A stretch of DNA of 64,000 nucleotides from Bryobacterales bacterium (GTDB lineage Bacteria > Acidobacteriota > Terriglobia > Bryobacterales > UBA6623): NCBI GenBank assembly GCA_965248365.1, contig CBDFJA010000004.1, positions 342,187 through 406,186 of the forward strand. Direction: 5' to 3'. Numbering within the stretch: position 1 is the stretch's first letter; the number at the start of each line of letters is the position of its first letter. Under the pieces are notes generated by a model. That model was not told where the DNA came from. It did not search any database and worked only from the letters and a program-made list of their open reading frames with translations. A program made the translations under genes and the position numbers. This document shows, in pieces, positions 1 through 64,000 of the stretch.

Positions 1-118
1 GCTTCCGATGGCAGTCCCGATTTTTTCACCCCTGTCCACTTCCCGCTGATTTTACCCGCTGATGCCAGCCGGCTTACGCGGGTGGCGCTCGGCGCGGTCC
101 CCATTGATTGACGAATCC

Positions 119-628
119 TCATGGGTTGGGTTTAATCGCAAACAGTGCTGCGCCGTAGTCGACCGGCTGTGCGTTCGAGACGAATCGCTTGACGACGACG
201 CCCCCGATCTCTGCTTCGATCTCGTTCATCAGCTTCATGGCCTCGATGATGCAGAGCACCTGGCCGCTTTTGACTTTGTCGCCCACTTCGACGAAGGGGG
301 GGGCGTCGGGAGAGGACGCCTCATAGAAAGTCCCCACGATCGGGGCGCTTACCATCGCCAGATCCTCCTCTTGCTCGGCCGGTTCCTCGGGAGGCGCCGC
401 GGGAGCCGGGTTGCTCGCTGGCGCGACCGCCGGAGGCTGCGGGGCTTCGCCGATCGAGGGGGGGGCGGAAGCAACCACAACGTAAGGGGGCGAGTTAGGG
501 TTGTCTGACGGTCCACCGCGTGGAAAACGGCGGATGCGGAGCTTCTCATCTCCTTTTTCGAATTCGAGCTCCGCGATGTCCTTTTCGATGGCCGTGTCGA
601 TCAGGGCCTTGATCTGTCTTAAGTTCAT
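119..628 (-). CDS. accB: Acetyl-CoA carboxylase biotin carboxyl carrier protein
   Basis: N-terminal 'LIDTAIEKDIAELEFEKG', Pro/Ala linker, 'SAPIVGTFY', biotinylation motif 'IIEAMKLMNEI'. Confidence 0.95.
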   Translation of the reverse strand: MNLRQIKALIDTAIEKDIAELEFEKGDEKLRIRRFPRGGPSDNPNSPPYVVVASAPPSIGEAPQPPAVAPASNPAPAAPPEEPAEQEEDLAMVSAPIVGTFYEASSPDAPPFVEVGDKVKSGQVLCIIEAMKLMNEIEAEIGGVVVKRFVSNAQPVDYGAALFAIKPNP

Positions 629-675
629 GGAATAGCCGAGTTCTGCCGCGCGCTAGGAGGCGCAATCCGGGGGGA

Positions 676-1788
676 TCAAAACTGCCGAAGCTCGCGGGAT
701 GTCGAGGTGAGCACCTGGCAACCGTTTCGCTTGACGAGGACGACGTCTTCAAGCCGGGCTCCTCCGACGCCTTCCACGTAAGCGCCCGGTTCGATCGTCA
801 CGACCATACCGGCGGCTAGTTTCCCGTCCTGGTTGGGCCCGAGGCGCGGTCCCTCGTGAATCTCAAGCCCAAGTCCATGTCCCGTCGAGTGGGTAAAGGC
901 CTTGTCGAGCTTGAACTTGCGCAGCACCTGGCGGGCTTTGCGGTCCACGGTTTTGGCTTTAATACCGGACCGAACTTCGGCCACCGCCGCGGAATGAGCC
1001 TCTCGGACCGCTTTGTAAATCGTCCTGGCTCGCCGGTCCAGGCGCCCGAGGCACAGCATACGAGTCATATCACTCGTATAGCCATCGAGTATAGCACCCT
1101 GATCGACGACGACGAGGGCCGCGGGTGGGAGTCGGCGGCGGGTCGGTCGCGCATGCGGCAGCGCGGATCGCTCTCCCCCGGCGACGATGGTGTCAAACGC
1201 CGCCCCGTCGGCGCCGAGCCGGCGCATTTGGTACTCGATCTCGGCCGCCAGGCGCGCTTCCGTCCATGGGGGTCTGAGTTGCCGGCAAGCTCGCTCGAAG
1301 GCTTCGGAATTCAACTTGACCGCCCGGCGAATTCGTTCCACCTCGGCCGCGCTCTTGATCAGCCTGAGTGTTTCGACAACACCACTGAGCGGATCAAGAC
1401 GCCGGCCGCGAAGGCTTTCCCGGAGGTGAAGATACGTCTCGAACGAGACGCGGTTTTGCTCGAAGCCAAGGCGCCGGATGCGACGTTTCCCGATACTGTC
1501 GGTCACCGCGCGGAGAGGCTCGTCGCGGGCGACTACGATCTCGACGCCGTGGGTCTGCTGCCCGGCCTGTGTTCCGTAGCGCCCGTCCACATAGAGAACC
1601 GCCCGTTCCGGATCGACCAACAAGTAACCGAGGCTGCCGGTGAATCCCGTGAGGTAACGGAGGTTGGCGGGTCCCGCGACCAGAAAATATTCGTGCCCGC
1701 CGCGGGCCAGGGCCCTGCGTAGCGCCCTCAGGCGCGAGGGCCCTTCCGTTTCGAGTTGCCGCTCCCCAACCTGGGCGGCGGGGGTCAT
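676..1788 (-). CDS. Xaa-Pro aminopeptidase/dipeptidase (M24B, creatinase-N plus pita-bread domain)
   Basis: All five metal ligands present: VVDQG, GYTSDMTR, TGHGLGLEIHE, TIEPG, RLEDVV; upstream of accB. Confidence 0.9.
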   Translation of the reverse strand: MTPAAQVGERQLETEGPSRLRALRRALARGGHEYFLVAGPANLRYLTGFTGSLGYLLVDPERAVLYVDGRYGTQAGQQTHGVEIVVARDEPLRAVTDSIGKRRIRRLGFEQNRVSFETYLHLRESLRGRRLDPLSGVVETLRLIKSAAEVERIRRAVKLNSEAFERACRQLRPPWTEARLAAEIEYQMRRLGADGAAFDTIVAGGERSALPHARPTRRRLPPAALVVVDQGAILDGYTSDMTRMLCLGRLDRRARTIYKAVREAHSAAVAEVRSGIKAKTVDRKARQVLRKFKLDKAFTHSTGHGLGLEIHEGPRLGPNQDGKLAAGMVVTIEPGAYVEGVGGARLEDVVLVKRNGCQVLTSTSRELRQF

Positions 1789-2570
1789 TCGACGGCCGGT
1801 GAAAGCCGAATCCTCAAGCTGCCGGGTTGGGACGATATCTCGACGTCGGGGAAGGAAACGACGTCGAAGACAATTCGGGATACCGGCGGATCCGCTCGGT
1901 ATTGCCCAACCCGGACACGTTCCATAGAGGGATGGGAGATCGGCTGTGATCGCTGGGATTTGGGAATCGCGACGCGAAAGCCGGGGATGTCGATCACCAC
2001 TCTGTTCGGGTTATCAACGCGAAACGTCGTGTACTCGGGAGTCCCCTCGGCGATGATGACGACCTGCACCACGTCCGGCTGGGTCACCTGGCGAAGTTGC
2101 GTCAGCCTGCCGCCGGAGGCGGGCGGATCTCCGGGAGAGGGATCGACGATTGCCGCTCCCTGTTGTGAGGTCGCCGGATCGGGAGGAGAAGCCGCCGGAG
2201 TGGAAAGGGTTGACGGTTCCGGGGAGGCGTCGGCGAGAGGCGCATCTTCGCCGGGATCAACGACGGTTCCAGCGTCCGCCGCCGGATCCGGATCTTCGAC
2301 CGAGGGTTCCGTTCCCGGCGCCGCGGCGGCGGGAGGGTTCTCTGGCGCCGCCGGAGCAACCGGCGCGCTGGAGGCTTGATTGCCCGTCACGTCTGCCGCT
2401 TCGTCAAGGAGCCCGAACCCGAGGCGAAGTATCGCCAAGCCGAGCGCCAACAGGACGATCGCCAGCAGAAGCTCTCGTCGAGAAATGAAGGCCGACCAGC
2501 CCCGCGGCTCGAGCGCTGATTGCCACCCGGGCGGCTTGATCCGAGGACGCAGCAGGTTAATCTCGATCAT
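1785..2570 (-). CDS. PilN-like N-terminus (INLL motif + TM) fused via Pro/Ala/Asp linker to a C-terminal AMIN domain
   Basis: Starts MIEINLLRP, one TM helix, low-complexity linker, AMIN-like 'FRVDNPNRVVIDIPG...VRVGQYRADPPVSRIVFDV'. Confidence 0.75.
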   Translation of the reverse strand: MIEINLLRPRIKPPGWQSALEPRGWSAFISRRELLLAIVLLALGLAILRLGFGLLDEAADVTGNQASSAPVAPAAPENPPAAAAPGTEPSVEDPDPAADAGTVVDPGEDAPLADASPEPSTLSTPAASPPDPATSQQGAAIVDPSPGDPPASGGRLTQLRQVTQPDVVQVVIIAEGTPEYTTFRVDNPNRVVIDIPGFRVAIPKSQRSQPISHPSMERVRVGQYRADPPVSRIVFDVVSFPDVEISSQPGSLRIRLSPAVE

Positions 2571-3693
2571 GGTCTGGGAAACCGCGTAGAGCCAATCCTA
2601 TGGCCAGTGTCATCGCTGGCTTGTACTCATCTATCAGCTTGCCGGCGTAGCTGGTCGGGGAATAGGAGATGTTCCTCATCGGATCTAGCTGATGGACGGG
2701 AAGGCCCAGCTGTTCGTGCAGGGCTTCTTCGAGCTGGTTGCTGCCAACCGCGCCGCCTGAGAGATAAACGGACTGCGGGCTATCGGGCGCCGCCGCCTCG
2801 ACGAGCTTTTCCCACAGCCCATCGACTTGGGCAAGAACGCGCTCGGGGAGACTGCTCGGCGCGAGGGTGATTTGGCGTCTGGCGACGGAAACATGTCGGG
2901 CAAAGCGCAGTGTCGGCCCCCGCATGAGACAGACGATCAGGTGGCGCGTGCTGACGTGTAACAGAACGCAGGGCGATTTCGCGTCGGGCTCGCGGCTGTG
3001 CGCGAATGCGTTCGCCAGAGCGCAAGCTTGGACGTCGACGAAAGCCGCGTTTTTGCCGGCGAGCACGATGGTCTCACGCAGCCATTCCACCTGCTCAGCC
3101 GGAGAGCTGACCCAGAAGACCTCCGACGGGGGTTGATCTCCATCGGCGCCCAAAGGCTGATAGTCGACCAGCGCGTTTTCGATCGCGTAGGGAAGAGTCT
3201 TTTCGGCGGCTCGGCGGACCATATCGTCCAGCCCCAACTTATCCTCGTCGGGCAGCGAATCACATTGGCAATAAACTTTGTCGCCGCCCACGGCGACGGC
3301 GACATGGCGCGCTCGGATCCGGGACTCCTTGAAGAGGCGCTTGATTTCCAACGCGATTTCAATTCCATCCGTCAGAGTTCCCTCGGTAACGGCGTCGCCG
3401 GGCGTGGGAGCGATGGCAGCCTGCTTGAGCGTGATTCGACCCTGCGGCCGATGCAGCAGCACAGCCTTGATCGCCGTCGAGCCCATGTCCAGACCCACTA
3501 GGGCCAGTTTCCATCGGGCGGCCTTGCCAAGCCGTGGCGGCTTCGAACTTTTTGACGCCGGAGCGGTCGGCTGAAGCTCCGATGCCGTGCTGTCGTTTTC
3601 TTCCAACTGGAACCTCTCTGGGCTTCGCTTTGATCCCTCGAAGATTCGATAGGTCGAAAGACGAGTCAACCCTAACCTACAGTATTTCAGCAA
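2557..3693 (-). CDS. pilM: PilM-like actin-fold (FtsA/MreB-like) pilus assembly protein; start uncertain
   Basis: 'LVGLDMGSTAIKAVLL', 'AVAVGGDKV', 'VDVQACALANAF', 'VYLSGGA', 'LAIGLALRG'. Confidence 0.8.
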   Translation of the reverse strand: MLKYCRLGLTRLSTYRIFEGSKRSPERFQLEENDSTASELQPTAPASKSSKPPRLGKAARWKLALVGLDMGSTAIKAVLLHRPQGRITLKQAAIAPTPGDAVTEGTLTDGIEIALEIKRLFKESRIRARHVAVAVGGDKVYCQCDSLPDEDKLGLDDMVRRAAEKTLPYAIENALVDYQPLGADGDQPPSEVFWVSSPAEQVEWLRETIVLAGKNAAFVDVQACALANAFAHSREPDAKSPCVLLHVSTRHLIVCLMRGPTLRFARHVSVARRQITLAPSSLPERVLAQVDGLWEKLVEAAAPDSPQSVYLSGGAVGSNQLEEALHEQLGLPVHQLDPMRNISYSPTSYAGKLIDEYKPAMTLAIGLALRGFPDHDRD

Positions 3694-3871
3694 ATACGGC
3701 TAGGTAGCAATCCGTCTGTCGAGTATTGTAGCTGGTCAGCTCGGGCGAAATGAATCGGTCCCTACGCTTGAACCGCGACACGCTCAAGCCCATCAGCAGC
3801 GGCGCGATTTCCTCGTCTCCTCGGTCGGCCTCTTTTCGTGACCGTATTTGCGACCTGAAACAATCGGGCCG

Positions 3872-4492
3872 CTATCTCAAAAACTTGGCCAGGTCCTGAG
3901 CGAGCAGCTCAGCCCGGTCGGCCAGATTCTTGGCTATCGCCGGGTCGCGCTTACGGGCGGCCTCGGCTTGGCTAAGAAATCCGCGAATTCGCCGCACGGC
4001 GTTGCTCTGATCCGGCGTGAGGCTTCGATCGACAATACCAGCCAGAGTTTTCCGTACGCTTCGAATGCTGTGTTCAATAGCACGGTCGTAGGCTCGCCGT
4101 TGGTCCGCCGTCAGGATCTTCCCGAGCTGAGGAAACCGCCGGCGAGGAGAATCGCCCGAAAAACCCGACGCCTCATCGGTCGCCGTCGTTTCGGCGACCT
4201 TTTCCACTGTCTCGGACAAACCGGGATCTTGTCGCCTGGGATCATCGGCAAGAGCCAAGGGCGCCGAATCTCGACGTATCGCCTCCGCCGGGATTTCCCG
4301 CGACGGCGCGAGACGCTGTTGTGTTTGAGGCTCCGACACCGGTTCGGCCGGGGCGGGCGGGGCCTCTGCCACCGCCGGAACTGGTGGGAGCGGTGAAACG
4401 GGCGTCTTCGCCACGTCGGTTCTCGTCCGGCAAGATGCCGCCAGAGTCAACATGAGGGCCAGAAGAAGCCGAAGCCCCGGGTGTGTGCCCAT
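3872..4492 (-). CDS. Putative lipoprotein with Pro-rich linker and C-terminal helical domain
   Basis: Lipobox 'LTLAASC' after a hydrophobic stretch; co-oriented directly downstream of the kinase; start taken at ATG 4492. Confidence 0.65.
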   Translation of the reverse strand: MGTHPGLRLLLALMLTLAASCRTRTDVAKTPVSPLPPVPAVAEAPPAPAEPVSEPQTQQRLAPSREIPAEAIRRDSAPLALADDPRRQDPGLSETVEKVAETTATDEASGFSGDSPRRRFPQLGKILTADQRRAYDRAIEHSIRSVRKTLAGIVDRSLTPDQSNAVRRIRGFLSQAEAARKRDPAIAKNLADRAELLAQDLAKFLR

Positions 4493-4607
4493 GCGGCGCG
4501 GTCCAATGATCTCTCCAACCACGCTGTCCTTTCTTGTTGGCGTGCCGTCGCCGGCGGACTTTGTCCGAGTACTCATTGGTGATCGCGCGGTCCGTTCCCG
4601 GTTTCAA

Positions 4608-6560
4608 CTACGACATCTCGGTGGCGGTGGTTGTTTCGTTGTCGACGCGGCGCGATCGATTGCCGGCGAAGCGGTCCGAGCCCCCGGGAAGCAGCTGAGA
4701 TTCCGTTTCCTTCAGGGCTCCGAGCCGAAGACGAAACTCCGTCCCCCTGCCGAGATCGCTGCTGAAATCGATTGTCCCGCCATGAAGCTGCACGACCCGA
4801 AACGTCATGGCTAATCCGATGCCGGAACCGCGTCCCTTGGTCGTGAAATACAAGTTATAGATCTTGTCGCGTATTTCGCCCGGTATTCCGCCTCCCTGGT
4901 CTCGAATCGTCAGCAGCCAGTCCGGGCCGGCCCTGCGGACGCCGATTTCCAGCTTTCCTCCCTGCGGCATGGCGTCAATGCCGTTGACGACAACGTTGAG
5001 AATTCCCTGCATCAGCAGATCGCGATCTCCCCGAACCTCAGCGTCGGCGACTTCGTTGTGAGTGACGATCTCGGCCTTCCGCCTCTCGGCTTCCGGGGCG
5101 ACGAGAGTACGGACTTCTTCGACCAGCTTCACCAGGTCAAGCGGTCGAAAATCGAGGTCGACCGGTCGGGTAAAATCCAAGAAACTCTTGACCACGCGAT
5201 CGAGCCGAGTGATCTCGCGGGCAATGACTTCAATCTCCGTCCGGACCGTTTCCGAGGAACCATCCAACTTGGACTTCAATACCTCCAGATGCAAAGCGAT
5301 CGAGTTCAGCGGGTTCTTGATTTCGTGCGCCGCCCCGCCGGTAAGACGGCTGATCGAGGCGAGGCGGTGGGAGACGTCCAATTGAGATTCGAGTTCGCGT
5401 CGGGGAGTGGCGTCGCGCAGCGTCACCAGCGTACCGACTCGTTCGTGGGTGGGGAACTGCTCGAGAACTTCAACACTGACCAGCAGGTGGATGGGCGTCT
5501 CTCCGTCGCGATCGAGCGTGACCGCGGAGTCCGCTACGGCTCGCCGCAGGTGAACGGCACTCTGAACCAGCGCCCCGAGATCGGTCGAGTCAGGGAAGAC
5601 CTCCTCGATCGCCGCTCCCATCATTTGCCAGCGGCCCCCGAGAATGCGCTCCGCCGCGCGCCCGGCCATGACCAGGCGGTTGTCATGGCCAAACAGTAGA
5701 ACGGCGTCCTCCATCCTCTCGAGCAACTGATCCACGTTGGCCTGTAATTGCGTACGGTCGGCCTGGACGCCTCTAAATTGCTCACCGAGCAGACTGAGCT
5801 TGGACTCGACCACGGCCACTTCCTTGGCGGGGTTCTTCGAGGGGCCGCGGTCCGCCAGGACTTCGCCGCGGCTGATACGGTCGATAATGTCGCTGATTCT
5901 GGCCAGCGGCCGGGACGCGATCCGCGAGGCGAGGACAGCCAGCAGGACCGACAGCAGCAGAGACACGGCGGAGACCACCGCCAGATCGCGGATACGGGGC
6001 ATCACTTGGCTTCGAAGCAGGACGGACGAGAGAATCACTCGAACCGTGAACAGCGGCGCTTGCTTCTCGAGTATGCCCAGACGCCGCGTCACCTCATAGT
6101 CTTGATTGCGGGCCAGGACCTCCTCGAGCTTGGCCCACAAAGGTTTTTCCTCGAAGTCTTCGAAGCGGGGCAGAGAATCGATCTTCCGCCCCCCCTTGGA
6201 GGGAAAGGAAGCGGCCAAGACACGGTCGTTCTTCCCGCTGACGAGCGCTTCGACAATCACCGGGGAACTCCCGACGAGCTTCTGAAGCAACGTAGACAAG
6301 CCGGCGTCTTGTTCGACGATCTCCGTCCAGATTTTCTCGACCTCTTCGTCGCTTTTCGGGGGAGGCTGCCAGCTAGGCGTTTGCTCGTTGACAATCTGGA
6401 GAATGAAGCTTTCCACCTGCGTGGCATTCATGTTCGCCAGCTCCAACGCGTCTCGAAAGCGAGTTTCGACCACGCCATGGACGTGGAGCAGGGAAAGAGC
6501 CAGCACCACCGTCACCACCAGGGCAACGATCGATAGCTGCAGGCGGGTTCTCAAAGACAT
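4608..6560 (-). CDS. Sensor histidine kinase (2 TM, HAMP, PAS-like, HisKA, HATPase)
   Basis: H-box 'AHEIKNPL', N-box 'NVVVNG', 'DQGGGI', 'FTTKGRGSGIGL'. Confidence 0.93.
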   Translation of the reverse strand: MSLRTRLQLSIVALVVTVVLALSLLHVHGVVETRFRDALELANMNATQVESFILQIVNEQTPSWQPPPKSDEEVEKIWTEIVEQDAGLSTLLQKLVGSSPVIVEALVSGKNDRVLAASFPSKGGRKIDSLPRFEDFEEKPLWAKLEEVLARNQDYEVTRRLGILEKQAPLFTVRVILSSVLLRSQVMPRIRDLAVVSAVSLLLSVLLAVLASRIASRPLARISDIIDRISRGEVLADRGPSKNPAKEVAVVESKLSLLGEQFRGVQADRTQLQANVDQLLERMEDAVLLFGHDNRLVMAGRAAERILGGRWQMMGAAIEEVFPDSTDLGALVQSAVHLRRAVADSAVTLDRDGETPIHLLVSVEVLEQFPTHERVGTLVTLRDATPRRELESQLDVSHRLASISRLTGGAAHEIKNPLNSIALHLEVLKSKLDGSSETVRTEIEVIAREITRLDRVVKSFLDFTRPVDLDFRPLDLVKLVEEVRTLVAPEAERRKAEIVTHNEVADAEVRGDRDLLMQGILNVVVNGIDAMPQGGKLEIGVRRAGPDWLLTIRDQGGGIPGEIRDKIYNLYFTTKGRGSGIGLAMTFRVVQLHGGTIDFSSDLGRGTEFRLRLGALKETESQLLPGGSDRFAGNRSRRVDNETTTATEMS

Positions 6561-6638
6561 GACGATCCGACCGTCCGGTGTCGCCTTGACGCGGCACGCC
6601 GCGAGCGTCCGCCACAATCGGCGAGGAGCGCCCGATGG

Positions 6639-8036
6639 TCAGTGGGTTCCATACTCTTTCAACTTGTTGTGCAGAGTCTTGAGGCTGATGTCAAGAATTT
6701 TCGCCGCGCGGGTCTTATTGTTGCCGGTGTGCTCGAGGGTGCGCAGCAGCAGCGCCTTTTCGGCCTCCCGCACCTTCGTGCCCACAGGGAGTCGGACGAC
6801 ATTCGGGTCGGCCGGCTCGGCCAGCGGCGCCTTCTCTCCCGGGGCGGAAAGGTTGCCCAGCAAGTGCGAGGGCAGGATGGTGCCTTCCCCCGCCAAGATC
6901 ACCGCGCGTTCTAAAACGTTACGCAATTCGCGGACGTTCCCCGGCCAGTGATAGCCGCGAAACTTCTCCACCACATCCGGGTGCAGATCGACCACCCGGC
7001 ATTCGTGCTTTTTGTTGAGATCCTCGACGAGCGCCTCGGCGCTCGGCAGTACATCTTCCTTGCGCTCGCGCAGCGGCGGCAGGTGGATGCGAAAAACGTT
7101 GAGCCGATAGTAGAGATCTTCCCGAATCTCGTTGTTGGCGACGGCGTCGTCAACGGGTTTATTGGTCGCCGCGATGACGCGGGTGTCGACCTCGATCTCT
7201 TTATCGCCGCCGAGGCGGCGCACCCGCGAGTCTTCCAGGACCCGCAGGAGCTTGGCTTGCGTGCCGACTGGCATGTCTCCGATTTCGTCAAGCAGCAGCG
7301 TGCCGCCGTTGGCCAGCTCGAAACACCCGGCGCGACGCTGAACGGCACCCGTGAAAGCGCCCTTTTCATGTCCGAACAATTCGCTTTCCATCAGCGATTC
7401 CGGCAAAGCCGCGCAGTTGATGGCGACGAAGGGGTCGTTCTTGCGCGGGCTGAGGGCGTGAACGGCGCGGGCGACCAGCTCCTTGCCCGTGCCGCTCTCG
7501 CCCGTGACCAGGATGGCCGCTTTGCTGGGCGCGACCTGCCGGATCGTCGAAAAGACCTCCTGCATGGCAGGGGAGGGCCCGACCAGCCCTTCGAGCAGCC
7601 CTTGATAGCTCAACTGGCGCTGCAGCCGGTCCGTTTCTTCAGTCAAGCGCCCCTGAGCGGCGGCGCGGTTGATCAGGACCCGAAGCGCGTTCGCGTCGAT
7701 TGGTTTCTCCAGAAACCAAAACGCGCCGAGGTCGCGGACGGTCTTGAGGGCATTTTCGATGCTGCCGAAGGCGGTCAACACGATGGCCGCCGGCCGCGGA
7801 CCGTCGACCGCCAGGCGGCGCAGCAGTTCGAAACCGTCCATGCGCGGCATGCTGAGGTCGGTCAGCATGACGTGAGCGGGGAAAGAACTCAGTTTTTCGA
7901 GGGCCTCCTGACCGTCGGAGGCCGTCTCGACGGCAAAACCCCAGGAAGAGACCAGACTGGCCAGACCATTTCGCTGGTCCTGCTCGTCGTCGACGATCAG
8001 CACGCGCGCCGGCGCGGGCGTCTGCGCTTCACTCAT
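6639..8036 (-). CDS. Sigma-54-dependent response regulator (NtrC/AtoC family)
   Basis: REC domain, 'GESGTGKE', 'FGHEKGAFTGA', 'LLDEIGDM', 'WPGNVREL', Fis-type HTH. Confidence 0.95.
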   Translation of the reverse strand: MSEAQTPAPARVLIVDDEQDQRNGLASLVSSWGFAVETASDGQEALEKLSSFPAHVMLTDLSMPRMDGFELLRRLAVDGPRPAAIVLTAFGSIENALKTVRDLGAFWFLEKPIDANALRVLINRAAAQGRLTEETDRLQRQLSYQGLLEGLVGPSPAMQEVFSTIRQVAPSKAAILVTGESGTGKELVARAVHALSPRKNDPFVAINCAALPESLMESELFGHEKGAFTGAVQRRAGCFELANGGTLLLDEIGDMPVGTQAKLLRVLEDSRVRRLGGDKEIEVDTRVIAATNKPVDDAVANNEIREDLYYRLNVFRIHLPPLRERKEDVLPSAEALVEDLNKKHECRVVDLHPDVVEKFRGYHWPGNVRELRNVLERAVILAGEGTILPSHLLGNLSAPGEKAPLAEPADPNVVRLPVGTKVREAEKALLLRTLEHTGNNKTRAAKILDISLKTLHNKLKEYGTH

Positions 8037-8335
8037 CGCCTCTTATTCTACTGGAGTGGGTTGACCGCTTTTCACGGCGCGCCGCAGATCGCCTCGAGTG
8101 TAACACTTGCCGGATTCACCAACTCCTAACCTCGAATCAACTATTCTTGGCCATCTTTCGGCCCGGCGGAGGCCCCGTTATTTAGCGTGACAAAACGAGC
8201 AGGCGATCGCCGCCGGTGTGGGGTTGGTCTGGGCGATCCGGGCAATCATAAGTTAACTTGATCGGCCCCGGAGAGGGAATCCGACGGCTTTCCCCCGAGT
8301 CGAACACAAGGCCTTCGATCGCGCTGGCTCGCCGG

Positions 8336-9274
8336 TCAGGCTCCGGCTGTTTCCGCGGAACCGGCCAGCATGCGGGCAAGCTGCTCCAGGCAGGCGTCTG
8401 AAATAGCGCGGTACAGCAGGACGTTCTTTCCATTCACCTGAGTACGTACGACGCGCTCGGCCATCAAGTCACAAAGGAAAATGTCGGCAGCCTCCCCTCG
8501 GAATTCCCCCCGTGCGGAGGTCAGCAGGTATTCCTGCAAAGAGTGCCTTTGCCCGGCGACGGGGGCAAGAACCGCGCGCGCCACTTCAAGAAAGTACCGG
8601 CTGACGGATACGAGCGCTATCAAGGACGGCTCTGTCAGGCTGCGAATCGTTTCTATGTGCTCGTCGACCGAGGAATAAGTGATCGGAACGAGCGCGCGTT
8701 TCGTGGGCAGCAGCGGCTTTATCTGCTCGACGTGGCCGGGAGCACAAATGACGAGCGCGCCCACCGCCCGGCTTCGATTCGATGTTAAATCATCCGGCGA
8801 ACACGCTTTGATGGGGATGTGAAACCTTTCCTTGATCTCCATGGGGATGAGCACGCGCAGGCCGGCGTCGTCGGAAACGACGAGCAGGTGGTCAGGCGGC
8901 CCTTCGAGCATGCGCTGCTGAAAACGCTCGCTCAGCTGCCGCAGCGAGTAGCCTTCGCGCTGCGCCGTACTCACCGTCGCATCAATCAATTCGTCCAAAT
9001 CCTTCGCCCCTGCCGCCGGCACGCGCTGTTGCTCCGAATGAGAACGCACGACCAAAGAGATCCCGCGGCGTTTCACAACCAGCCTCTGGAGAACCGGGTC
9101 TTGGTAGGCCTGACTGACCGTGTTGTGGTGAATTTTTAGTCTGCGGGCCAATGCCCTTACGCTTGGCAACGGATCGCCGGGCTTCAACTGGCCGGTGCCG
9201 ATGGACAGAACAATTTGCGCCGCCAGTTGCTCGTGAACCGGGACTTCGCTTTCTTTGCTGATGCGAATGTCCAT
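8336..9274 (-). CDS. GntR family (YtrA-like) transcriptional regulator with C-terminal extension
   Basis: 'VPVHEQL...LKPGDPLPSVRALARRLKIHHNTVSQAY'; divergent from the radical SAM operon. Confidence 0.85.
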   Translation of the reverse strand: MDIRISKESEVPVHEQLAAQIVLSIGTGQLKPGDPLPSVRALARRLKIHHNTVSQAYQDPVLQRLVVKRRGISLVVRSHSEQQRVPAAGAKDLDELIDATVSTAQREGYSLRQLSERFQQRMLEGPPDHLLVVSDDAGLRVLIPMEIKERFHIPIKACSPDDLTSNRSRAVGALVICAPGHVEQIKPLLPTKRALVPITYSSVDEHIETIRSLTEPSLIALVSVSRYFLEVARAVLAPVAGQRHSLQEYLLTSARGEFRGEAADIFLCDLMAERVVRTQVNGKNVLLYRAISDACLEQLARMLAGSAETAGA

Positions 9275-9431
9275 TTCCCAGCACCCTTGGTTAGCCGGCA
9301 CCCTCGGCGGGCCAGATCGAGGCCCGGCTCTCAGCTAGCTCCCCGTGTCGACAATCGTGCAGGATCGAAAAATGGGGGCTGCCACGAATTCGCTTCCCGT
9401 CATGGCCCGGAAAAAAGCGCTTAGCCTGAAG

Positions 9432-9459
9432 CGAATTGGCCGGCTGTACCCTATTTTTC
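9432..9459 (+). promoter_or_regulatory. Candidate cis-regulatory motif shared with 34545-34572
   Basis: CGAATTGGCCGGCTGTACCCTATTTTTC is 24/28 identical to the reverse complement of 34545-34572; both lie about 90-100 nt upstream of an operon start in the same orientation. Confidence 0.35.
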
Positions 9460-9560
9460 GCGACCTTCCGCATTGTGGCACTTCAGAAACTGTCACGCCA
9501 TGGGTTTTCGCTCCCGGCGTCCGCCCGTAAACTCGTTTTCAGAACACGGAGGAACGTCCC

Positions 9561-10928
9561 ATGAAATCGCGTCGCGTCTTATTGCTGGCCATGAGTGGTG
9601 TGCGGGTGAAAAGCGACGAGCTACGGCGGCTTGGCATGACCTTGCCCGGCTTTATCGAACGAGGGCAAGTCATTGCGTCCCTACCGACTCTTTCTTTGCT
9701 GACGCTGGCCGCTCACACGCCGGAGAACTGGGAGGCGGAGTACCGGGAGATCGACGAGCTCACCGATGGCGCTGCCGCTCAGATTGCCGCCGCCGGCTAC
9801 GACATCGTCGCCATCTCGGCCCTAACGGCGCGCATTCTCGACGCTTACGAAATCGCCGATCAGCTTCGAGAAGCCGGTGTTACGGTTGTGCTGGGAGGCC
9901 TCCACGTCACGGCGCTTCCCGAGGAGGCCCTGGCCCACGCGGACGCCATCGTCGCGGGCGAAGCCGAGCTGCTCTGGCCGGAGCTGCTCTCGGACTTCGA
10001 AACCGGCACTCTACGTCCCCGGTATTCATCCATGGAGAGCCGGCGGCGCTTTGACCTCGCGCAGGCTCGGGTCCCCCGCTACGACATGCTCGACGTCGGC
10101 CGGTACAACCGGCTCACACTCCAGACGAGCCGGGGTTGCCCGTTGGACTGCGAGTTCTGCGGCGCGTCGCGACTCATTTCGCCCTACAAGATCAAGCCCC
10201 TCGCTCAGGTACGGCGCGAGCTGGAAGCGATTCTCAACATCTGGCCCAAGCCCTTTATCGAATTGGCGGACGACAATACTTTCGTCTCCAAGAAGTGGTC
10301 TCGCGAGTTGGCGCAGCTGTTCTCCCAGTACCGAATCCGGTGGTTTACCGAAACCGATCTCTCGGTGGCTGACGATGATGAGCTTCTCGAGTTGCTGGCC
10401 CTTTCCGGTTGTGCGCAGGTTCTGGTCGGACTCGAGTCGGTGGACCCCGCCGCCCTCGGCCCTATCGACAGCCGGCGCTGGAAGCAGAGCCGGCTCGCCG
10501 GCTACGCCGCTAAGATCCGTAAGATCCAGTCTTACGGGATTACCGTCAACGGCTGCTTCATCTTTGGATTCGACCAGGACGATTTGAGCGTGTTCGACAG
10601 GACGAGGGAGTTTGTTCAGGCCAGCGGGCTGTCGGAAGTCCAAATCACCATCCTCACTCCGTTCCCCGGCACGGGGCTATACAACAGACTCCAATCCGAG
10701 GGACGGTTACTGAAGCCGATCTTCTGGGACTCCTGCACGCTCTTCGATGTGACCTATCGCCCGAAGCGGATGAGCGCCGACGAGCTCGAGGACGGCTTTC
10801 GCGGCCTGATGCGCGATCTCTACTCCCCGGCGCAGTCCGCCAGGCGCAAGGAGATTCGAAAGGAATGCTACGGGCGGCGGCGCGACGGCATGACGGCGGA
10901 CCGCCTGTCAGGAGACGAACATGTCTAG
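9561..10928 (+). CDS. B12-binding domain radical SAM protein
   Basis: Cobalamin-binding region 'VVLGGLHVTALPEE' followed by CxxxCxxC 'RGCPLDCEFC', 'ADDN', 'VGLES'. Confidence 0.92.
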   Translation: MKSRRVLLLAMSGVRVKSDELRRLGMTLPGFIERGQVIASLPTLSLLTLAAHTPENWEAEYREIDELTDGAAAQIAAAGYDIVAISALTARILDAYEIADQLREAGVTVVLGGLHVTALPEEALAHADAIVAGEAELLWPELLSDFETGTLRPRYSSMESRRRFDLAQARVPRYDMLDVGRYNRLTLQTSRGCPLDCEFCGASRLISPYKIKPLAQVRRELEAILNIWPKPFIELADDNTFVSKKWSRELAQLFSQYRIRWFTETDLSVADDDELLELLALSGCAQVLVGLESVDPAALGPIDSRRWKQSRLAGYAAKIRKIQSYGITVNGCFIFGFDQDDLSVFDRTREFVQASGLSEVQITILTPFPGTGLYNRLQSEGRLLKPIFWDSCTLFDVTYRPKRMSADELEDGFRGLMRDLYSPAQSARRKEIRKECYGRRRDGMTADRLSGDEHV

Positions 10929-11403
10929 CACTCCGACAACAATTGACGGCGTTGTCCACGCCCCTGGCCGTTCACAGGCACGGGGTCACTCGATGGGCGG
11001 TCTCAACCGCATCATCGCGTGGACGGGCATGGCCTGCGGGGCGGCCCTCGGCCTCATCATGGGTCTGTGGTCTTTTGACGGCCCCGTCGCTCCGCCGAAC
11101 TTCATCGGCGATTACACGGACACGGCGCGGCGGTTGCTGCGGCTAGGGCACATCGCTTGTTTCGGAATCGGCATACTGAACCTTTTGTTGGTGCGGGAGC
11201 TGTTTAACTCCGGGGATTCGCCCCGGGCCGCGCGCCATGCCGCGCAAGCCATGAATTTCGGCAATATCTTCCTGCCCCTCGTGCTCGTGATCGCCGCCGT
11301 CTACGCGCCGGCCAAATACCTGCTGCCTTTCCCGGCTCTTAGTGTTTTCGCCGCTCTTTGCCTGGCAGCGTATGTTGTGGGCGCCGGGAGGCAAAGGCGC
11401 TAG
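10921..11403 (+). CDS. Hypothetical 4-TM membrane protein
   Basis: Four hydrophobic segments, 'RRLLRLGHIACFG' with intramembrane His; start overlaps the rSAM stop. Confidence 0.7.
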   Translation: MSSTPTTIDGVVHAPGRSQARGHSMGGLNRIIAWTGMACGAALGLIMGLWSFDGPVAPPNFIGDYTDTARRLLRLGHIACFGIGILNLLLVRELFNSGDSPRAARHAAQAMNFGNIFLPLVLVIAAVYAPAKYLLPFPALSVFAALCLAAYVVGAGRQRR

Positions 11404-11417
11404 TAAACGATAAGCAG

Positions 11418-12680
11418 ATGCTGAGAATCTCATCCAAGGAATATCGAAGGCGCCTCGAATCGCTTCAGACCAGCGTCGCGGAAGCCGGCCTGGACGTGTT
11501 CATCGTCTCGGCCCTGGACAGCCTCTACTATCTGACAGGCGCCGGATTCGAGCCGCTGGAGCGCCCGTTCTTTCTGCTGATCCGTCCCCGCCAGGCTCCC
11601 ATCCTGTTAGTGCCAAAGCTCGAACAGGAACACATGAAGAAAGCCTGTAAGGTCACGGAGCAGGACATTCGCACCTACTGGGAATATCCGGCTCCGGCGG
11701 GTCGCGGGTGGCCGGACGCCCTCCATCACTTGATCGGGCAGGCCAAACAGATTGGGGTGGAGCCCACACTCCCGCAAGAAATCGCGGAAGCGATGAGGGG
11801 CTACACGATTCGTGTCGCGCCGCTGGTCGAACGGCTGCGGCTGATCAAGTCCCGCACCGAGATCGCGCTGATCCGTCGCGCGGCTCGCTACGCTGATCTT
11901 GGAGTTCACCGTCTCCTGGCAGCTTCGTACCGGGGGGCCAGCGTCGCTGAGGGTTTTGTCCAAACGCGCCTCGTCACTTTACAAATCATCCGCGAGGTCG
12001 ATGATTGGGATCCGGTGACAACGAAAGTGGTGATGGCCACCTGGCCAGCCCCCCGCAGCGCGATGCCACACTCGATTCCTGACCTCAACGACCGCCTCCG
12101 CGAGGGGCCGCACGTGGCGTTAGTGCTCAGCCGCGTCAACGGCTACGCCGCGGACAGCGAGCGAACGTATTTCACCGCACGGCCGTCAGCCGACGTGCGC
12201 GAAGCGTTTGCGGCCATGACGGAGGCCCGCCGTATCGCGCTGGGGATGATCAGACCCGGTGTGCCGTGTAGCGAAGTAGATGCGGCTGTGAACGACTATT
12301 TGCGAAAGGAAGGGTACAGCGGCGAAGACCGACGCTTACACCGCACCGGCCATGGGATCGGTCTCGGCAACCATGAAGCTCCTTGGATAGCCGAAGGCAG
12401 CGAGGACCGGTTGGCCGAAAACATGGTGATCAGCGTTGAGCCGGGGATCTACTTGCCCGGTGTCGGCGGCGTGCGACATTCCGATACCGTCCTGGTGACC
12501 AAGAACGGGCATGAGACGCTCACCCGCTTTCCACAAGAGCTAAGCTCGTTGGTTATCAGCGGCTGGAAACCGTTCACGCGCCTCAAAGGGATGGTTGTGC
12601 GGTGGAAGCTGGGGTTGACTGCGAAGTGCACCATACCCTCTGTGACCGCCGGATCGGCGGTTAGCGAGACGATGTCATGA
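11418..12680 (+). CDS. M24-family hydrolase with non-canonical metal site (creatinase-like)
   Basis: Creatinase-N 'LYYLTG', 'GYAADSERT', 'TGHGIGLGNHEAP', 'SVEPG', 'GVRHSD'; first Asp and last Glu ligands appear absent. Confidence 0.85.
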   Translation: MLRISSKEYRRRLESLQTSVAEAGLDVFIVSALDSLYYLTGAGFEPLERPFFLLIRPRQAPILLVPKLEQEHMKKACKVTEQDIRTYWEYPAPAGRGWPDALHHLIGQAKQIGVEPTLPQEIAEAMRGYTIRVAPLVERLRLIKSRTEIALIRRAARYADLGVHRLLAASYRGASVAEGFVQTRLVTLQIIREVDDWDPVTTKVVMATWPAPRSAMPHSIPDLNDRLREGPHVALVLSRVNGYAADSERTYFTARPSADVREAFAAMTEARRIALGMIRPGVPCSEVDAAVNDYLRKEGYSGEDRRLHRTGHGIGLGNHEAPWIAEGSEDRLAENMVISVEPGIYLPGVGGVRHSDTVLVTKNGHETLTRFPQELSSLVISGWKPFTRLKGMVVRWKLGLTAKCTIPSVTAGSAVSETMS

Positions 12681-13576
12681 ACACGAATCCCCGGGCGGAG
12701 CCTATGGCGACAAAATCAGCCAAACCCGCTGGCCCGCTGACCGCGCGGAGCCGGCGTCGGCGTCTGATCATCCCTTTGGGCTTTAGTCTTCCGATCTTTG
12801 TCGGCATCCTGCTGACGCCGCCTATAGCCCAAGACCTCACTTACCACGACTTCGTCGATCAGCGGTCCATCTTGGGCATCCCGCACATGTGGAACGTGAT
12901 GTCGAATTTGCCGTTCGCGGTGATCGGCGCATGGGGCTGCTGGTGGTTGCTCCGTCAAAAGGATCTCTCGAAAATCTTTGCCGAGCGCTGGGAACTCGCG
13001 GCCTACCTCGTCTTCCTCGTCGGAGAGTTCCTCACCTGTTTCGGCTCGGCCTACTACCACGCGGACCCGAATAACCACACCCTCGTCTGGGACCGCCTGG
13101 TCTTCAGCCTTCTGCTGACGTCGTTTTTCACGATCGTCGTCACGGAGTTTGTCAGCAAACGGGCCGGGAAAATCATGCTCGCGCCTGTGGTTCTGCTGGG
13201 CCTCTATAGCGTTTTGCACTGGTATGGGAGCGAGCTGGCCGGCGCGGGGGACCTGCGCGTATACATCGCGGTTCAGTTCTACCCGGTGATCGCAATTCCC
13301 CTCATCATTTGGATGTTCCCTTCGCGTTACGGGCAGAGCCGCCCGTTCCTGCTGCTGTGGGCACTGTTTGGGCTGGCCAAAATCTGTGAGCTGCTGGACG
13401 CCCCGATCTACGAGCTCAGCGGTTTCTGGAGCGGCCATACGTTCAAGCACCTGATCGCCGCGGCGGCCACCTACTGCGTCCTTTACACCCTTCGCCGGCG
13501 CAACGCGACGTTGTCGCTGGCGCGGGCCAACCCGGTTGTGGGCTCGCTGGCGGAGCCGTCAGGAGAGGTTCGATGA
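12677..13576 (+). CDS. Alkaline-ceramidase-like intramembrane hydrolase (CREST superfamily)
   Basis: About 7 TM, 'YHDFVDQR', 'NVMSNLPF', SxxxH 'GSAYYH', 'WDRL', HxxxH 'GHTFKHL'. Confidence 0.8.
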   Translation: MNTNPRAEPMATKSAKPAGPLTARSRRRRLIIPLGFSLPIFVGILLTPPIAQDLTYHDFVDQRSILGIPHMWNVMSNLPFAVIGAWGCWWLLRQKDLSKIFAERWELAAYLVFLVGEFLTCFGSAYYHADPNNHTLVWDRLVFSLLLTSFFTIVVTEFVSKRAGKIMLAPVVLLGLYSVLHWYGSELAGAGDLRVYIAVQFYPVIAIPLIIWMFPSRYGQSRPFLLLWALFGLAKICELLDAPIYELSGFWSGHTFKHLIAAAATYCVLYTLRRRNATLSLARANPVVGSLAEPSGEVR

Positions 13577-14093
13577 GAAGTGCTGCCGGAATTTTGGCGT
13601 CGATGCTTACTCTGTTTGCGTTCATCGCGGGAGTCCTAATGCTTTCCCTGTCATCTTGTACGACCGACCAAGAAAGCCCGGAGAACGACATGGACGCCAC
13701 GTACTTCTTACCCGACTACTTCACCGCTCGCTCCCGCTTTCGCGAGGGATCCAAAGCAGCGGGCGGAAGGCTCACATCGATGCAACTGGATGCCAAGGGT
13801 CCGGCGGGAGAAGATCTGACCATCGACATCGCTTGGTGCGGGGCCGAACAGCCGCGCGAGGTTCTTCTTCATTCATCCGGTCTCCACGGGGTCGAGGCCT
13901 TTGCCGGCTCGGCCATTCAGTTACAACTCTTAGATCAAGGCCCTCCGGTGATGCCCAAAGACGCCGCGCTCGTCCTGGTGCATGTCACCAATCCCTATGG
14001 AATGGCTTGGCTCAGGAGGTTCAATGAAAACAATGTCGATTTGAACCGTAATTTCGCCGAGCGAGAGGAGGACTACAAGGGGTCTCCCCCGAT
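13573..14093 (+). pseudogene. DUF2817 / M14-family metallo-deacylase, 3'-truncated by IS4
   Basis: Lipobox-like 'SLSSC', HxxE 'SGLHGVE', 'NPYG', 'NVDLNRNF'; frame runs into the IS terminal repeat at 14094. Confidence 0.85.
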
Positions 14094-15422
14094 CACTGCT
14101 GTCCGGCTAAAAGTCGAATAGAATCAATTGGTTGGGGTCATAGGGGGATTCGTTTGGGGAGTCGGATGGCTGGAGTGCCTGTAAAAGGGGCATTTTTTCG
14201 AATTGCGTAACGCTGAGAATCTGTAGAATCTGGTAAAGACTCGCTTCCAGCCCGAGCCGTTTCCGGACGATGGCGATGAGCACGTAAATCGAGACAGCGA
14301 TCCAGATATGCGTCTTGACGGCGTTCTCGCTGGTGCCGTAAAACGAGTTGATTCGCAGATGTTGCTTGATCCACTTGAAGAACAACTCAATCTGCCAACG
14401 CGACTTGTAGATGTGGGCGATGGTCAGCGCCGGGAGCGCGAAGTTGTTGGTCAGAAACTTCAGCCGCTTGTTCGTCCGGGCGTCGAAGTAACTGACCCTC
14501 CGCAACGGGTCGGGATAGGCTTGGGCCGATTCGATGGCAGCCAGTATGACGGTCTGATCCGAGCGCAAGCCCGTGGATTTGTCGACGGGATGCGAGTAGC
14601 GCCGTTGGAGCAAGATGTTCTTCTTGGTTCGCACGACGAAGAACGACGAGCAGAGAGTGAACACGAAGAGGCGTTCGAAATCGACGTAGGCCCGATCCAT
14701 GACGTAGAACGCGCCGGCCTCCGGGCCGATCTCGTCGAGGATGTTGATGTCGTGCACTTTGCCTCCAGTAATGCGGATGAACGTGGGAATATTGCCGTGC
14801 AGATCCAGCAGCGTGTGCATCTTCACGGCGGCCTTTTGCTTGCGGAATCTCGCCCACGGAAACAGCGACAGGCAGAGGTCGATTGTTGTCGAGTCGAGAG
14901 CGTACAGAGTCTGGTCCAAGTCCACACCGATCGGGTCGTGGGCATATAACGGCCGTGCCATGCCAATCAAGACCTGCGCGAAGTCCGCGTAGATCCGCCA
15001 GTCGCGCGACTCGTTCGCATCGGCCAGTGTCGAGCGCGCTACCCTGCCGCGGAATCCCATGTGGTAGAGTTTGCCGTGCATCGAACGCAGGCACGTCTCG
15101 ATGTCGCGGAGGCTTGCCCGATAGGTCAGCTGGGCGAATGCCATCGCAAGAAACTGATCCCAGCAGGAGAAACTTTTCAGATAGGAATCGCCGCGGTAGC
15201 GCGATACACATTTCTGAAACTCTTTGCTCGGTAGGTGCTCGATCAGTTGGGAGAAAACCGTACGGCCAAGGTTCATCCCTCATTGTGCCGCGTCCGGATG
15301 CTCCGTTCAGGCGACCATTTGCGGCCTCGGGATTTCAAATCGTTCCCGGGCAAAACAGGCCATAAGACATTGAGCGGTCGAGACTTACCGTCCGATGGCG
15401 CAACTTTCCCCGGACAGCACTG
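14094..15422 (-). mobile_element. IS4-family insertion sequence, copy 1 (1329 bp)
   Basis: 13-bp IRs CAGTGCTGTCCGG / CACTGCTGTCCGG; no target duplication (TCCCCCGAT vs ATTAAAACT). Confidence 0.96.
14107..15276 (-). CDS. IS4 transposase (DUF4372 + DDE)
   Basis: 'ALDSTTIDL', 'VMDRAY', 'YKSRWQIELFFKWIKQHL'. Confidence 0.95.
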   Translation of the reverse strand: MNLGRTVFSQLIEHLPSKEFQKCVSRYRGDSYLKSFSCWDQFLAMAFAQLTYRASLRDIETCLRSMHGKLYHMGFRGRVARSTLADANESRDWRIYADFAQVLIGMARPLYAHDPIGVDLDQTLYALDSTTIDLCLSLFPWARFRKQKAAVKMHTLLDLHGNIPTFIRITGGKVHDINILDEIGPEAGAFYVMDRAYVDFERLFVFTLCSSFFVVRTKKNILLQRRYSHPVDKSTGLRSDQTVILAAIESAQAYPDPLRRVSYFDARTNKRLKFLTNNFALPALTIAHIYKSRWQIELFFKWIKQHLRINSFYGTSENAVKTHIWIAVSIYVLIAIVRKRLGLEASLYQILQILSVTQFEKMPLLQALQPSDSPNESPYDPNQLILFDF

Positions 15423-15487
15423 ATTAAAACTCTATACACGCGGGAATAGAGAACTTATGGTAGAAATCTATACATCTACATACATTT

Positions 15488-15683
15488 CTACACCACCTCT
15501 GGGTCTGGGTCAGGCTCCGTGGAGGACTCCCGTTGGAAAGTTTCGGCATCCAGACCTATCCCACACCAGAAGATGCCCTCCTTTTCGCGTTTGCACTCGA
15601 ACCCTTTGTCCTGCAGCCTGTCCTTGAAGGCTTTTCGAGTGAGAATGTCCTCCTCGTTTGCCGCACACCAGGACTTGTAGGGG
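15488..15683 (-). pseudogene. C-terminal winged-helix fragment of a phage/plasmid P4/D5-type primase, fused in frame to the pfkA fragment
   Basis: 'YKSWCAANEEDILTRKAFKDRLQDKGFECKR...WCGIGL' matches the typical tail of these primases. Confidence 0.6.
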
Positions 15684-16018
15684 CCGGGATCTACCTCCTT
15701 ACACCCGCCCAGTCTTTTCTTGACGTGCTGGGGCAAACGGTCTACCTTCAGCCGCGAAGGTTTGGTCCGAGAGGTATGGAGAAACGTGCCCCCGGTGCGG
15801 TCGATCGTACGGGTGTTGGCACGGGTCAGGTCCACGAAATATTCCTCATCGAAGCCGTCGTCAAGATTGGGGTATGTCAAACCGGCCCAGCCGCGGCGAA
15901 TGCCGACGACTCGGTAACCCGGCTTCGACGTGGCCCCGTAGACGACCGACTTGATGACGGAGTTCAAGCCGGGAACGTCGCCGCCGCCGGTCAGGATTGC
16001 AATGGTTTTGTCGGCCAT
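15684..16018 (-). pseudogene. pfkA: 6-phosphofructokinase N-terminal fragment (about 112 aa)
   Basis: 'IAILTGGGDVPGLNSVI', 'VVGIRRGWAGL', 'RTGGTFLHTSRT'; GGDD motif and remainder missing. Confidence 0.85.
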
Positions 16019-16024
16019 CTCGCT

Positions 16025-16552
16025 TCACCCCTTTGTCGGGCCGGCCGGCAGAAAGATCGCCCGGGAAGGGTTGAGTTCTCCGGCCAGATGATTCGTATAG
16101 AGCACGATGAGTGACTCCGGATAACGCCCGCGGAACTCCTCAAACACTTTCGCCTGCCATCCGTCTTCCAACTCTTTCGCGGCCGAGGAATTCTTGTCGA
16201 AAAACCCGCTGCCGTCATGCTGAATTTCGAGAAAGTCGAGCACTTCGACGACAAAGGGAAGGTTCGACACCAGGATACCCTGTGCCAACTCGTGCGCCAA
16301 ATCTTGTTCTCCTTGCATCAGCCGATCCCAGAGTCTGGGAACCGCACGGCGCAGCCGCTCCCGATTCAGCTTGCTGAGATGAGCGCGGACTTTGAACGAT
16401 TCATAAACATCATAGGTGCGCAATCGGCCCATCGAGACGCCCTCGACGAGCTCCTGAAAACTAGAACGGCCCAGCGCTTGAAAAACTTCAGTCAGATCCA
16501 TGGTTTTCATGATCCTACCAAACCCCAGTCGGCCGTCTTTGGGCTGCCCCAA
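16025..16552 (-). CDS. Hypothetical protein upstream of pfkA
   Basis: Clean 175-aa ORF with host-like codon use, 6 bp upstream of the pfkA start. Confidence 0.7.
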   Translation of the reverse strand: MGQPKDGRLGFGRIMKTMDLTEVFQALGRSSFQELVEGVSMGRLRTYDVYESFKVRAHLSKLNRERLRRAVPRLWDRLMQGEQDLAHELAQGILVSNLPFVVEVLDFLEIQHDGSGFFDKNSSAAKELEDGWQAKVFEEFRGRYPESLIVLYTNHLAGELNPSRAIFLPAGPTKG

Positions 16553-16695
16553 CCGAACGGCGAGACGTCAATCGGCTGCGAGCGCCATGGGGGCCGGCGC
16601 ACCAACGAGACATGTCGCCGGGAATGGCGACGCGGCAGGCAAGAATACGTGCGCCGCATCGCCCACGATCGGAAAGTCTTACCTGCAACAACGGG

Positions 16696-17643
16696 CTAGG
16701 TGTGGAGGCTCAACAGGTTGTTCCGGGGAGGAGGGAGTCGGCTGATAGGGGGATGATAGCCGAGGCTGGCGTGGGGGCGATGCCAATGGTAGTCGTGGAG
16801 CCAGGGGAGCAGATGGTTGGCGCGCTGGAGGGAGGAGCAGTAGGAGCGGGCATAGGCCCATTCGCGGAGGGCGGTTTGGATGAAGCGCTCGGCCTTGCCG
16901 TTGGTGCGAGGGGTGTAGGGGCGGGTGAAGCGGTGGCGGATGCCGAGGCGGCGGCAAGTACGACGGAAGTGGCGGGAGCGGTACCAGGAGCCATTGTCGG
17001 TGAGCAGGCGTCGGATGCGGATGCCAAGCGAGCCATAGTAGGCGTGGGCGAGGAGAAGGAACTGGGCAGCGGAAAGGCTGCGCTCATCGGGCAGGATCTG
17101 GGAGAAGGCGATGCGGGAATGGTCGTCGACGGCGACGTGGACGAACTCCCAGCCGGCGGCGCGGGAGCGTCGGGTCTTATCGCCGGTAACGCGGTGACCG
17201 GCGTGCTGGAAGCGGCCGAGCTTTTTGATGTCGAGATGCAGTAGATCGCCGGGACGGTGATGTTCGTAGCGGCGAACGGGGGGAGCGGGTTCGAGATCGC
17301 GGAGACGGTTGAGTCCGGCGCGACCGAGGAGGCGGCTGACGGTGGCCGGGGATAGCCGCAGGGTTTGGGCGATGCGGCGGCCCGTCCAACGTTGTCGGCG
17401 CAGGGCGAGGACGCGGTCAACGACGGCTTGCGGGGTGCGGCGCGGGCTATGCCGGGGACGCGAAGAGCGATCGTAGAGACCGGCTTCGCCTTCGCCGCGG
17501 TAGCGGGCCAGCCAACGGCGGGCGGTGCGTTCTGAGACGTCTCGGGCCGCCGCGGCGGCCCGAGGCGTCTCTCCAGCGAGGATGCATCGAACCAAAAGGG
17601 CTCGGCCTTTGGGCGTCAATCGGGCATTCTGATGGATGTTCAT
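16696..17643 (-). CDS. IS481 transposase
   Basis: 'MNIHQNARLTPKGR', 'LHLDIKKLG', 'LLTDNG', 'PRTNGKAERFIQT'; stop codon supplied by the target CTAG. Confidence 0.95.
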   Translation of the reverse strand: MNIHQNARLTPKGRALLVRCILAGETPRAAAAARDVSERTARRWLARYRGEGEAGLYDRSSRPRHSPRRTPQAVVDRVLALRRQRWTGRRIAQTLRLSPATVSRLLGRAGLNRLRDLEPAPPVRRYEHHRPGDLLHLDIKKLGRFQHAGHRVTGDKTRRSRAAGWEFVHVAVDDHSRIAFSQILPDERSLSAAQFLLLAHAYYGSLGIRIRRLLTDNGSWYRSRHFRRTCRRLGIRHRFTRPYTPRTNGKAERFIQTALREWAYARSYCSSLQRANHLLPWLHDYHWHRPHASLGYHPPISRLPPPRNNLLSLHT

Positions 17644-17726
17644 GCGGTCTCTCCAGGGTCGTGGTTATTCGACAATTCCAGCTTCCCTGGTCCGGGACCG
17701 AATGAACAACCTGTTGAAAGATCACA
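16701..17726 (-). mobile_element. IS481-family insertion sequence
   Basis: TGT...ACA ends, 23-bp imperfect IR (TGTGGAGGCTCAACAGGTTGTTC / TGTGATCTTTCAACAGGTTGTTC), NCTAGN flanks GCTAGG and GCTAGC. Confidence 0.93.
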
Positions 17727-17918
17727 GCTAGCGCTGGCTCATGGGGTAAAACAGTCGTCATCCAGGCCCGCGACAAAATCCAAGAGCAGCGATTGCCATG
17801 GAAGGACCGGACAGGGTGCTACACTAGGCGATTCTGAATCGGCCAGGGTTTTGGGGAGCGGCTAGGCGGCGCCGGTCCTCGATGAACCCGGAGAAACAGG
17901 ACGGCAAGGAGACAGGCA

Positions 17919-18935
17919 ATGCGAAGATCAAGGTCGGGGCGATGGACGGGCGGAGGCGCGCTGCTGGCGCTTCTGGTAGCATGTACGGGTTCGTTCGATT
18001 CGACTCGGGGCGGGGCCCAGGCGGCTCCGAAGGTGACTGCGGAGATGGTCGAGGGCTGGATGAGCGAGCTGTCGAACTGGGGCCGCTGGGGCGAGGAAGA
18101 CGAGTTAGGCGCCCTGAACTTGATCACTCCGGCCAAGCGCAAACAAGCCGCGGCGCTGGTTGAGAGCGGTATTTCGGTCTCGCTGGCCCACGACGTCTTG
18201 AAGGAAGAGGCCGCCGACAACGACTCTCCCTTTGAACACGTGATGAATTACACCGGATTGCGACCTATCGGAGTGTTCAGCGTTGATACTTTCAAGGTCT
18301 TCTATCACGGCTACGCGCACACGCACATGGATGCGCTTTGCCACATGTTCCACAAGGGAAAGATGTACAACGGATATTCGCAAGAGGAAGTGGTCGACGA
18401 GGGCGCCCGCAAGCTCGGAGTCAATAACATCAAGAGCGGGATTTTTTCGCGCGGCATTCTCATGGACATTCCGCGCCTCAAGGGTGTCCCCTACCTTGAA
18501 GCCGGCACCCCGATCTATCCGGCCGACCTCGACGCCTGGGAAAAGAAGGCCGGCCTGAAGGTCTCCAGCGGCGACGTGGTCTTCATCCGCACCGGCCGTT
18601 GGCCGGCGAGAGACGAGAAGGGGCCGTGGGACGCCGACAAGAAAGCGGCCGGGCTCGATGCCACCTGCGCCAGATGGATCAAGGACCATGATATCGCCAT
18701 GATGGGTAGCGACGCGGCACTCGATGTGCTGCCCTCGGGCGTAGAAGGCAACTCGCACCCCATCCACCAGTTGGTTCTGATTGCCATGGGGATCCCGATC
18801 TTCGACAATTGTGATCTTGAGGCCGTGGCCGAAGAGGCCGCCAAGCAAAACCGCTGGGAGTTTCTGCTGACGGCCGCGCCGCTCGCCGTGCCGGGAGCAA
18901 CCGGCTCGCCGCTCAATCCGATCGCGACGTTTTAG
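17919..18935 (+). CDS. Cyclase-family (kynurenine formamidase-like) metal-dependent hydrolase, probable lipoprotein
   Basis: Lipobox 'LLVAC', 'NWGRWGEEDELGALN', 'HGYAHTHMDALCH', 'IFDNCDLE', 'GSPLNPIATF'. Confidence 0.88.
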   Translation: MRRSRSGRWTGGGALLALLVACTGSFDSTRGGAQAAPKVTAEMVEGWMSELSNWGRWGEEDELGALNLITPAKRKQAAALVESGISVSLAHDVLKEEAADNDSPFEHVMNYTGLRPIGVFSVDTFKVFYHGYAHTHMDALCHMFHKGKMYNGYSQEEVVDEGARKLGVNNIKSGIFSRGILMDIPRLKGVPYLEAGTPIYPADLDAWEKKAGLKVSSGDVVFIRTGRWPARDEKGPWDADKKAAGLDATCARWIKDHDIAMMGSDAALDVLPSGVEGNSHPIHQLVLIAMGIPIFDNCDLEAVAEEAAKQNRWEFLLTAAPLAVPGATGSPLNPIATF

Positions 18936-19777
18936 CCCGCCAAGAACTCATCGACTTCTTCTCGCGACGGAATCGAGCTTTGCACCCCCGGTTTGGTGAC
19001 CGATAGCGCCCCGGCGGCGGTCGTGTCGAGAGCGGCGACTTCGAACCCGGACACCCACCGGTGTCCCTCCTGAGTAGTCAGCAGGCAGCCGCGGGGTCCG
19101 AGTTTCAGCACCACCGTCCCCGGCCCAAGGGCCAGGAGTTCGTCGGCGACCGCCTCGGCTTGAGCGTCGTCGTCAACCGGCGTGGGGGGCTTCCCGAGAA
19201 GCATGAGTGCTTCATTTTCGTTCGGCGTGAGAAAGTCCACGTTGTGCAGCAACTCCGGGGACAGTTGCCGGGCGGGCGCCGGGTCCAGCATGGTCCTCGC
19301 TCCTTTTGCCTTTGCCTGCGAAAGAGCTCGCTCTACCGATTCGAGAGAGGTTTCCAACTGACAGAGCAGTAAACTCCGCGGGCCGAGGTCGTCCAGCCGG
19401 GCTTCCGCCACTGCGGGGGTGACAGTGGCATTGGCGCCGGCGGAAATCACGATGAGGTTTTCCCCGTCCGGCAAGACGAGGATCACCGCCGTCCCGGTCG
19501 GCTTGTCCGACTTGCCGACGCGCTCAGTGTCGACGCCCGCGGACTGCAGGCTCTCCAGCAGGAGCGACCCCAGGCGGTCGTTTCCGACTTGGCCGACCAT
19601 GGACACGCGAGCGCCCATGCGGCCGGCCGCGCATGCTTGATTCGCGCCCTTGCCCCCGCTGAAGGTTTTGAGATCGCCTCCGGCCAGCGTCTCCCCGGGT
19701 TTAGGAAGGCGGTCAACGGTCTGGACCAGGTCGGCGTTCAAGCTCCCGAAGACGATGATGTCGGAAGGTTCGCTCAT
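18932..19777 (-). CDS. rbsK: Ribokinase (PfkB family) with in-frame C-terminal internal deletion; probably inactive
   Basis: 'GSLNADLV', 'GGKGANQA', 'LTPNENEA', 'VLKLGPRG', but 'DTTAAG' joins directly to 'ALSVTK' with no GD. Confidence 0.85.
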   Translation of the reverse strand: MSEPSDIIVFGSLNADLVQTVDRLPKPGETLAGGDLKTFSGGKGANQACAAGRMGARVSMVGQVGNDRLGSLLLESLQSAGVDTERVGKSDKPTGTAVILVLPDGENLIVISAGANATVTPAVAEARLDDLGPRSLLLCQLETSLESVERALSQAKAKGARTMLDPAPARQLSPELLHNVDFLTPNENEALMLLGKPPTPVDDDAQAEAVADELLALGPGTVVLKLGPRGCLLTTQEGHRWVSGFEVAALDTTAAGALSVTKPGVQSSIPSREEVDEFLAG

Positions 19778-19782
19778 CTAGT

Positions 19783-20922
19783 TCACGAGCTCACCGCGCT
19801 GAGCGCCTCCACGTGTTTGGCGGCGGCCAAGCCGAGCCCCTCAAGGTTGTAGCCGCCTTCTAGGACCGATACTAATCGTCCCGCCGAATGTCTGTCGGCC
19901 AGCTCGAGCAGCAGCTCGGTCAAGTCGGCAAAGTCTTGATCCGTTAACGTGAATTGACCCAGGGGATCTCCGAGACGCGAATCGAATCCGGCCGATACGA
20001 GGATCAGATCGGGCTTGAATTCGTTGGCGGCCGGCAACAGTTTGGTCTGGAACGCACCCAGGATTTCGCTTCGGCCCGCGCCCGCCGGGAAGGGAGCGTT
20101 AATGGTGGCCCCCTTGCCGGGGCCTTCGCCCGTTTCCCACTCTTTGCCTGTGCCGGGATACCAGGGCGACTGGTGCGTGCTGAAGAACAGCACGGAACCA
20201 TCCTGGTAGAAAGTGTCCTGCGTTCCGTTACCGTGGTGAACGTCCCAATCGGCGATCAGCACCCTCTCGAGGTTGTGCCGCTTTTGCGCGTAGCGGGCGG
20301 CGATGGCGATGTTGTTGAAGATGCAAAAGCCCATCCCGCGAGCGGGTGTGGCGTGGTGCCCTGGCGGGCGAACAGCGCAAAACGCATTTGCGGCCCGACC
20401 CTCGACGACGGCGTCAACAGCTTGGAGCACGCCTCCGACGGCTTCCCGGGCAACCGCGTAGGATTTCTCGCTGATCACGGTATCGCCCGTGCTCAGCATG
20501 CGAGCAGCGGCGCCGACATCGCGTTGGACGGTTTCTAAGTACTCAGGGGTATGGCAAAGGAGGATTTCTTCCTCGATCGCCGCGCGGCGATCGAGCTCTT
20601 GCAGGTCCTCCAGCAGCCCCGCTTCCTCGAGCGCTTGGACCACGGCGTCGTAACGTCCCGGCTGCTCGGGGTGTCCCGCGCCCGTCAGGTGCTGTTTGTA
20701 AATCGGGTCAGCGAGCAGAGCCGTCGCGGCCGATTGTTTTTCCGGTCCCTGGGGACTTTTACGGGCCAGTTCGTTCTCTGAGTTACTACCGGGTGCGGCC
20801 ATCGAATCACCTACCACCTGACAAAACACGGCTGTTGTTAGAGCAACGGGCAGCGACAGTATCTGACGCCGTCCCACCGCTTGCCCCGCGGCTTCCTGTC
20901 TCATCTGTGAGTGCGGCCTCAT
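19783..20922 (-). CDS. Histone deacetylase-family (AcuC/APAH-like) Zn deacetylase with putative Tat signal
   Basis: 'GHPEQPGR', 'RPPGHH', 'GFCIFNN', 'DWDVHHGNGT', 'SAGFD', 'LEGGY'; N-terminal 'GRRQIL' plus hydrophobic stretch. Confidence 0.9.
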   Translation of the reverse strand: MRPHSQMRQEAAGQAVGRRQILSLPVALTTAVFCQVVGDSMAAPGSNSENELARKSPQGPEKQSAATALLADPIYKQHLTGAGHPEQPGRYDAVVQALEEAGLLEDLQELDRRAAIEEEILLCHTPEYLETVQRDVGAAARMLSTGDTVISEKSYAVAREAVGGVLQAVDAVVEGRAANAFCAVRPPGHHATPARGMGFCIFNNIAIAARYAQKRHNLERVLIADWDVHHGNGTQDTFYQDGSVLFFSTHQSPWYPGTGKEWETGEGPGKGATINAPFPAGAGRSEILGAFQTKLLPAANEFKPDLILVSAGFDSRLGDPLGQFTLTDQDFADLTELLLELADRHSAGRLVSVLEGGYNLEGLGLAAAKHVEALSAVSS

Positions 20923-20991
20923 GGAGAACTCCTCGATGGTGTGCCCTGGCCCGCGGGTGGCCGTAGCTCACAGTTCGCGCGACGATGCTGT

Positions 20992-22110
20992 TTACGACGT
21001 CCCCCTGGCCGTGGCAACCTTCCAAGACCTGTTCGACAAACGTTGGGAAAGAATATCCCCTAAGGCGCTGAAGACCAGTAGCGCGCCCACGGCCACTTGT
21101 TGGAGAAAGGGAGACACCCCTAAGAGATTGAGCGAGTTGCGGATGATTCGCAGAAAAAGCGTCCCCAACAAAGTGCCCAGCATCGTGCCGGCGCCGCCGT
21201 AGAGGCTCGTTCCTCCGATGACTACGGCCGCGATGACGTTCAGTTCCGCTCCCGTGCCGGCGAGTGTAAGCGCCGAGTTGAGCCGCGCCGCCAACAACAT
21301 GCCGCCCAGCGCGGCTAAGACACCGTTTAAAGCATACAGGGCGAGCATATGACGGCGAACTTGGATCCCTAACAGCCGAGCGGTCTCCGCGTTGTTCCCA
21401 ATGGCAAAGGTATAGCGCCCGAAACGGGTTTTTCGCAGCGCCAAATGGCAGACGAGATAAACGGACGCCATGAGAATCACGAGCATGGGCATGGGCCCCA
21501 GCCTCCCCTTGCCCAAAAATCGGAACGCCTCGGGGAATCTCGAGATCGGATTTCCTCTGGTGGTGAAAAGGACAGTGCCGCGCCCGATGTTCATCGCCGC
21601 CAGCGTCATGATGAACGAGGGAATCCGGGCATAGGCGATGGCAAGTCCGTTGAGCGAGCCGAAGAACAGTCCGATACCGAGACCGCCCAGAAGTCCGACG
21701 GGTACGGGCAAGCCGGCCACGAGCAAGGCAGCGACCGTAATCCCACCCAGCGCCAGTACGGCGCCCACGGAAAGGTCAATGCCGGCGGAGATGATGACAA
21801 AGGTCATTCCCGCGCCCAAGATGGCATCGATCGAAAGCTGTTCGAGGATGTTCAGCAGGTTGCGGATCGTCAGGAACGCTGGCGAGAGAATCGAAACCAC
21901 AGCCATTAGGGCGAGGATGGCGGCGACCAGTATTCTCTGGCGCGTTGGTTGCAAAAAGCGAGGTACGACGGATCCCGGACCCACTGCCAGGCCGTCCGGG
22001 GGTTGCTCCGTGGGTTGATTGGGATCTTTCACGCAACCAATGCTGAGTTCAATCTCCGAACGTCGGCTAGCTGGACGCAGCCGGCTCAGCGCCGTGATCG
22101 TTCGCGACAC
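20992..22110 (-). CDS. Sugar ABC transporter permease (RbsC-like); true start probably downstream
   Basis: 'GMTFVIISAGIDLSVG', 'TRFGRYTFAIGNN', 'ELNVIAAVVIGGTSL'. Confidence 0.92.
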   Translation of the reverse strand: MSRTITALSRLRPASRRSEIELSIGCVKDPNQPTEQPPDGLAVGPGSVVPRFLQPTRQRILVAAILALMAVVSILSPAFLTIRNLLNILEQLSIDAILGAGMTFVIISAGIDLSVGAVLALGGITVAALLVAGLPVPVGLLGGLGIGLFFGSLNGLAIAYARIPSFIMTLAAMNIGRGTVLFTTRGNPISRFPEAFRFLGKGRLGPMPMLVILMASVYLVCHLALRKTRFGRYTFAIGNNAETARLLGIQVRRHMLALYALNGVLAALGGMLLAARLNSALTLAGTGAELNVIAAVVIGGTSLYGGAGTMLGTLLGTLFLRIIRNSLNLLGVSPFLQQVAVGALLVFSALGDILSQRLSNRSWKVATARGTS

Positions 22111-22936
22111 GCGCGCCCTTCGTCTCGGCCCCGATCATCATCAAGCGGACGACTTCCTCGTGTGTTGTCTCTTGAGTGACCAATTCCCCGGAGACTCTTC
22201 CGCTCTTAAGAACGACAATGCGATCCGTGATGGCGAAAACGTCGTCGAGCTCGTGGCTGACGATCATCATCGATATTCCCTGTTCCTTGAAAGCACGAAT
22301 CAATTCCAACGTTCGCCGGGTCTCCTCGACACCGAGGGCCGCCGTCGGCTCATCCATGATGATGACGCGGGAACCCGCATAAACAGCGCGGGCCAGAGCA
22401 ACCGCTTGCCGTTGTCCTCCGGAGAGGAACTTCACCGCCGCGCCGACGTCGAAGTGATAGTTCAACCGCGCGAGCAACTCCCGTGCTTTGGCTTTCATGG
22501 CCTCCTCGTCCAGCCATCGAAGACCCAGAGACCTTTTGCACAATTCGCGCCCCATGAAAATGTTGGCTGCCGCACTCAAGCGGTCGAGCAGCGCCAGGTC
22601 CTGATACATCGTTTCAATGCCCAAGCTCGTAGCGTCGGACGGCCCTCGGAGATGGACCGTGCGGCCTTCCATCCGTATCTCACCGCTGTCGGGACCGAGA
22701 GCGCCGGAGATCAACTTGATCAGGGTTGATTTGCCGGCTCCGTTGGCGCCCACCAGACCGACCGTCTCTCCATGGCCGAGGCGTAGGCTGACGTTGTCCA
22801 ACGCGAACACTCCACCGAAATGCTTGCCGACGCCCGCGAGTTCGAGCAGGCTGGGAGCGGTCAACGTATTTTCTCTCGCCGACATCTGGGCGTTTTCATT
22901 GATCGAGACACTGGCACGGTCTCGGAGGTTTCTCAC
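22067..22936 (-). CDS. Sugar ABC transporter ATP-binding protein (single NBD)
   Basis: Walker A 'GANGAGKST', 'LSGGQRQ', 'IMDEPTAALG', 'IVSH'. Confidence 0.93.
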   Translation of the reverse strand: MRNLRDRASVSINENAQMSARENTLTAPSLLELAGVGKHFGGVFALDNVSLRLGHGETVGLVGANGAGKSTLIKLISGALGPDSGEIRMEGRTVHLRGPSDATSLGIETMYQDLALLDRLSAAANIFMGRELCKRSLGLRWLDEEAMKAKARELLARLNYHFDVGAAVKFLSGGQRQAVALARAVYAGSRVIIMDEPTAALGVEETRRTLELIRAFKEQGISMMIVSHELDDVFAITDRIVVLKSGRVSGELVTQETTHEEVVRLMMIGAETKGARVANDHGAEPAASS

Positions 22937-23072
22937 CCGGTCAGGCAGTTCTCAAACGCCTCGCCAGCAAATGCACCCCGGCGGGCGCTTCAAGATCGGG
23001 GGATGACCAACCTAACAATCTTACTTGAGGGGAACCCGTCGGCGTTGGCGTTTGGGAGGGCGAGCGGACGAG

Positions 23073-24149
23073 CTATTTCTTAGAGAGGTACTGCTCCAGG
23101 TTCTCGGCGGTTACAAGTTCCGTGCCCGAATGGATGAAACTAGGGACCGGCTTGCCGAGGTGAAAGTCAGCGATGCTCTGAACACCCGCGAATCCCATAT
23201 TTTCGGGGAACTGCGCTACGGTCGCGTCCAGGCGCCCGGTCTGGATCGCCTCCAACTCTTGTTCGCCGGCGTTGCGGGCAACGATCCACAGGTCCTTGCC
23301 GGGGTTCTTGCCGACAGCCATCGCGGCTTCGGGCGCGCAGGTGTTCGCTTGGCCGCCGAAGACGAACAGTCCGCGGAGATCGGGGTGTGCCGTGATCAGG
23401 TCGGTGGTCGCGTTATAGGCTTTTTCACAATAAGGAACCGCAACCGGCGCTCCGACAAGCTCAAGGCCGGGATGGTCTTGCAGTCTTTTTTCAAAAGCCG
23501 CCAGCATCTTGCGGCAGGAGGAGATCGTTTGTTTGCAGATGAGCGCCGCAACTTTCCCCGAACCCCCAAGGCTCTCGGCCAAACGGTCGGCAGCCATGAT
23601 GGACGCCCTGATATTGTCGGTCGCGGTTAAGGTCAACAGCTTCCCGCCGTTCACTCCCACGTCGATCGCCGCCACCGGAATGCCGGCTTCATTCGCTCTC
23701 TCCACCGGGGCCACAAGGGCGTCGGAGTCGACCGGAGCCAGGACAATACCGTCCACGCCCTTTTGCACGACGTCTTCCACCATGGCAACCTGCTCGGCGA
23801 TGTTGGCCTCATCGATCGGGCTCAGCACCCCCAAGTCGATGTTCAGGCTCTCCGCTGCCCTCCGCCCGCCCCTGATAGCATGCAGCCAAAAAGGGTCGGT
23901 GGTCGATTTGACGATGAAGGCAACGCGCAAACGGGCCGGCGAAGTTCCCGATTCGTCAGAAGGCGGAGCGCCACAGCCCAGCGTCATGAGAGCGGCGACC
24001 ACCAGCAGCAAGAAAGCCGGCGCCGCCCCTAGCAGCCGGGCAACGGTCGTTCGGCGCCCGGTCCCCACAGCCGGCGAGTTCGGCTTGCCGGAGTTCATGA
24101 TCGTCGGGTCGTTGGGTTTGTCGGTGTCGAATTCGATGTTTCTCATCAT
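23073..24149 (-). CDS. Sugar ABC transporter substrate-binding lipoprotein (RbsB-like)
   Basis: Lipobox 'MTLGC', 'DPFW', 'VDGIVLAPVD', 'GIPVAAID', 'ATVAQFP'. Confidence 0.9.
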   Translation of the reverse strand: MMRNIEFDTDKPNDPTIMNSGKPNSPAVGTGRRTTVARLLGAAPAFLLLVVAALMTLGCGAPPSDESGTSPARLRVAFIVKSTTDPFWLHAIRGGRRAAESLNIDLGVLSPIDEANIAEQVAMVEDVVQKGVDGIVLAPVDSDALVAPVERANEAGIPVAAIDVGVNGGKLLTLTATDNIRASIMAADRLAESLGGSGKVAALICKQTISSCRKMLAAFEKRLQDHPGLELVGAPVAVPYCEKAYNATTDLITAHPDLRGLFVFGGQANTCAPEAAMAVGKNPGKDLWIVARNAGEQELEAIQTGRLDATVAQFPENMGFAGVQSIADFHLGKPVPSFIHSGTELVTAENLEQYLSKK

Positions 24150-24394
24150 CTCAAACAGTCCCCGGCGCGATCTTCGTCAGCGCGGGATCTTCCTGGTGCG
24201 GCCCAACCTTATCATCTTGCATGTGCTGATAAGCGGTCTGTCAAATCAGCGAGTCAAAATGATGGCCCTCTCACACGCTTCGCCTCGCCACGCGATGATA
24301 AAAGCGGGCTAGAGTCGAGGAATACGAGAGCCGCGGACTCGGCCCAGGGCGGCCAGTCTTGTCTGAGGTGGACACAGCATCTCCGCGCTTGCCG

Positions 24395-25232
24395 CTAATC
24401 AACGAGCTGAACCGGCCTCGGGGTTACGAAAGCACCTTCTTCCAAGAAGCGGACCATCTCGTCGGCTACGAAGCGATGGCCGTCGGGGTTGAGATGGGCC
24501 AGGTCGGCGAACAATTCGGCCCCTCCATGATCTGCCAGTAAGGGGTAGAGGTCGTGCAGCGGTATTTCCATTTCCCGGCAGATTTCGCTCATCCTGCGTT
24601 GGGGGTAAAGGACCCGAGGCAACTCGCTTTGGACGAGTTCCTCGTCGAATTGAGGCACGAAGGGGAAGGCGGCAACCGCCAGACGGCCGCCGATGCTTTC
24701 GACCGAGCGCTGGATGGCCGCAAGCTGTTCTTTGACAAACTCCCAGGAGTCCTCCTGCCACGCCTTGGCAAAGCCGGGGTAGCGCTCCCAGGGGTATTTC
24801 GCCTGGTTCAGACGCATTTGCATCAGTGCAAACCGCAGCCGCAAGACCAGGTAGCTTCTCTTGGGAAGCCACGCCAGAGGATCCCCTTCGTCGGGTACAA
24901 AGTCGCGGCGAGCCTGTTCGGTCAGCAGCAAGCCGATTGCAACTTCCTTGTCGAAGCGGTGAAGGAATCTCTCGTTGTCGTTGAGCGCGTATTGCAGAAC
25001 GACCAGGTCGGGCTCAAGAGAGAGGAGGCGACTTTCCAGCAGTAATCTTTCTTGGTAGATCGTGTATCCGATGATCGCGGCGTTGATGACCTCGGCCCGT
25101 CCCCTCAATTGCTCCCCAATCATGGCTACCCAGTTGTCCTTAGGCTCGTTAAAACGCGGGGCCGCGACAGAATCGCCGAGCACGATGATTCGCATTGGCC
25201 CTTTAGGGTCTTTCGCGGCGATTTCGGCGCCT
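24395..25232 (-). pseudogene. SGNH/GDSL hydrolase, 3' portion (split by IS630)
   Basis: 'IIVLGDS', 'GYTIYQE', 'ALND', 'DLAHLNPDGH'; frame continues upstream as GAEIAAKDPKGP up to the IS end. Confidence 0.85.
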
Positions 25233-25234
25233 TA

Positions 25235-26331
25235 TTGAATCTCGCATAATATCGAGTTAGTCAAGGCCAAGAGAAGACTGCTTCCAGAAGGCCGTAATCA
25301 AGCGCGGTTTGCGGCGCATGCGACGCAGGGATTTGCGGGCACGCTCGTCCAGCTCCCAGTAGTCCTTCGGACAGACGTTCGGCAACTCGTGCTGCTTCCA
25401 GTAAGCCCAAATGTATTCCACCGGGTTCAGCTCCGGTGCATAGGGCGGCAAGCACTCCGTGGCGATGTGGCCTTCGGAGAGCTCGATGAACTCCCGCACC
25501 AGGCGGCTGCGGTGCACCGGCAGGCGGTCCCAGACGATCAGCAGCGGGCCGTCGATGTGGCGGACCAAAGCCTTCAGGAAGTCGATGACCTCCAGCTCGC
25601 CGATGGCGCCGGGATAGAGCCGGAAGTAGAAGTTGCGCAAGGTCAGCCCGGCGGAAACGGAAAGTTTCTGCCAGTTGAAGTTGAACTCCAGCACGGGTGT
25701 CTCGCCGCGGGGCGCCCAGGTGCGGCAACGATGGGGCTTCTGACTCAGTCCGCTTTCGTCGATGAAGACGATCGTGCGGCCTTGTTTTTGGGCTTTTTTT
25801 TAGTGGCCGGCCAAGTCTTGCGCCGCCAGTTGCGGATGGCTTCTTCGTTGCGCTCGCGGGCCTTGCCGACAGGCCGTTGCGGGCTCCAGTGGAGCGCCCG
25901 CAGGATCTTCCAAACATGACCTTCGTGATAGCGCGCGCCGAACTCGTCGGCGATCAGACGAGCGACTCGCGGACAAGTCCACAGCGGCGTCGAGAAGCCC
26001 TGCGCTTCGGGGCCCCGCAGCAGCATTGCCTCCAGACGTTCCCGTTGCGTGGCGTCTAACAGCGGCTTGCGGCCGGCGCGCCCGGCCCGGCGGAGTCCGG
26101 CGGCACCGTGCGCGCCATGCTCGCTAACCCAACGGCTCACGCTTTGCTGCGCCGCCTTCACGCGCCGTGCTGCCTCGGACTGACTCAAACCTTCGTCAAC
26201 GACCAGCCGCACGGCCTCCAGCCGTCGCTTTTCCAGAGCATCAAAATCGCGCCTTACGCCTCTTGGGTTCCCCATGTCTATTAAGACGAGCAGAACCCCC
26301 AAAAGATTACTCTATATTATGCGGGAGTCAA
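25235..26331 (-). mobile_element. IS630-family insertion sequence, copy 1
   Basis: IR TTGAATCTCGCATAATAT / ATATTATGCGGGAGTCAA flanked by TA at 25233-4 and 26332-3 (TTAA context). Confidence 0.93.
25257..26275 (-). CDS. IS630 transposase, two ORFs joined by a predicted -1 frameshift
   Basis: ORF-A HTH (25745-26275); slippery A-AAA-AAG; -1 frame gives 'IVFIDESG...VWDRL...PELNPVE'. Confidence 0.85.
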
Positions 26332-26333
26332 TA

Positions 26334-26563
26334 ATGCCGAGAGAGTTGACATCGGGTTGATTCGGGTTGTACGTGAAACTCAGTTCCGGATCGGGCGCCA
26401 TGCCATGGTCTTTCGCCCCGAAGGAAGTGGGAACGCGATCTTCTGATTCCCAGATCGACGCCCATGCTCCCCGGAAGCCGGCTTCCTCCCGCACTCGTAC
26501 AATAAACTCTCCGACCAACAAGCCGACAAACACACTCAGCAGCAGAGCGAACAAACGTTTCAT
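26334..26563 (-). pseudogene. SGNH hydrolase, 5' portion (membrane anchor through NSLGI)
   Basis: 'MKRLFALLLSVFVGLLVGEFIVR...PDPELSFTYNPN...VNSLGI' ends at the IS630 boundary. Confidence 0.8.
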
Positions 26564-26763
26564 TGCTCCGCTCCAGGGCTTCGACTGAGACGGCTTCCCT
26601 CCGTCTTCAAGGCTATGGCTTGAAGGTCCGGCGTCGTATGACCGTACAAGGTCGACAAGGTCGCATGCCCGTATCGGACTCTTCGCCCAGCCCTTCGTGC
26701 TACTGGCGGAAGGGGCCAAACGACCGGCTTGCCCGGTTTCTCGACTATCACTTTAGTTAGCTC

Positions 26764-26964
26764 CTAAAACAACGTGTAGATAAACGGAAAAGCCGCGGTC
26801 CCGGACATCAATACCAAAGCGCTCACCAGCAGCAGAATTACGAGCAATGGAGCGAGCCACCACTTCTTGTTGTGGCGGAGCCACTGCACCAACTCGGAGA
26901 GGAGACCCGTCGGCGCTTGCTCCGCCTGCTTGGCGAACTCTTGAACACGATCTTGGTCGGTCAT
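26764..26964 (-). CDS. DUF5989-family small membrane protein
   Basis: 'KKWWLAPLLVILLL...AAFPFIYTLF' signature. Confidence 0.85.
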   Translation of the reverse strand: MTDQDRVQEFAKQAEQAPTGLLSELVQWLRHNKKWWLAPLLVILLLVSALVLMSGTAAFPFIYTLF

Positions 26965-26992
26965 AGGCCGGCTTCTCCCTGGCTCGCTTTTG

Positions 26993-27061
26993 TCAAAACT
27001 GCTGAAAGTAGCGACTCCTTTTTTCTGCTCCGATGTAAGGCGCCCAGTACGACTCCGTAGT
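26993..27061 (-). pseudogene. Last 22 codons of an SxtJ-family membrane protein, truncated by IS4 copy 2
   Basis: Translates TTESYWAPYIGAEKRSRYFQQF*; position directly upstream of DUF5989 fits the known SxtJ-DUF5989-SGNH gene order. Confidence 0.6.
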
Positions 27062-28390
27062 CAGTGCTGTCCGGGAAAAGTCGCGCCATTGGACGGTAAG
27101 TCTCGACCGCTCAATGTCTTATGGCCTGTTTTGCCCGGGAACGATTTGAAATCCCGAGGCCGCAAATGGTCGCCTGAACGGAGCATCCGGACGCGGCACA
27201 ATGAGGGATGAACCTTGGCCGTACGGTTTTCTCCCAACTGATCGAGCACCTACCGAGCAAAGAGTTTCAGAAATGTGTATCGCGCTACCGCGGCGATTCC
27301 TATCTGAAAAGTTTCTCCTGCTGGGATCAGTTTCTTGCGATGGCATTCGCCCAGCTGACCTATCGGGCAAGCCTCCGCGACATCGAGACGTGCCTGCGTT
27401 CGATGCACGGCAAACTCTACCACATGGGATTCCGCGGCAGGGTAGCGCGCTCGACACTGGCCGATGCGAACGAGTCGCGCGACTGGCGGATCTACGCGGA
27501 CTTCGCGCAGGTCTTGATTGGCATGGCACGGCCGTTATATGCCCACGACCCGATCGGTGTGGACTTGGACCAGACTCTGTACGCTCTCGACTCGACAACA
27601 ATCGACCTCTGCCTGTCGCTGTTTCCGTGGGCGAGATTCCGCAAGCAAAAGGCCGCCGTGAAGATGCACACGCTGCTGGATCTGCACGGCAATATTCCCA
27701 CGTTCATCCGCATTACTGGAGGCAAAGTGCACGACATCAACATCCTCGACGAGATCGGCCCGGAGGCCGGCGCGTTCTACGTCATGGATCGGGCCTACGT
27801 CGATTTCGAACGCCTCTTCGTGTTCACTCTCTGCTCGTCGTTCTTCGTCGTGCGAACCAAGAAGAACATCTTGCTCCAACGGCGCTACTCGCATCCCGTC
27901 GACAAATCCACGGGCTTGCGCTCGGATCAGACCGTCATACTGGCTGCCATCGAATCGGCCCAAGCCTATCCCGACCCGTTGCGGAGGGTCAGTTACTTCG
28001 ACGCCCGGACGAACAAGCGGCTGAAGTTTCTGACCAACAACTTCGCGCTCCCGGCGCTGACCATCGCCCACATCTACAAGTCGCGTTGGCAGATTGAGTT
28101 GTTCTTCAAGTGGATCAAGCAACATCTGCGAATCAACTCGTTTTACGGCACCAGCGAGAACGCCGTCAAGACGCAGATCCGGATCGCTGTCTCGATTTAC
28201 GTGCTCATCGCCATCGTCCGGAAACGGCTCGGGCTGGAAGCGAGTCTTTACCAGATTCTACAGATTCTCAGCGTTACGCAATTCGAAAAAATGCCCCTTT
28301 TACAGGCACTCCAGCCATCCGACTCCCCAAACGAATCCCCCTATGACCCCAACCAATTGATTCTATTCGACTTTTAACCGGACAGCAGTG
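27062..28390 (+). mobile_element. IS4-family insertion sequence, copy 2
   Basis: Same IRs and 1329-bp length; no target duplication (CTCCGTAGT vs ATCCTAAGT). Confidence 0.96.
27208..28377 (+). CDS. IS4 transposase
   Basis: Near-identical to copy 1; KTQIRIAV instead of KTHIWIAV. Confidence 0.95.
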   Translation: MNLGRTVFSQLIEHLPSKEFQKCVSRYRGDSYLKSFSCWDQFLAMAFAQLTYRASLRDIETCLRSMHGKLYHMGFRGRVARSTLADANESRDWRIYADFAQVLIGMARPLYAHDPIGVDLDQTLYALDSTTIDLCLSLFPWARFRKQKAAVKMHTLLDLHGNIPTFIRITGGKVHDINILDEIGPEAGAFYVMDRAYVDFERLFVFTLCSSFFVVRTKKNILLQRRYSHPVDKSTGLRSDQTVILAAIESAQAYPDPLRRVSYFDARTNKRLKFLTNNFALPALTIAHIYKSRWQIELFFKWIKQHLRINSFYGTSENAVKTQIRIAVSIYVLIAIVRKRLGLEASLYQILQILSVTQFEKMPLLQALQPSDSPNESPYDPNQLILFDF

Positions 28391-28505
28391 ATCCTAAGTG
28401 TAGAGCAATTCAGAAGCCGTTCCGAGGCGAAGGCCGAGCGACCTTCTTGCCCGGATCTGATCAGGCTCCGGCGCGAAGCGGGGCCCGTGATATCCTGAAA
28501 ATGCG

Positions 28506-29282
28506 ATGGATAGCCGGCATCTTACTGTCGAGCTGGCCCTACCGCTAGCAACCGTCACGCTCAACCGTCCCGAGCGCCGCAACGCGCTGTCGCTGGATCT
28601 CATGCGGGATTTGGCCGCTTCGTTGCGAGAGGTCGGCGCCAACGAAGAGATCGCGGTCATCATTTTGGCGGCCGAGGGGCCGGCCTTCTGTGCGGGCCAC
28701 GATCTGACGGAAATGCTCGGGGGCGACAAGGAGAGCTATCGTCTGGTGTTCGACGTTTGCACCAACCTGATGACGGAAATACAGCGTGTCCCGCAGCCGG
28801 TCATCGCGCAGGTGGATGGCGTGGCCACCGCGGCAGGCTGCCAGCTGGTGGCCTCGTGTGACCTGGTGATCGCCTCCAGCGGTGCTCGGTTCGCCACGCC
28901 GGGCGTTCGTATCGGACTGTTTTGCAGCACGCCGATGGTCCCTCTGACCCGTGCCATCGGGCGCAAACGGGCCCTCGAGATGCTGCTCACCGGGGATCCC
29001 ATCGACGCCGCGACAGCTTGCGAATGGGGGTTGGTGAATCGCGTCGTGCCGCGCGAACAGCTCGCGGAAGCCGTCCGGCATCTGGCCCGCCGAATCGCGG
29101 AAGCGAGCCCCTTGGTCGTACGGACCGGCAAGCAGGCGTTTTACTCCCAGATCGATCTCAACCAGCCCCAAGCCTATTCCTACGCGAAACAAGTCATGGT
29201 GACGAACGCCCTAGCCAGTGATGCGCAGGAAGGCATGAGCGCGTTCTTAGAAAAACGCAGTCCCGTCTGGAAGGGGCGGTAG
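28506..29282 (+). CDS. Enoyl-CoA hydratase/isomerase family protein
   Basis: 'LNRPERRNALS', 'FCAGHDL', 'PVIAQVDGVATAAGCQLVASCD', 'DAQEGMSAFLEKR'. Confidence 0.92.
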   Translation: MDSRHLTVELALPLATVTLNRPERRNALSLDLMRDLAASLREVGANEEIAVIILAAEGPAFCAGHDLTEMLGGDKESYRLVFDVCTNLMTEIQRVPQPVIAQVDGVATAAGCQLVASCDLVIASSGARFATPGVRIGLFCSTPMVPLTRAIGRKRALEMLLTGDPIDAATACEWGLVNRVVPREQLAEAVRHLARRIAEASPLVVRTGKQAFYSQIDLNQPQAYSYAKQVMVTNALASDAQEGMSAFLEKRSPVWKGR

Positions 29283-29338
29283 ACCGCTTTTCGCAACGCA
29301 AGCTTGCGTAAGAAAACACGTCAGGAAACAGACGATGG

Positions 29339-30667
29339 CAGTGCTGTCCGGGGAAAGTTACGCCAACGGACGGTAAGTCTCTACCGCTCAATGTCTTATG
29401 GCCTGTTTTGCCCGGGAACGATTTGAAATCCCGAGGCCGCAAATGGCCGCCTGAGCGGAGCATCCCGACGCGGCACAATGGGGGATGAACCTTGGCCGTA
29501 CGGTTTTCTCCCAACTGATCGAGCACCTGCCGAGCAAAGAGTTTCACAAATGTGTATTGCGCTACCGCGGCGATTCCTATCTGAAAAGTTTCTCCTGCTG
29601 GGATCAGTTTCTTTCGATGGCATTCGCCCAGCTGACCTATCGGGAAAGCCTCCGCGACATCGAGACGTGCCTGCGTTCGATGCACGGCAAACTCTACCAT
29701 ATGGGATTCGGCGGCAGGGTAGCGCGCTCGACACTGGCCGATGCGAACGAGTCGCGCGACTGGCGGATCTACGCGGACTTCGCGCAGGTCTTGATTGGCA
29801 TGGCACGGCCGTTATATGCCCACGACCCGATCGGTGTGGACTTGGACCAGACTCTGTACGCTCTCGACTCGACAACAATCGACCTCTGCCTGTCGCTGTT
29901 TCCGTGGGCGGGATTCCGCAAGCACAAGGCCGCCGTGAAGATGCACACGCTGCTGGATCTGCACGGCAATATTCCCACGTTTATCCGCATTACTGCAGGC
30001 AAAGTGCATGACGTCAACATCCTGGATGAATTTCTTCCCGAGGCCGGCGCGTTCTACGTCATGGATCGGGGTTATGTCGATTTTCGGCGCCTCTTCGTGT
30101 TCACGCTCTGTTCGGCCTTCTTCGTGGTGCGAACCAAAAAGAACGTTTTGCTGCAGCGTCGCTACTCCCACCCGGTGGATAGGAGCACGGGCCTGCGATC
30201 CGATCACACCGTTATTTTGACCCCCTTCAACTCCGCCCAAGCGTACCCGGACCCCCTACGGCGGGTGAGTTATTTCGATGCCGAAACCAACAAGCGATTG
30301 AAATTTCTGACCAATAACTTCACCCTGCCGGCACTGACCATCGCCCAGATCTACAAATCGCGCTGGCAGGTGGAACTCTTCTTCAAGTGGATCAAGCAAC
30401 ATCTGCGAATCAAGTCGTTTTACGGCACCAGCGAGAACGCCGTCAAGACGCACATCTGGATCGCTGTCTCGATTTACGTGCTCATCGCTATCGTCCGGAA
30501 ACGCCTCGGGCTGGAAGCGAGTCTTTACCAGATTCTACAGATTCTCAGCGTTACGCTATTCGAAAAAATGCCCGTTTTACAGGCACTCCAGCCATCCGAC
30601 TCCCAAAATGAATTCCCCTATGACCCCAACCAATTGATTCTATTCGACTTTTAACCGGACAGCAGTG
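29339..30667 (+). mobile_element. IS4-family insertion sequence, copy 3 (divergent isoform)
   Basis: Same IRs and length; substitutions concentrated about 29990-30420; no target duplication (AGACGATGG vs ACCGGAACG). Confidence 0.96.
29485..30654 (+). CDS. IS4 transposase (variant)
   Basis: 389 aa with intact DDE motifs. Confidence 0.95.
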   Translation: MNLGRTVFSQLIEHLPSKEFHKCVLRYRGDSYLKSFSCWDQFLSMAFAQLTYRESLRDIETCLRSMHGKLYHMGFGGRVARSTLADANESRDWRIYADFAQVLIGMARPLYAHDPIGVDLDQTLYALDSTTIDLCLSLFPWAGFRKHKAAVKMHTLLDLHGNIPTFIRITAGKVHDVNILDEFLPEAGAFYVMDRGYVDFRRLFVFTLCSAFFVVRTKKNVLLQRRYSHPVDRSTGLRSDHTVILTPFNSAQAYPDPLRRVSYFDAETNKRLKFLTNNFTLPALTIAQIYKSRWQVELFFKWIKQHLRIKSFYGTSENAVKTHIWIAVSIYVLIAIVRKRLGLEASLYQILQILSVTLFEKMPVLQALQPSDSQNEFPYDPNQLILFDF

Positions 30668-31335
30668 ACCGGAACGTGAGCGGTGACTTCGAGTATCACT
30701 CGGAGCCGTCCGGGGTAAGCTCGATCACACTCATGCATTCGGGCTGGGGGATGAAGATTATCGACTATGACAATGACGGCTGGAAGGACGTTTTTGTCGC
30801 CCAAGGCCATGTGGTGGATAATGTCCAGCTAACTAAGCCGGCGCTGCGTTATAAGGAGCCCTTGCTGTTAATGCGGAACGTCAACGGGAAGTTCGAGGAC
30901 GTCTCCGAACAGAGCGGTCCGCCTTTCCGGATTCCCAGGGCGGGCCGGGGGGCGGCCTTCGGCGACCTCGACAACGACGGTTTCCTTGATGTTGCAGTCA
31001 ACTGCAATCGAGAGAGCGCTGTAGTTCTAAGGAACCAGGGGAACAGTAACAACTGGCTCATCGTGAACACGGTCGGCACCGTCAGCAACCGCGACGGCGT
31101 CGGAGCTCAACTGCACCTCGTCTCAGAATCTGGGGAGGAGCAGTACGGCCTGGTGACGACGGCCGGAAGCTATTTGTCTGCCAGCGACAGAAGGGTCCAC
31201 TTCGGGTTGGGATCGGACAAGAAAGTTAAGCTGCTGGAGATCGCGTGGCCTAGCGGTCTTCGTCAGCGTCTTGAAGACGTTGCGGGCAACCAAATTCTGA
31301 CCGTCCGAGAGCCCGATGGGTCCGATGAAGAATAG
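30668..31335 (+). pseudogene. CRTAC1-family (FG-GAP + ASPIC/UnbV) protein, 3' fragment
   Basis: 'DYDNDGWKD', 'RGAAFGDLDNDGFLD', 'SNRDGVGA', 'GSYLSASDRRVHFGLG', 'IAWPSG'; begins mid-motif at the IS end. Confidence 0.88.
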
Positions 31336-31402
31336 CGTGCCCGATGAGCGGCTAGTGGAGAACGCCGGCTGGCGGGTCATGCCCGGGCTTCTTGACAAGC
31401 AC

Positions 31403-31532
31403 AAGCGACCGAGCTAGGTAAAAGGGAACCGGCGCTTTAGATGTGTGGGGGCCGATGCCCGGCGCGCCCCTGCACCGGTCCAGACACCAGGTTCGAATCG
31501 GAGAGCATCGCGGCCTGCGGAACTTTGACCCT
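31403..31532 (+). repeat. About 130-bp imperfect repeat, inverted relative to 45003-45125
   Basis: Shared blocks AAGCGACCGAGCTAGGTAAAA, TTTAGATGTGTGG, GCACCGGTCCAGACACCA, CGCGGCCTGCGGAACTTTGACCCT. Confidence 0.85.
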
Positions 31533-31916
31533 GACCAAGCACGAGGCTTGGAGCAATTCCTCTACGAAGGGTCGTGTCGGCTGGAACGGACCGCCGCATT
31601 GTAGCCCGAGCGCGGGAGTATCTCAACAAGAAAGACCTCTATTCCCTGCCGAGTCTGTGCTGACGCGGATCATCGGAGAACAGCGCAGGAAGGCGCGAGA
31701 AGCAATCGCCACAAGGGTTGCGGAAGAGCTTCCGCGGGATGTCTCTCGGGCACTCGAATAGTCCTGCCATGCCGGCCTTAGAACCGCCGTTCGCGCTCCA
31801 GCCTCATCGGGGATCGTCTCCGTATCTTTTATGCCAACTCAGATACTTTTAGCATCAAGCACGATTAGAAACGCCGCCATATTGTAACGGTTTTCCAACT
31901 CGCCTGCGAAAATCAT

Positions 31917-32369
31917 TTATCTTTTACCCTCAGCAATCTGAATGATCTCGATGCTCGTTCCCTGCGCCTTCTCTTTCGGAAGATAAAAGTATTTATTTCC
32001 AGACGCAGCTGTTACGAAGTTTGTGTTCAGGGGTTGTCCCAAAATATTTACCGGCGAAATGCCCAGGCGCTTCATTTGATTGCACGCCATCTCGATGTCT
32101 TCAACTCGCAACGCCATTTCCAGGATCGTTCCTTCGCCTTGCTCCCTCAGCTCCTGAACGCCAAGCCCTAACTCAGGCTCAATGAGCTGCACACAGGTCC
32201 CGGAACTCGCCCCGATGGAAACCATCGCAGTTTTTAGCTTTAGACCAGGCTTGTCGACGGTGACGACTTTGACAGGCTGACATTGGAAGGTCTCGACGTA
32301 GAATCTTATCGCCGCCTCGATGTCTGCAGCCACGACTCCCACATGATGCAGGTTCTTGATCATGCTCAT
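31917..32369 (-). CDS. VOC family protein (methylmalonyl-CoA epimerase/glyoxalase-like)
   Basis: 'LHHVGVVAADIEAAIRFY', 'VQLIEP', 'GTSIEIIQ'. Confidence 0.85.
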   Translation of the reverse strand: MSMIKNLHHVGVVAADIEAAIRFYVETFQCQPVKVVTVDKPGLKLKTAMVSIGASSGTCVQLIEPELGLGVQELREQGEGTILEMALRVEDIEMACNQMKRLGISPVNILGQPLNTNFVTAASGNKYFYLPKEKAQGTSIEIIQIAEGKR

Positions 32370-32408
32370 AGGGCCTCTCTAACCGTTTCGACGGATCGGT
32401 GCTTTCTC

Positions 32409-32843
32409 CTACCTTACGCGTTTCCAATTCTTTACCAACTCACGATAGGCACCTACTGGGCCAAATACGGGAGGGCTGTTGACCCAAAACAAATGCATTT
32501 CTTCATCTTCGGTATTGATAGCCCGGTGGCGACATCCCGGCTCAATGTATACCGCAGTCCCCTGCTCTACATCGACGACCTCATCATCGAGCACAAATTG
32601 CCCTTTACCACGGACAACAAAGTAGATCTCCTCTTCACCTTCATGAATGCTCAACTTTTCCTGCTCTTGCTTAGGAGGTAAGATTACAAACCCGGCGGAC
32701 ATCTTTCTGGTGGGAGTAATGTCCCTCTCGAACATCAGCCCCATGAAACGATGGTGCGGCTCTCGATCGGGAATCTCCCAACACATGGCCTCACTCATTT
32801 TCACGACCTTTCCCTGCATGTGGCTTGGGTCTCCTGTCTTCAT
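32409..32843 (-). CDS. Cupin domain protein
   Basis: 'HEGEEEIYFVVRGKG', 'IEPGCRHRAIN'. Confidence 0.88.
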   Translation of the reverse strand: MKTGDPSHMQGKVVKMSEAMCWEIPDREPHHRFMGLMFERDITPTRKMSAGFVILPPKQEQEKLSIHEGEEEIYFVVRGKGQFVLDDEVVDVEQGTAVYIEPGCRHRAINTEDEEMHLFWVNSPPVFGPVGAYRELVKNWKRVR

Positions 32844-33640
32844 TTCTCTTTGCGAAAGGTATCACCCTGTAAAGCGTTGCTGCTTGTTGAAGCGGCCATG
32901 GCGTAAATCCCGCCGTCTGTGCACACGATGTTCCCGGTGACGTAGTTTGACTCCGATGAAGCCAAAAACAACACGACCTTTGCCTGATCTTCTGGCGTGG
33001 CCAGCCGGTTCAGTGGGGTTCGTGCAGCTCTTTGAGCCCGGTATTGTTCCGTCGTCGACTCCAAAAGCATCGACGTGAGCGTGGCGCCGGGGCAGATACA
33101 GTTCACGTTTATGTTGTACTTGCCCCATTCCGCGGCAAGAGCTTTCGTCAATCCCACAACTCCGTGTTTCGCGGCGGTGTAGTGTGTCATGTAGGGAACC
33201 CCCGCGACCCCTGCCGTAGAACTGAAGTTGATGATTTTCCCCCGGGTTCTCTTGATCATTCCTTTCCCAACCTCGCAACAGCAGTAGAACACGCCGCTTA
33301 GATCGACACCGATCATTCTGCGCCATTGCTCGGCTGTGATTTCTTCTGCGGGTGAGAACTCGGTGACCGCCGCACAATTGACGAGGATGTCTACGGCATC
33401 ATGTCTGCCTGTCACCGCGGCCACAAAGCCAACCACCTGATCATGGTCCGAAACGTCAACACCTTCCGCTTCAGCTTGATCCCCAGCCTCCTGGATCTCT
33501 TTGGCCGTTGACCTCGCCGACTCGATGTCGATGTCGGCAACGACAACACGAGCCCCCTCCTTCGCCAGGAATCGGCTGATCGTTTGTCCCATTCCCGAAC
33601 CACCGCCCGTCACAATGGCTACGCTGCCTTTTAGTTTCAT
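32840..33640 (-). CDS. SDR family oxidoreductase
   Basis: 'TGGGSGMG', 'VNCA', 'YTAAK', 'NCICPG'. Confidence 0.92.
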   Translation of the reverse strand: MKLKGSVAIVTGGGSGMGQTISRFLAKEGARVVVADIDIESARSTAKEIQEAGDQAEAEGVDVSDHDQVVGFVAAVTGRHDAVDILVNCAAVTEFSPAEEITAEQWRRMIGVDLSGVFYCCCEVGKGMIKRTRGKIINFSSTAGVAGVPYMTHYTAAKHGVVGLTKALAAEWGKYNINVNCICPGATLTSMLLESTTEQYRAQRAARTPLNRLATPEDQAKVVLFLASSESNYVTGNIVCTDGGIYAMAASTSSNALQGDTFRKEK

Positions 33641-33681
33641 AAGTAGCTCGCTAACTAATAGCCAGCCAAAAAACTCCCCCA

Positions 33682-34455
33682 CTAGCCCGCGTGCTTGGCG
33701 CGAACGCTCGTGACAATACCACCGTCCACTGGCAAGATCGCTCCCGTGATCCAGTCCGAGGAACCAGAGGCCAAAAAAAGCGCAGCGGCTGCAATGTCCG
33801 CAGGTTTGCCAAGTCTTCCGAGCGGCGTGCGCCGAAGAATTCCTTCCTGAAACGCTTTGTCCGTCTGCTCTTCAAACAACGGCGTCCAAATCGGCCCGGG
33901 ACAAATGCAGTTAACGTTGATTCCGTAAGGGCCGAGGTCAACGGCCAGCGCCCTTGTCAGACCGACAACGCCGTGTTTGGACGCTATGTATGGAATTGCC
34001 ATGGGGTAACCGAGTACAGCTCCCACTGATCCGATGTTAATGACCTTGCCGCTCCGCTGTTTCATCATTTGCGGCATCACGGCATGACAAAAGTGGAAGG
34101 TACCGTCCAAGTTGACCGAACGAAGTTCTTCCCAATAATCTTGCGTGACTTCCTCAGGCATTCTGAACTCATTGAAGCCGGCACAGTTGACGAGAATATC
34201 GATGGCGCCGAAGGTGCCAAGCGCCGTCTCAACGGCCTTATCGACTCTCTTACGGTCTCGAATATCGACGTGCAACAAGATCGCTTGACCGCCGCTGGAT
34301 TCAAGGGCTTGAACGACGCTTTGTCCTCGGTCAGCATTAATGTCCGCGATTGCGATCTTCGCTCCCGCGTTTGCAAACTGTGTACAGGTCTCTTCACCAA
34401 TCCCCGACGCACCCCCCGTGACTATCGCGACCTTGCCCGTTAAAACCATTCGCAT
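33682..34455 (-). CDS. SDR family oxidoreductase
   Basis: 'TGGASGIG', 'NIGS', 'YIASK', 'NCICPG', 'VDGG'. Confidence 0.92.
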   Translation of the reverse strand: MRMVLTGKVAIVTGGASGIGEETCTQFANAGAKIAIADINADRGQSVVQALESSGGQAILLHVDIRDRKRVDKAVETALGTFGAIDILVNCAGFNEFRMPEEVTQDYWEELRSVNLDGTFHFCHAVMPQMMKQRSGKVINIGSVGAVLGYPMAIPYIASKHGVVGLTRALAVDLGPYGINVNCICPGPIWTPLFEEQTDKAFQEGILRRTPLGRLGKPADIAAAALFLASGSSDWITGAILPVDGGIVTSVRAKHAG

Positions 34456-34544
34456 TTCCTCAACCCGCTCGAGAACTATCTACTTAATCGGCCCTATAAT
34501 TAATAAGAGTTAAGATACCTTTGCGTCATGGATGGGCCCGATCC

Positions 34545-34572
34545 GGAAAAAAGGGCGCAGCCGGCCAATTCG
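34545..34572 (-). promoter_or_regulatory. Candidate cis-regulatory motif shared with 9432-9459
   Basis: Reverse complement CGAATTGGCCGGCTGCGCCCTTTTTTCC. Confidence 0.35.
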
Positions 34573-34652
34573 ATTGCGCTTAAGGTGCTCTTTTTGCAAT
34601 GTCATGAGATCGATCGCATTGGTGACCGGCCCCGATTTTCCGCCACGGCCTG

Positions 34653-36146
34653 CTAAGCCGGAGCAGACCCTTCCATCAGGTCCGTGATCACCCGTGGCTG
34701 GTTGATTCGGGTGTCGGTGGGCGTCTCTTGTATCCCGTGGTGGGGATAGACCAGACGAGCATGGTCGAGGCCGAGCGAGTGCAGAATCGTGGCGTGCAGG
34801 TCCGGCACACTCACGCGGTTCACCACAGCCTTGTAGCCGAACTCATCTGTCTCCCCATAAGCAAAACCCTTTTTGAAGCCCCCACCGGCTAACACCAGGC
34901 TGAACGCGTGGCGATTGTGGTCGCGCCCGTTCCCGCCCGATGCATTGGGCTGCGTGGTCGGCAGGCGTCCGAACTCCCCGGTCCAAAGGACAATGGTTGT
35001 GTCCAGCAGGCCACGTTCCTTTAGATCCCGAATCAGTGCCGCAAAGGGCTGGTCCGTGCCATTGCATATTGTGCGCATCCCGCTTTCAAGGCTGCTGTGG
35101 TGGTCCCAGGGATTGAAATCGGGTTCCAAAGGCGGAAAGACCTGCACAAATCGCACGCCGGCTTCAACAAGCCGCCGGGCCATCAGGCATCGCACGCCGA
35201 AACCCGCGGTCACCGCGTTGTCCAACCCATAGAGCTTCTTCGTGGTCCCCGTCTCCTTCGAAAGGTCAAGGACATCTCCCGCGGCAATCTGCATCCGTGC
35301 GGCCAACTCATAGTTTTGGATACGCGCCTCATATTCGCTTTCCCTGGGGTGCGATCGGGCGTGCAGTGAGTTGAGCTTGCCAAGCATTCCGAGATCGGCC
35401 TGCTGGGCGCCGGGCGGCAGAGGAAGAGTGGGACTGAGGTGGTGGACAGGTTGTCCGGCAGAGCTGAACTCGACGCCCTGAAAAAGGGCAGACAAGAAGC
35501 CACTGGTCCACACGACTTTCCCGCTCGAGCTGTATCCCTTGGGGTCCCGTAACACGATGTAAGCCGGCAGATTCTCGTTCTCGGTCCCCAAGGCGTAAGT
35601 GATCCAGGCCCCCATGACAGGGCGTCCCGCAAATGTGCTGCACGACTGCATCATCATCACCCCTTCAGGGTGGTTGTTGTTCGTCGTATACATCGACCGC
35701 ACAATGCACAGCTCATCAGCCACGCCGGCGATCTGCGGAATGACGTCAGAGAAGTCCAAGCCCGACTGCCCGTAGCGTTTAAAAGTGAAAGGGCTCGCGA
35801 AGAGTCTGTCGCTGTTATTCCGCTGGAAGGTTTCCACTCCGGTCGGGTGCGGCTGGCCGCTCCATTTTGTGAGTTCCGGCTTTGGATCGAACAGATCCAT
35901 CTGACTTGGACCACCGCTCTGCATGAGCTGAATCACCGCTCTGGCCTTCGGCTCAAAATGCCCGGACCGAGGCTTCAGATCACGGAAGACCTGTGTGCCG
36001 GATCCACTATCAGCTCCCAGCAACCCTTCTCGGCTCAGAAGGTAGTTGAAGGCCAGGCTCCCGAAGCCAAGTCCCGAGAGCTCAAGCGCCCGTCGACGCG
36101 AGAGCGGCTGCGGCGCCCATTTTTTCATGGTGTTCCGTACGCGCAT
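34653..36146 (-). CDS. DUF1501 domain protein with Tat signal
   Basis: 'SRRRALEL', 'GGPSQMDLFDPKP', 'RRLVEAGVRFVQV', 'WDHH', 'GEFGRLP', 'GRDHN'. Confidence 0.9.
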   Translation of the reverse strand: MRVRNTMKKWAPQPLSRRRALELSGLGFGSLAFNYLLSREGLLGADSGSGTQVFRDLKPRSGHFEPKARAVIQLMQSGGPSQMDLFDPKPELTKWSGQPHPTGVETFQRNNSDRLFASPFTFKRYGQSGLDFSDVIPQIAGVADELCIVRSMYTTNNNHPEGVMMMQSCSTFAGRPVMGAWITYALGTENENLPAYIVLRDPKGYSSSGKVVWTSGFLSALFQGVEFSSAGQPVHHLSPTLPLPPGAQQADLGMLGKLNSLHARSHPRESEYEARIQNYELAARMQIAAGDVLDLSKETGTTKKLYGLDNAVTAGFGVRCLMARRLVEAGVRFVQVFPPLEPDFNPWDHHSSLESGMRTICNGTDQPFAALIRDLKERGLLDTTIVLWTGEFGRLPTTQPNASGGNGRDHNRHAFSLVLAGGGFKKGFAYGETDEFGYKAVVNRVSVPDLHATILHSLGLDHARLVYPHHGIQETPTDTRINQPRVITDLMEGSAPA

Positions 36147-36185
36147 AAGCCGAACCCTCCTCTCAAGTACTGGTCCTTACACAAG

Positions 36186-38837
36186 CTATTCGACATAAAG
36201 GAACTCCGTAGAAGCCATCAGTGCCCGGCATAGCCCGGCAAGGGCACTCTGGGACGCCTCCTCCACTGGGTACCCGAGGCCCGAGTACCGATCCTCCTGC
36301 TCCGCCAGATGTTCCAACGACGCCTGGCTCTCTTCAGCAGATGGTGTGCGACCGAAGGCCAAGACGAACGCCGTTCCGATCGTACTCTCCCGACTTGCTT
36401 TGGGGCCCGCAAGTTTGTTTATTCGAGCCGCACAGTCATTCGCTCGCTCCATCGCAAATTCACTGTTCAGCATCGTGAGAGACTGCAGTGGTGTCGCGGA
36501 CTGCGTCCGCTCCGTACAGTTCAGCGCCATGACTGGAAAATCAAATACGTCTAAGAAGCTCGTCGAATAGTTCCGCCGAGCGAACAGGTACACGCTTCGC
36601 CGAAACTGGCTTCCGTCGGTCGGACCGTGGACCGATGCCGTGATAAGCGCATCGGCACCCCATTCCAGAGGCACTGGCGGACCTCCCGGAGTGAGGTCTA
36701 GTTTGCCGCTGACGGATAAGACGGCGTCCCGCAAGGCCTCCGCTTCGAGCCGCCGTGGATTCATTCTCCAGAGCAGATCGTTGCCGGGATCTAGATTCTC
36801 AGCCTTGAAGGGCTCACCACGAGGTGGCCGTCGAGAGGACTGCTTGTAAGCCGTTGACGTCATGACCAGCTTGTGAAGCCTCTTGAGCTTCCAGCCGTTT
36901 TCGATAAAATCCGAGGCCAGCCAATCCAGTAGCTCGGGATGCGTTGGGAGAGTGCCCTTGCGACCGAAGTTCCCTGGCGTTCGAACAATACCGGAAGCAA
37001 AATGATGCATCCAGATGCGGTTGACCATCACCCGGGCAGTCAGCGGAGCCGCACCTCCTTCCGTCAACCATCTCGCAAGGCCCAGTCTTTGGCCGCTCGA
37101 AGCCGTATTGATCACGCTGACGCTTCGAGCGTCCTTCGGATCGGAGAGTACTGACAGAAACCCTGGGGTCACCTCAGGACCCGGGGTGTCGAGACTGCCT
37201 CGGTGTAGGAATCGGATCGTCGGTGGAGAACCCGTGTCCCACAACGCCTGAACTTTACCCGTGGAGCGCCGCCACCCTCGGAGCGTCTCAATCCGCTCTT
37301 CGAACTTCTGCTTGGTTGTTCTTTCTCTTTCGCTGAGCCGACTCTCGATCTCGCTCGCACTTACACTGAGCGCGGGTGACAGTTGGCTGAAAAGATACTT
37401 CTGCACGGCAGTGCGCTTGTCGGGAGGTGTCGCGAAGGCGAGCCTAACTTCGGCTTTTAATGAGTCAGGCACTGTCGCGGAGAGCTTCAGGTCGAACAAT
37501 TCGCTGCGGTGGGGCTCCAAGAGTGCATCGAGTTGCCCCGTCATTTCGCCAAGCGGCCGGTCGATCTCCTCGTTATGCCGGCGGATCTCGTCTTGCTCTA
37601 CTTGCGACACGTCGGGAAGGTAACGGTCTTTCGGCTCCAGCCACTCGTCGGGGTTATAAGCATGGGCAAAGATGGCCAGGAGGCGGTAATAGTCAGCCTG
37701 GGGTATAGGATCGTACTTGTGGTCATGGCAGCGCGCGCAGCCACCGGTCAGTCCGAGGATACTGCTCGTGAAGTGGTCCGCGACCCGGAATAAAACCTCG
37801 TACCTGTCGATGGGGCGCTTCAATTCGGGCTCATCAGTGAGATCTTTCACTGTCCGCAAGAAGCCCGTTGCGACCAGGGCATCGAGGATTTCAGGCGTAT
37901 AGCTAGCCGCGTTACGCCAATCGAAGAGCTCGTCGCCGGCAATCTGCTCGGTCAGAAAGCGATCGAAAGGCTTGTCTTTGTTATGCGAGCGAATCACATA
38001 GTCTCGATACCGCCAGATGCCTTCGTTGGGCGTCAAGGTATCCAGCTCGGAGGCGTAACTTGCTTCGTCCGTGTAGCCGGCCACGTCGAGCCAATGCCTG
38101 CCCCATCGCTCTCCGTAGTGCGGGGAGTCGAGTAGGCGGTCAATCATTCGCTCGTACGCATCAGTCCTGCTATCCGAGACAAATTGCCGCACCTCATCAG
38201 GCGAGGGCAGCAATCCCACGAGATCAAAGTAGGCACGGCGCATCAGTACCCACTTCGGCGCATCGGCCGAGAACGTAAGTCCTTTGGACTCCAGCTTCGA
38301 TAGCAGAAAGGCATCAATTGCCGTCCGCACGCGCTGGGAGACCTTCACCTTCGGCACTGCTGGTCGCGCCAGCGGTCGGAACGCCCAGAAGTCTCTGTCC
38401 TCTTCGGTAATCTTCCCGGAGGTCAGTAATACGTCCGCTGCGGTATCGGCTTGATGCGGGCCGGACGCTCCCGTATCGATCCATTTTCGGATGGCCTCGA
38501 TTTGATCGGAGGAGAGAGGCTGCCCCAATCCCGGCGGAGGCATTGTGCGGTCACTGACCTTTTGGTACAGAATGCTGTTTTCCGACGCTCCCTTTACGAC
38601 TACCGGGCCCCGCTGGGACCCTTTCAACAAGGCGGAGACGGACGTTAAGTCCAGACCAGCCGTGGGGCTGGTCCCACTGTGGCACCCAGCGCAATGTAAC
38701 TTGAATACCTCCACCGCCGCTCGCTCCAGTTGCGCCAGAGGCTGCGCAGAAAGAGACGTAGTCGCGAAGGATCCCGACAACACTAGAACCCCCAGCGTCC
38801 AGATGCCTCGTGGTCTCTTTCTTTGGTCCATGCCCAC
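36186..38837 (-). CDS. Planctomycete-type cytochrome c / DUF1549 / DUF1553 (PSD1) protein
   Basis: CxxCH motifs 'CAGCH' and 'CARCH'; 'YGERWGRHWLDVAGY', 'HPELLDWLA', 'RRLEAEALRDAVL', 'PLQSLTMLNS'. Confidence 0.92.
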   Translation of the reverse strand: MGMDQRKRPRGIWTLGVLVLSGSFATTSLSAQPLAQLERAAVEVFKLHCAGCHSGTSPTAGLDLTSVSALLKGSQRGPVVVKGASENSILYQKVSDRTMPPPGLGQPLSSDQIEAIRKWIDTGASGPHQADTAADVLLTSGKITEEDRDFWAFRPLARPAVPKVKVSQRVRTAIDAFLLSKLESKGLTFSADAPKWVLMRRAYFDLVGLLPSPDEVRQFVSDSRTDAYERMIDRLLDSPHYGERWGRHWLDVAGYTDEASYASELDTLTPNEGIWRYRDYVIRSHNKDKPFDRFLTEQIAGDELFDWRNAASYTPEILDALVATGFLRTVKDLTDEPELKRPIDRYEVLFRVADHFTSSILGLTGGCARCHDHKYDPIPQADYYRLLAIFAHAYNPDEWLEPKDRYLPDVSQVEQDEIRRHNEEIDRPLGEMTGQLDALLEPHRSELFDLKLSATVPDSLKAEVRLAFATPPDKRTAVQKYLFSQLSPALSVSASEIESRLSERERTTKQKFEERIETLRGWRRSTGKVQALWDTGSPPTIRFLHRGSLDTPGPEVTPGFLSVLSDPKDARSVSVINTASSGQRLGLARWLTEGGAAPLTARVMVNRIWMHHFASGIVRTPGNFGRKGTLPTHPELLDWLASDFIENGWKLKRLHKLVMTSTAYKQSSRRPPRGEPFKAENLDPGNDLLWRMNPRRLEAEALRDAVLSVSGKLDLTPGGPPVPLEWGADALITASVHGPTDGSQFRRSVYLFARRNYSTSFLDVFDFPVMALNCTERTQSATPLQSLTMLNSEFAMERANDCAARINKLAGPKASRESTIGTAFVLAFGRTPSAEESQASLEHLAEQEDRYSGLGYPVEEASQSALAGLCRALMASTEFLYVE

Positions 38838-38860
38838 CTTTCGTTTAGGTAACCTACTGC

Positions 38861-40315
38861 CTAATTCGCAAGTCGCTGCGGGGTCGGCTTTAGCTGCCGG
38901 GCTTGGCGGAAAGCCTCCTCCGCGGCTTTCAGATTTCCCTTCTTACGATAGATGACCCCCAGGGAATGATGTGCTTCCGCATAGGCAGGCTTCAAACGGA
39001 CAGCTTCCTGAAACTCTTCCGCGGACCGCTCCAGTTGTCCCAGTTGGGCCAACATCAGGCCGAGGTTCAAGCGACTGGGAGCGGAGTCGGGCTCGATCCG
39101 CACAACGGCTTCGAACTCCTTTAGGGCTTCTTCCGCGCGGCCTTGGAAACTCAGCACAACGGCCAGATTATTGTGTGCGTCCGCGTAGTCCGGATCCGCC
39201 TTTATGGCGAGCCGGTACTGAGCCGCGGCGCCATCCAGGTCCTGTTTCTGTTGCAGCAACCGGCCGAGATTGTAATGCGCGGCGACGGAATCCGGTTCCA
39301 GCGCCAGGGCATTTCGGAATTCCTGAATGGCTGCATCCAACACACCTTTCCCGGCCAGTTCCGCGCCTCGATTCACATGAGCAATTACCTGGTCGGCCCG
39401 GTCAGAACGCTGCTTGGAAGCGCTCTTTAACTCGCGAAACTTCGTCAGTGCGGACTTCCAACCCTCCAAATCCCCCATCTTCCGCAGGACGTGACTTAGT
39501 TGGTAGTAGGCCGAATCGTAGCTTGGATCCAGCGCAATGGCCTGTCGAAGAGCTACCACACTTTCTTCGAATTCCCCCTTACCCTTCAGGACGTATCCGA
39601 GATTGTAGAACAGCTTCGGGTCCTCCGGTTGGCAGCGGGTCGCCTCACGAAACATCCGGGCAGCCTCGTCGAGGTCCGCGACGGCGCGATATGCCAGGGC
39701 GAGATTCATGCGGGCTAGACAGGACTCGGGATCCAGCTCCAGCGCCTTCTGGAATTCCAGGATGGAGTCGGCAGGCTGGCCCAGATCGCCGAGGACCGCG
39801 CCGAGATTCAGGTGGAACTCGGGTAAGTCTGGTTTCAGTTCAACAGCGCGACGCAGTTCGTCAGCAGCCGCCCTCCGGTCGTCCATCTGTTGGAGCACGA
39901 CCCCAAGACCCCCGTGCGCCTCGGCACTCTCGGGATCAATCTTCAGGGCCTGCCGATATGCACTTAAGGCCTGAGCCGGCGCGTTCATCTTACGATAGGC
40001 AGCGCCCAGCCCTAGATAGGGGCGCGGGTCGTCGGGAAGCAGTTCGGCGCTCAGTTGAAACTCCGGCACCGCGGCGTCTATGTCCCCGGCCGTTAGCAGT
40101 GAGACGGCGAGGTTCAGGTGCGCCTCTCCAAACTGCGGATCGAGTTGAATCGATTCGCGAAACTTTGCTATGGCTGGCGCAAGGCGCCCCTGGCGGGACA
40201 GCTGCACCCCCTCTTCATGGGCCACAACGGCTTGGCTAGCTTGGGCAGGATTTGCTACGGCCCCGAAGAGAAGTATCGCTGTTACGAGGACCGCACGCTT
40301 GTCCATGTTGGACAC
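38861..40315 (-). CDS. Secreted tetratricopeptide-repeat protein
   Basis: Signal peptide followed by many 34-aa repeats such as 'AHYNLG...A...YRLAIKADP'. Confidence 0.9.
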   Translation of the reverse strand: MSNMDKRAVLVTAILLFGAVANPAQASQAVVAHEEGVQLSRQGRLAPAIAKFRESIQLDPQFGEAHLNLAVSLLTAGDIDAAVPEFQLSAELLPDDPRPYLGLGAAYRKMNAPAQALSAYRQALKIDPESAEAHGGLGVVLQQMDDRRAAADELRRAVELKPDLPEFHLNLGAVLGDLGQPADSILEFQKALELDPESCLARMNLALAYRAVADLDEAARMFREATRCQPEDPKLFYNLGYVLKGKGEFEESVVALRQAIALDPSYDSAYYQLSHVLRKMGDLEGWKSALTKFRELKSASKQRSDRADQVIAHVNRGAELAGKGVLDAAIQEFRNALALEPDSVAAHYNLGRLLQQKQDLDGAAAQYRLAIKADPDYADAHNNLAVVLSFQGRAEEALKEFEAVVRIEPDSAPSRLNLGLMLAQLGQLERSAEEFQEAVRLKPAYAEAHHSLGVIYRKKGNLKAAEEAFRQARQLKPTPQRLAN

Positions 40316-40364
40316 CCCCGATAGGGAAGGGAAGATTTCCCTTCCCTATCGACAGGATACCAGC

Positions 40365-43300
40365 CTAGAAGTAAAGCTTCAGGCTGAGCTGAATGACGCG
40401 GTTGCCGCCAGGGGACACGGTGCTGACGATCGTACCGAAGCCAGGCGTGTTAAACGTCATGTTGGGGTTGTTGTAATTGGGGTGGTTGAACAGGTCGAAG
40501 AAATCCGCTCGCAGGTCCAGCAGATACCGCTCGGTGAACCGGATCTTCTTAATGAGAGCCACGTCCAGGCTGTTGTAACCAGGACCGTACACCTGCGTGT
40601 GAGCGGCGCCAAAGGTGAAGGGGTCCGGCTGCTGGACAACGGACGTGTCAAACCAGGTACCGGCTCGGGGGTCAAAATTGCTGCTAAACACCGCCGGCTT
40701 GGAGGTGAGGTTGACGCCTTGTTGGCCACCTAGGGAATTTGTCGTGTTTTGGGCGTTCCCCCAATACTGCGGCCTGCCCGAGGTTAGCTCATACCGCCCG
40801 GTTAAACTCCAGCCTCCGAGCACCTGCGCTGCCGGCCCGGAGGAAAGATTTGGCTTGCCGTGACCGAACGGCAACTCATAGGTGCCGGCGAAAATATACC
40901 GATGCCGCACGTCAGCAGGGGCGGGGCCGTACTGCTGGCCGAGCTGGTAGAAATCCCGATAGTAGCTTACGCTGTCGAGTTGTTTGGCCCAGGTGTAGTG
41001 CGTCGTGAACGCCAAGCCACTAGAGAAGTTCCGCGTGAACTGGAGGATCCCCGCGTGGTAGTTGGAAGTGCCATGGGGAACGCCACGTGAGCTGATGTTG
41101 CCGAACTGTGGGAAGGGGCGGCGCGCTTGCAGTTCACCGGGGCCCCCAGGACCCAGCAACTCTGTCGGTATCTGATTGTGGTTGAGCGACCCCTGAATCG
41201 GCACGTGCCGAACCAGATTGGCCAAGTAGCTTAGGGTCACAAACATGCTGCTCCTCAGCTGTTTTTGGACGGCCAGGTTGAACTGCTGGCTGTAGGCAAG
41301 AGGGCGGGGCTGCCAGTAGATTTCCGGGTTGAAAATAGGTTGCTCCCCGACGGGTACCGACCCAAAGGAATCGTTGAACTGGGGCCTGGGCGGTTCCGGT
41401 ATGGCGTTCTCGAGAGTAAAAGGTGACTGGAGACCCAGCGCATCGCTGGTGGGCCTGAAATTAATGACCGTCCCACCGTGAAAGGGGCCGTTCCAAACTA
41501 TATTCCCCCAATCTGCGCCGGGCAGATACCACCCATAGCCCCCGCGGATCACCAAGTCTTGTCGCGGGTTCCAGGCAAACCCAAAGCGGGGCGCCACATG
41601 CCACTTGTTGCTATCGTGCAGCGGGACGTGCTCGAAGGTGCGGGCGAAAATGTCGCGGGCAAACGTGATGACTCCCGGCGTGCCACTCACGGGATTGATC
41701 TTCACCTCGCGTCCCAATTCTTGGCTTCCGTCCGCGGCAAACAGGAAGCTCGAGTTTTCTCCCACCTCGTACGCCGGCGTGTCGTACTCATAGCGGAACC
41801 CGATGTTCAGTGTCAGGTTAGGCCGCACTTTCCAGTCATCCTGGACAAAAAGACTAATGTGGCTGCTACGCCGGTCGTTTGGGGTCGTCTCCACCTGCTC
41901 CCCAGCGTCGACCTCGCCGAGCATGAATGACGCATAGGCGACTCCGGTCCCCGCCTCGAGCGGCTGAGCCGTGTGAGCCGCGGCAAAGAAGAACCGGCCC
42001 GAGGGAGTCAACCGCAGCTTGTTCTTGGCGGCGGAGTACTTATACACACCGCCCATCTTGAGAGTATGTTTGCCGCGAATATTCGTTACCGTCAGCGAAG
42101 GCCCAGTGATGTAATAATTGCCGGCATAATTCTGCGCAAAGCCGCCCGCCCCGATCTGGGCTACGCCGGTGATACTGAAGATAGGAAACACATCGGGACC
42201 GAGATTCTGCAAGCCCAGCCTTCCGGCCCAATCGGTCTGAAAGTCTTCCGGAAGGCCGGCTTGACTAATGAACTGGAATCGACTCCACCAGAAGCGGAAA
42301 TCGCTAATCAGCGTCGGTGTTAGGACGGCGGTGTGGCCCGCCTGCCAGACGCGGCTCAACACGGTGTAAAACCGCTTGTCCGGATCGGATGACGTACAGC
42401 AGGCGTGCTCCGAAAGAGGCCCCTGAACACCCGGGTCCGTAAACTCCTTCATGTAACGCATAAAGATCCGGTGATTCTCATTGAAGTTGTGATCGAGTTT
42501 GACGCCCTGATAGTCCCGGTTGAGGTCATTGGCGATTCCTGTTCCCAGAAGGTTATTGGCACCCGAGACCGTTCCTGGCGCGTTCGGGGCCGGCCAAAAA
42601 CTGGTCAGGGTGTTCGAAACCGAATCAATACGCGACGCTGGGACGACATTGCCCAGGAAGGGTTGCCGCATAAACACCGGGCTTTCAGCGGTGCCCGTAT
42701 TGACCGTGGTTGCCGGGTCGTAGATGGGGATCAGAGATCCTCCGTCGCTAAAGCTTTGTGAGAAGTCTCCGGCTTTCATCAACGCGGTGGGAGTCGTCAG
42801 GAGCTTGGGGCTGGCCACCAGTTCGAGTTGGCCGTCGATATTGACGAAGAAAAAGGTTTTGTTCTTTATGATGGGACCGCCGACGGTGCCGCCGAATTGA
42901 TTGTAGTTGTGCGGCGGCGTTTCCGGCAGAAAGGTGTTGCGCGCGTCAAAGGACCGGTTCTGCATGTAGTTGTAGACGGACCCACGCAGTTGATTGGTGC
43001 CCGACTTGGTGGTCGTGATGATGGTCAGACCGGCGCCCTCGCCGTACTCCGCCCCATAGTTGCTGACGATCAGGCGCAGTTCCTGCACGCTCTCCGGGGG
43101 CGGATTGATGACTGGCATATTGCCGTTGTCGCCAACGATGCGATTGTATTCGGTGTTCGACCCATCAATGTAAAAATTATGGCCCCGGCTGCCTGGATTG
43201 CCGGCCGCGGACACGAACGGCTGGTAACCCGAAAGATTAAAGCCCCGGCCGGAAACAGCCGTGCTAAATCGGACGGTGGGCGAAATGTCAATCATCTCCC

Positions 43301-43766
43301 ACGTGTGTCGCGTGACCACCGGCAGGTATTGGAATATCTCGGCGGGCACATCAGTACTAATCTGCACGGTGTCTGTTTGGAGCGAGACCGCGCCCGCTAT
43401 CGCCGCCACCTCGACCGTCTCCGCGACGTCTCCGATTTCCATCGTAATGTCGTACCGAAACACCTCCGCGGTGAACACCCGGAGGCCCGCGGCAGTGACG
43501 GTCTTGAAGCCTGCAAAGCTGGCCTCAATGTCGTACATGCCCGGCCGGACACGCACGTAATAGACCCCCTGTGAGTTGGTCTCCAACGTACTTTTTGTAT
43601 TCGTTGATACCTCTGTCACGATCACCGCAACCCCAGGAACCACGAGCCCACTTGGGTCTGTCACGATTCCCGTGATTTCACTGCCCACCTGACCAAACGA
43701 ATTCGTGGTGCAAGTGAAAACAAGCGCCAACGCCACAACGACGTACCGCGTCCGTATCATATGCAT
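40365..43766 (-). CDS. TonB-dependent receptor (Oar-like, carboxypeptidase-regulatory N-domain)
   Basis: Signal peptide, 'ITGIVTDPSGLVVPG', 'TKSGTN', 'YNQFGGTVGGP', C-terminal 'RVIQLSLKLYF'. Confidence 0.93.
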   Translation of the reverse strand: MHMIRTRYVVVALALVFTCTTNSFGQVGSEITGIVTDPSGLVVPGVAVIVTEVSTNTKSTLETNSQGVYYVRVRPGMYDIEASFAGFKTVTAAGLRVFTAEVFRYDITMEIGDVAETVEVAAIAGAVSLQTDTVQISTDVPAEIFQYLPVVTRHTWEMIDISPTVRFSTAVSGRGFNLSGYQPFVSAAGNPGSRGHNFYIDGSNTEYNRIVGDNGNMPVINPPPESVQELRLIVSNYGAEYGEGAGLTIITTTKSGTNQLRGSVYNYMQNRSFDARNTFLPETPPHNYNQFGGTVGGPIIKNKTFFFVNIDGQLELVASPKLLTTPTALMKAGDFSQSFSDGGSLIPIYDPATTVNTGTAESPVFMRQPFLGNVVPASRIDSVSNTLTSFWPAPNAPGTVSGANNLLGTGIANDLNRDYQGVKLDHNFNENHRIFMRYMKEFTDPGVQGPLSEHACCTSSDPDKRFYTVLSRVWQAGHTAVLTPTLISDFRFWWSRFQFISQAGLPEDFQTDWAGRLGLQNLGPDVFPIFSITGVAQIGAGGFAQNYAGNYYITGPSLTVTNIRGKHTLKMGGVYKYSAAKNKLRLTPSGRFFFAAAHTAQPLEAGTGVAYASFMLGEVDAGEQVETTPNDRRSSHISLFVQDDWKVRPNLTLNIGFRYEYDTPAYEVGENSSFLFAADGSQELGREVKINPVSGTPGVITFARDIFARTFEHVPLHDSNKWHVAPRFGFAWNPRQDLVIRGGYGWYLPGADWGNIVWNGPFHGGTVINFRPTSDALGLQSPFTLENAIPEPPRPQFNDSFGSVPVGEQPIFNPEIYWQPRPLAYSQQFNLAVQKQLRSSMFVTLSYLANLVRHVPIQGSLNHNQIPTELLGPGGPGELQARRPFPQFGNISSRGVPHGTSNYHAGILQFTRNFSSGLAFTTHYTWAKQLDSVSYYRDFYQLGQQYGPAPADVRHRYIFAGTYELPFGHGKPNLSSGPAAQVLGGWSLTGRYELTSGRPQYWGNAQNTTNSLGGQQGVNLTSKPAVFSSNFDPRAGTWFDTSVVQQPDPFTFGAAHTQVYGPGYNSLDVALIKKIRFTERYLLDLRADFFDLFNHPNYNNPNMTFNTPGFGTIVSTVSPGGNRVIQLSLKLYF

Positions 43767-44074
43767 GTCTATTTCCCCCTTGAAAGCTGAGCACAGGGAA
43801 CTACAGTAAACTAGTATTACGATATTATCGGTGAATAGGCTGGTGGTTGTCAAGTGTCAAGTACTTCCATGCTGTAAACTTATGCTGTGTCGCAACGTGC
43901 GTTGTGTGAAACCGCTGCCGTGCTGCCAAGGGGCCGGGCGCTAAAAATCCGGGCAGCCCACAGGCTCACGATGTGCTCTCGGTTTCCTATCGAGAGCCCG
44001 CTACTACAGCGTCGGCGTGATGAGGGTTGCACGAGGTGGCCAGTGGCGGAGATGCCAGGAGCTGCTTCATCGCG

Positions 44075-44965
44075 ATGAAACGGACAAGGCTTAGCCGACT
44101 GTTGCCGGCCGTATTTGTGGCTCTATTCTCAAGCCACACGCCTGCGCAGGAAGAGCCTGAGCGGGACGACCTGATTATAGAGACATGGACACGCACGTAC
44201 GGACCGTTGGATCTGGAGGCGGAAAGGCTGCAACAAACCCCTCCCAGAATGGAACTCACCTTTCCCGAAGACCTCTGGCTTGTGGGATTTGGGACCGAAA
44301 TTGTCGATTCCTCGGGGAACAGGCTCTCGAGAGAATTGCAGTGCCATACCTTCCTGGGCACCTCCCTTCCCGTACATCACTCTCATGATCAGGTCGCCGG
44401 CTTGTTTTCCGACGGCTACACCGAGAACTTCCGTTTGCCTTCTGGTTTCGGCATTTTCTTCAAAGCGGGACAGACAGTGTTCTGGACACCGATGTTCAAC
44501 AACCGTGCTACCGAAAATACATCGGCGGCGATGAAGATAACCCTGGAGGTCGTGCGGGACAGGTATCTCAAACGTCCGCTTCAGGAACTAACCACGACAT
44601 TTCGCACAATCCAGGTACCCGATCTCTACTACGTGCCGCCAGGACGAGACGTCCGCGAAACTACGTTTGACGCGCCCTTCGTCGGCCGGATCCACGCGAT
44701 CGGAACACATATACATCCTTATGGGGTCTCGATTGAGCTGATCAACGTTACCCGTGAGGAATCTGTCTGGAAAGCGGTCGGAAGACGGGATGCAACGGGC
44801 AACCTCGTGAGCATGCCAACCTACACCAGCCGAGAAGGCTACTCCGTCCATGCCGGTGACCGTTTCAAGCTGATCGCCGTTTACGAAAACACTAGCGACC
44901 GGCCCGTGGATGCCATGGCTGGGATGTTTATTCTGTACGTTCCGCAGCCGGCCGCCGAAGAATGA
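44075..44965 (+). CDS. Secreted protein with Cu type II ascorbate-dependent monooxygenase (PHM/PNGase F)-like features
   Basis: Signal peptide, His clusters 'CHT', 'VHHSH', HxH 'GTHIHPYG', distal Met 'YENTS...DAMAGM'. Confidence 0.55.
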   Translation: MKRTRLSRLLPAVFVALFSSHTPAQEEPERDDLIIETWTRTYGPLDLEAERLQQTPPRMELTFPEDLWLVGFGTEIVDSSGNRLSRELQCHTFLGTSLPVHHSHDQVAGLFSDGYTENFRLPSGFGIFFKAGQTVFWTPMFNNRATENTSAAMKITLEVVRDRYLKRPLQELTTTFRTIQVPDLYYVPPGRDVRETTFDAPFVGRIHAIGTHIHPYGVSIELINVTREESVWKAVGRRDATGNLVSMPTYTSREGYSVHAGDRFKLIAVYENTSDRPVDAMAGMFILYVPQPAAEE

Positions 44966-45002
44966 GAGTCCGCCTGCCGGTAAAGCTCGCGGGTCACGGT
45001 TT

Positions 45003-45125
45003 AGGGTCAAAGTTCCGCAGGCCGCGTTGGTCTCCGATTCGGACTTGGTGTCTGGACCGGTGCACGGGGCGCGCCGGGCCACACATCTAAAAAGCCGGTT
45101 TCCTTTTTACCTAGCTCGGTCGCTT
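45003..45125 (-). repeat. Second copy of the 130-bp repeat; forms the 3' end of the FecR-like ORF
   Basis: Reverse complement aligns with 31403-31532. Confidence 0.85.
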
Positions 45126-45600
45126 CAAGCGCCGCGACCTTCTCACCTTGCCACTTATCTAGTGAGTCCTTCTGCGAGCGATCGAATTTTTTGACGGTAG
45201 GTCCACGATCCGGTTCGGCCAACGCGAGCGACCATTTCTTTTTCACTTTGTGCACGGACCCGTTGGCAGACACGACGGCCTTGCCATCGAAAACCTTGAG
45301 CCGCAAAGGTTCTCCAGCCGGAGCGTCTAAACGGTACACGCCGAGCTTGTCAAACCTAACCAAGGCGTCGCCGGAGTGAACCGAGAGCCCGTCCAAATAG
45401 GCGTTACTCACCACGTGCAGGGCGGCAGATCCGGAAATCAAGCGCACTTTCAGGTCGCTGAGGTGAGGCTGGACCATCTCAAGCTCTGTGTTTTCCCCCA
45501 CACCTAAGAGCAGACCAGGTGCAAGGACGACTTCCGCTCGCCCGGCCCCGGTACGGAGACGCTGGCCCGCCTCTAGATGGCCTTTTCCGGACTCGGGGCT
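45007..45600 (-). pseudogene. FecR-domain protein lacking its 5' end
   Basis: Frame upstream of GTG 45501 reads 'GQRLRTGAGRAEVVLAPGLLLGVGENTELEM', then 'GVYRLDA', 'LKVFDGKAVV'; no start or signal peptide. Confidence 0.7.
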
Positions 45601-45683
45601 GGAATTGGAGCCTTGCTCGGCACCCTTGTTCGGGAGCGGGCTGTAATTTACGAGGTACCTTGATCCTACGGAACACCGGCGAC

Positions 45684-45881
45684 TCAGAAGCGCTCCAGGC
45701 GTTGATGGCTCAGGTGATGGCCGCGGCGGACGATTCTGGGCCGCGTGAACGGGGGATTCATGATGACCAGATCGCAGGACCTGTCCTCGATCGTGACGGA
45801 GTGTTCGCTGCGGGCGCCCGCTAGAATATCGAGGCGGCCGTCGAAGACGGTACTCTCTGGCAATTCGGAGATGGTGGTCAA
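45684..45881 (-). pseudogene. Fragment of an N6-adenine DNA methyltransferase (type IIG/RM-like)
   Basis: Catalytic motif IV 'CDLVIMNPPFTRP'. Confidence 0.65.
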
Positions 45882-45882
45882 C

Positions 45883-46018
45883 GGTTCCAGCTTTCCTGGT
45901 TGTTGCCAGTTATACGGCTTCCCTGCTCCGCCGATTTCTCGACGGGACGGGGAGGGCTTCTCCAGTTGCTCAGCATGCCCTTGTCACCGTGCTGTCCCTA
46001 CCACCCCGCCGGAGTGAC
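45883..46018 (-). mobile_element. Group II intron domain I fragment
   Basis: Reverse complement CACTCCGGCGGGGTGGTAGGGACAGCACGGTGACAAGGGCATGCTGAGCAACTGGAGAAGCCCTCC matches sequence recalled from upstream of bacterial ltrA genes; no RT ORF or domain V present. Confidence 0.6.
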
Positions 46019-46020
46019 CG

Positions 46021-46150
46021 GGCGCCGAACGGTGATCTACGCGACGCGCGCTGCCGCGGACGCACTGGAGGTCGCGGATCGGATCGCGATCCTGCGGCGA
46101 GGACGGATCGTGCAGTGCGGGACGCCGTCAGAGATACGCCGCACACCGTT
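46021..46150 (+). pseudogene. Degenerate C-terminal fragment of an ABC ATPase
   Basis: 'TVIYATRAAADALEVADRIAILRRGRIVQCGTP'; H-loop eroded. Confidence 0.6.
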
Positions 46151-46291
46151 GCGGAGCTGGCGCTGGCGCCGCTGTGTAGTCTGCCGTAGAACGGAGTTAC
46201 GCGAGGTTGGATCAGTTCGAGAAGCGCTTTCATTTGATGGATCAGTGGGCGGCGTACATGACCGGCGGCAGCGCGAAGGTGGTACGTCTGC

Positions 46292-46750
46292 ATGGATGAC
46301 GCGAGATTCAAGTCGGCTGTGCAGCTCGCCAGCGACACCCGCAAGGAGGTTGAAGCGGCGATGGAAACGTCGCCGGAAGCCCTCGCCGAGGGCTACCGCA
46401 AGGCTCCCGCGGAACGCCGCCCGGTGCTGCTTGCTCAACTGATCCGGTGTTCCAGAGAGATCAGGGCGGCGTGGGATGGCGTCAGTTTGATTGCTCAACA
46501 ACTGCTGCGGGACGGTGAGCCGCTCCCCGGCGAGCTGGCCTCATGGATGGCCGACGTGCTGGCGAGGAAACGCTCGCGGCCGACAGCGCGAGGCAAGGAC
46601 CCGGATGCAAACTTCGTGCGAAACAGAGCCATCGTTGACGCAGTTCAATGGCTGGTTCAGCAGGGATTCCGTGCGACACGCAGCAAAGCGATGGCGGTCG
46701 CGAGCGTCGAAGGCGGTTCCGCTTGCGATGCAGGCCGAAGACAGTCGTAG
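46292..46750 (+). CDS. Hypothetical protein
   Basis: 152-aa ATG ORF with protein-like composition; no recognised motif. Confidence 0.45.
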   Translation: MDDARFKSAVQLASDTRKEVEAAMETSPEALAEGYRKAPAERRPVLLAQLIRCSREIRAAWDGVSLIAQQLLRDGEPLPGELASWMADVLARKRSRPTARGKDPDANFVRNRAIVDAVQWLVQQGFRATRSKAMAVASVEGGSACDAGRRQS

Positions 46751-46906
46751 CCAGCAGAACGATCAGCGGCCAGATCACTCGCTGTAGAACATCAATACGG
46801 GAAGTCTGAGTTTTGATCTCGGCCTTGACCTCAGTGATCGCCGCGTCGCATTGTGGCGCAAGGGAGGCTACGTTGGTGTCACACCGACTACCGCACAGTT
46901 GGTTGC

Positions 46907-49900
46907 CTACTGGAAACTATTCTTCTGCCAGAACGAAGCTCTTGAAATCGCCATCTGGCGTTGGTCTGAAGACTTCTTGAACACCTTCGCATCACTTTGC
47001 CGTAGGAGCTGGGTCACCCACTTGTCTGCCACGCCTCCCGCGCTTAAACGGGTTGAATTCTTCCAGCGGAGATCGGCGATTTGAGCCTTGACTAGTAGCT
47101 GCTTCGATTCGGCGCTTCTTCCTAGCGGCTCGACGTCTTGACCGGCGGCTCTTCTTGCAAAATTTGTCCGCAACATCGCCATGTCTCGCTCTTTCGCCAT
47201 CTGCGCCTTTGCTACCCGGTCTCCATCCCAGCGTTGTAACCACAAATCGGTCTGAGCCTCTTGGATCGCCTTCAGGTGGCCGATCAACTCATCGTGCAGC
47301 GCTTCGAGCTCCGCGATCTGCTCGGCAACCTCTTGGCGCACCCGTTCCGGATCGCGTTGGGGCGCCGCTTGATCTAAGACGATCTTTGCGTCGCCGGGGC
47401 GGCTCATGCCCCAGCTATAGTTGAGCCGCACGTAGAAGTTCGCGCCGTTGAACCCGAAGGGCGAGAACTGGCTGTAGTAATTGCCGACCGTCAAGCTGCC
47501 ATTCTCGTTCACGTCGGGGTAAGTATTCAGCACGTTCTCCCCGCCGATGGCCAGAGTGACGTTTTCTCTGAACGGGATGCCCAGCTCGACATCGAGCAGC
47601 ACCTTGCCGGAATAGGACGGGTACAGCCACGACTCGGATACGACGCCCAAGTCAGCCGCGTTCCGCCCGTCCTCGCTGTCCCAGAACTGACCGAAGTAGT
47701 TCAAGCGGCCCATGAGATTCCATCGGCGGGCGTCGTGGTTGACGTTGAAGCTCCACCGCGTGTTCGGCAGCCCCCGTTCCAGCGTAGTGATGCGGAACTG
47801 GTCGATCACGGAAGATTCGACGTTCTTGACCGCTGTATCCGTGTAGTTGTAGATCGCACTGAACGTCGTACGCCCCTTCACCAGCGTCGAGATCAGGTCG
47901 ATGCCCTGGGTCGTCGTCGAAAAGTCGTTCAGGAAGAACCGGAACACGGGGAAATTCCGTGCTTCTGGAATCCCTTCCGCCAGCAACGTATCGATCTCGT
48001 TCTCCGACAAACGGATTTCCTGGGCCAGGGCGACGCGGTCGTCGATGTCGACCCGGAAATAGTCCGCGGTGAAGGTGAACGGGCCCTCCTCGACGACGAC
48101 GCCCGCGCTGTAGTTGCGCGATGTCTCCGGTTGGAGCTGGCCTCCGCCCCGCGCCATGGCCACGGCTGAGGTAGCCGGAACCACACCTTGGTTGGTCAGT
48201 TGCCCGCCGATAAAGGCGGTCGTCACGTTGAACGCGTTCTGTTGCCCCGGCGTCGGCGCCCGAAACCCGGTGCTGACGGCGCCGCGCAGCGCGGCCATGT
48301 CGGTCAGCTTGAGGCGCCCGGAGACCTTGTAGTTGACCGTCTTGCCGAAGTCGTCGAAGTTCTCGAACCGGACGGCCGTGCCGAGCGTCCACCGGCCCGG
48401 GTCGGTGAACTCAACGTCGCCATAGACGGCGATGTTGCTGCGGTCCCAGACTCCCGCCGTCGTGTCGGCCCGGTAGCCGTTGAAGCCGTTCGAACCGGAA
48501 CTGAAGCCCTGCGCGGCATACGGACCGATCTCCCACGACGGCTGATCGCCGGCGCCAATCGTGAACTCCTCCCTCCTCCACTCCGCGCCGGCGGCCAAGT
48601 GCACGAGATCGTTGAGGGGGTAGGTAACGTCGAAGTTGAGATTGGTTTCCTCCTGCCGATAGACGCCGGGCCGGAACGATGTCGGCGTGTCGAAACCGAG
48701 CGACGCATTGACCGTATCGAAAATGAACTGATCGATCTCGCTGGTGCCGATGCTGGCGCTCGCGTCCCAGGTGAAGCCGTTGCTGGCGAACCCGCGCAGA
48801 CCGCCGACCAGCGAGCGGTCGATCAGATCCCCGCCGAACTGCGGAGTGAATCCTCCAGGAAACCGGTTGTGGAGGGTGAAGCAGTTCGGGTCGGCCTCGA
48901 CTGCGGAGAGAGCGCCTGCGTCGGGGACGTTGTCGACGATCGGGATGATGGGGCAGCCGGCGGCGCCCGGCTCCCGTCCGGGAGGAGGATCCTTGCTGGT
49001 GGGCGCGGTATCGGCCCAGACCCGGTCGCCGACGAGCAGCGTACGGTTTCCGTCGACCACGGGACCGCGAAAAACCCCGCCCCGCGTGTGTGGATTCCGG
49101 AAGTAAAAGCCACCGGTCACCTTGCGGGACGCGTAGTTGCCGTGACCGTAGAGTTGATAACGATCGTCGAACAGATGGCCGAAGTTTGCGAACAGCTTGA
49201 AGTCGTGGTTGATTCTCGGCGATCCCCAAACCTGCGCCGTGTCGCGCAGATTCGTATTGCCCGCGTTGATGATGTCCGACGCGTCCTGGCGCTGGATGGC
49301 GCGGTTGGTCGGATCGGCGGTGCCGTACTCCATGCTGATGTTGCCGAAACCGTTCGCTCCCAGCGGCACCCCGACGTTGCCGGCTACGGAAAACGTCCGG
49401 CCGTGTCCGCCGATTCCGTTACACGAGTGCTTGATGTCGCCGATGATGCCCGACCCGCACGTCGCCGGGTCCCCCGAATTGGCATCGAAGAAGCCCCCGG
49501 TTTGAACTTCCAGGCTGCCTCCCGAGGGATCGTCCTTCAGTTGGAAGTTAATGACTCCGGCGATGGCGTCCGAGCCGTATTGCGCCGCCGCGCCGTCGCG
49601 CAGCACCTCAACCTGCCGAATGGCAATCGATGGAATGATGGAGATGTCCGGTCCCTGCGAGCCGTCGGCGATGCCATTTCCCAGCCAAGTGATGACCGCC
49701 GAGCGGTGGCGGCGCTTTCCGTTGACCAGGACCAGCGTGTGGTCGGGCGCCAGGTTGCGCAAGTTAGCCGGACGGACGACGGTCCCCGCATCGCTGATCG
49801 GCTGAGTGTTGATGTTGAAGGAGGGGATGACAGCCCGCAGCTGGGATACCAAATCCCTGCTGCCCTGTCTAGCGAGGTCCTCGGCACGGATGACGTCCAC

Positions 49901-50134
49901 GGGCACGGTGGACTCGGTCACCGATCGTGGCGCGGCGCGGCTGCCGACGACCACGACGGACGTGGTGACAGCGGCCAATTCGAGCATAAAGTTTCGCAGG
50001 ACCGATTGGCCGGCAATCAGTTCGACGTCATCGGCGATGCCAGTCTCGAAGCCGGAATTCTCGGCCGTAATCGTGTAGATCCCGGGCTCCAGAGTCAATT
50101 CGTATGCGCCAGCGGCATCCGTCGAACCGGTCAC
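46907..50134 (-). pseudogene. TonB-dependent receptor, 5'-truncated and carrying a 167-aa non-receptor C-terminal extension
   Basis: TonB box-like 'SVVVVGSR', plug 'PDHTLVLVNGKRRH', 'IEVLRDGAAAQYGSDAIAGVIN', barrel end 'FYVRLNYSW' at 47411; no signal peptide. Confidence 0.85.
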
Positions 50135-50280
50135 CTCGGCTCCGGTGGCGTTGTTGGTCGCCGTTATTTCCGCGCCTGGGATGACTGAGAATACTGGTCA
50201 TGAGCGCCGACTTTCTGGACTGACTCTTCTATTCAGGTCGACCGACCCCTGCCTCGTCTGATGGCACCCGCAAACAGTTC

Positions 50281-50343
50281 ATGGAAACCCTGGCGACGCT
50301 TCCGCCGTTGATCATCGACGATCTGGGTCTATATACCTTGCCT
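50281..50343 (+). pseudogene. IS21 istB-like remnant interrupted by IS4 copy 4 (resumes 51682-51699)
   Basis: Reconstituted 'LIIDDLGLYTLPVRRAD*' resembles the IstB Walker B region. Confidence 0.45.
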
Positions 50344-51672
50344 CAGTGCTGTCCGGGGAAAGTCGCGCCATCGGACGGTAAGTCTCGACCGCTCAATGTC
50401 TTATGGCCTGTTTTGCCCGGGAACGATTTGAAATCCCGAGGCCGCAAATGGTCGCCTGAACGGAGCATCCGGACGCGGCACAATGAGGGATGAACCTTGG
50501 CCGTACGGTTTTCTCCCAACTGATCGAGCACCTACCGAGCAAAGAGTTTCAGAAATGTGTATCGCGCTACCGCGGCGATTCCTATCTGAAAAGTTTCTCC
50601 TGCTGGGATCAGTTTCTTGCGATGGCATTCGCCCAGCTGACCTATCGGGCAAGCCTCCGCGACATCGAGACGTGCCTGCGTTCGATGCACGGCAAACTCT
50701 ACCACATGGGATTCCGCGGCAGGGTAGCGCGCTCGACACTGGCCGATGCGAACGAGTCGCGCGACTGGCGGATCTACGCGGACTTCGCGCAGGTCTTGAT
50801 TGGCATGGCACGGCCGTTATATGCCCACGACCCGATCGGTGTGGACTTGGACCAGACTCTGTACGCTCTCGACTCGACAACAATCGACCTCTGCCTGTCG
50901 CTGTTTCCGTGGGCGAGATTCCGCAAGCAAAAGGCCGCCGTGAAGATGCACACGCTGCTGGATCTGCACGGCAATATTCCCACGTTCATCCGCATTACTG
51001 GAGGCAAAGTGCACGACATCAACATCCTCGACGAGATCGGCCCGGAGGCCGGCGCGTTCTACGTCATGGATCGGGCCTACGTCGATTTCGAACGCCTCTT
51101 CGTGTTCACTCTCTGCTCGTCGTTCTTCGTCGTGCGAACCAAGAAGAACATCTTGCTCCAACGGCGCTACTCGCATCCCGTCGACAAATCCACGGGCTTG
51201 CGCTCGGATCAGACCGTCATACTGGCTGCCATCGAATCGGCCCAAGCCTATCCCGACCCGTTGCGGAGGGTCAGTTACTTCGACGCCCGGACGAACAAGC
51301 GGCTGAAGTTTCTGACCAACAACTTCGCGCTCCCGGCGCTGACCATCGCCCACATCTACAAGTCGCGTTGGCAGATTGAGTTGTTCTTCAAGTGGATCAA
51401 GCAACATCTGCGAATCAACTCGTTTTACGGCACCAGCGAGAACGCCGTCAAGACGCATATCTGGATCGCTGTCTCGATTTACGTGCTCATCGCCATCGTC
51501 CGGAAACGGCTCGGGCTGGAAGCGAGTCTTTACCAGATTCTACAGATTCTCAGCGTTACGCAATTCGAAAAAATGCCCCTTTTACAGGCACTCCAGCCAT
51601 CCGACTCCCCAAACGAATCCCCCTATGACCCCAACCAATTGATTCTATTCGACTTTTAACCGGACAGCAGTG
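50344..51672 (+). mobile_element. IS4-family insertion sequence, copy 4, with 9-bp target duplication
   Basis: ACCTTGCCT at 50335-50343 and 51673-51681. Confidence 0.97.
50490..51659 (+). CDS. IS4 transposase
   Basis: Protein sequence matches copy 1. Confidence 0.95.
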   Translation: MNLGRTVFSQLIEHLPSKEFQKCVSRYRGDSYLKSFSCWDQFLAMAFAQLTYRASLRDIETCLRSMHGKLYHMGFRGRVARSTLADANESRDWRIYADFAQVLIGMARPLYAHDPIGVDLDQTLYALDSTTIDLCLSLFPWARFRKQKAAVKMHTLLDLHGNIPTFIRITGGKVHDINILDEIGPEAGAFYVMDRAYVDFERLFVFTLCSSFFVVRTKKNILLQRRYSHPVDKSTGLRSDQTVILAAIESAQAYPDPLRRVSYFDARTNKRLKFLTNNFALPALTIAHIYKSRWQIELFFKWIKQHLRINSFYGTSENAVKTHIWIAVSIYVLIAIVRKRLGLEASLYQILQILSVTQFEKMPLLQALQPSDSPNESPYDPNQLILFDF

Positions 51673-52025
51673 ACCTTGCCTGTTCGCCGGGCAGACTGAA
51701 TGTTCGTTTATGGGAAGCTGCCATCGTGAAACCTCCAAGTGAGATGACTTTCTAGTAGGGTATGATATTTTCATATCGAATTCCAGTGCTGCGTGGCGGT
51801 GGCATTGGTGCATGAATTGACGTAAGCGGGCACGCTAGCTGTGGGGGTGGGATCCCGGGGCGGGAAGGTGGTAGACATGCGCTCCCTCTTCGGTGTCGCT
51901 ATTCAATGCCGAAGGTTTCGGGAAGCAAAACTGAGGTAATCTGTGTACATGGGGACAAAACACGAACGGCAGTCACAAGCGCCTCTGCCTCAGTGTGAAA
52001 TCAAACCCAAGGAGACCCAAAGGCC

Positions 52026-52325
52026 ATGAAGAAGCAAGGACGTTATCACCACTTTGGCGTGGACTGGCCGGGAGAGTCGTTCAGTGAGTCGGTCACGCTG
52101 TGTGGCGTCGAGAGTGACGACGTAGGGACGGGACAGACACTCTGCCCCGACTGTGCCCAGGTCGCCATCATCTTGAATTTTTGTGGATTGGGACCGGAGA
52201 GCCTCCGGCAGTTCTTTTCCGCGCTCAGGACGATAGATCCTTTCGCGCTGAAAGCCGAGATTGAGGCCCTGCGGGGTCGAGCGGTCGAGATCGAGAAGCT
52301 GCAGGCTCGGGCGAGTCTTAACTAA
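52026..52325 (+). CDS. Small hypothetical protein with Cys cluster
   Basis: AAGGAG upstream; 'TLCG...TLCPDC'. Confidence 0.4.
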   Translation: MKKQGRYHHFGVDWPGESFSESVTLCGVESDDVGTGQTLCPDCAQVAIILNFCGLGPESLRQFFSALRTIDPFALKAEIEALRGRAVEIEKLQARASLN

Positions 52326-52993
52326 CAGAGCGTCTCTATGGCCTATGGAGGGTAGCGGGCAAAACGCTGCCATGTTACACGCTAAGCCCGGATCGGAGTC
52401 GAGGCTTGCTGCTGTTAGGAGGCCATCCAGCGATAAGGTGTTGAGCGAGAGATGCGACTCAACCCGCCCAGCCAAAGCGCGGCTTGATGCCCTGCCGCGG
52501 GGACCAGAGGCACGACGTCGGGCAGTAATAGCCCGGTAGGGTCTATCCCCGCACACGCGCGGGAACCCGTCAAGCGCTCCTTATCTTTAGACGCCCTGGA
52601 GACCACAACCTGCTCCTCTACGGCCAGTACCTCATCGATCGCAGCCTCATCCGCGCGGCCTAGCGTGTAACGAGGGCCAGAATCAGCCTGCGGCACAAAA
52701 GGTTTGACACAACGAGCCATGAACAAACACGGCATCCTGGATGGACATAGTGAAGCTTCGAATCAACCCGTTTCTACCCGATCAAGCTACTTATCAGATA
52801 TTATTAGGGACCGCTGGTCCCCCTCGATTTCCTAGGGGTGGCTTCCCCCGCGCCTCGGCACCGGGCGGGCAAAAATACGATCCCCAACAGTTCCGGAGGT
52901 AGATCAGTGGGAAGGGCGGTAGGCTGAATTCCTAGCTGGGGAAGTTGAAGCCACGTTTGTGTTTTGACCTTCTGGCATTGCAAGGAGACCCAG

Positions 52994-53491
52994 ATGAGTG
53001 TGATCGACGAAGTGCTTAGCAATAACATCCGCTATGCGGAGGGTTTCGACAAAGGTGATTTGCCGCTTCCGCCGGGACGCAAGCTGGCTGTCCTGGCTTG
53101 CATGGATGCGCGCCTGGACCCTCACCGGATCCTGGGCCTCAAGGAAGGGGACGCGCATGTGATACGTAATGCGGGCGGTGTAGTCAGCGACGACGCCATC
53201 CGGTCGCTTGTGATTTCCCAGCGGCTGCTGGACACTCGAGAAATCGTGCTGATCCACCACACGGACTGTGGGATGTTGACCTTCCGTGACGACGACGTCA
53301 AAGACGCCATCGAAGCCGATACCGGCTTGCGCCCTCCCTTTGCGCTAGAGGCGTTTGGAGATCTGGAACAGGATGTTCGTCAATCCATGTCCCGCATTCA
53401 AGCCAACCCCTTTATCCTTTACAAGGATCAAGTACGCGGATTCATCTACGACTGTGCCACCGGGCGGCTCAAGGAAGTCTCTCCCTCCTGA
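52994..53491 (+). CDS. Beta-class carbonic anhydrase (clade D type)
   Basis: Zn ligands 'LACMDARL' and 'HHTDCGM', 'IRNAGG'; RBS AAGGAG. Confidence 0.93.
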   Translation: MSVIDEVLSNNIRYAEGFDKGDLPLPPGRKLAVLACMDARLDPHRILGLKEGDAHVIRNAGGVVSDDAIRSLVISQRLLDTREIVLIHHTDCGMLTFRDDDVKDAIEADTGLRPPFALEAFGDLEQDVRQSMSRIQANPFILYKDQVRGFIYDCATGRLKEVSPS

Positions 53492-53774
53492 ACCATCGGT
53501 CCGGGTGAAGAAATGACCCGGTAAGACTTCGAGAAAACCGTTAGCGGCGAATTTCTTCTCACAGTGAGGCGGACGATTACCGTGGACCTGAAGAACGGGG
53601 ATCGAACGACAGCCGGGTGAACGGCATCTTGACTAGAGTTGAGATGCAAGGCGGAGATTTTCTCCCGGGCACCCCCCAAGGAGCACCGCACGACCGTTTC
53701 CGACCTCACTCCGCACGTTGGCGCCAGCAACAACAGGGAGACGGTTATCGTGCCTCTCCCTTCGCGGCAGGGGC

Positions 53775-54101
53775 TCAGCGGGCCCGCTCGATCAGCCGCA
53801 TCAGGTTCGCGACATGCTGCTTCAGGCGGACCCGGCCGTCGGCGGTCAGGTGATACCAGGTCACCGGTCGCCGGTCGCGGTAGGTCTTCTCGATCGAGAG
53901 ATAGCCGGAGTCCTCGAGCTTGCGAAGGTGCGTGCCAAGACTGCCGTCCTTCTCTTCGAGCACCTGCTTCAGGCGACTGAACGACATCACGTCGTGCTTC
54001 GAGAGCAGAACGCAGATCGCAAGCCGTACTCGGTGTTCGAGGAGTCCATTGAGCGAATCCAACTCGTCGAGACCTGGAATGTCCGGGTCAGTTCGTGGCA
54101 T
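53775..54101 (-). CDS. Winged-helix transcriptional regulator (ArsR/MarR-like HTH_34 type)
   Basis: 'LLEHRVRLAICVLL...SFSRLKQVL...GSLGTHLRKLEDSGY...RRPVTWYHLTADGR'. Confidence 0.85.
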   Translation of the reverse strand: MPRTDPDIPGLDELDSLNGLLEHRVRLAICVLLSKHDVMSFSRLKQVLEEKDGSLGTHLRKLEDSGYLSIEKTYRDRRPVTWYHLTADGRVRLKQHVANLMRLIERAR

Positions 54102-54669
54102 CGCGCACCCGTGCTCCAAGGAACGCCTGCGCTGTGAGGGTGACGGCAACGATGACACCGGCGGTGGTCCACCCATACCCGGGCACGAAGAGCGTGATTA
54201 GGTAACAGACGCCGAGCATCAGGCCAATCGGCAGGAGTCGACGTTCCAGATGCACGCCCGCTTGGAAGTATGTCAAGCCCAAGAGCAGGACCCAAGGCGA
54301 GCTGAACCCGGACCACTTTAAGTGTCCCGCTACGACGAGCGCCCCGCCGAGCAGACCGGCCACCATGAACGCCAGCCAGTGAAGACTCCAGCGAATGCCC
54401 TCCTGACGATCGGTCTGCCCCGCGTGGTGACTCGCCCGTATACCGAGCCACATGGAGAGGCAGAAGCCGGCTGGCGCCGAGACGAGCCAGTACCCACCGA
54501 TCCATCGGTAATCGTCGGTGAAATCCACCAGTGCGAAGCCGCAGAGTCCTATTGCCGCCCACAGCAGATATATGGACGGGATCGGATTGGTGTCCGATCG
54601 ATCTGCGGCGGCGCGGACGTACGCGATGTCTTCCTTGAGTTCCTCTGTGTTGGTCATGTGTTCCTCCAT
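54088..54669 (-). CDS. Multi-pass membrane protein coupled to the regulator
   Basis: About 6 TM segments; overlaps the regulator start. Confidence 0.75.
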   Translation of the reverse strand: MEEHMTNTEELKEDIAYVRAAADRSDTNPIPSIYLLWAAIGLCGFALVDFTDDYRWIGGYWLVSAPAGFCLSMWLGIRASHHAGQTDRQEGIRWSLHWLAFMVAGLLGGALVVAGHLKWSGFSSPWVLLLGLTYFQAGVHLERRLLPIGLMLGVCYLITLFVPGYGWTTAGVIVAVTLTAQAFLGARVRDATN

Positions 54670-54701
54670 CTCTGCATCGACGAGATACTCTCAATTCAAG
54701 G

Positions 54702-54722
54702 TAACTCTTAATAATAGAGTTA
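54702..54722. promoter_or_regulatory. Palindromic operator candidate TAACTCT-N7-AGAGTTA
   Basis: Perfect 7-bp arms 33 bp upstream of the membrane protein/regulator operon. Confidence 0.5.
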
Positions 54723-54754
54723 ATTGTTGAAGCTGTCAATAGCAAGATCACTTG

Positions 54755-55791
54755 TTATTGAATCTCGCATAATATAGAGTTAGTCAAGGCCAAGAGAAGA
54801 CAGAAGGCCGTAATCAAGCGCGGTTTGCGGCGCATGCGACGCAGGGATTTGCGGGCACGCTCGTCCAGCTCCCAGTAGTCCTTCGGACAGACGTTCGGCA
54901 ACTCGTGCTGCTTCCAGTAAGCCCAAATGTATTCCACCGGGTTCAGCTCCGGTGCATAGGGCGGCAAGCACTCCGTGGCGATGTGGCCTTCGGAGAGCTC
55001 GATGAACTCCCGCACCAGGCGGCTGCGGTGCGCCGGCAGGCGGTCCCAGACGATCAGCAGCGGGCCGTCGATGTGGCGGACCAAAGCCTTCAGGAAGTCG
55101 ATGACCTCCAGCTCGCCGATGGCGCCGGGATAGAGCCGGAAGTAGAAGTTGCGCAAGGTCAGCCCGGCGGAAACGGAAAGTTTCTGCCAGTTGAAGTTGA
55201 ACTCCAGCACGGGTGTCTCGCCGCGGGGCGCCCAGGTGCGGCAACGATGGGGCTTCTGACTCAGTCCGCTTTCGTCGATGAAGACGATCGTGCGGCCTTG
55301 TTTTTGGGCTTTTTTTTAGTGGCCGGCCAAGTCTTGCGCCGCCAGTTGCGGATGGCTTCTTCGTTGCGCTCGCGGGCCTTGCCGACAGGCCGTTGCGGGC
55401 TCCAGTGGAGCGCCCGCAGGATCTTCCAAACATGACCTTCGTGATAGCGCACGCCGAACTCGTCGGCGATCAGACGAGCGACTCGCGGACAAGTCCACAG
55501 CGGCGTCGAGAAGCCCTGCGCTTCGGGGCCCCGCAGCAGCATTGCCTCCAGACGTTCCCGTTGCGTGGCGTCTAACAGCGGCTTGCGGCCGGCGCGCCCG
55601 GCCCGGCGGAGTCCGGCGGCACCGTGCGCGCCATGCTCGCTAACCCAACGGCTCACGCTTTGCTGCGCCGCCTTCACGCGCCGTGCTGCCTCGGACTGAC
55701 TCAAACCTTCGTCGACGACCAGCCGCACGGCCTCCAGCCGTCGCTTTTCCAGAGCATCAAAATCGCGCCTTACGCCTCTTGGGTTCCCCAT
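54755..55791 (-). CDS. IS630 transposase (frameshift-joined), altered C-terminus
   Basis: ORF-A 55261-55791 plus ORF-B; C-terminus reads AFCLLLALTNS instead of AFWKQSSLGLD. Confidence 0.8.
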
Positions 55792-55846
55792 GTCTATTAA
55801 GACGAGCAGAACCCCAAAAGGTTACTCTATATTATGCGGGAGTCAA
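54758..55846 (-). mobile_element. IS630-family insertion sequence, copy 2
   Basis: Same IRs; TA at 54756-7 and 55847-8 in TTAA context; 7-bp deletion near the transposase 3' end relative to copy 1. Confidence 0.93.
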
Positions 55847-55894
55847 TAAGCTGGACGGGTTCAGGGTGGGGAAACAACCTGAAATGGGGCAATG

Positions 55895-55932
55895 AGGGTA
55901 CCGCCCAGATTGCTGTAAAAATATCCTTTAAG
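55895..55932 (+). repeat. 38-bp Tn3-family terminal inverted repeat (resolvase end)
   Basis: AGGGTACCGCCCAGATTGCTGTAAAAATATCCTTTAAG; 36/38 identical to 59410-59447. Confidence 0.85.
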
Positions 55933-56150
55933 GGCGATGAGCCCGAGACTGCGGCTGTGAAGCGTTGGGAGCGAGTTGCCGCGAGTTAATAAAGTGCTGC
56001 ATGGCGATCCTGGAGATGTCCAGGATCTTGGCGATGGAGGCCTTGGAGACCTGCTTGTGTAGGAGTATGCGGATTTCTGGCTCCTTGCCGTCGAGCTTGG
56101 ACTTGCATCGGTATTGGGTTCCGTTGTGCCCGGGAAGTTTTCCCTTGACC
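55928..56150 (-). pseudogene. Serine resolvase C-terminal HTH fragment
   Basis: 'KGKL...KSKLDGKEPEIRILLHKQVSKASIAKILDISR' ending at the Tn3 IR. Confidence 0.65.
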
Positions 56151-56203
56151 CTGATGGACGGACACCCTTGTTGCACCATCACGCGCTGGATGCGGATGAA
56201 CCC

Positions 56204-56488
56204 ATGACTTATCGAGAGAGCCTCTGCGCAGGGTGGCTTCTCATTTGGCGGGGTACTGCCGGGGCCTTCCTTGTGGGAATCACTGCTTCCTTGTTTATGT
56301 TGGTTTTTATAGGCCTTCTCAGTACTGTCGGTATCGCTATTCGAGGAAACGCGGAGACCGCTTTCCGTGGGCTTGTAAATGCTCTTGTGCTCATCTTTAT
56401 CATCTATCCAGTACTTCTGCGGATGATGATGGACAAAGACTTCAACCTAAAAACGGCAGTTGGACGGCAGCTTGGGGGAGGCAAGTAG
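56204..56488 (+). CDS. Small hypothetical membrane protein
   Basis: Two hydrophobic helices, AT-richer codons. Confidence 0.45.
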   Translation: MTYRESLCAGWLLIWRGTAGAFLVGITASLFMLVFIGLLSTVGIAIRGNAETAFRGLVNALVLIFIIYPVLLRMMMDKDFNLKTAVGRQLGGGK

Positions 56489-56652
56489 TTGATACTGGAG
56501 TCGATGGCAGAGAAAAAGCGATCCCTGCAGCTTCACCCACAAGGTGTAAGCGCCGGAGCGAAAATAGACCACAGGGCGGCCGTTTGAGGCCGCTGGTGGC
56601 GGAGCAAAACTAGACCGCCCGCCCGCATTTCATAAAACATTTTTGGGGTGTT

Positions 56653-58170
56653 TTGTGTGATGCAGGAGGGATGTACTCTGTGGAGCTGTACGCACGCGTT
56701 CGCCGAGCGGTCTTTGTCGAAGGGGTCAGCGAGAGAGAAGCGGCGCAGCGCTTCGGGCTGGCGCGCGAGACCGTGCGCAAGATGCTGCGCTACGCCGCGC
56801 CGCCGGGCTATCGGCGGCAGAAGCCGATTCGACGCCCGAAGCTCGACGCCTACACACCGATCATCGACCAGATCCTGGAGACGGACCTAGCGCTGCCGAA
56901 GAAGCAACGGCACACGGCGAAACGTATCTTCGAACGACTCCGAGACGAGCACGACTTCGCGGGCGGCTACACCATCATCAAAGACTACGTGCGGCTGAAG
57001 CGGACCTCGCAGCGCGAGATGTTCGTGCCGCTGACGCATCCGCCGGGGCACACCCAGGCGGACTTCGGCGAGGCGCAAGTGGAGATCGGCGGGGTGCTGG
57101 CGAAGGCGCACTACTTCGTCATCGATCTACCCCACAGCGACGAGAGTTACGTGCGGGCATTTCCGGCCGAGACGACGGAAGCTTTCTTGGAGGGGCACGT
57201 CGAGGCGTTTCGCTACTGGGGTGGCGTGCCGCGACGGATTCTCTACGACAACACAACGCTGGCGGTGGCGCGGATCCTAGGCGACGGGACGCGGCAGAAG
57301 ACGCAGGCGTTCTCGGAGCTGCAGTCGCACTACTTGTTCGCAGAGCGTTTTGGGAGGCCGGGCAAGGGAAACGACAAGGGGAAGGTCGAGAACCTTGTGA
57401 AGGTCGCCCGACGGAGCTTCTTCGTACCACGGCCCCGGTTCCCCAGTTGGGCAGCGTTGAACGTATGGCTGGAAGAGCAGTGCCGGAAGAGGCGAGAGCG
57501 CCGGCAACGCGGGCATCGAGAGAAGATCGGAGAGCGCTTCGAGCGTGATCGACGAGCGCTGTTAGCGCTGCCGGTAGCGGCGTATGAGGCCTGCGAGACA
57601 CGTCCTGGGAGAGTGACGTCGTTGTCGCTGGTGCGCTACCACACCAACGACTACTCGGTGCCGACCGAGTACGGACACCGCCAAGTGCTAATCAAGGGCT
57701 ATGTGGACAAAGTCGTCATCTGCGCCGGCAGCGAGGAGATCGCACGGCATCGGCGCAGCTATGGGCGTGAGGGGCTGATCTTTCACCCGCTGCACTATCT
57801 GGCCCTACTGGAGCGCAAGACCGGAGCACTCGAGCAAGCAGCGCCGCTGGAAGGCTGGCAGTTGCCCGAGGAGTTTGCTGGACTGCGCCGGCTGCTCGAA
57901 GCGCGGCTCGGCAAGGCTGGAGCTCGAGAGTATGTCCAGGTACTGCGTCTGCTCGAGGACGTTCCGCTCGAAGAAGTCCGTGCTGCCGTAGGGGACGCCT
58001 TACGGCTCGGCGCGATCTCTTTCGATGCCGTCAAGCATCTCGTGCTGTGTCGCATCGAACAGCGCCCACCCCGGCTGGAACTTGAGAATTATCCCCATCT
58101 GCCCACGGCGCGCGTGGCGAGGACCGCAGCGGCGGACTATCTGGCGCTGGTGGACGCGGGAGCCGAGTGA
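56653..58170 (+). CDS. istA: IS21 transposase IstA
   Basis: 'QADFGEA', 'ILYDN', 'GNDKGKVE'. Confidence 0.95.
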   Translation: MCDAGGMYSVELYARVRRAVFVEGVSEREAAQRFGLARETVRKMLRYAAPPGYRRQKPIRRPKLDAYTPIIDQILETDLALPKKQRHTAKRIFERLRDEHDFAGGYTIIKDYVRLKRTSQREMFVPLTHPPGHTQADFGEAQVEIGGVLAKAHYFVIDLPHSDESYVRAFPAETTEAFLEGHVEAFRYWGGVPRRILYDNTTLAVARILGDGTRQKTQAFSELQSHYLFAERFGRPGKGNDKGKVENLVKVARRSFFVPRPRFPSWAALNVWLEEQCRKRRERRQRGHREKIGERFERDRRALLALPVAAYEACETRPGRVTSLSLVRYHTNDYSVPTEYGHRQVLIKGYVDKVVICAGSEEIARHRRSYGREGLIFHPLHYLALLERKTGALEQAAPLEGWQLPEEFAGLRRLLEARLGKAGAREYVQVLRLLEDVPLEEVRAAVGDALRLGAISFDAVKHLVLCRIEQRPPRLELENYPHLPTARVARTAAADYLALVDAGAE

Positions 58171-58934
58171 TGGCCAAGCCGAAAGTGCTGCTGGAAGCGC
58201 AGCTGAAGGCGCTGCGGCTGCCGACCTTCCTGCGCGAGTACGACAAAGTGGCGCGGCAATGCGCGGCCGAAGGTCTGGACTGTCCGCGCTATCTGCTGCG
58301 ACTCAGTGAGCTGGAGCTGCTCGATCGCGAACAGCGCGCCACCGAGCGCCGCATCAAGACCGCCAAGTTCCCGGTGCTCAAGAGCCTGGAGACCTTCGAG
58401 TTCCGCTCGATTCCGTCGCTGAACAAGAGCTTGGTCCTGGAGCTGGCGCGCTCGGAGTATCTGGATCGCAGAGAGAACGTGCTGGCGCTGGGCAACTCCG
58501 GTACGGGCAAGACGCACCTTGCCCTGGCGTTGGGGCTGGCCGCTTGTTAGAAAGGCTATCGGGTCCGCTTTGCCACCGCCGCGGCGCTGGTCCACGAGTT
58601 GCTCGAGGCGCGTGACGACAAACGTCTCCTGCGCTTGCAAAAACAGCTGGCCAAGCAAGACCTGCTGATCGTCGACGAGCTGGGCTACGTCCCCTTGTCG
58701 AAGACGGGCTCGGAGTTACTGTTCGAGATCTTCAGCCAGCGCTACGAGCGGGCCTCGACGCTGGTCACCTCGAACCTACCCTTCAACGAGTGGACGGAGA
58801 TCTTCGGCTCCGAGCGGCTGACCGGCGCTTTGCTGGATCGTCTCACCCACCACGTCCATATCTTGGAGATGAACGGCGAGAGCTACCGTCTCCAGCAGAG
58901 TAAGCGTTCCCGGAAGCGTTCTTCCTCCCCCTGA
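58167..58934 (+). pseudogene. istB: IS21 helper ATPase IstB with premature amber stop
   Basis: Walker A 'GNSGTGKTH', TAG at 58548-50, frame continues 'KGYRVRF...LIVDELGY...TSNLPF...DRLTHH'. Confidence 0.92.
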
Positions 58935-59200
58935 TCCCCCCGCCCAGCCGCCGGCTGTTTCGAGGGGCTTCCACTACGTCCGGGGCCGCCTTAACAGGCG
59001 TCCCCCGACTTCGCTCCAGCCCCCAAAACAGCCGCTTTCAGAAACGAGTCCTATCCCCGAGATGGTCTACTTTTACTCCGCCCCAGTGGCCTAATTTTGC
59101 TCCGCCCTTGACAGAAACCGAGACGCTGATCCACCGTTCCACACCTCAAGCCTGATACTTATCGAGCTTTCTTTGGGAGGAGCAACCTGGGCGCAACCCT

Positions 59201-59383
59201 CTACTCCAGAACCTCAATCGTTACCCGAATCCGCTCCGGATAGGGCTTCGGCAACTCGTACTTGTCGAAGTACACGGTACCCACCACCGGACGGCGGTCT
59301 TCTGATTCCTCGCTGTACCGCACGGTGTTCTTCGTCTCCTTCTCCTGTTTGAACGTTGCCGAAAACGGCTCTTTCTTCGTCAT
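59201..59383 (-). CDS. 60-aa hypothetical protein (beta-rich)
   Basis: RBS GAGGAGG; 'FKQEKETKNTVRY...VGTVYFDK...IRVTIEV'. Confidence 0.65.
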   Translation of the reverse strand: MTKKEPFSATFKQEKETKNTVRYSEESEDRRPVVGTVYFDKYELPKPYPERIRVTIEVLE

Positions 59384-59409
59384 TCAGACCTCCTCACCAA
59401 ACTGTATAC

Positions 59410-59447
59410 GGGGTACCGCCCAGATTGCTGCAAAAATATCCTTTAAG
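59410..59447 (+). repeat. 38-bp Tn3-family terminal inverted repeat (tnpA end)
   Basis: GGGGTACCGCCCAGATTGCTGCAAAAATATCCTTTAAG: canonical GGGG...TAAG. Confidence 0.9.
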
Positions 59448-59826
59448 CTCCTTGGTCAGCGGATCTGGGCACGGTCCAATAGGTATTGTCCGTACAGGAT
59501 GACGTTGTCCACTCAATGGGGCTAACATGGTCGAGCAGCGCGATGTCGATTTTGCCGTCTTCCGATTTGCACCCTCGCACTACCCGTGAGATCTCCTTAG
59601 CCTGCCAGTAGATCACGCACGCCAAGATCAGCGTCAGGCAACTACACGAGTTCATCTGCTCGTGAAGTTCGCGAGCGTTGATCCGTCTTCGCCAACCGTA
59701 ATACACATCCCGGGCCAGGGCGTGCAGTTGCTCGACCTTCAGCAGGCCACGACGGGTGCGAGATCGCAACTGTGACTCGGACAGGTAGCTGAACAGAAAC
59801 TCGGTCTTAAAGACCCGGCCCAGGTC
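59443..59826 (-). pseudogene. tnpA: Tn3-family transposase C-terminal fragment
   Basis: 'DLGRVFKTEFL...LLKVEQLHALARDVYYG...MNSCSCLTLILACVIYWQ...SPIEW'; 1-bp frameshift before 'NVILYGQY'. Confidence 0.85.
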
Positions 59827-60261
59827 CTATCGCATGGGATCAACAACGGTAAGAAACGGGAACCGATGGAAATCGGTGTCGCGGGTGCAGATCCGGTTGA
59901 TGCCGTGCTCGCGCATCAACACTGCGGTGTGAAGGTCGTGGAACAGGTTGCCGCGAACATCCGACAACTCCGTCAGGGTCCGCGCCAGCACTGCCGCATG
60001 ACGTTGCGTCGGCACCAGCAGATCGAACCCAGGCGAGTCCAGCAGCGCTTCGAGAAAACCCCAAGCTTCCCACGGCGTCCAAGGGGACACAGACGCTCGC
60101 GCGTGTGTGGTTACCCGCAGGAACTCGTAGCAAATGTTCCAGGTGAGAAAGGCCGGTGACGGATCATCGCGAGCCTGTAAGACGCTGTTGCGGCAAGGAT
60201 CATGAAATGGGGAGTCCTGGTCAACCGCGTAGACGAGCACGTTTGTATCGAAGACCAGCAC
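59827..60261 (-). CDS. vapC: VapC-family PIN-domain toxin
   Basis: 'LVFDTNVLVYA', 'CYEFLRVTTH', 'GNLFHDLHTAVLMREHG', 'TRDTDFHRF'. Confidence 0.92.
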   Translation of the reverse strand: MLVFDTNVLVYAVDQDSPFHDPCRNSVLQARDDPSPAFLTWNICYEFLRVTTHARASVSPWTPWEAWGFLEALLDSPGFDLLVPTQRHAAVLARTLTELSDVRGNLFHDLHTAVLMREHGINRICTRDTDFHRFPFLTVVDPMR

Positions 60262-60501
60262 TCATTCCTCTTCCATTACCCGGTAGAGCTCTTCGCGGTT
60301 GGCGATGTCGACCCGGAACCCTCCGCTTCTCCAGGTCGGCAGCGGCGGCAGGGTATCGGGCTGTGCATTGGCGGGTGTGGGCCTTGCGAGGACGCGCCTG
60401 AGGCCCGCTTCCACGAGGGCGGACATCGTGGTTCCTCGCCGTGCAGCTTCTTCCCGTAGCTGTTGCATCACGGTCTCATCGATATTAAGGGTCGTTTTCA
60501 T
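60262..60501 (-). CDS. vapB: VapB-type ribbon-helix-helix antitoxin
   Basis: 'MKTTLNIDETVMQQLREEAARRGTTMSALVEAGLR'; abuts vapC. Confidence 0.85.
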   Translation of the reverse strand: MKTTLNIDETVMQQLREEAARRGTTMSALVEAGLRRVLARPTPANAQPDTLPPLPTWRSGGFRVDIANREELYRVMEEE

Positions 60502-60699
60502 AAGGGAAAGCCTATCCATGATATTCCTATATGTCAACCGAACGCCCTATCTGGTATCTGGGGACGATTATGCGGTTGATGTCCACAGCAGGAGTCGCGG
60601 CGACGTCAAAGTCTGGCAGCGCGGGACGACGATTATCGCGACCATCCCTAAATGGCTGTCCTTGGCCGTGCGGGGAAATCCAGCGTTTTGATGCTTGAG

Positions 60700-60870
60700 G
60701 TAAGCCTTGTCGCACGGATCTAGAGAGGCCATGATCTGTCGTGCGCGGCGCTGGCGCACACGGAAGAGCTTCTCGACCGCCGCGCGGTCGAGGTGAGTGG
60801 ATGTCATGGAACGCAGGGCGGTAAAGATTTCGTCAAGTCGATGAAAGCAGGCGGGTTGGTCGCAGTGCAT
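60700..60870 (-). pseudogene. Fragment of a small HTH-like hypothetical protein
   Basis: 'QPACFHRLDEIFTAL...LDRAAVEKLFRVRQRRARQIM' looks protein-like, then degenerates. Confidence 0.35.
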
Positions 60871-61021
60871 CCTACGCCGACAAGTCGGCTTGGGTGGACT
60901 TGCTAACCGCTCTCGGTTCTTTGGGTACGAGATTGGGGTAGCGCCCAGAATCGTGTGAATTTATACGCTAAGCAGATGATCAGTCCCCTTTTTTGCCCGC
61001 GCCCACTTCTGCCACGGGCTG

Positions 61022-61193
61022 CTAGTCTCCTGTCCCCGTGGTTCGTGACATAAGTTAGCGGGTGTGGGCGGCCAGCGTGCGCTGGGCGTAGCGGCCTATG
61101 CTGGCCAGAATTTCGTCTGCCGTCTTGGTTCAAATGAACGGCGTGGGATCCTCATTGTGGATCTCAATGTATTCGCGGGTGGCCCCTTCCAGT
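61022..61193 (-). mobile_element. 3' end of a second IS630-type element, with terminal CTAG
   Basis: Translates 'LEGATREYIEIHNEDPTPFI*TKTADEILASI'; ends ...GGACAGGAGACTAG. Confidence 0.75.
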
Positions 61194-61313
61194 GGCATTG
61201 TCAAGTTAACTGGTTTCCGAGGGACCAAGCCCCCATATCGAGTATTTAGGTGTAGGTTTACTAGCCATATCTTGGGGCTGTCTCGGCTTGTGATGCGTTA
61301 ACTTGACAATGCC
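61194..61313. mobile_element. 120-bp MITE-like element with perfect 17-bp terminal inverted repeats
   Basis: GGCATTGTCAAGTTAAC (61194-61210) and GTTAACTTGACAATGCC (61297-61313); no coding capacity; both neighbouring genes are cut at its ends. Confidence 0.7.
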
Positions 61314-61713
61314 CAAACGCGTCAACGGGCCATTCACCCTCTACATGACGGTGACGGGTGGCAACAAGCTCCCCTTCGGCAACCTGCCGCGTTTGATCCT
61401 GGCCTGGCTCTGCACCGAAGCGGTACGAACCCAAAACCGCGAGCTGGTCCTGGGGAAATCGCTGGCGGACTTGATGCGAGCGCTCGGTGTTTACAGCACC
61501 AGCGGCGGAAAGTACACCCGCCTCCGCAACCAAATGAAGCGGCTGTTTGGTTGCAGCATCTCGCTGGTCTATGGGGATGCGCGGCGCGAAACGACCGCCA
61601 CCGCTCTGATTGCCGACTTTACTGATTTTTGGTGGAACGAGCGTAAGCCTGACGAGCCGATGCTGTGGGACAGCAAGATTTATTTAGGTGAGGCGTTCTT
61701 CAACGAGATCATC
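61314..61713 (+). pseudogene. repA: Plasmid replication protein RepA (IncW-like RepA_C), internal fragment
   Basis: '[11 protein letters not shown]...[21 protein letters not shown]...LVLGKSL...[12 protein letters not shown]...FWWN...[10 protein letters not shown]'. Confidence 0.75.
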
Positions 61714-62004
61714 GCTGGCCTGGAAAAGGACGCCCCTCGTCCCGGCCGCAAACCGCGGATCACCGCGAAACTCGTGAGGGAACTCATCGCCAAGACCACG
61801 CAGCAAACTCCGCCCAACGCTACTCACTGGAGCACCCGCTCGATGGCCGCCGCCATGGGAATCAGTGCAGCCAGCGTGCGGCGTATCTGGCGCGCACACG
61901 GCTTGAAGCCGCACCGCACCGCCACCTTCAAGCTCAGCAACGATCCCCGCTTTGCCGAGAAACTCGAGGACGTTGTCGGGCTGTATCTGAATCCACCCGA
62001 ACAC
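61714..62004 (+). pseudogene. IS630-type transposase N-terminal/middle fragment
   Basis: 'DAPRPGRKP...THWSTRSMA...[14 protein letters not shown]...[26 protein letters not shown]'. Confidence 0.85.
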
Positions 62005-62175
62005 GGCCAGGGCCAGATTCCGGGTGGGGTCCGATCCGGGCAACTCCTCGATAAAACGCCCGCCCAGCCCCGGCGTGACCTGGCGCAGCTCGATCCCTTG
62101 CTCCTCGCACCAAGCCAAAAACGCCCCACGGGACGGGCATAGGCGCGGCGGGTGTGGGGGTTGGAGATCTTGGCC
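62005..62175 (-). pseudogene. Tyrosine recombinase N-terminal (SAM-like) fragment, frameshifted
   Basis: '[12 protein letters not shown]' + '[18 protein letters not shown]...[10 protein letters not shown]'. Confidence 0.7.
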
Positions 62176-62189
62176 GACGGTGTCATTGA

Positions 62190-62640
62190 GAATCTGGTGC
62201 CCGACCAACCCACCGACCGCATCATTGGCGGACACATTGATGGCGGACTGTACCACACCGTGCCCCAGGTTCGGCCCACGAGGCCGCCTACTTCATCCTG
62301 TCCAGAAACCTGGCCCGTGGCATGGTTGTCAACGACCGACCCATAGACACCGTCCCCCAGCAGGCTGCCCACCGCGTCGCGGCCGGTCACGTCAACGCCG
62401 GCCAGGATGACGCCACGAATTCTGCTCCTATCGACAGCCCCGAACAGACCGACCTCGTCCTCGGTATCCCGGTCGATGAACAGGTTGGACACGGTCCGGC
62501 GATTACCGTTGAAATCCGCAGTGAAGGGTGCGTCTTCCTCACCGATCGGATCTCAGCCGGCGCCGCTGTTCCAGTAGTCGTCGTCTGAGTCGACGTCTCC
62601 ATCGTCGTCCGTGTCGAAGTTCAGGTTCCCTTTCGGCCCG
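62190..62640 (-). pseudogene. GLUG-motif surface protein fragment with internal TGA
   Basis: 'LNFDTDDDGDVDSDDDYWNSGAG*DPIG...FNGN...VGLFG...VTGRDAVGSLLG...VSGQDEVGGLVG'. Confidence 0.7.
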
Positions 62641-62823
62641 TCCACACGGCTCGACCCCCCCTTCCCCTCGTGAACAGCGCGTGTCTCCAGATCGGCCCGC
62701 AGCGGTCCAGGGCGCGAAGCGGCGAAGCGAACCCTTGACAGCGAGGACCGATCTGGAATCATCCAGGGCGAGGGGAAAGGGGGTCGGCTGTAGAAGGGGT
62801 TGGACAAACGGGCTTTGAAGGAG

Positions 62824-63309
62824 CTAGTGAATCGGGCGGCGAGACATTTTCGCAACATCTTCGCCGCCGCGATCCTGGCGCTCCGCCCGTAGACGGGCAA
62901 CTTCGGTGCGAAGCTCGGCTACTTCACCCGCTAGACCGGATCGAGGGGCAGCGTGAACCGCCGGGGCTACAAGAGCCTTCGTTGGCTTCGCGGCTCGTGG
63001 GGCGCTCCGCAACCAGCGGCGAAAGCCCCAAAAGCCAAACACAAAGACAAACATGCTTACGAAGGCAGCCTGGATGGAATCTCCGCCGGTGCGGACCCAG
63101 AGGATGAGGACGGCGCTAGATACGCACGGCACAAGAACGAATCCCACGCTGGCGATAACAAGCGCGTGTAGTAAGCCGCGCTCCGGGTGGCGCATACGGT
63201 TGACGATCCAGAGCGCGATGAGAGCCGGGATAGCGAACATGCCAGCGACGATAACGGCGTCGTGCGGGGCGTCCCTGATGCTGTCGATGAGTCGTTGGGT
63301 TTGGTTCAT
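62824..63309 (-). CDS. Hypothetical membrane protein (3 TM + short coiled coil)
   Basis: RBS GAAGGAG; hydrophobic helices; 'EVAELRTEVARLR'. Confidence 0.5.
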   Translation of the reverse strand: MNQTQRLIDSIRDAPHDAVIVAGMFAIPALIALWIVNRMRHPERGLLHALVIASVGFVLVPCVSSAVLILWVRTGGDSIQAAFVSMFVFVFGFWGFRRWLRSAPRAAKPTKALVAPAVHAAPRSGLAGEVAELRTEVARLRAERQDRGGEDVAKMSRRPIH

Positions 63310-63608
63310 GGTGTCTCCTTCGATGGTTTGCTGTGTTTTCCCTTCACCAGGGGAAGAGGGAGAACCACAAACCAGGGAAGGAGACTAGAGCGAGCGCGGG
63401 GCGACGGGCAAGGACCAGATAAGACAACGCGAGTGACAGACGCTGAAAGCGAGCGAAGCGTTCTGGCGCGAGAGTTGCCCTGGGACGCCGCCAACGGCGG
63501 GCCGCTGTGAGCGGAAAGGCACCACAAGCAAACACTCAATCGAAGCGGGAAGAAAAGAACAAGCGCGGCGAAGCGAACGGCTCCGCCGCGCCCTGGCGCG
63601 GTTGCCCG

Positions 63609-63869
63609 CTAGGACTCGTCCACCTGAACCTCCGGGAGTTCTGCTTCTGCCGGAAGCTGGAAGAGGCGCGTGTGGGCGAAGTCGGCTACTTTCGCAAGCA
63701 CCAACAAATCGTTGCGCCCGAAGCTGTGCGTGCTCTTCCATTGATCGCCGTCTTTGTAGAGGCGGGCAAAGGTGACATTGTGCCTCGGCTGTTCGTCGGT
63801 TCCATTGCGCCAAATCGTAGCCTTGACGCGACCGATCCGGATTTCATCAACGGGTTTCTGGTTTGCCAT
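63609..63869 (-). CDS. Small conserved plasmid/ICE-type protein, possibly an ssDNA-binding protein (PC4/Whirly-like)
   Basis: Strong RBS TAGGAGG; 'KPVDEIRIGRVKATIWRN...NVTFARLYKDGDQWKSTHSFGRNDL...VADFAH' with acidic tail. Confidence 0.75.
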   Translation of the reverse strand: MANQKPVDEIRIGRVKATIWRNGTDEQPRHNVTFARLYKDGDQWKSTHSFGRNDLLVLAKVADFAHTRLFQLPAEAELPEVQVDES

Positions 63870-63893
63870 TATGTTTTTCCTCCTAAAGAGTTA

Positions 63894-63948
63894 AGGGTTT
63901 GTGAGCGTTTTTCGCTCACCCGCGAATGGCGGAAAACGCCCAAACCCT
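63894..63948. promoter_or_regulatory. Nested hairpin leader upstream of the 63609-63869 gene
   Basis: AGGGTTTG/CAAACCCT outer arms, GCGTTTT/AAAACGC inner arms, alternative GTGAGCG-N5-CGCTCAC hairpin. Confidence 0.5.
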
Positions 63949-64000
63949 GACGCGGTAGGAAAGCGCCGCCCGCGCCGGTGACGGGCAGGGCCGACAAAAG

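Follow-up and report, generated by a model that had tools for sequence, protein, structure and literature searches.

A variant pilM in a Bryobacterales genome is paired with a gene whose product joins a PilN-type N-terminal tail, a single transmembrane helix, and a long linker to an AMIN domain. This pair, which is conserved in Bryobacterales and related members of the soil phylum Acidobacteriota, is neither a chance arrangement nor a product of decay. On balance, we lean toward the view that the two proteins form a minimal cytoplasm-to-peptidoglycan tether made from type IV pilus parts, which would place PilM at wall sites recognized by the AMIN domain. Each of the three components (PilM, the PilN tail, and AMIN) is well characterized on its own; the pair arranges them as the shortest conceivable connection from a cytoplasmic actin-fold protein to the cell wall. 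Selection has maintained this arrangement across a deep acidobacterial clade, where it sits in a fixed block alongside genes for a sensor kinase, a sigma54 regulator, and a novel lipoprotein. Below, 'the window' is the whole 64-kb stretch of DNA that we analyzed; its relevant features, from upstream to downstream, are these:

6639..8036, minus strand: NtrC-family sigma54-dependent response regulator (synteny)
4608..6617, minus strand: sensor histidine kinase (HisKA and HATPase_c domains; synteny)
3872..4576, minus strand: lipoprotein, with orthologues directly upstream of pilM in every locus that carries the pair
3613..3618, minus strand: Shine-Dalgarno-like GAGAGG, read from the sequence, 6 nt upstream of the proposed pilM TTG
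2557..3606, minus strand: variant pilM, 349 aa; the open reading frame is open up to 3693
1785..2570, minus strand: gene for the bitopic 'PilN-tail/AMIN' protein (open reading frame, 261 aa; orthologues 93–60% identical)
2547..2570, minus strand: MIEINLLR, codons 1–8, PilN-type tail motif and predicted PilM-docking peptide
2415..2480, minus strand: single transmembrane helix, residues 31–52 (AF2 helix prediction)
2121..2402, minus strand: periplasmic Pro/Ala/Asp-rich linker, residues 57–150 (disordered, pLDDT <50)
1800..2111, minus strand: C-terminal AMIN domain, residues 154–257 (PF11741 and fold, pLDDT >90)
676..1788, minus strand: pepP-like M24 Xaa-Pro peptidase (Creatinase_N and Peptidase_M24 domains)
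119..628, minus strand: accB, biotin carboxyl carrier protein (TIGR00531, 156 bits), the downstream end of the conserved block

A preliminary description of the window had reported a pilM-like gene overlapping a gene that starts MIEINLLRP, followed by a peptidase gene and accB rather than pilO, pilP, or pilQ. Both open reading frames are present, and in the window DNA the pilM end and the ATG of the AMIN gene share 14 nt; the two genes overlap in eight of nine annotated loci. The TGA of the AMIN gene and the ATG of pepP overlap as ATGA, and this stop/start overlap occurs in seven of eight annotated loci, the window counted. The downstream genes were also correctly named, as judged by M24 domains and TIGR00531, and tblastn gave no match to the PilN core, PilO, PilP, or secretin anywhere in the 64-kb window, which holds no pilin or ATPase genes either.

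The same gene order (sigma54 regulator, histidine kinase, lipoprotein, PilM, PilN-tail/AMIN, pepP, accB, accC) is found in 22 related loci, which we call module loci. Neighborhoods covered ±8–10 kb, and the upstream order was counted only where the flank was long enough. None of the 22 contains a PilN core, PilO, PilP, secretin, pilin, or ATPase gene within these limits, and the Pfam lists of the neighbors include no flagellar genes. The comparison of synteny that had been suggested at the outset returns one fixed block, in which, as in the window, pilM does not open a pilMNOPQ operon but precedes the AMIN gene, pepP, and accB. The idea of a stand-alone two-gene module holds in that pilO, pilP, and pilQ are missing, but not in the strict sense, as the lipoprotein, kinase, and sigma54 regulator always lie upstream.

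The 261-aa protein begins with MIEINLLRPRIK. Its tail (residues 1–33) carries six Lys/Arg residues and the 20 residues past the transmembrane helix carry none; the predicted topology is N-in/C-out. A conserved juxtamembrane motif, SAFISRRE, precedes the helix, and the 94-aa linker consists of 23% Ala, 22% Pro, and 11% Asp. The layout proposed earlier, with one transmembrane helix, a long Pro/Ala/Asp linker, and a terminal AMIN domain, is thus accurate. PF11741 matches residues 166–242 at 34.0 bits (GA 20.5, E 3.3e-8), and a precomputed PF11741 match is present on all full-length orthologues. The fold agrees with the HMM in identifying the C-terminal domain as AMIN: in Foldseek searches with the AMIN model, AmiC 4BIN is the best PDB match (E 4e-4, rmsd 2.9 Å over 117 columns), followed by PilQ 3JC8_Q (E 1e-3) and 4AQZ, with PflA structures matching weakly. 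The Rxxx[D/E] motifs typical of AMIN, as defined in PMC2572700, occur as R190-D194 and R232-D236, are invariant among orthologues, and lie in an eight-strand beta-sandwich fold like that of the AmiC AMIN domain.

We considered filing the protein as PilN and rejected this, because it lacks the periplasmic coiled-coil and ferredoxin-like core through which PilN pairs with PilO: PF05137 is absent, the AF2 model runs from a disordered linker into AMIN, and tblastn with the PilN core is negative. In the HMM search that had been proposed for PilM, PilN, and AMIN, PilM_2 and AMIN score above GA, but PilN has no Pfam (PF05137) or NCBIfam match on the 261-aa protein. AMIN domains are described as lying nearly always at the N-terminus, and the ten architectures catalogued for them include no match to this one (PMC2572700); our literature search found no paper describing the combination of PilN tail, transmembrane helix, linker, and AMIN. 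In public annotation, the protein appears only as 'AMIN domain-containing protein'.

The open reading frame 2557–3693 scores 136.4 bits against TIGR01175, barely above the cutoff of 133, and its product scores 94.3 bits against PF11104 PilM_2 (GA 27). Translation probably starts at TTG 3606, given the GAGAGG 6 nt upstream and the alignment with the ATG of orthologues. PilM chains in the PDB match the variant PilM at E 1e-25 to 7e-18. Its AF2 model (pLDDT 86.4) predicts an actin fold preceded by a disordered extension of 32 aa at the N-terminus, and the top structural matches are PilMs (5EOU/5EQ6, 3JC8_M at TM 0.76, and 2YCH at TM 0.75; range 0.71–0.76). FtsA structures rank next, at E 1e-18 vs 1e-27 for PilM.

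By alignment, ~33 residues of subdomain 2B are missing in the whole variant clade and present in all canonical PilMs; likewise, the FtsA Pfam family PF14450 (precomputed) is absent from the variant clade but present on canonical PilMs. Neither the phosphate-1 motif GLDxGS..K nor the SGG motif varies in the variant PilM. Phosphate-2, in contrast, reads HVSTRH in the window PilM (G to S) vs HVGA in two other module loci, L005 and L006. Because of the 2B loss and this substitution, nucleotide binding and the partner set may differ from those of canonical PilM. Members of the variant clade are 22–31% identical to any canonical PilM, whereas canonical PilMs across phyla are 33–50% identical among themselves; by these sequence comparisons, the variant PilM is a deep, divergent, separate clade.

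As controls, we retrieved 74 canonical pilMNOPQ loci with the same tail pattern, and all 74 contain the PilN core, PilO, PilP, and secretin. Their PilN proteins (66 distinct) start with the identical MIRINLL tail over the first 7–8 residues, and canonical PilN and the AMIN protein alike have a transmembrane start at ~31–34 and a gene directly after pilM. The earlier reading of the N-terminal peptide as PilN-like is borne out by these shared residues, helix position, and gene order. Describing the AMIN protein as one protein in place of the PilN-O-P-Q(AMIN) chain is fair as architecture, because AMIN and the PilN tail are present while the PilN core, PilO, PilP, and secretin are absent. A canonical pilM-N-O-P-Q of Terriglobia sits directly upstream of accB-accC, for which reason the module probably descends from a pilMNOPQ operon. 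The tight coupling of the pair to pepP-accBC may reflect this operon history only.

Similar to the type IVa PilM–PilN pairs of T. thermophilus (2YCH), P. aeruginosa (PilM:PilN1-12, 5EOU), and M. xanthus (3JC8), the module combines a predicted actin-fold PilM (TM 0.71–0.76) with a bitopic partner whose gene comes directly after pilM, in most cases overlapping it, and that has the MIRINLL tail and the same transmembrane start of ~31–34. Unlike in those systems, the partner has a disordered linker and AMIN instead of a PilN core, PilO, PilP, and PilQ are not encoded nearby, and PilM lacks the ~33 residues of 2B. Compared to the AMIN domains of PilQ and AmiC, the module domain is alike in passing the Pfam threshold, in its beta-sandwich fold (4BIN, 3JC8_Q, 4AQZ), and in Rxxx[D/E]. 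It differs in being a single C-terminal copy on a long spacer with an inner-membrane anchor and no enzymatic or channel domain.

The architecture of tail, transmembrane helix, linker, and AMIN is common to ~78 clusters at 50% identity. The tail logo M-I-R/E-I/V-N-L-L-K/R is found in 78 of 78 family members, and the median linker is 94 aa long. Selection on the AMIN protein is purifying on the tail and transmembrane helix (residues 1–55, dN/dS 0.12–0.23) and on the AMIN domain (0.24–0.28), and relaxed on the linker (0.37–0.66); PilM is also under purifying selection (0.20–0.29). The preliminary description had held that its proposal would fail if the locus were a decayed pilMNOPQ operon. Descent from such an operon is probable, but there is no decay: the module is a fixed derivative maintained by purifying selection.

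For the tether that we favor, we infer docking, peptidoglycan binding, localization, and role from three precedents. The PilN tail binds PilM (Karuppiah and Derrick, 2011, as cited in PMC3724824; PDB 2YCH, 5EOU), PilQ AMIN domains pull down peptidoglycan and direct midcell and polar recruitment (PMC5285504), and the AmiC AMIN domain alone suffices for septal targeting (PMC2572700). The 261-aa protein would be a type II (N-in) membrane protein whose MIEINLL (MIRINLL in most relatives) acts as a PilN tail, keeping the variant PilM, its co-translated partner, against the inner face of the membrane. On the periplasmic side, a flexible Pro/Ala spacer of ~95 residues and one AMIN domain would stand in place of the PilN core. 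By analogy to AmiC and PilQ, the AMIN domain would bind peptidoglycan, with a preference for septal or polar wall. If the tail docks PilM and AMIN binds peptidoglycan, the pair would immobilize PilM beneath wall sites selected by the AMIN domain, with no canonical route from there to PilO, PilP, or a secretin. The pair would likely serve in envelope or division-site biology, marking a position or providing a scaffold for a cytoplasmic partner, together with the lipoprotein, histidine kinase, and sigma54 regulator encoded alongside it. A role as a pilus alignment complex seems less likely than this landmark role.

If the tether model holds, this would be a second natural case, after the flagellar cage of Campylobacterota, of pilus alignment parts with another job. 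In that flagellar motor, the FcpM/FcpN/FcpO cage and PflA (AMIN) reuse PilM/PilN-type proteins and a PilQ-type AMIN outside pili, in genomes or operons that lack other T4P genes (PMC11870540). The Fcp system has full PilN and PilO homologues, its AMIN resides on a separate TPR protein, and flagellar genes co-occur, whereas the module has a PilN cut to tail and transmembrane helix and fused to AMIN, no PilO, and no flagellar genes nearby. We rejected membership in the Fcp/PflA system because PilO, the PilN core, and flagellar genes are absent at the module loci. GspB/OutB of type II secretion, as far as it is outlined in PMC9239104, is alike as an inner-membrane-anchored link to peptidoglycan, but GspB acts on a secretin, and the module has neither a linked secretin nor a sequence relationship to GspB. 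A tether of this kind would also provide a clean two-protein system for AMIN wall-site choice and for PilM freed from the pilus, and an entry to how Acidobacteria, a soil phylum that is abundant but poorly studied, build their envelope and divide.

We consider it unlikely that the pair still serves a functional type IV pilus, or a related type IV filament, with the remaining genes located elsewhere. The wall-anchoring AMIN would then have moved from PilQ to PilN in this lineage, giving a peptidoglycan-anchored inner-membrane stator or alignment element for PilB/PilC/PilT. The retained PilM fold and PilN tail would fit, and canonical PilM is described as anchored to the inner membrane by the PilN tail and as forming one integrated structure with the ATPase PilB and PilC (PMC3724824). 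Canonical T4P operons are also found in class Terriglobia, and another genome (L015) has a sigma54 regulator near a pilin gene and pilMNOPQ. However, the absence of pilin, PilO, PilP, secretin, and ATPase from the 64-kb window and the 22 module loci (±8–10 kb) argues against it, as do the loss of the PilO-pairing periplasmic core of PilN, the low identity of the PilM clade to canonical PilMs, and the joining of the block to housekeeping pepP-accBC.

It is also tempting to see in the pair a pilus-independent analogue of FtsA–FtsN, a speculation to which we assign a low probability. In Acidobacteria, AMIN would read septal (denuded) peptidoglycan and bring the PilM-derived protein to the division site or keep it at new poles, and together with the adjacent outer-membrane lipoprotein and the envelope-sensing kinase and sigma54 regulator the pair would couple wall remodeling to a cytoplasmic response. 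As in FtsA–FtsN (PDB 7Q6I, FtsA with FtsN 1–29), the cytoplasmic N-terminal peptide of a bitopic protein would bind an actin-fold protein, and one transmembrane helix and a long low-complexity periplasmic linker lead to a C-terminal domain that would bind septal peptidoglycan; AMIN and SPOR are both described as binding denuded peptidoglycan (PMC5285504). The module nevertheless has AMIN rather than SPOR, a PilN rather than an FtsN peptide, and a PilM- rather than an FtsA-type protein, so the likeness is an analogy only. Actual FtsA–FtsN membership was rejected, since PilM structures outrank FtsA and the partner lacks SPOR. Were the analogy to hold, pilus alignment parts would have been turned into a cell-division or polarity module.

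Alternatively, the pair could be an accessory of the adjacent two-component system, which strikes us as quite unlikely, although it is compatible with the tether and the two are not mutually exclusive. Here information on the condition of the wall or outer membrane would pass from the lipoprotein and the AMIN protein to the periplasm-sensing kinase, and PilM would be a cytoplasmic adaptor modulating the kinase or the sigma54 regulator. The order of regulator, kinase, lipoprotein, PilM, and AMIN gene is invariant wherever the flank suffices, and in L011 the kinase stop overlaps the lipoprotein start. The lipoprotein likely starts at M29 (4492) with lipobox LAASC; its Pro-rich linker contains the motif PVSEPQT..LP..Q.IP.GAIP, and its C-terminal domain of ~85 aa is helical. 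It matches no Pfam or NCBIfam family, with DUF4398 as a single sub-threshold hit, but its long Pro-rich linker resembles those of known envelope-sensor lipoproteins such as RcsF and NlpE. The kinase has a periplasmic domain of ~165 aa between two transmembrane segments, then HisKA and HATPase_c, and the identity of the regulator is 92–98% in L001–L006 and 76–78% in L007 and L009. Against this, synteny by itself is no proof of interaction, the system is generic, with an AtoS-like kinase and AtoSC-like overall yet below every equivalog cutoff, PilM and the AMIN protein contain no known kinase-binding domain, and sigma54 promoter matches near the module genes do not exceed chance.

That the pair is a decaying, non-functional pilMNOPQ remnant is extremely improbable: although it occupies the same position relative to accBC as canonical Terriglobia pilM-N-O-P-Q, the adjoining genes evolve more slowly than PilM and the AMIN gene, and one MAG (L001) has a pilM frameshift, which may be an assembly error in this long-contig MAG, the reading is contradicted by the selection and conservation data, with frames intact in ~78 clusters and 22 loci down to 29–34% PilM identity, dN/dS well below 1 on the tail, transmembrane helix, AMIN domain, and PilM, an invariant tail motif, retained gene overlaps, and no pilO, pilP, or pilQ fragments detected by tblastn in the window.

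At the RNA level, unstranded metatranscriptome contigs from 90–99% identical relatives, possibly including DNA, span both genes of the pair and both junctions at low depth.

The variant pilM gene and the gene for the 261-aa AMIN protein lie on the minus strand, together with the genes that flank them (window positions):

119-628 (-), accB, profile match, following pepP
676-1788 (-), M24 Xaa-Pro peptidase (pepP), profile match
1785-2570 (-), AMIN-protein ORF, 261 codons, from the ORF list
2557-3693 (-), PilM ORF, 378 codons, from the ORF list
3872-4576 (-), 234-aa lipoprotein with lipobox LAASC, between the kinase gene and pilM in all loci

The PilM ORF matched TIGR01175 at 136.4 bits (cutoff 133) and PF11104 at 94 bits, and phmmer against the PDB returned the PilM chains 3JC8_M, 5EOU/5EOX and 2YCH (E 1e-25 to 7e-18). 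The likely start is the TTG at 3606, giving 349 aa, because it corresponds to the relatives' ATG in the orthologue alignment and has GAGAGG 6 nt before it. The PilM stop and the ATG of the AMIN gene overlap by 14 nt, and the AMIN-gene stop overlaps the pepP ATG. The N-terminus of the AMIN protein reads MIEINLLRPRIK. Its basic tail (residues 1-33) contains six K/R and leads into a predicted TM helix (residues 31-52), a 94-residue linker (Ala 23%, Pro 22%, Asp 11%) and a C-terminal domain that matches PF11741 at 34 bits (GA 20.5). HMMs for AMIN and PilM_2 were matched in the pair, and Pfam and NCBIfam searches with the 261-aa protein gave no match to PilN models. The preliminary description had a pilM-like gene overlapping a gene for a PilN-like tail, one TM helix, a Pro/Ala/Asp linker and an AMIN domain, followed by the peptidase and accB; it proved accurate in all particulars.

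In an AlphaFold2 model built on the orthologue alignment, the AMIN protein has a TM helix, a disordered stretch at residues 57-150 (pLDDT <50) and a confident beta-sandwich at residues 154-257 (pLDDT >90). The top Foldseek match of this domain in the PDB was E. coli AmiC (4BIN, E 4e-4, rmsd 2.9 Å over 117 columns), followed by M. xanthus PilQ (3JC8_Q) and the B2 domain of N. meningitidis PilQ (4AQZ). AMIN is defined by Rxxx[D/E] signatures (PMC2572700), which here are R190-D194 and R232-D236 and are invariant across the family alignment. HMM, fold and signatures agree that the C-terminal domain is AMIN. The PilM model (pLDDT 86.4, residues 1-32 disordered) best matched the PilM structures 5EQ6/5EOU, 3JC8_M (TM 0.76) and 2YCH (TM 0.75), and after these FtsA structures, including the FtsA-FtsN(1-29) complex 7Q6I.

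The tail motif is too short for phmmer, and the first 60 residues of the AMIN protein returned only chance WW-domain-like matches from the PDB; we therefore compared the tail with 74 canonical PilN to settle its identity. Metagenomes were scanned for MIRINLL[KR][SPQ], a pattern taken from a narrower family alignment since the broad one was too divergent; tblastn classification split the resulting 80 loci cleanly into 6 and 74. The 74 are canonical pilMNOPQ operons of the type IV pilus (T4P) alignment subcomplex, with PilM, a PilN of 180-220 aa, PilO and a PilQ carrying AMIN and secretin; pepP, accB and the two-component system were absent from their flanks. The other six carry regulator, kinase, lipoprotein, variant PilM, AMIN protein, pepP, accB and accC, and tblastn found no PilN core, PilO or secretin in them. 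What the pattern hits in the canonical loci is the PilN N-terminus (66 distinct proteins, MIRINLLKPE...), and the TM begins at about residue 33, versus about 31 in the module proteins. The pattern match and the TM geometry indicate that the tail of the AMIN protein is a PilN tail, residue for residue. For canonical PilN, binding of this tail to PilM is established (PMC3724824, summarising Karuppiah & Derrick 2011; structures 2YCH, 5EOU). The preliminary description noted no pilO, pilP or pilQ. When the window and 13 module loci were searched by tblastn with the PilN core, PilO, PilP and secretin, the AMIN match was the only one.

Gene order is constant in the six closest loci (L001-L006), all from Bryobacterales MAGs (Acidobacteriota, class Terriglobia) in a species-level genome collection: sigma54 regulator, histidine kinase, 234-aa protein, PilM, AMIN gene, pepP, accB. 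The block is also kept, running on into accC, in loci where PilM identity is 33-45% or AMIN-protein identity 25-37% (L007/L008, L009, L010, L011/L012, L013, L017, L018 and a 1.5-kb contig). Overlaps occur between PilM and the AMIN gene in eight of nine annotated loci and between the AMIN gene and pepP in seven of eight. The kinase, with two TM segments enclosing a periplasmic domain of ~165 residues, and the regulator are generic AtoSC/NtrBC-like proteins. The lipoprotein has a Pro-rich linker, otherwise variable, that holds a strongly conserved PVSEPQT..LP..Q.IP.GAIP (orthologues in L002-L013), and a helical C-terminal domain of ~85 residues. At E<=10, neither Pfam nor NCBIfam gave a family for it, except for a sub-threshold DUF4398 match in one orthologue; in L011 the kinase stop and the lipoprotein start overlap. 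A plus-strand gene cluster (9561-13576) is found upstream of the block, in divergent orientation:

9561-10928 (+), B12-binding radical SAM protein
between the radical SAM gene and the M24 paralogue (+), 160-aa ORF without a family
11358-12680 (+), Creatinase_N/M24 peptidase paralogue, 29% identical to pepP
12677-13576 (+), ceramidase-like membrane protein, weak match

The PilM of the module is itself divergent. Across phyla, canonical PilMs share 33-50% identity with one another; the identity of module PilMs is 22-31% to every one of these and falls to 29-34% among themselves. An NJ tree groups the module PilMs in a single clade, which branches at the deepest split. The whole clade lacks ~33 residues that all canonical PilMs possess (the 'GGNQYT...' segment of subdomain 2B) and also the precomputed FtsA Pfam match. 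In the window PilM the phosphate-2 glycine is replaced by serine (HVSTRH), with the phosphate-1 and SGG motifs retained. Given the missing 2B segment and this serine, the module PilM may handle nucleotide differently from canonical PilM.

The preliminary description proposed that the pair may be a stand-alone tether from cytoplasm to peptidoglycan, and this is the reading we favour. In such a tether the tail would dock PilM at the membrane, and the ~95-residue spacer would allow the AMIN domain to reach the sacculus. There it would bind peptidoglycan, probably of the septal or polar wall, by analogy with the AMIN domains of AmiC and PilQ (PMC5285504, PMC2572700). PilM would then be fixed beneath those wall sites, able to hold or organise a cytoplasmic partner. 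We lean toward an envelope or division-site role over motility, the least secure step, because a lipoprotein, a periplasm-sensing kinase with its sigma54 regulator and the housekeeping pepP-accBC genes are fixed alongside. The nearest known systems are the PilM-PilN pair, the AMIN domains of PilQ and AmiC, FtsA-FtsN and the Campylobacterota FcpMNO/PflA cage. Literature searches on T4P in Bryobacterales/Solibacter yielded nothing usable. It is unlikely that our pair serves a pilus machine encoded elsewhere. Somewhat less probable still is that the pair is an accessory of the two-component system encoded in the same block, a role that would be compatible with the tether. The tether shares its logic with FtsA-FtsN but not its ancestry, so this is an analogy only. 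A precedent for pilus alignment parts and an AMIN domain re-used outside pili is the FcpMNO/PflA cage of Campylobacterota (PMC11870540). The founding paper on AMIN listed ten architectures, with the domain almost always N-terminal (PMC2572700); none of the ten is a PilN-tail/TM/linker/C-terminal-AMIN protein with PilM as its partner, and our literature searches found no description of this architecture.

Nineteen relatives (93-30% identity) came from a word-indexed search with the AMIN protein; in all of them the tail, the TM helix and the AMIN domain recur, with a variable linker between helix and domain. When 1.84 billion representatives were searched exhaustively with a profile, 2116 matched, mostly other AMIN proteins, and the full architecture was seen in ~78 of the sequences inspected. 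These ~78 members (157-321 aa) share the N-terminal logo M-I-R/E-I/V-N-L-L-K/R, a juxtamembrane (A/S)F(I)S(R)RE ahead of the TM, a TM start at about residue 34 and a median linker of 94 aa (P 22%, A 20%). NCBI names one member only 'AMIN domain-containing protein [Bryobacterales bacterium]'; the other cluster-member names are some PilQ labels and almost nothing else. High scores against the family profile were also obtained by P0122 and P0111, which have other unusual AMIN architectures: one is a 319-aa pentapeptide-repeat protein with a C-terminal AMIN, the other a cadherin/fn3/Calx-beta protein of 1551 aa in which AMIN occurs three times. P0145 (L014 3394-5457; 687 aa) has four AMIN domains and a C-terminal SPOR, two different septal-peptidoglycan-binding modules in one protein, with no obvious pilus or amidase context.

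Nei-Gojobori dN/dS between six orthologous loci.
Tail and TM: 0.12-0.23
AMIN domain: 0.24-0.28
Linker: 0.37-0.66
PilM: 0.20-0.29
accB (comparison): 0.08-0.14
Sigma54 regulator (comparison): 0.05-0.08

These ratios argue that PilM and the AMIN gene are maintained by selection, and both evolve faster than their neighbours. That the pair is a decaying remnant is very improbable, being contradicted by the low dN/dS, the ~78-member family, the tail logo and the conservation of the module locus. In the closest MAG (L001 8879-10011) the pilM orthologue is in two frames, split near codon 85, through either a frameshift or an error of the long-read assembly; the other loci are all intact.

By the preliminary description, a decayed pilMNOPQ operon would count against the tether. 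Selection and conservation speak against the decay, but descent from such an operon is what we infer. The nearest canonical PilM, P0054 (28% identity), is from Terriglobia, going by how its near relatives are named; among 7954 matches in a search with it, the best 120 were all 72-100% identical. Its operon reads pilM, pilN, pilO, a PilP-sized gene, pilQ (AMIN and secretin), a small ORF, accB and accC, and the corresponding position upstream of accBC is taken by the module. The module AMIN and the PilQ AMIN of this operon are 29% identical (E 2e-7). The module would thus have lost the PilN core, PilO, PilP and secretin, with PilN tail and TM joined to AMIN. Positional homology is the only argument for descent in situ, because module PilMs are not nested within the Terriglobia canonical PilMs in the NJ tree. 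An AMIN domain derived from PilQ is plausible but not demonstrable, since the family profile gives similar scores to PilQ, amidase and AMIN+SPOR proteins. In L016, a canonical Terriglobia operon locus, a 136-aa ORF (15047-15457; no Pfam match) is placed between pilQ and accB, overlapping each of them; on the P0054 contig the matching position is taken by a 101-aa ORF.

Four metatranscriptomes contain contigs of relatives (90-99% identical) that extend, at low depth, over parts of both PilM and the AMIN gene. They span the PilM/AMIN junction (2474-2691), the AMIN/pepP junction (1777-2028) and the lipoprotein-PilM intergenic region (3655-3951), a weak indication of transcription and possible co-transcription of the pair, as the contigs are unstranded and could include DNA. 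Sigma54 -24/-12 matches were no commoner than in shuffles, the regulatory scan found no sigma70 consensus sites, terminator-like sites were weak only, and Rfam gave no match over window positions 1-10000. The lipoprotein-pilM spacer (3607-3871) is ~265 nt in the window and L001 versus ~60-70 nt in L002 and L005. A TTGACT stretch just upstream of the pilM Shine-Dalgarno is conserved in all four and may be an internal promoter.

The window also contains repeats:

14089-15426 (-), 1.33-kb IS
27058-28395 (+), 1.33-kb IS
29339-30672 (+), 1.33-kb IS
50343-51676 (+), 1.33-kb IS
25232-26334 and 54755-55849, second repeat, ~1.1 kb, 98.8% identical

Three of the four IS copies are 99.5-99.9% identical and one is ~92%; the element encodes a 389-aa DUF4372 + DDE_Tnp_1 transposase. 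A DUF2817 gene (13573-14121) may have been truncated by IS insertion, since its match is confined to the first 123 of the 341 positions in the profile and it adjoins the IS copy at 14107-15276. The ~1.1-kb repeat, with two small ORFs (~145-150 aa and 176-185 aa), is probably another IS.

Follow-up and report, generated by a model that had tools for sequence, protein, structure and literature searches.

Organization of the operon and loss of its last gene

The window, a 64,000-nt stretch of DNA from a soil-dwelling, Bryobacterales-like acidobacterium, contains an operon of five co-directional genes and, divergent from it, a gene for a GntR-family regulator (8336..9301, minus strand; Pfam GntR, E 2e-9). 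The ORF list places these genes at the coordinates given in an earlier sequence-only reading of the same DNA. The operon, encoded on the plus strand, begins with a gene for a radical SAM enzyme with a B12-binding domain (rSAM; 9561..10928, assigned by Pfam), which is overlapped by 8 nt (10921 versus 10928) by the adjacent gene for an integral membrane protein modeled by AF2 with four helices (TM4; 10921..11403). These genes are followed by those for an atypical M24 hydrolase with an ATG at 11418 (11418..12680; Pfam Creatinase_N and Peptidase_M24), a membrane hydrolase resembling CREST proteins and alkaline ceramidases (CER; 12677..13576; sub-threshold match to Pfam Ceramidase), and a DUF2817 lipoprotein deacylase that is now a pseudogene (13573..14091 in an ORF of 13573-14121; Pfam DUF2817). 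ATGA overlaps connect the M24 gene with that of CER (12677/12680) and the latter with the DUF2817 gene (13573/13576), and no intrinsic terminator stood out in a scan of the operon interior. Two separable modules make up the operon, and the cluster is an undescribed variant assembled from known kinds of enzymes.

An IS4-family insertion sequence (14092..15424, minus strand) closes the operon. It is bordered by 20-nt inverted repeats (14092-14111 and 15405-15424) and encodes a transposase (14107-15276) that matches NCBIfam transpos_IS4_1 with 248 bits. Similar terminal repeats are present at other places in the window, which is rich in IS elements. The full-length DUF2817 orthologue of a relative with 94% identity (L001) comprises 396 amino acids, of which tblastn recovered only residues 1-172 in the window; the C-terminal segment of about 220 residues was absent anywhere in it. 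The gene has therefore been both interrupted, as had been recognized earlier, and partly deleted. Because the IS4 insertion and the adjacent deletion destroyed the last gene, the gene set of the operon is incomplete here.

The radical SAM enzyme represents an orphan clade

The rSAM protein combines B12-binding, Radical_SAM, and DUF4070 domains (Pfam), and C193, C197, and C200 are invariant in an alignment of its homologues. A pattern scan yielded at least 575 tblastn-confirmed genome matches from many phyla, across which the identity of the enzyme amounts to 50-68%. Its clade is an orphan, as all NCBIfam equivalog scores are at or below 82 bits against cut-offs of 250-750, and none of the characterized class B families in NCBIfam was matched at its cut-off. 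HpnJ is the best match and BchE is also among the top ones; the ApyD and RiPP C-methyltransferase families were matched far below their cut-offs. With HpnP, HpnR, HpnJ, and BchE, rSAM has the three-part domain architecture in common and probably also a hydrophobic or membrane-resident substrate; however, it scores only 47-82 bits against cut-offs of 480-650 and is therefore not an equivalog of any of these enzymes. In addition, rSAM has an obligatory small membrane-protein partner, a type of protein for which, to our knowledge, no need has been reported for the hopanoid enzymes or BchE. A Pfam survey of flanking genes found no hopanoid or bacteriochlorophyll gene context around rSAM loci.

The AF2 model of rSAM (pLDDT 87.7) has its best full-length counterpart among solved structures in AprD4 (PDB 6fd2; Foldseek E 6e-19, TM 0.71), followed by MgmA, TsrM, OxsB, and CysS. 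AprD4 is also the best sequence match of rSAM in the PDB, but the identity of the two proteins is only 18-20%, and the substrate of AprD4 is a soluble aminoglycoside, handled inside an antibiotic cluster. AprD4 is a radical SAM 1,2-diol dehydratase that does not methylate, and in the paper on its structure it is said to be devoid of cobalamin. Hence, the B12-like domain of rSAM is no proof of methyl transfer, and the radical methylation step put forward in the sequence-only reading is an assumption, given this fold relationship and the lack of a class B family match at cut-off.

A small membrane protein is the partner of the radical SAM enzyme

No Pfam or NCBIfam family covers TM4. Its AF2 model (pLDDT 80.5) predicts four transmembrane helices; R70, R71, R74, and H77 are among the invariant residues, and the arginine cluster sits where helix 2 begins. 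An alternative start at 10993 would yield a protein of about 136 amino acids, the length of most homologues. The top folds, styrene-oxide isomerase (E 0.15) and MAPEG/LTC4 synthase, are small trimeric enzymes with four transmembrane helices; TM4 is modeled as a four-helix bundle of similar size and has one invariant histidine. However, these weak matches lack significance (E 0.15-1.4, TM near 0.5) and are unaccompanied by sequence similarity to either enzyme, and we treat the modeled resemblance as a lead only.

The four-helix protein had previously been treated as incidental, yet a small membrane protein proved to be the true universal partner of rSAM. In 78 of 80 genome loci, the rSAM gene adjoins a member of one of three unannotated and mutually unrelated small membrane-protein families (MP233 alone at 41 loci, TM4 at 35 in all, and MP136 at 16 in all), with an intergenic gap near zero. 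Among the 121 genes flanking rSAM, any other Pfam family is represented at most 4 times, and the pair stands alone in at least 15 phyla. The basic function of rSAM thus needs no hydrolases, since a hydrolase partner is absent at 75 of the 80 loci. Module 1 of the operon is this autonomous pair of the cytoplasmic rSAM and a small polytopic membrane protein, a place taken in other lineages by MP136, MP233, or both.

Amide hydrolases of the second module

The amide hydrolases of module 2 vary and are centered on the M24 protein, whose atypical nature, noted already in the sequence-only reading, was borne out by alignment to prolidases. The first aspartate of the metal site is deleted and the last glutamate is replaced by serine, so that two of five metal ligands are missing, and the same is true of all four orthologues. 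A C-terminal extension of about 40 amino acids is conserved as well. Its best PDB and NCBIfam matches are Xaa-Pro dipeptidases; since the large subfamily is conserved at 63-90% identity in spite of the two lost ligands, we consider M24 a specialized enzyme and not a housekeeping prolidase. A second M24 protein encoded in the window (676-1788, minus strand) is canonical.

The polytopic CER protein scores 24.5 bits against the Pfam Ceramidase cut-off of 32.5, which an orthologue (L060) passes with 37 bits. Like ACER3 and other members of the CREST superfamily (alkaline ceramidases and adiponectin-receptor-like proteins), it has an intact catalytic motif of invariant residues, S124-x3-H128, D139 located 11 residues on, and H254-x3-H258, which we take to be the equivalent of the ACER3 zinc site. 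It differs from these proteins in being bacterial, in falling below the Pfam gathering score, and in having no sequence match in the PDB. Elsewhere, CER-family genes are mostly solitary or lie beside Lnb_N or DAG-kinase-like genes (neighbors: Lnb_N, 9; DAGK_cat, 3; Acyltransferase, 2).

The remnant of the DUF2817 protein, an M14-like or AstE/AspA-like deacylase, matches its Pfam profile with an E value of 4e-43 over positions 1-123 of 341 only, and weakly resembles the murein tripeptide amidase MpaA in NCBIfam. The lipobox ascribed to it is visible as LSSC at the N-terminus. In relatives, the partners in module 2 comprise M28, M20, alpha/beta-hydrolase, Amidohydro_2, and penicillin-amidase-type acylase proteins. 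Most accessory hydrolases are membrane-anchored, either by a lipobox or by an N-terminal anchor (DUF2817, M28, M20, and the acylase). Such anchors are no proof of lipid substrates, and every hydrolase family found here has ordinary soluble peptides among its substrates as well.

Ectoine catabolism (DoeA/DoeB and EnuR/EhuR) combines parts of the same kinds, a hydrolase of the M24 fold, a zinc deacylase of the AstE/AspA type (M14-like), and a regulator of the GntR family, and DoeA and EhuR appear as weak NCBIfam matches in this cluster. However, the DoeA models are matched with 43-60 bits (cut-offs, 575-613), the regulator studied here is devoid of the MocR aminotransferase domain, and the additional components of this cluster, namely membrane proteins, a lipoprotein signal, and rSAM, are all foreign to ectoine catabolism.

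The regulator and its candidate operator

The GntR protein, whose conserved start is probably the methionine at 9274, consists of an N-terminal winged helix-turn-helix followed by a C-terminal domain of unclassified type, about 220 amino acids long, that has no sequence match in Pfam or the PDB. At 10 loci, the gene for an orthologue with 40-95% identity diverges from an rSAM, CER, or M24 gene. Alignment of the intergenic regions of six loci pointed to a candidate operator, GTGGCACTTCAGAAACTGTCAC (9475..9496, plus strand), a 22-bp palindrome with the consensus GTGACA-N10-TGTCAC and an asymmetric GAAA center, which precedes the rSAM start by 65 nt. The window contains no second copy, and 100 shuffles gave 0 matches; in a PWM scan of 1.87 Mb, true sites were cleanly separated from background, with held-out matches in two loci (L084 and L093) where the regulator gene faces that of CER. 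Wherever this regulator is encoded, the candidate operator lies upstream of rSAM, CER, M24, and DUF2817 genes, and it is kept down to 40% GntR identity. It also precedes penicillin amidase and PspA genes, and more weakly M28, and the regulon of one relative includes a penicillin/acyl-amidase and PspA. Judged by its position, this element may be bound by GntR; as it is common to both modules, these would be jointly repressed until an effector appears.

Linkage of the genes across genomes

The gene order GntR|rSAM-TM4-M24-CER-DUF2817 is found in the window and in L001; the four intact genes are 93-96% identical, and synteny is confined to positions 8172-14055. Other relatives have the orders GntR|CER-rSAM-TM4-M24-x-DUF2817 (L081) or GntR|CER-rSAM-TM4-MP233 (L082), and two carry insertions inside the cluster (L002 and L005). 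The exact five-gene set occurs, in variable order, only in close Bryobacterales relatives. Among 80 rSAM-centered loci, M24, DUF2817, or GntR genes lie near rSAM only in Bryobacterales, and rSAM is present at only 1 of 80 CER-centered loci. Outside this order, the five-gene combination is thus not conserved. That they act as a functional unit in the lineage is supported by the overlapping stops and starts, by linkage kept despite shuffled gene order, and by the shared candidate operator.

Combinations of rSAM and TM4 with the same M24 subfamily and a second metallo-amidohydrolase exist in three architectures, two of which have a distant rSAM (48% identity): GntR|TM4-rSAM-DUF2817-M24 (L165) and TetR-rSAM-TM4-ABH-M20-M24-x-GDPD (L168). 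In a neighbor-joining tree, the rSAM proteins of these architectures form three separate lineages, although the mutual independence of the samples L163-L173, which include L165 and L168, is uncertain. In the M24 neighborhoods sampled outside this operon type, a GntR gene is present in 5 of 9 and the rSAM-TM4 pair in only 2 of 9; rSAM is therefore dispensable for the core job of M24. One of the GntR|M24 loci (L171) contains genes for an M19 dipeptidase and an MR_MLE-type epimerase nearby.

Proposed function and alternative explanations

The explanation that we tentatively consider best, with a probability of roughly 0.4, is a GntR-controlled two-module operon for the inducible turnover or remodeling of an amide-linked membrane amphiphile; we favor inducible turnover because most accessory hydrolases are membrane-anchored. 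The sequence-only reading is supported in part: the functional unit within the lineage is retained, and the radical methylation is kept only as an assumption. An amide-linked lipid or lipopeptide as substrate is plausible in view of the anchored hydrolases, the acylase and PspA in the regulon of a relative, and the lipid-type neighbors of CER. GntR would repress both modules together until its effector arrives. Membrane-bound or periplasmic hydrolases would then strip acyl and amino-acid parts off the substrate, possibly an N-acyl amino acid or aminolipid, a ceramide-like lipid, a lipopeptide, or the N-acylated end of a lipoprotein, and M24, with its reduced dinuclear metal site, would finish the breakdown in the cytoplasm. 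The rSAM-TM4 pair may handle a carbon center beyond the reach of the hydrolases: the TM4-type protein would dock rSAM at the membrane or present a membrane-embedded substrate to it, and rSAM would perform a radical C-H functionalization, for which methylation is the prior expectation and dehydration or rearrangement are equally allowed by the data.

It is rather unlikely that GntR instead controls ordinary peptidases (prolidase-like M24, M14-like, M28, and M20) that recycle cell-wall stem peptides, D-amino-acid peptides, or N-blocked peptides, with rSAM-TM4 and CER as co-regulated passengers serving a separate membrane function. All hydrolase families belong to classical peptidase clans, and the resemblance of M24 to Xaa-Pro dipeptidases and, weakly, of DUF2817 to MpaA, the dipeptidase and epimerase genes in L171, and the absence of rSAM from most GntR|M24 loci are in line with such a role; however, M24 has lost two of five metal ligands with a canonical paralogue already present in the window, and an intramembrane CREST hydrolase, an Ntn acylase, and PspA likewise belong to the regulon. 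Recruitment of rSAM-TM4 to M24 on at least three occasions is hard to square with unrelated passengers. Just as doubtful is a biosynthetic role, in which a bulk membrane lipid is methylated, or modified in another way, by rSAM-TM4, as hopanoids are by HpnP and HpnR, and the hydrolases are unrelated proteins brought under one regulator by lineage-specific juxtaposition. The domain architecture common to hopanoid methylases, HpnJ as best NCBIfam match, the obligatory membrane partner with no other conserved neighbor at 75 of 80 loci, and the cross-phylum identity of 50-68%, expected for one common substrate, would fit. Yet rSAM is connected with the hydrolases in this operon through the shared candidate operator and through translational coupling, the M24 association recurs in three architectures, and rSAM reaches the family cut-off of no characterized lipid methylase; furthermore, the phyletic pattern of rSAM is patchy, and we know of no bulk lipid that fits it.

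Considerably less probable is the modification by rSAM of a peptide or of a residue in its membrane partner, comparable to MgmA/Mmp10 acting on MCR or to RiPP C-methyltransferases, with the peptidases processing the product. The ApyD and RiPP family matches, MgmA as second-best solved fold, and conservation of the enzyme next to differing partner families, a pattern of enzyme-substrate pairs, point this way, but a conserved short precursor gene or exporter is absent, the gaps between rSAM and partner are near zero, the RiPP family scores are far below cut-off, and 50-68% identity across phyla is not to be expected with three unrelated "substrates." Slightly less probable still is that no pathway exists and that IS-driven rearrangement gathered decaying genes in an IS-rich genome, as the IS-rich window, the truncated last gene, the restricted synteny with L001, and the insertions in L002 and L005 might suggest. 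Against this stand four intact genes highly similar to those of L001, the overlapping stops and starts, a candidate operator maintained even with the most distant regulators, and a linkage that survives shuffled gene orders.

Organization of the operon and its truncated last gene

Six-frame ORF listing confirmed the arrangement that the sequence-only reading had described, i.e., five genes that run in one direction and a regulator gene divergent from them. The gntR gene (8336-9301, minus strand) is divergent from a plus-strand series that begins with the gene for the B12-domain radical SAM enzyme (rSAM; 9561-10928), which matches the B12-binding, Radical_SAM and DUF4070 models of Pfam/NCBIfam. 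It is followed by the gene for a protein with four transmembrane helices (TM4; 10921-11403), which overlaps rSAM by 8 nt, and by that for a Creatinase_N plus Peptidase_M24 protein (M24), which extends from an ATG at 11418, 14 nt past the TM4 stop, to 12680. The gene for a ceramidase-like (CREST) protein (CER; 12677-13576, with a sub-threshold match to Ceramidase) overlaps M24 through an ATGA, and a further ATGA joins CER to the DUF2817 gene (13573-14121), whose product covers the first third of its model only. An IS4-family transposase (Pfam/NCBIfam) lies downstream, and its IS is bounded by inverted repeats of 20 nt (14092-14111 and 15405-15424).

Since the intact 396-aa DUF2817 orthologue of locus L001, the closest relative among the matches listed, aligns to the window over residues 1-172 only, the gene is interrupted, as had been noted, and its 3' part is lost; the remainder past about residue 172 is absent from the window. 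The HGVE motif is kept, but only about 172 of the 396 residues remain, so the catalytic domain formed by HxxE plus a downstream His ligand is incomplete. The window copy carries a lipobox, and its relatives carry either a lipobox or a signal anchor. L001 and the window share 93.7% nucleotide identity over just the operon (window 8172-14055, L001 8148-14505). Both flanks are wholly different, and the cluster therefore occupies differing genomic contexts in two close genomes.

The radical SAM enzyme is paired with small membrane proteins

To survey the rSAM side, we searched 80 species-representative genome loci, taken from at least 575 confirmed matches, with six window proteins; all ORFs of these loci were clustered and HMMs were built to define partner families. 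In 78 of the 80 loci rSAM adjoins a member of one of three families: TM4, MP136 or MP233 (about 233 aa). MP233 is the sole partner in 41 loci, TM4 is a neighbour in 35 in all, and MP136 occurs in 16, in 13 of them together with TM4. A single family or a fusion behind the three was rejected, as hhalign probabilities did not exceed 0.5%. None of them has a Pfam family, and a Pfam search with TM4 through 36 homologues gave no match below E 0.03. Other conserved neighbours of the pair were not found: of 121 flanking genes, no other Pfam family accounted for more than 4.

The enzyme itself is widespread. Among the matches listed, its closest relatives are encoded by MAGs labelled Bryobacterales (88-95% identity), and identity across phyla is 50-68%. 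It is carried by at least 15 phyla, including Acidobacteriota, Bacteroidota, Verrucomicrobiota, Planctomycetota, Myxococcota, Armatimonadota and Chloroflexota, and is found in Desulfobulbaceae, Proteobacteria and others. In a neighbour-joining tree, calculated without support values, TM4-type enzymes form a basal grade and MP233-type enzymes a derived clade; the Bryobacterales enzymes nest in the MP233 clade yet pair with TM4, and locus L082 possesses both partners. The AlphaFold2 model of TM4 (pLDDT 80.5) has four transmembrane helices. The loop between helices 1 and 2 is conserved, and where helix 2 begins, R70, R71, R74 and H77 are among the invariant residues. Fold searches returned only non-significant likeness to styrene-oxide isomerase (E 0.15) and MAPEG. 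An Omnitrophota MAG (L073, 4816-8581) contains three tandem rSAM paralogues after an MP136-like gene, of which the second and third share 34% and 31% identity with the query.

Predicted chemistry of the radical SAM enzyme

The architecture of rSAM is that of class B enzymes, with an N-terminal B12-binding domain (PF02310, E 5e-15) followed by a radical SAM core (PF04055, E 2e-14) bearing a CxxxCxxC motif, whose three cysteines (C193, C197, C200) do not vary among 20 diverse homologues. There was no equivalog match to the characterised class B members (HpnP/R/J, BchE, PhpK, TsrM, TokK, MgmA and others); the best NCBIfam score, that for HpnJ, was 81.8 bits against a cut-off of 577.6, and all others were lower. 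Sequence matches in the PDB were at E 1e-11 or weaker. With the AlphaFold2 model (pLDDT 87.7), the best solved fold was AprD4 (TM 0.71), followed by MgmA, TsrM, OxsB and CysS. AprD4 is a diol dehydratase, and its B12-like domain is reported to lack cobalamin. Since the closest fold is AprD4-like and no characterised family comes near its cut-off, the radical methylation step previously proposed for this operon is a reasonable prior, not a finding. Residues 14-47 (nt ~9600-9701) are near-invariant across phyla and form the least confident part of the model (pLDDT 56-71); they may constitute a partner or membrane interface. A role as brGDGT/GMGT methylase was considered and discarded: the published accounts of Gmm, Tes and Mss deal with other families, and the spread of rSAM, which includes Flavobacteriia, Verrucomicrobiota and Myxococcota, is unlike that of tetraether producers. 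The literature surveyed on DUF4070, DUF2817 and B12-rSAM membrane-lipid enzymes contained nothing that bears on this clade.

The hydrolases and the ceramidase-like protein

The M24 protein aligns with prolidases end to end (PF01321, Creatinase_N, E 6e-15; PF00557, the pita-bread catalytic domain, E 2e-39). Its five-ligand site (Asp, Asp, His, Glu, Glu) is incomplete: a deletion of four residues takes in the first Asp, Ser stands in place of the last Glu, and the second position is occupied by Asp or Glu. These losses are common to four orthologues and justify the label "atypical" that it had been given; a C-terminal extension of about 40 aa is conserved. A second M24 protein in the window (676-1788, minus strand) is canonical, with five intact metal ligands, and its gene adjoins one for an AccB-like biotin carboxyl carrier (119-628, minus strand). 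It is probably a housekeeping Xaa-Pro peptidase, and its presence underlines that the operon M24 is a specialised paralogue. Scores for DoeA of ectoine catabolism were 59.5 and 42.7 bits in the window against cut-offs of 575 and 613, below equivalog level.

The window CER protein scores 24.5 bits against PF05875 (cut-off 32.5), and its orthologue from locus L060 reaches 37.0 bits. S124, H128, D139, H254 and H258 are invariant in five orthologues at 30-93% identity and provide the Ser-x3-His, Asp and His-x3-His set of CREST proteins; these residues would correspond to the metal and water ligands on the transmembrane helices of ACER3. No sequence relatives of CER were found in the PDB. Bacterial ceramidase-like proteins are common (578 confirmed matches). 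In 80 metagenome loci, the most common neighbour of the family was Lnb_N, the N-terminal domain of a lipoprotein N-acyltransferase (9 of 106 flanking ORFs), and DAG-kinase-like (3) and acyltransferase (2) genes came next.

A GntR regulator with a predicted operator

The regulator possesses an N-terminal wHTH (Pfam). Its C-terminal ~220 aa gave no match in Pfam, NCBIfam or PDB sequences, even with a 10-sequence profile, and no effector domain of a named subfamily (FadR, HutC, MocR, YtrA, AraR) was recognised in these searches. When the intergenic regions of the GntR operons were aligned, one block stood out as conserved, TTGTGACACTTCAGAAACTGTCAC, a 22-bp palindrome (GTGACA-N10-TGTCAC) that occurs once in the window (9475-9496) and in none of 100 shuffles. 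Across 1.87 Mb of retrieved DNA, every site with at most one mismatch belonged to a locus that carries this GntR. Such sites precede the gene that opens the operon, be it rSAM, CER, TM4 or M24, and also DUF2817 where this gene is separated (L081, L002, L005); in the M24 locus L163, the operator also precedes a penicillin-amidase gene and pspA. Its orientation relative to the downstream gene is identical at all sites. In a PWM scan the training sites scored 26.6-38.6 bits, and the best untrained matches, in two metagenome loci with a GntR gene divergent from CER (L084, L093), scored 20.7 bits. In L165, the site ahead of an M28 gene reached 17.7 bits, only marginally above the background (17.2 bits or less). 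The positions of these sites suggest that GntR may bind the predicted 22-bp operator. Upstream of the operator-preceded penicillin-amidase gene, L163 (1-1882) encodes a carrier-protein/reductase-kinase fusion, a CDP-alcohol phosphatidyltransferase and a PlsC-type acyltransferase, which look like a lipid-synthesis trio.

The five-gene set is lineage-specific

In the 80 rSAM-centred loci, M24, DUF2817 and GntR were found only in Bryobacterales, and CER in Bryobacterales plus one Arenicellales MAG (L060; CER-TM4-rSAM). Even within Bryobacterales the gene order varies. The window and L001 share GntR|rSAM-TM4-M24-CER-DUF2817 (the bar marks divergence), L081 has GntR|CER-rSAM-TM4-M24-x-DUF2817 (x, another gene), L082/L004 have GntR|CER-rSAM-TM4-MP233 without M24 and DUF2817, and the clusters of L002 and L005 are full of insertions. 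Of 80 metagenome loci centred on CER (L083-L162), one contained rSAM and two contained GntR; the CER family is mostly independent of rSAM. By the test that the sequence-only reading had set, co-occurrence of the five homologues in other genomes, the idea of one conserved pathway with the three hydrolases as fixed components does not hold: the full set was present outside Bryobacterales in none of the 80 rSAM-centred loci, the partners are confined as described, and L082/L004 dispense with two of the hydrolases.

A narrower linkage was apparent from the M24 side, where nine neighbourhoods of the subfamily (63-76% identity) were surveyed. L165 carries GntR|TM4-rSAM(48% identity)-DUF2817-M24, and L168, beside GlpD, carries TetR-rSAM(48% identity)-TM4-alpha/beta-hydrolase-M20-M24-x-GDPD. 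M24 stands alone opposite GntR in L163, L166, L170 and L171, with two Amidohydro_2 genes in L172, and in a LysR-M28-M24 arrangement in L173; the ninth locus has neither GntR nor rSAM-TM4. Overall, the rSAM-TM4 pair meets the M24 subfamily in three architectures and three rSAM lineages; as the flanks of the pair otherwise rarely repeat, this is unlikely to be due to chance.

A possible role in turnover of membrane amphiphiles

All accessory enzymes under the operator are amide hydrolases, most with a lipobox or an N-terminal membrane anchor, and the operator-linked set includes the intramembrane CER, an Ntn acylase of the penicillin-amidase family and the membrane-stress protein PspA. The penicillin-amidase family includes AHL and lipopeptide acylases. 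Because of these anchored hydrolases, CER, the Ntn acylase, PspA and the membrane-bound partner of rSAM, the operon is most economically read as one that, when induced, would turn over or remodel an amphiphile of the membrane with an amide linkage. The amide-lipid remodelling envisaged at the outset survives in spirit, shorn of the conserved five-gene pathway, the fixed hydrolases and the methylation. Rival explanations are that the operon scavenges peptides, that it performs pure lipid tailoring, that rSAM modifies a peptide or protein, and that the cluster is a chance mosaic. 

More specifically, and with a probability of roughly one in four, rSAM and TM4, MP136 or MP233 would form a so far unrecognised two-component radical C-H system acting on a membrane-embedded amide lipid or the lipidated end of a lipoprotein; in Acidobacteria, a new subfamily of GntR regulators would, by way of its 22-bp operator, tie this system into a dedicated regulon that dismantles the lipid. 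If true, this would define a new lipid modification together with its catabolic route. It would also offer a way into the function of a large orphan clade of radical SAM enzymes with a B12 domain, which is present in culturable bacteria as well (Niabella, Aurantibacter, Ancylomarina, Foetidibacter, Sorangium), give three unannotated membrane-protein families a defined genetic partner, and add a new GntR subfamily, a predicted operator and a membrane-anchored amidohydrolase regulon in soil Acidobacteria. Membrane-lipid chemistry of soil Acidobacteria serves palaeoclimate proxies and, to our knowledge, is poorly mapped to genes. Should the reading fail, the cluster would be a clean example of a mobile two-gene cassette recruited into lineage-specific operons. 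All proteins except TM4 belong to known superfamilies; in the literature we found no description of the rSAM clade or its three membrane partners, nor of the regulon, its operator and the GntR subfamily. The cluster is well defined and testable.

Genomic surroundings

Directly upstream of the gntR gene lie genes for a histidine kinase and a sigma-54-dependent response regulator (4608-8036, minus strand). A comparable pair stands ahead of the M24 cluster of L172, but a link to this two-component system was rejected, since the regulators are alike only generically (NtrC-type, 40%) and there was no histidine kinase match. No Rfam match to a cobalamin or other riboswitch was obtained upstream of rSAM at E 0.1 or better (7500-16000). 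A plasmid origin was likewise dismissed (no megablast match in PLSDB for 8100-14100), as was a defence system, for which PADLOC gave only a generic 30-bit radical SAM domain match.

The 64-kb window is rich in IS elements, with several copies present. Related IS4-type terminal repeats recur at 28373-28392, 30650-30669 and 51655-51674, and an IS481-family transposase gene (16696-17643, minus strand) lies 1.3 kb past the first IS. The first ~96 residues of a 176-aa ORF at 15488-16018 (minus strand) match phosphofructokinase and the rest do not; it is probably a gene fragment from rearrangement beside the IS. In L002 and L005, an unannotated ORF of 309-358 aa (L002 11305-12234, L005 11338-12414) and a duplicated rSAM C-terminus (L002 12287-12388, L005 12295-12396) separate rSAM from TM4, and M24 is fragmented into several parts; insertions have struck this cluster repeatedly.
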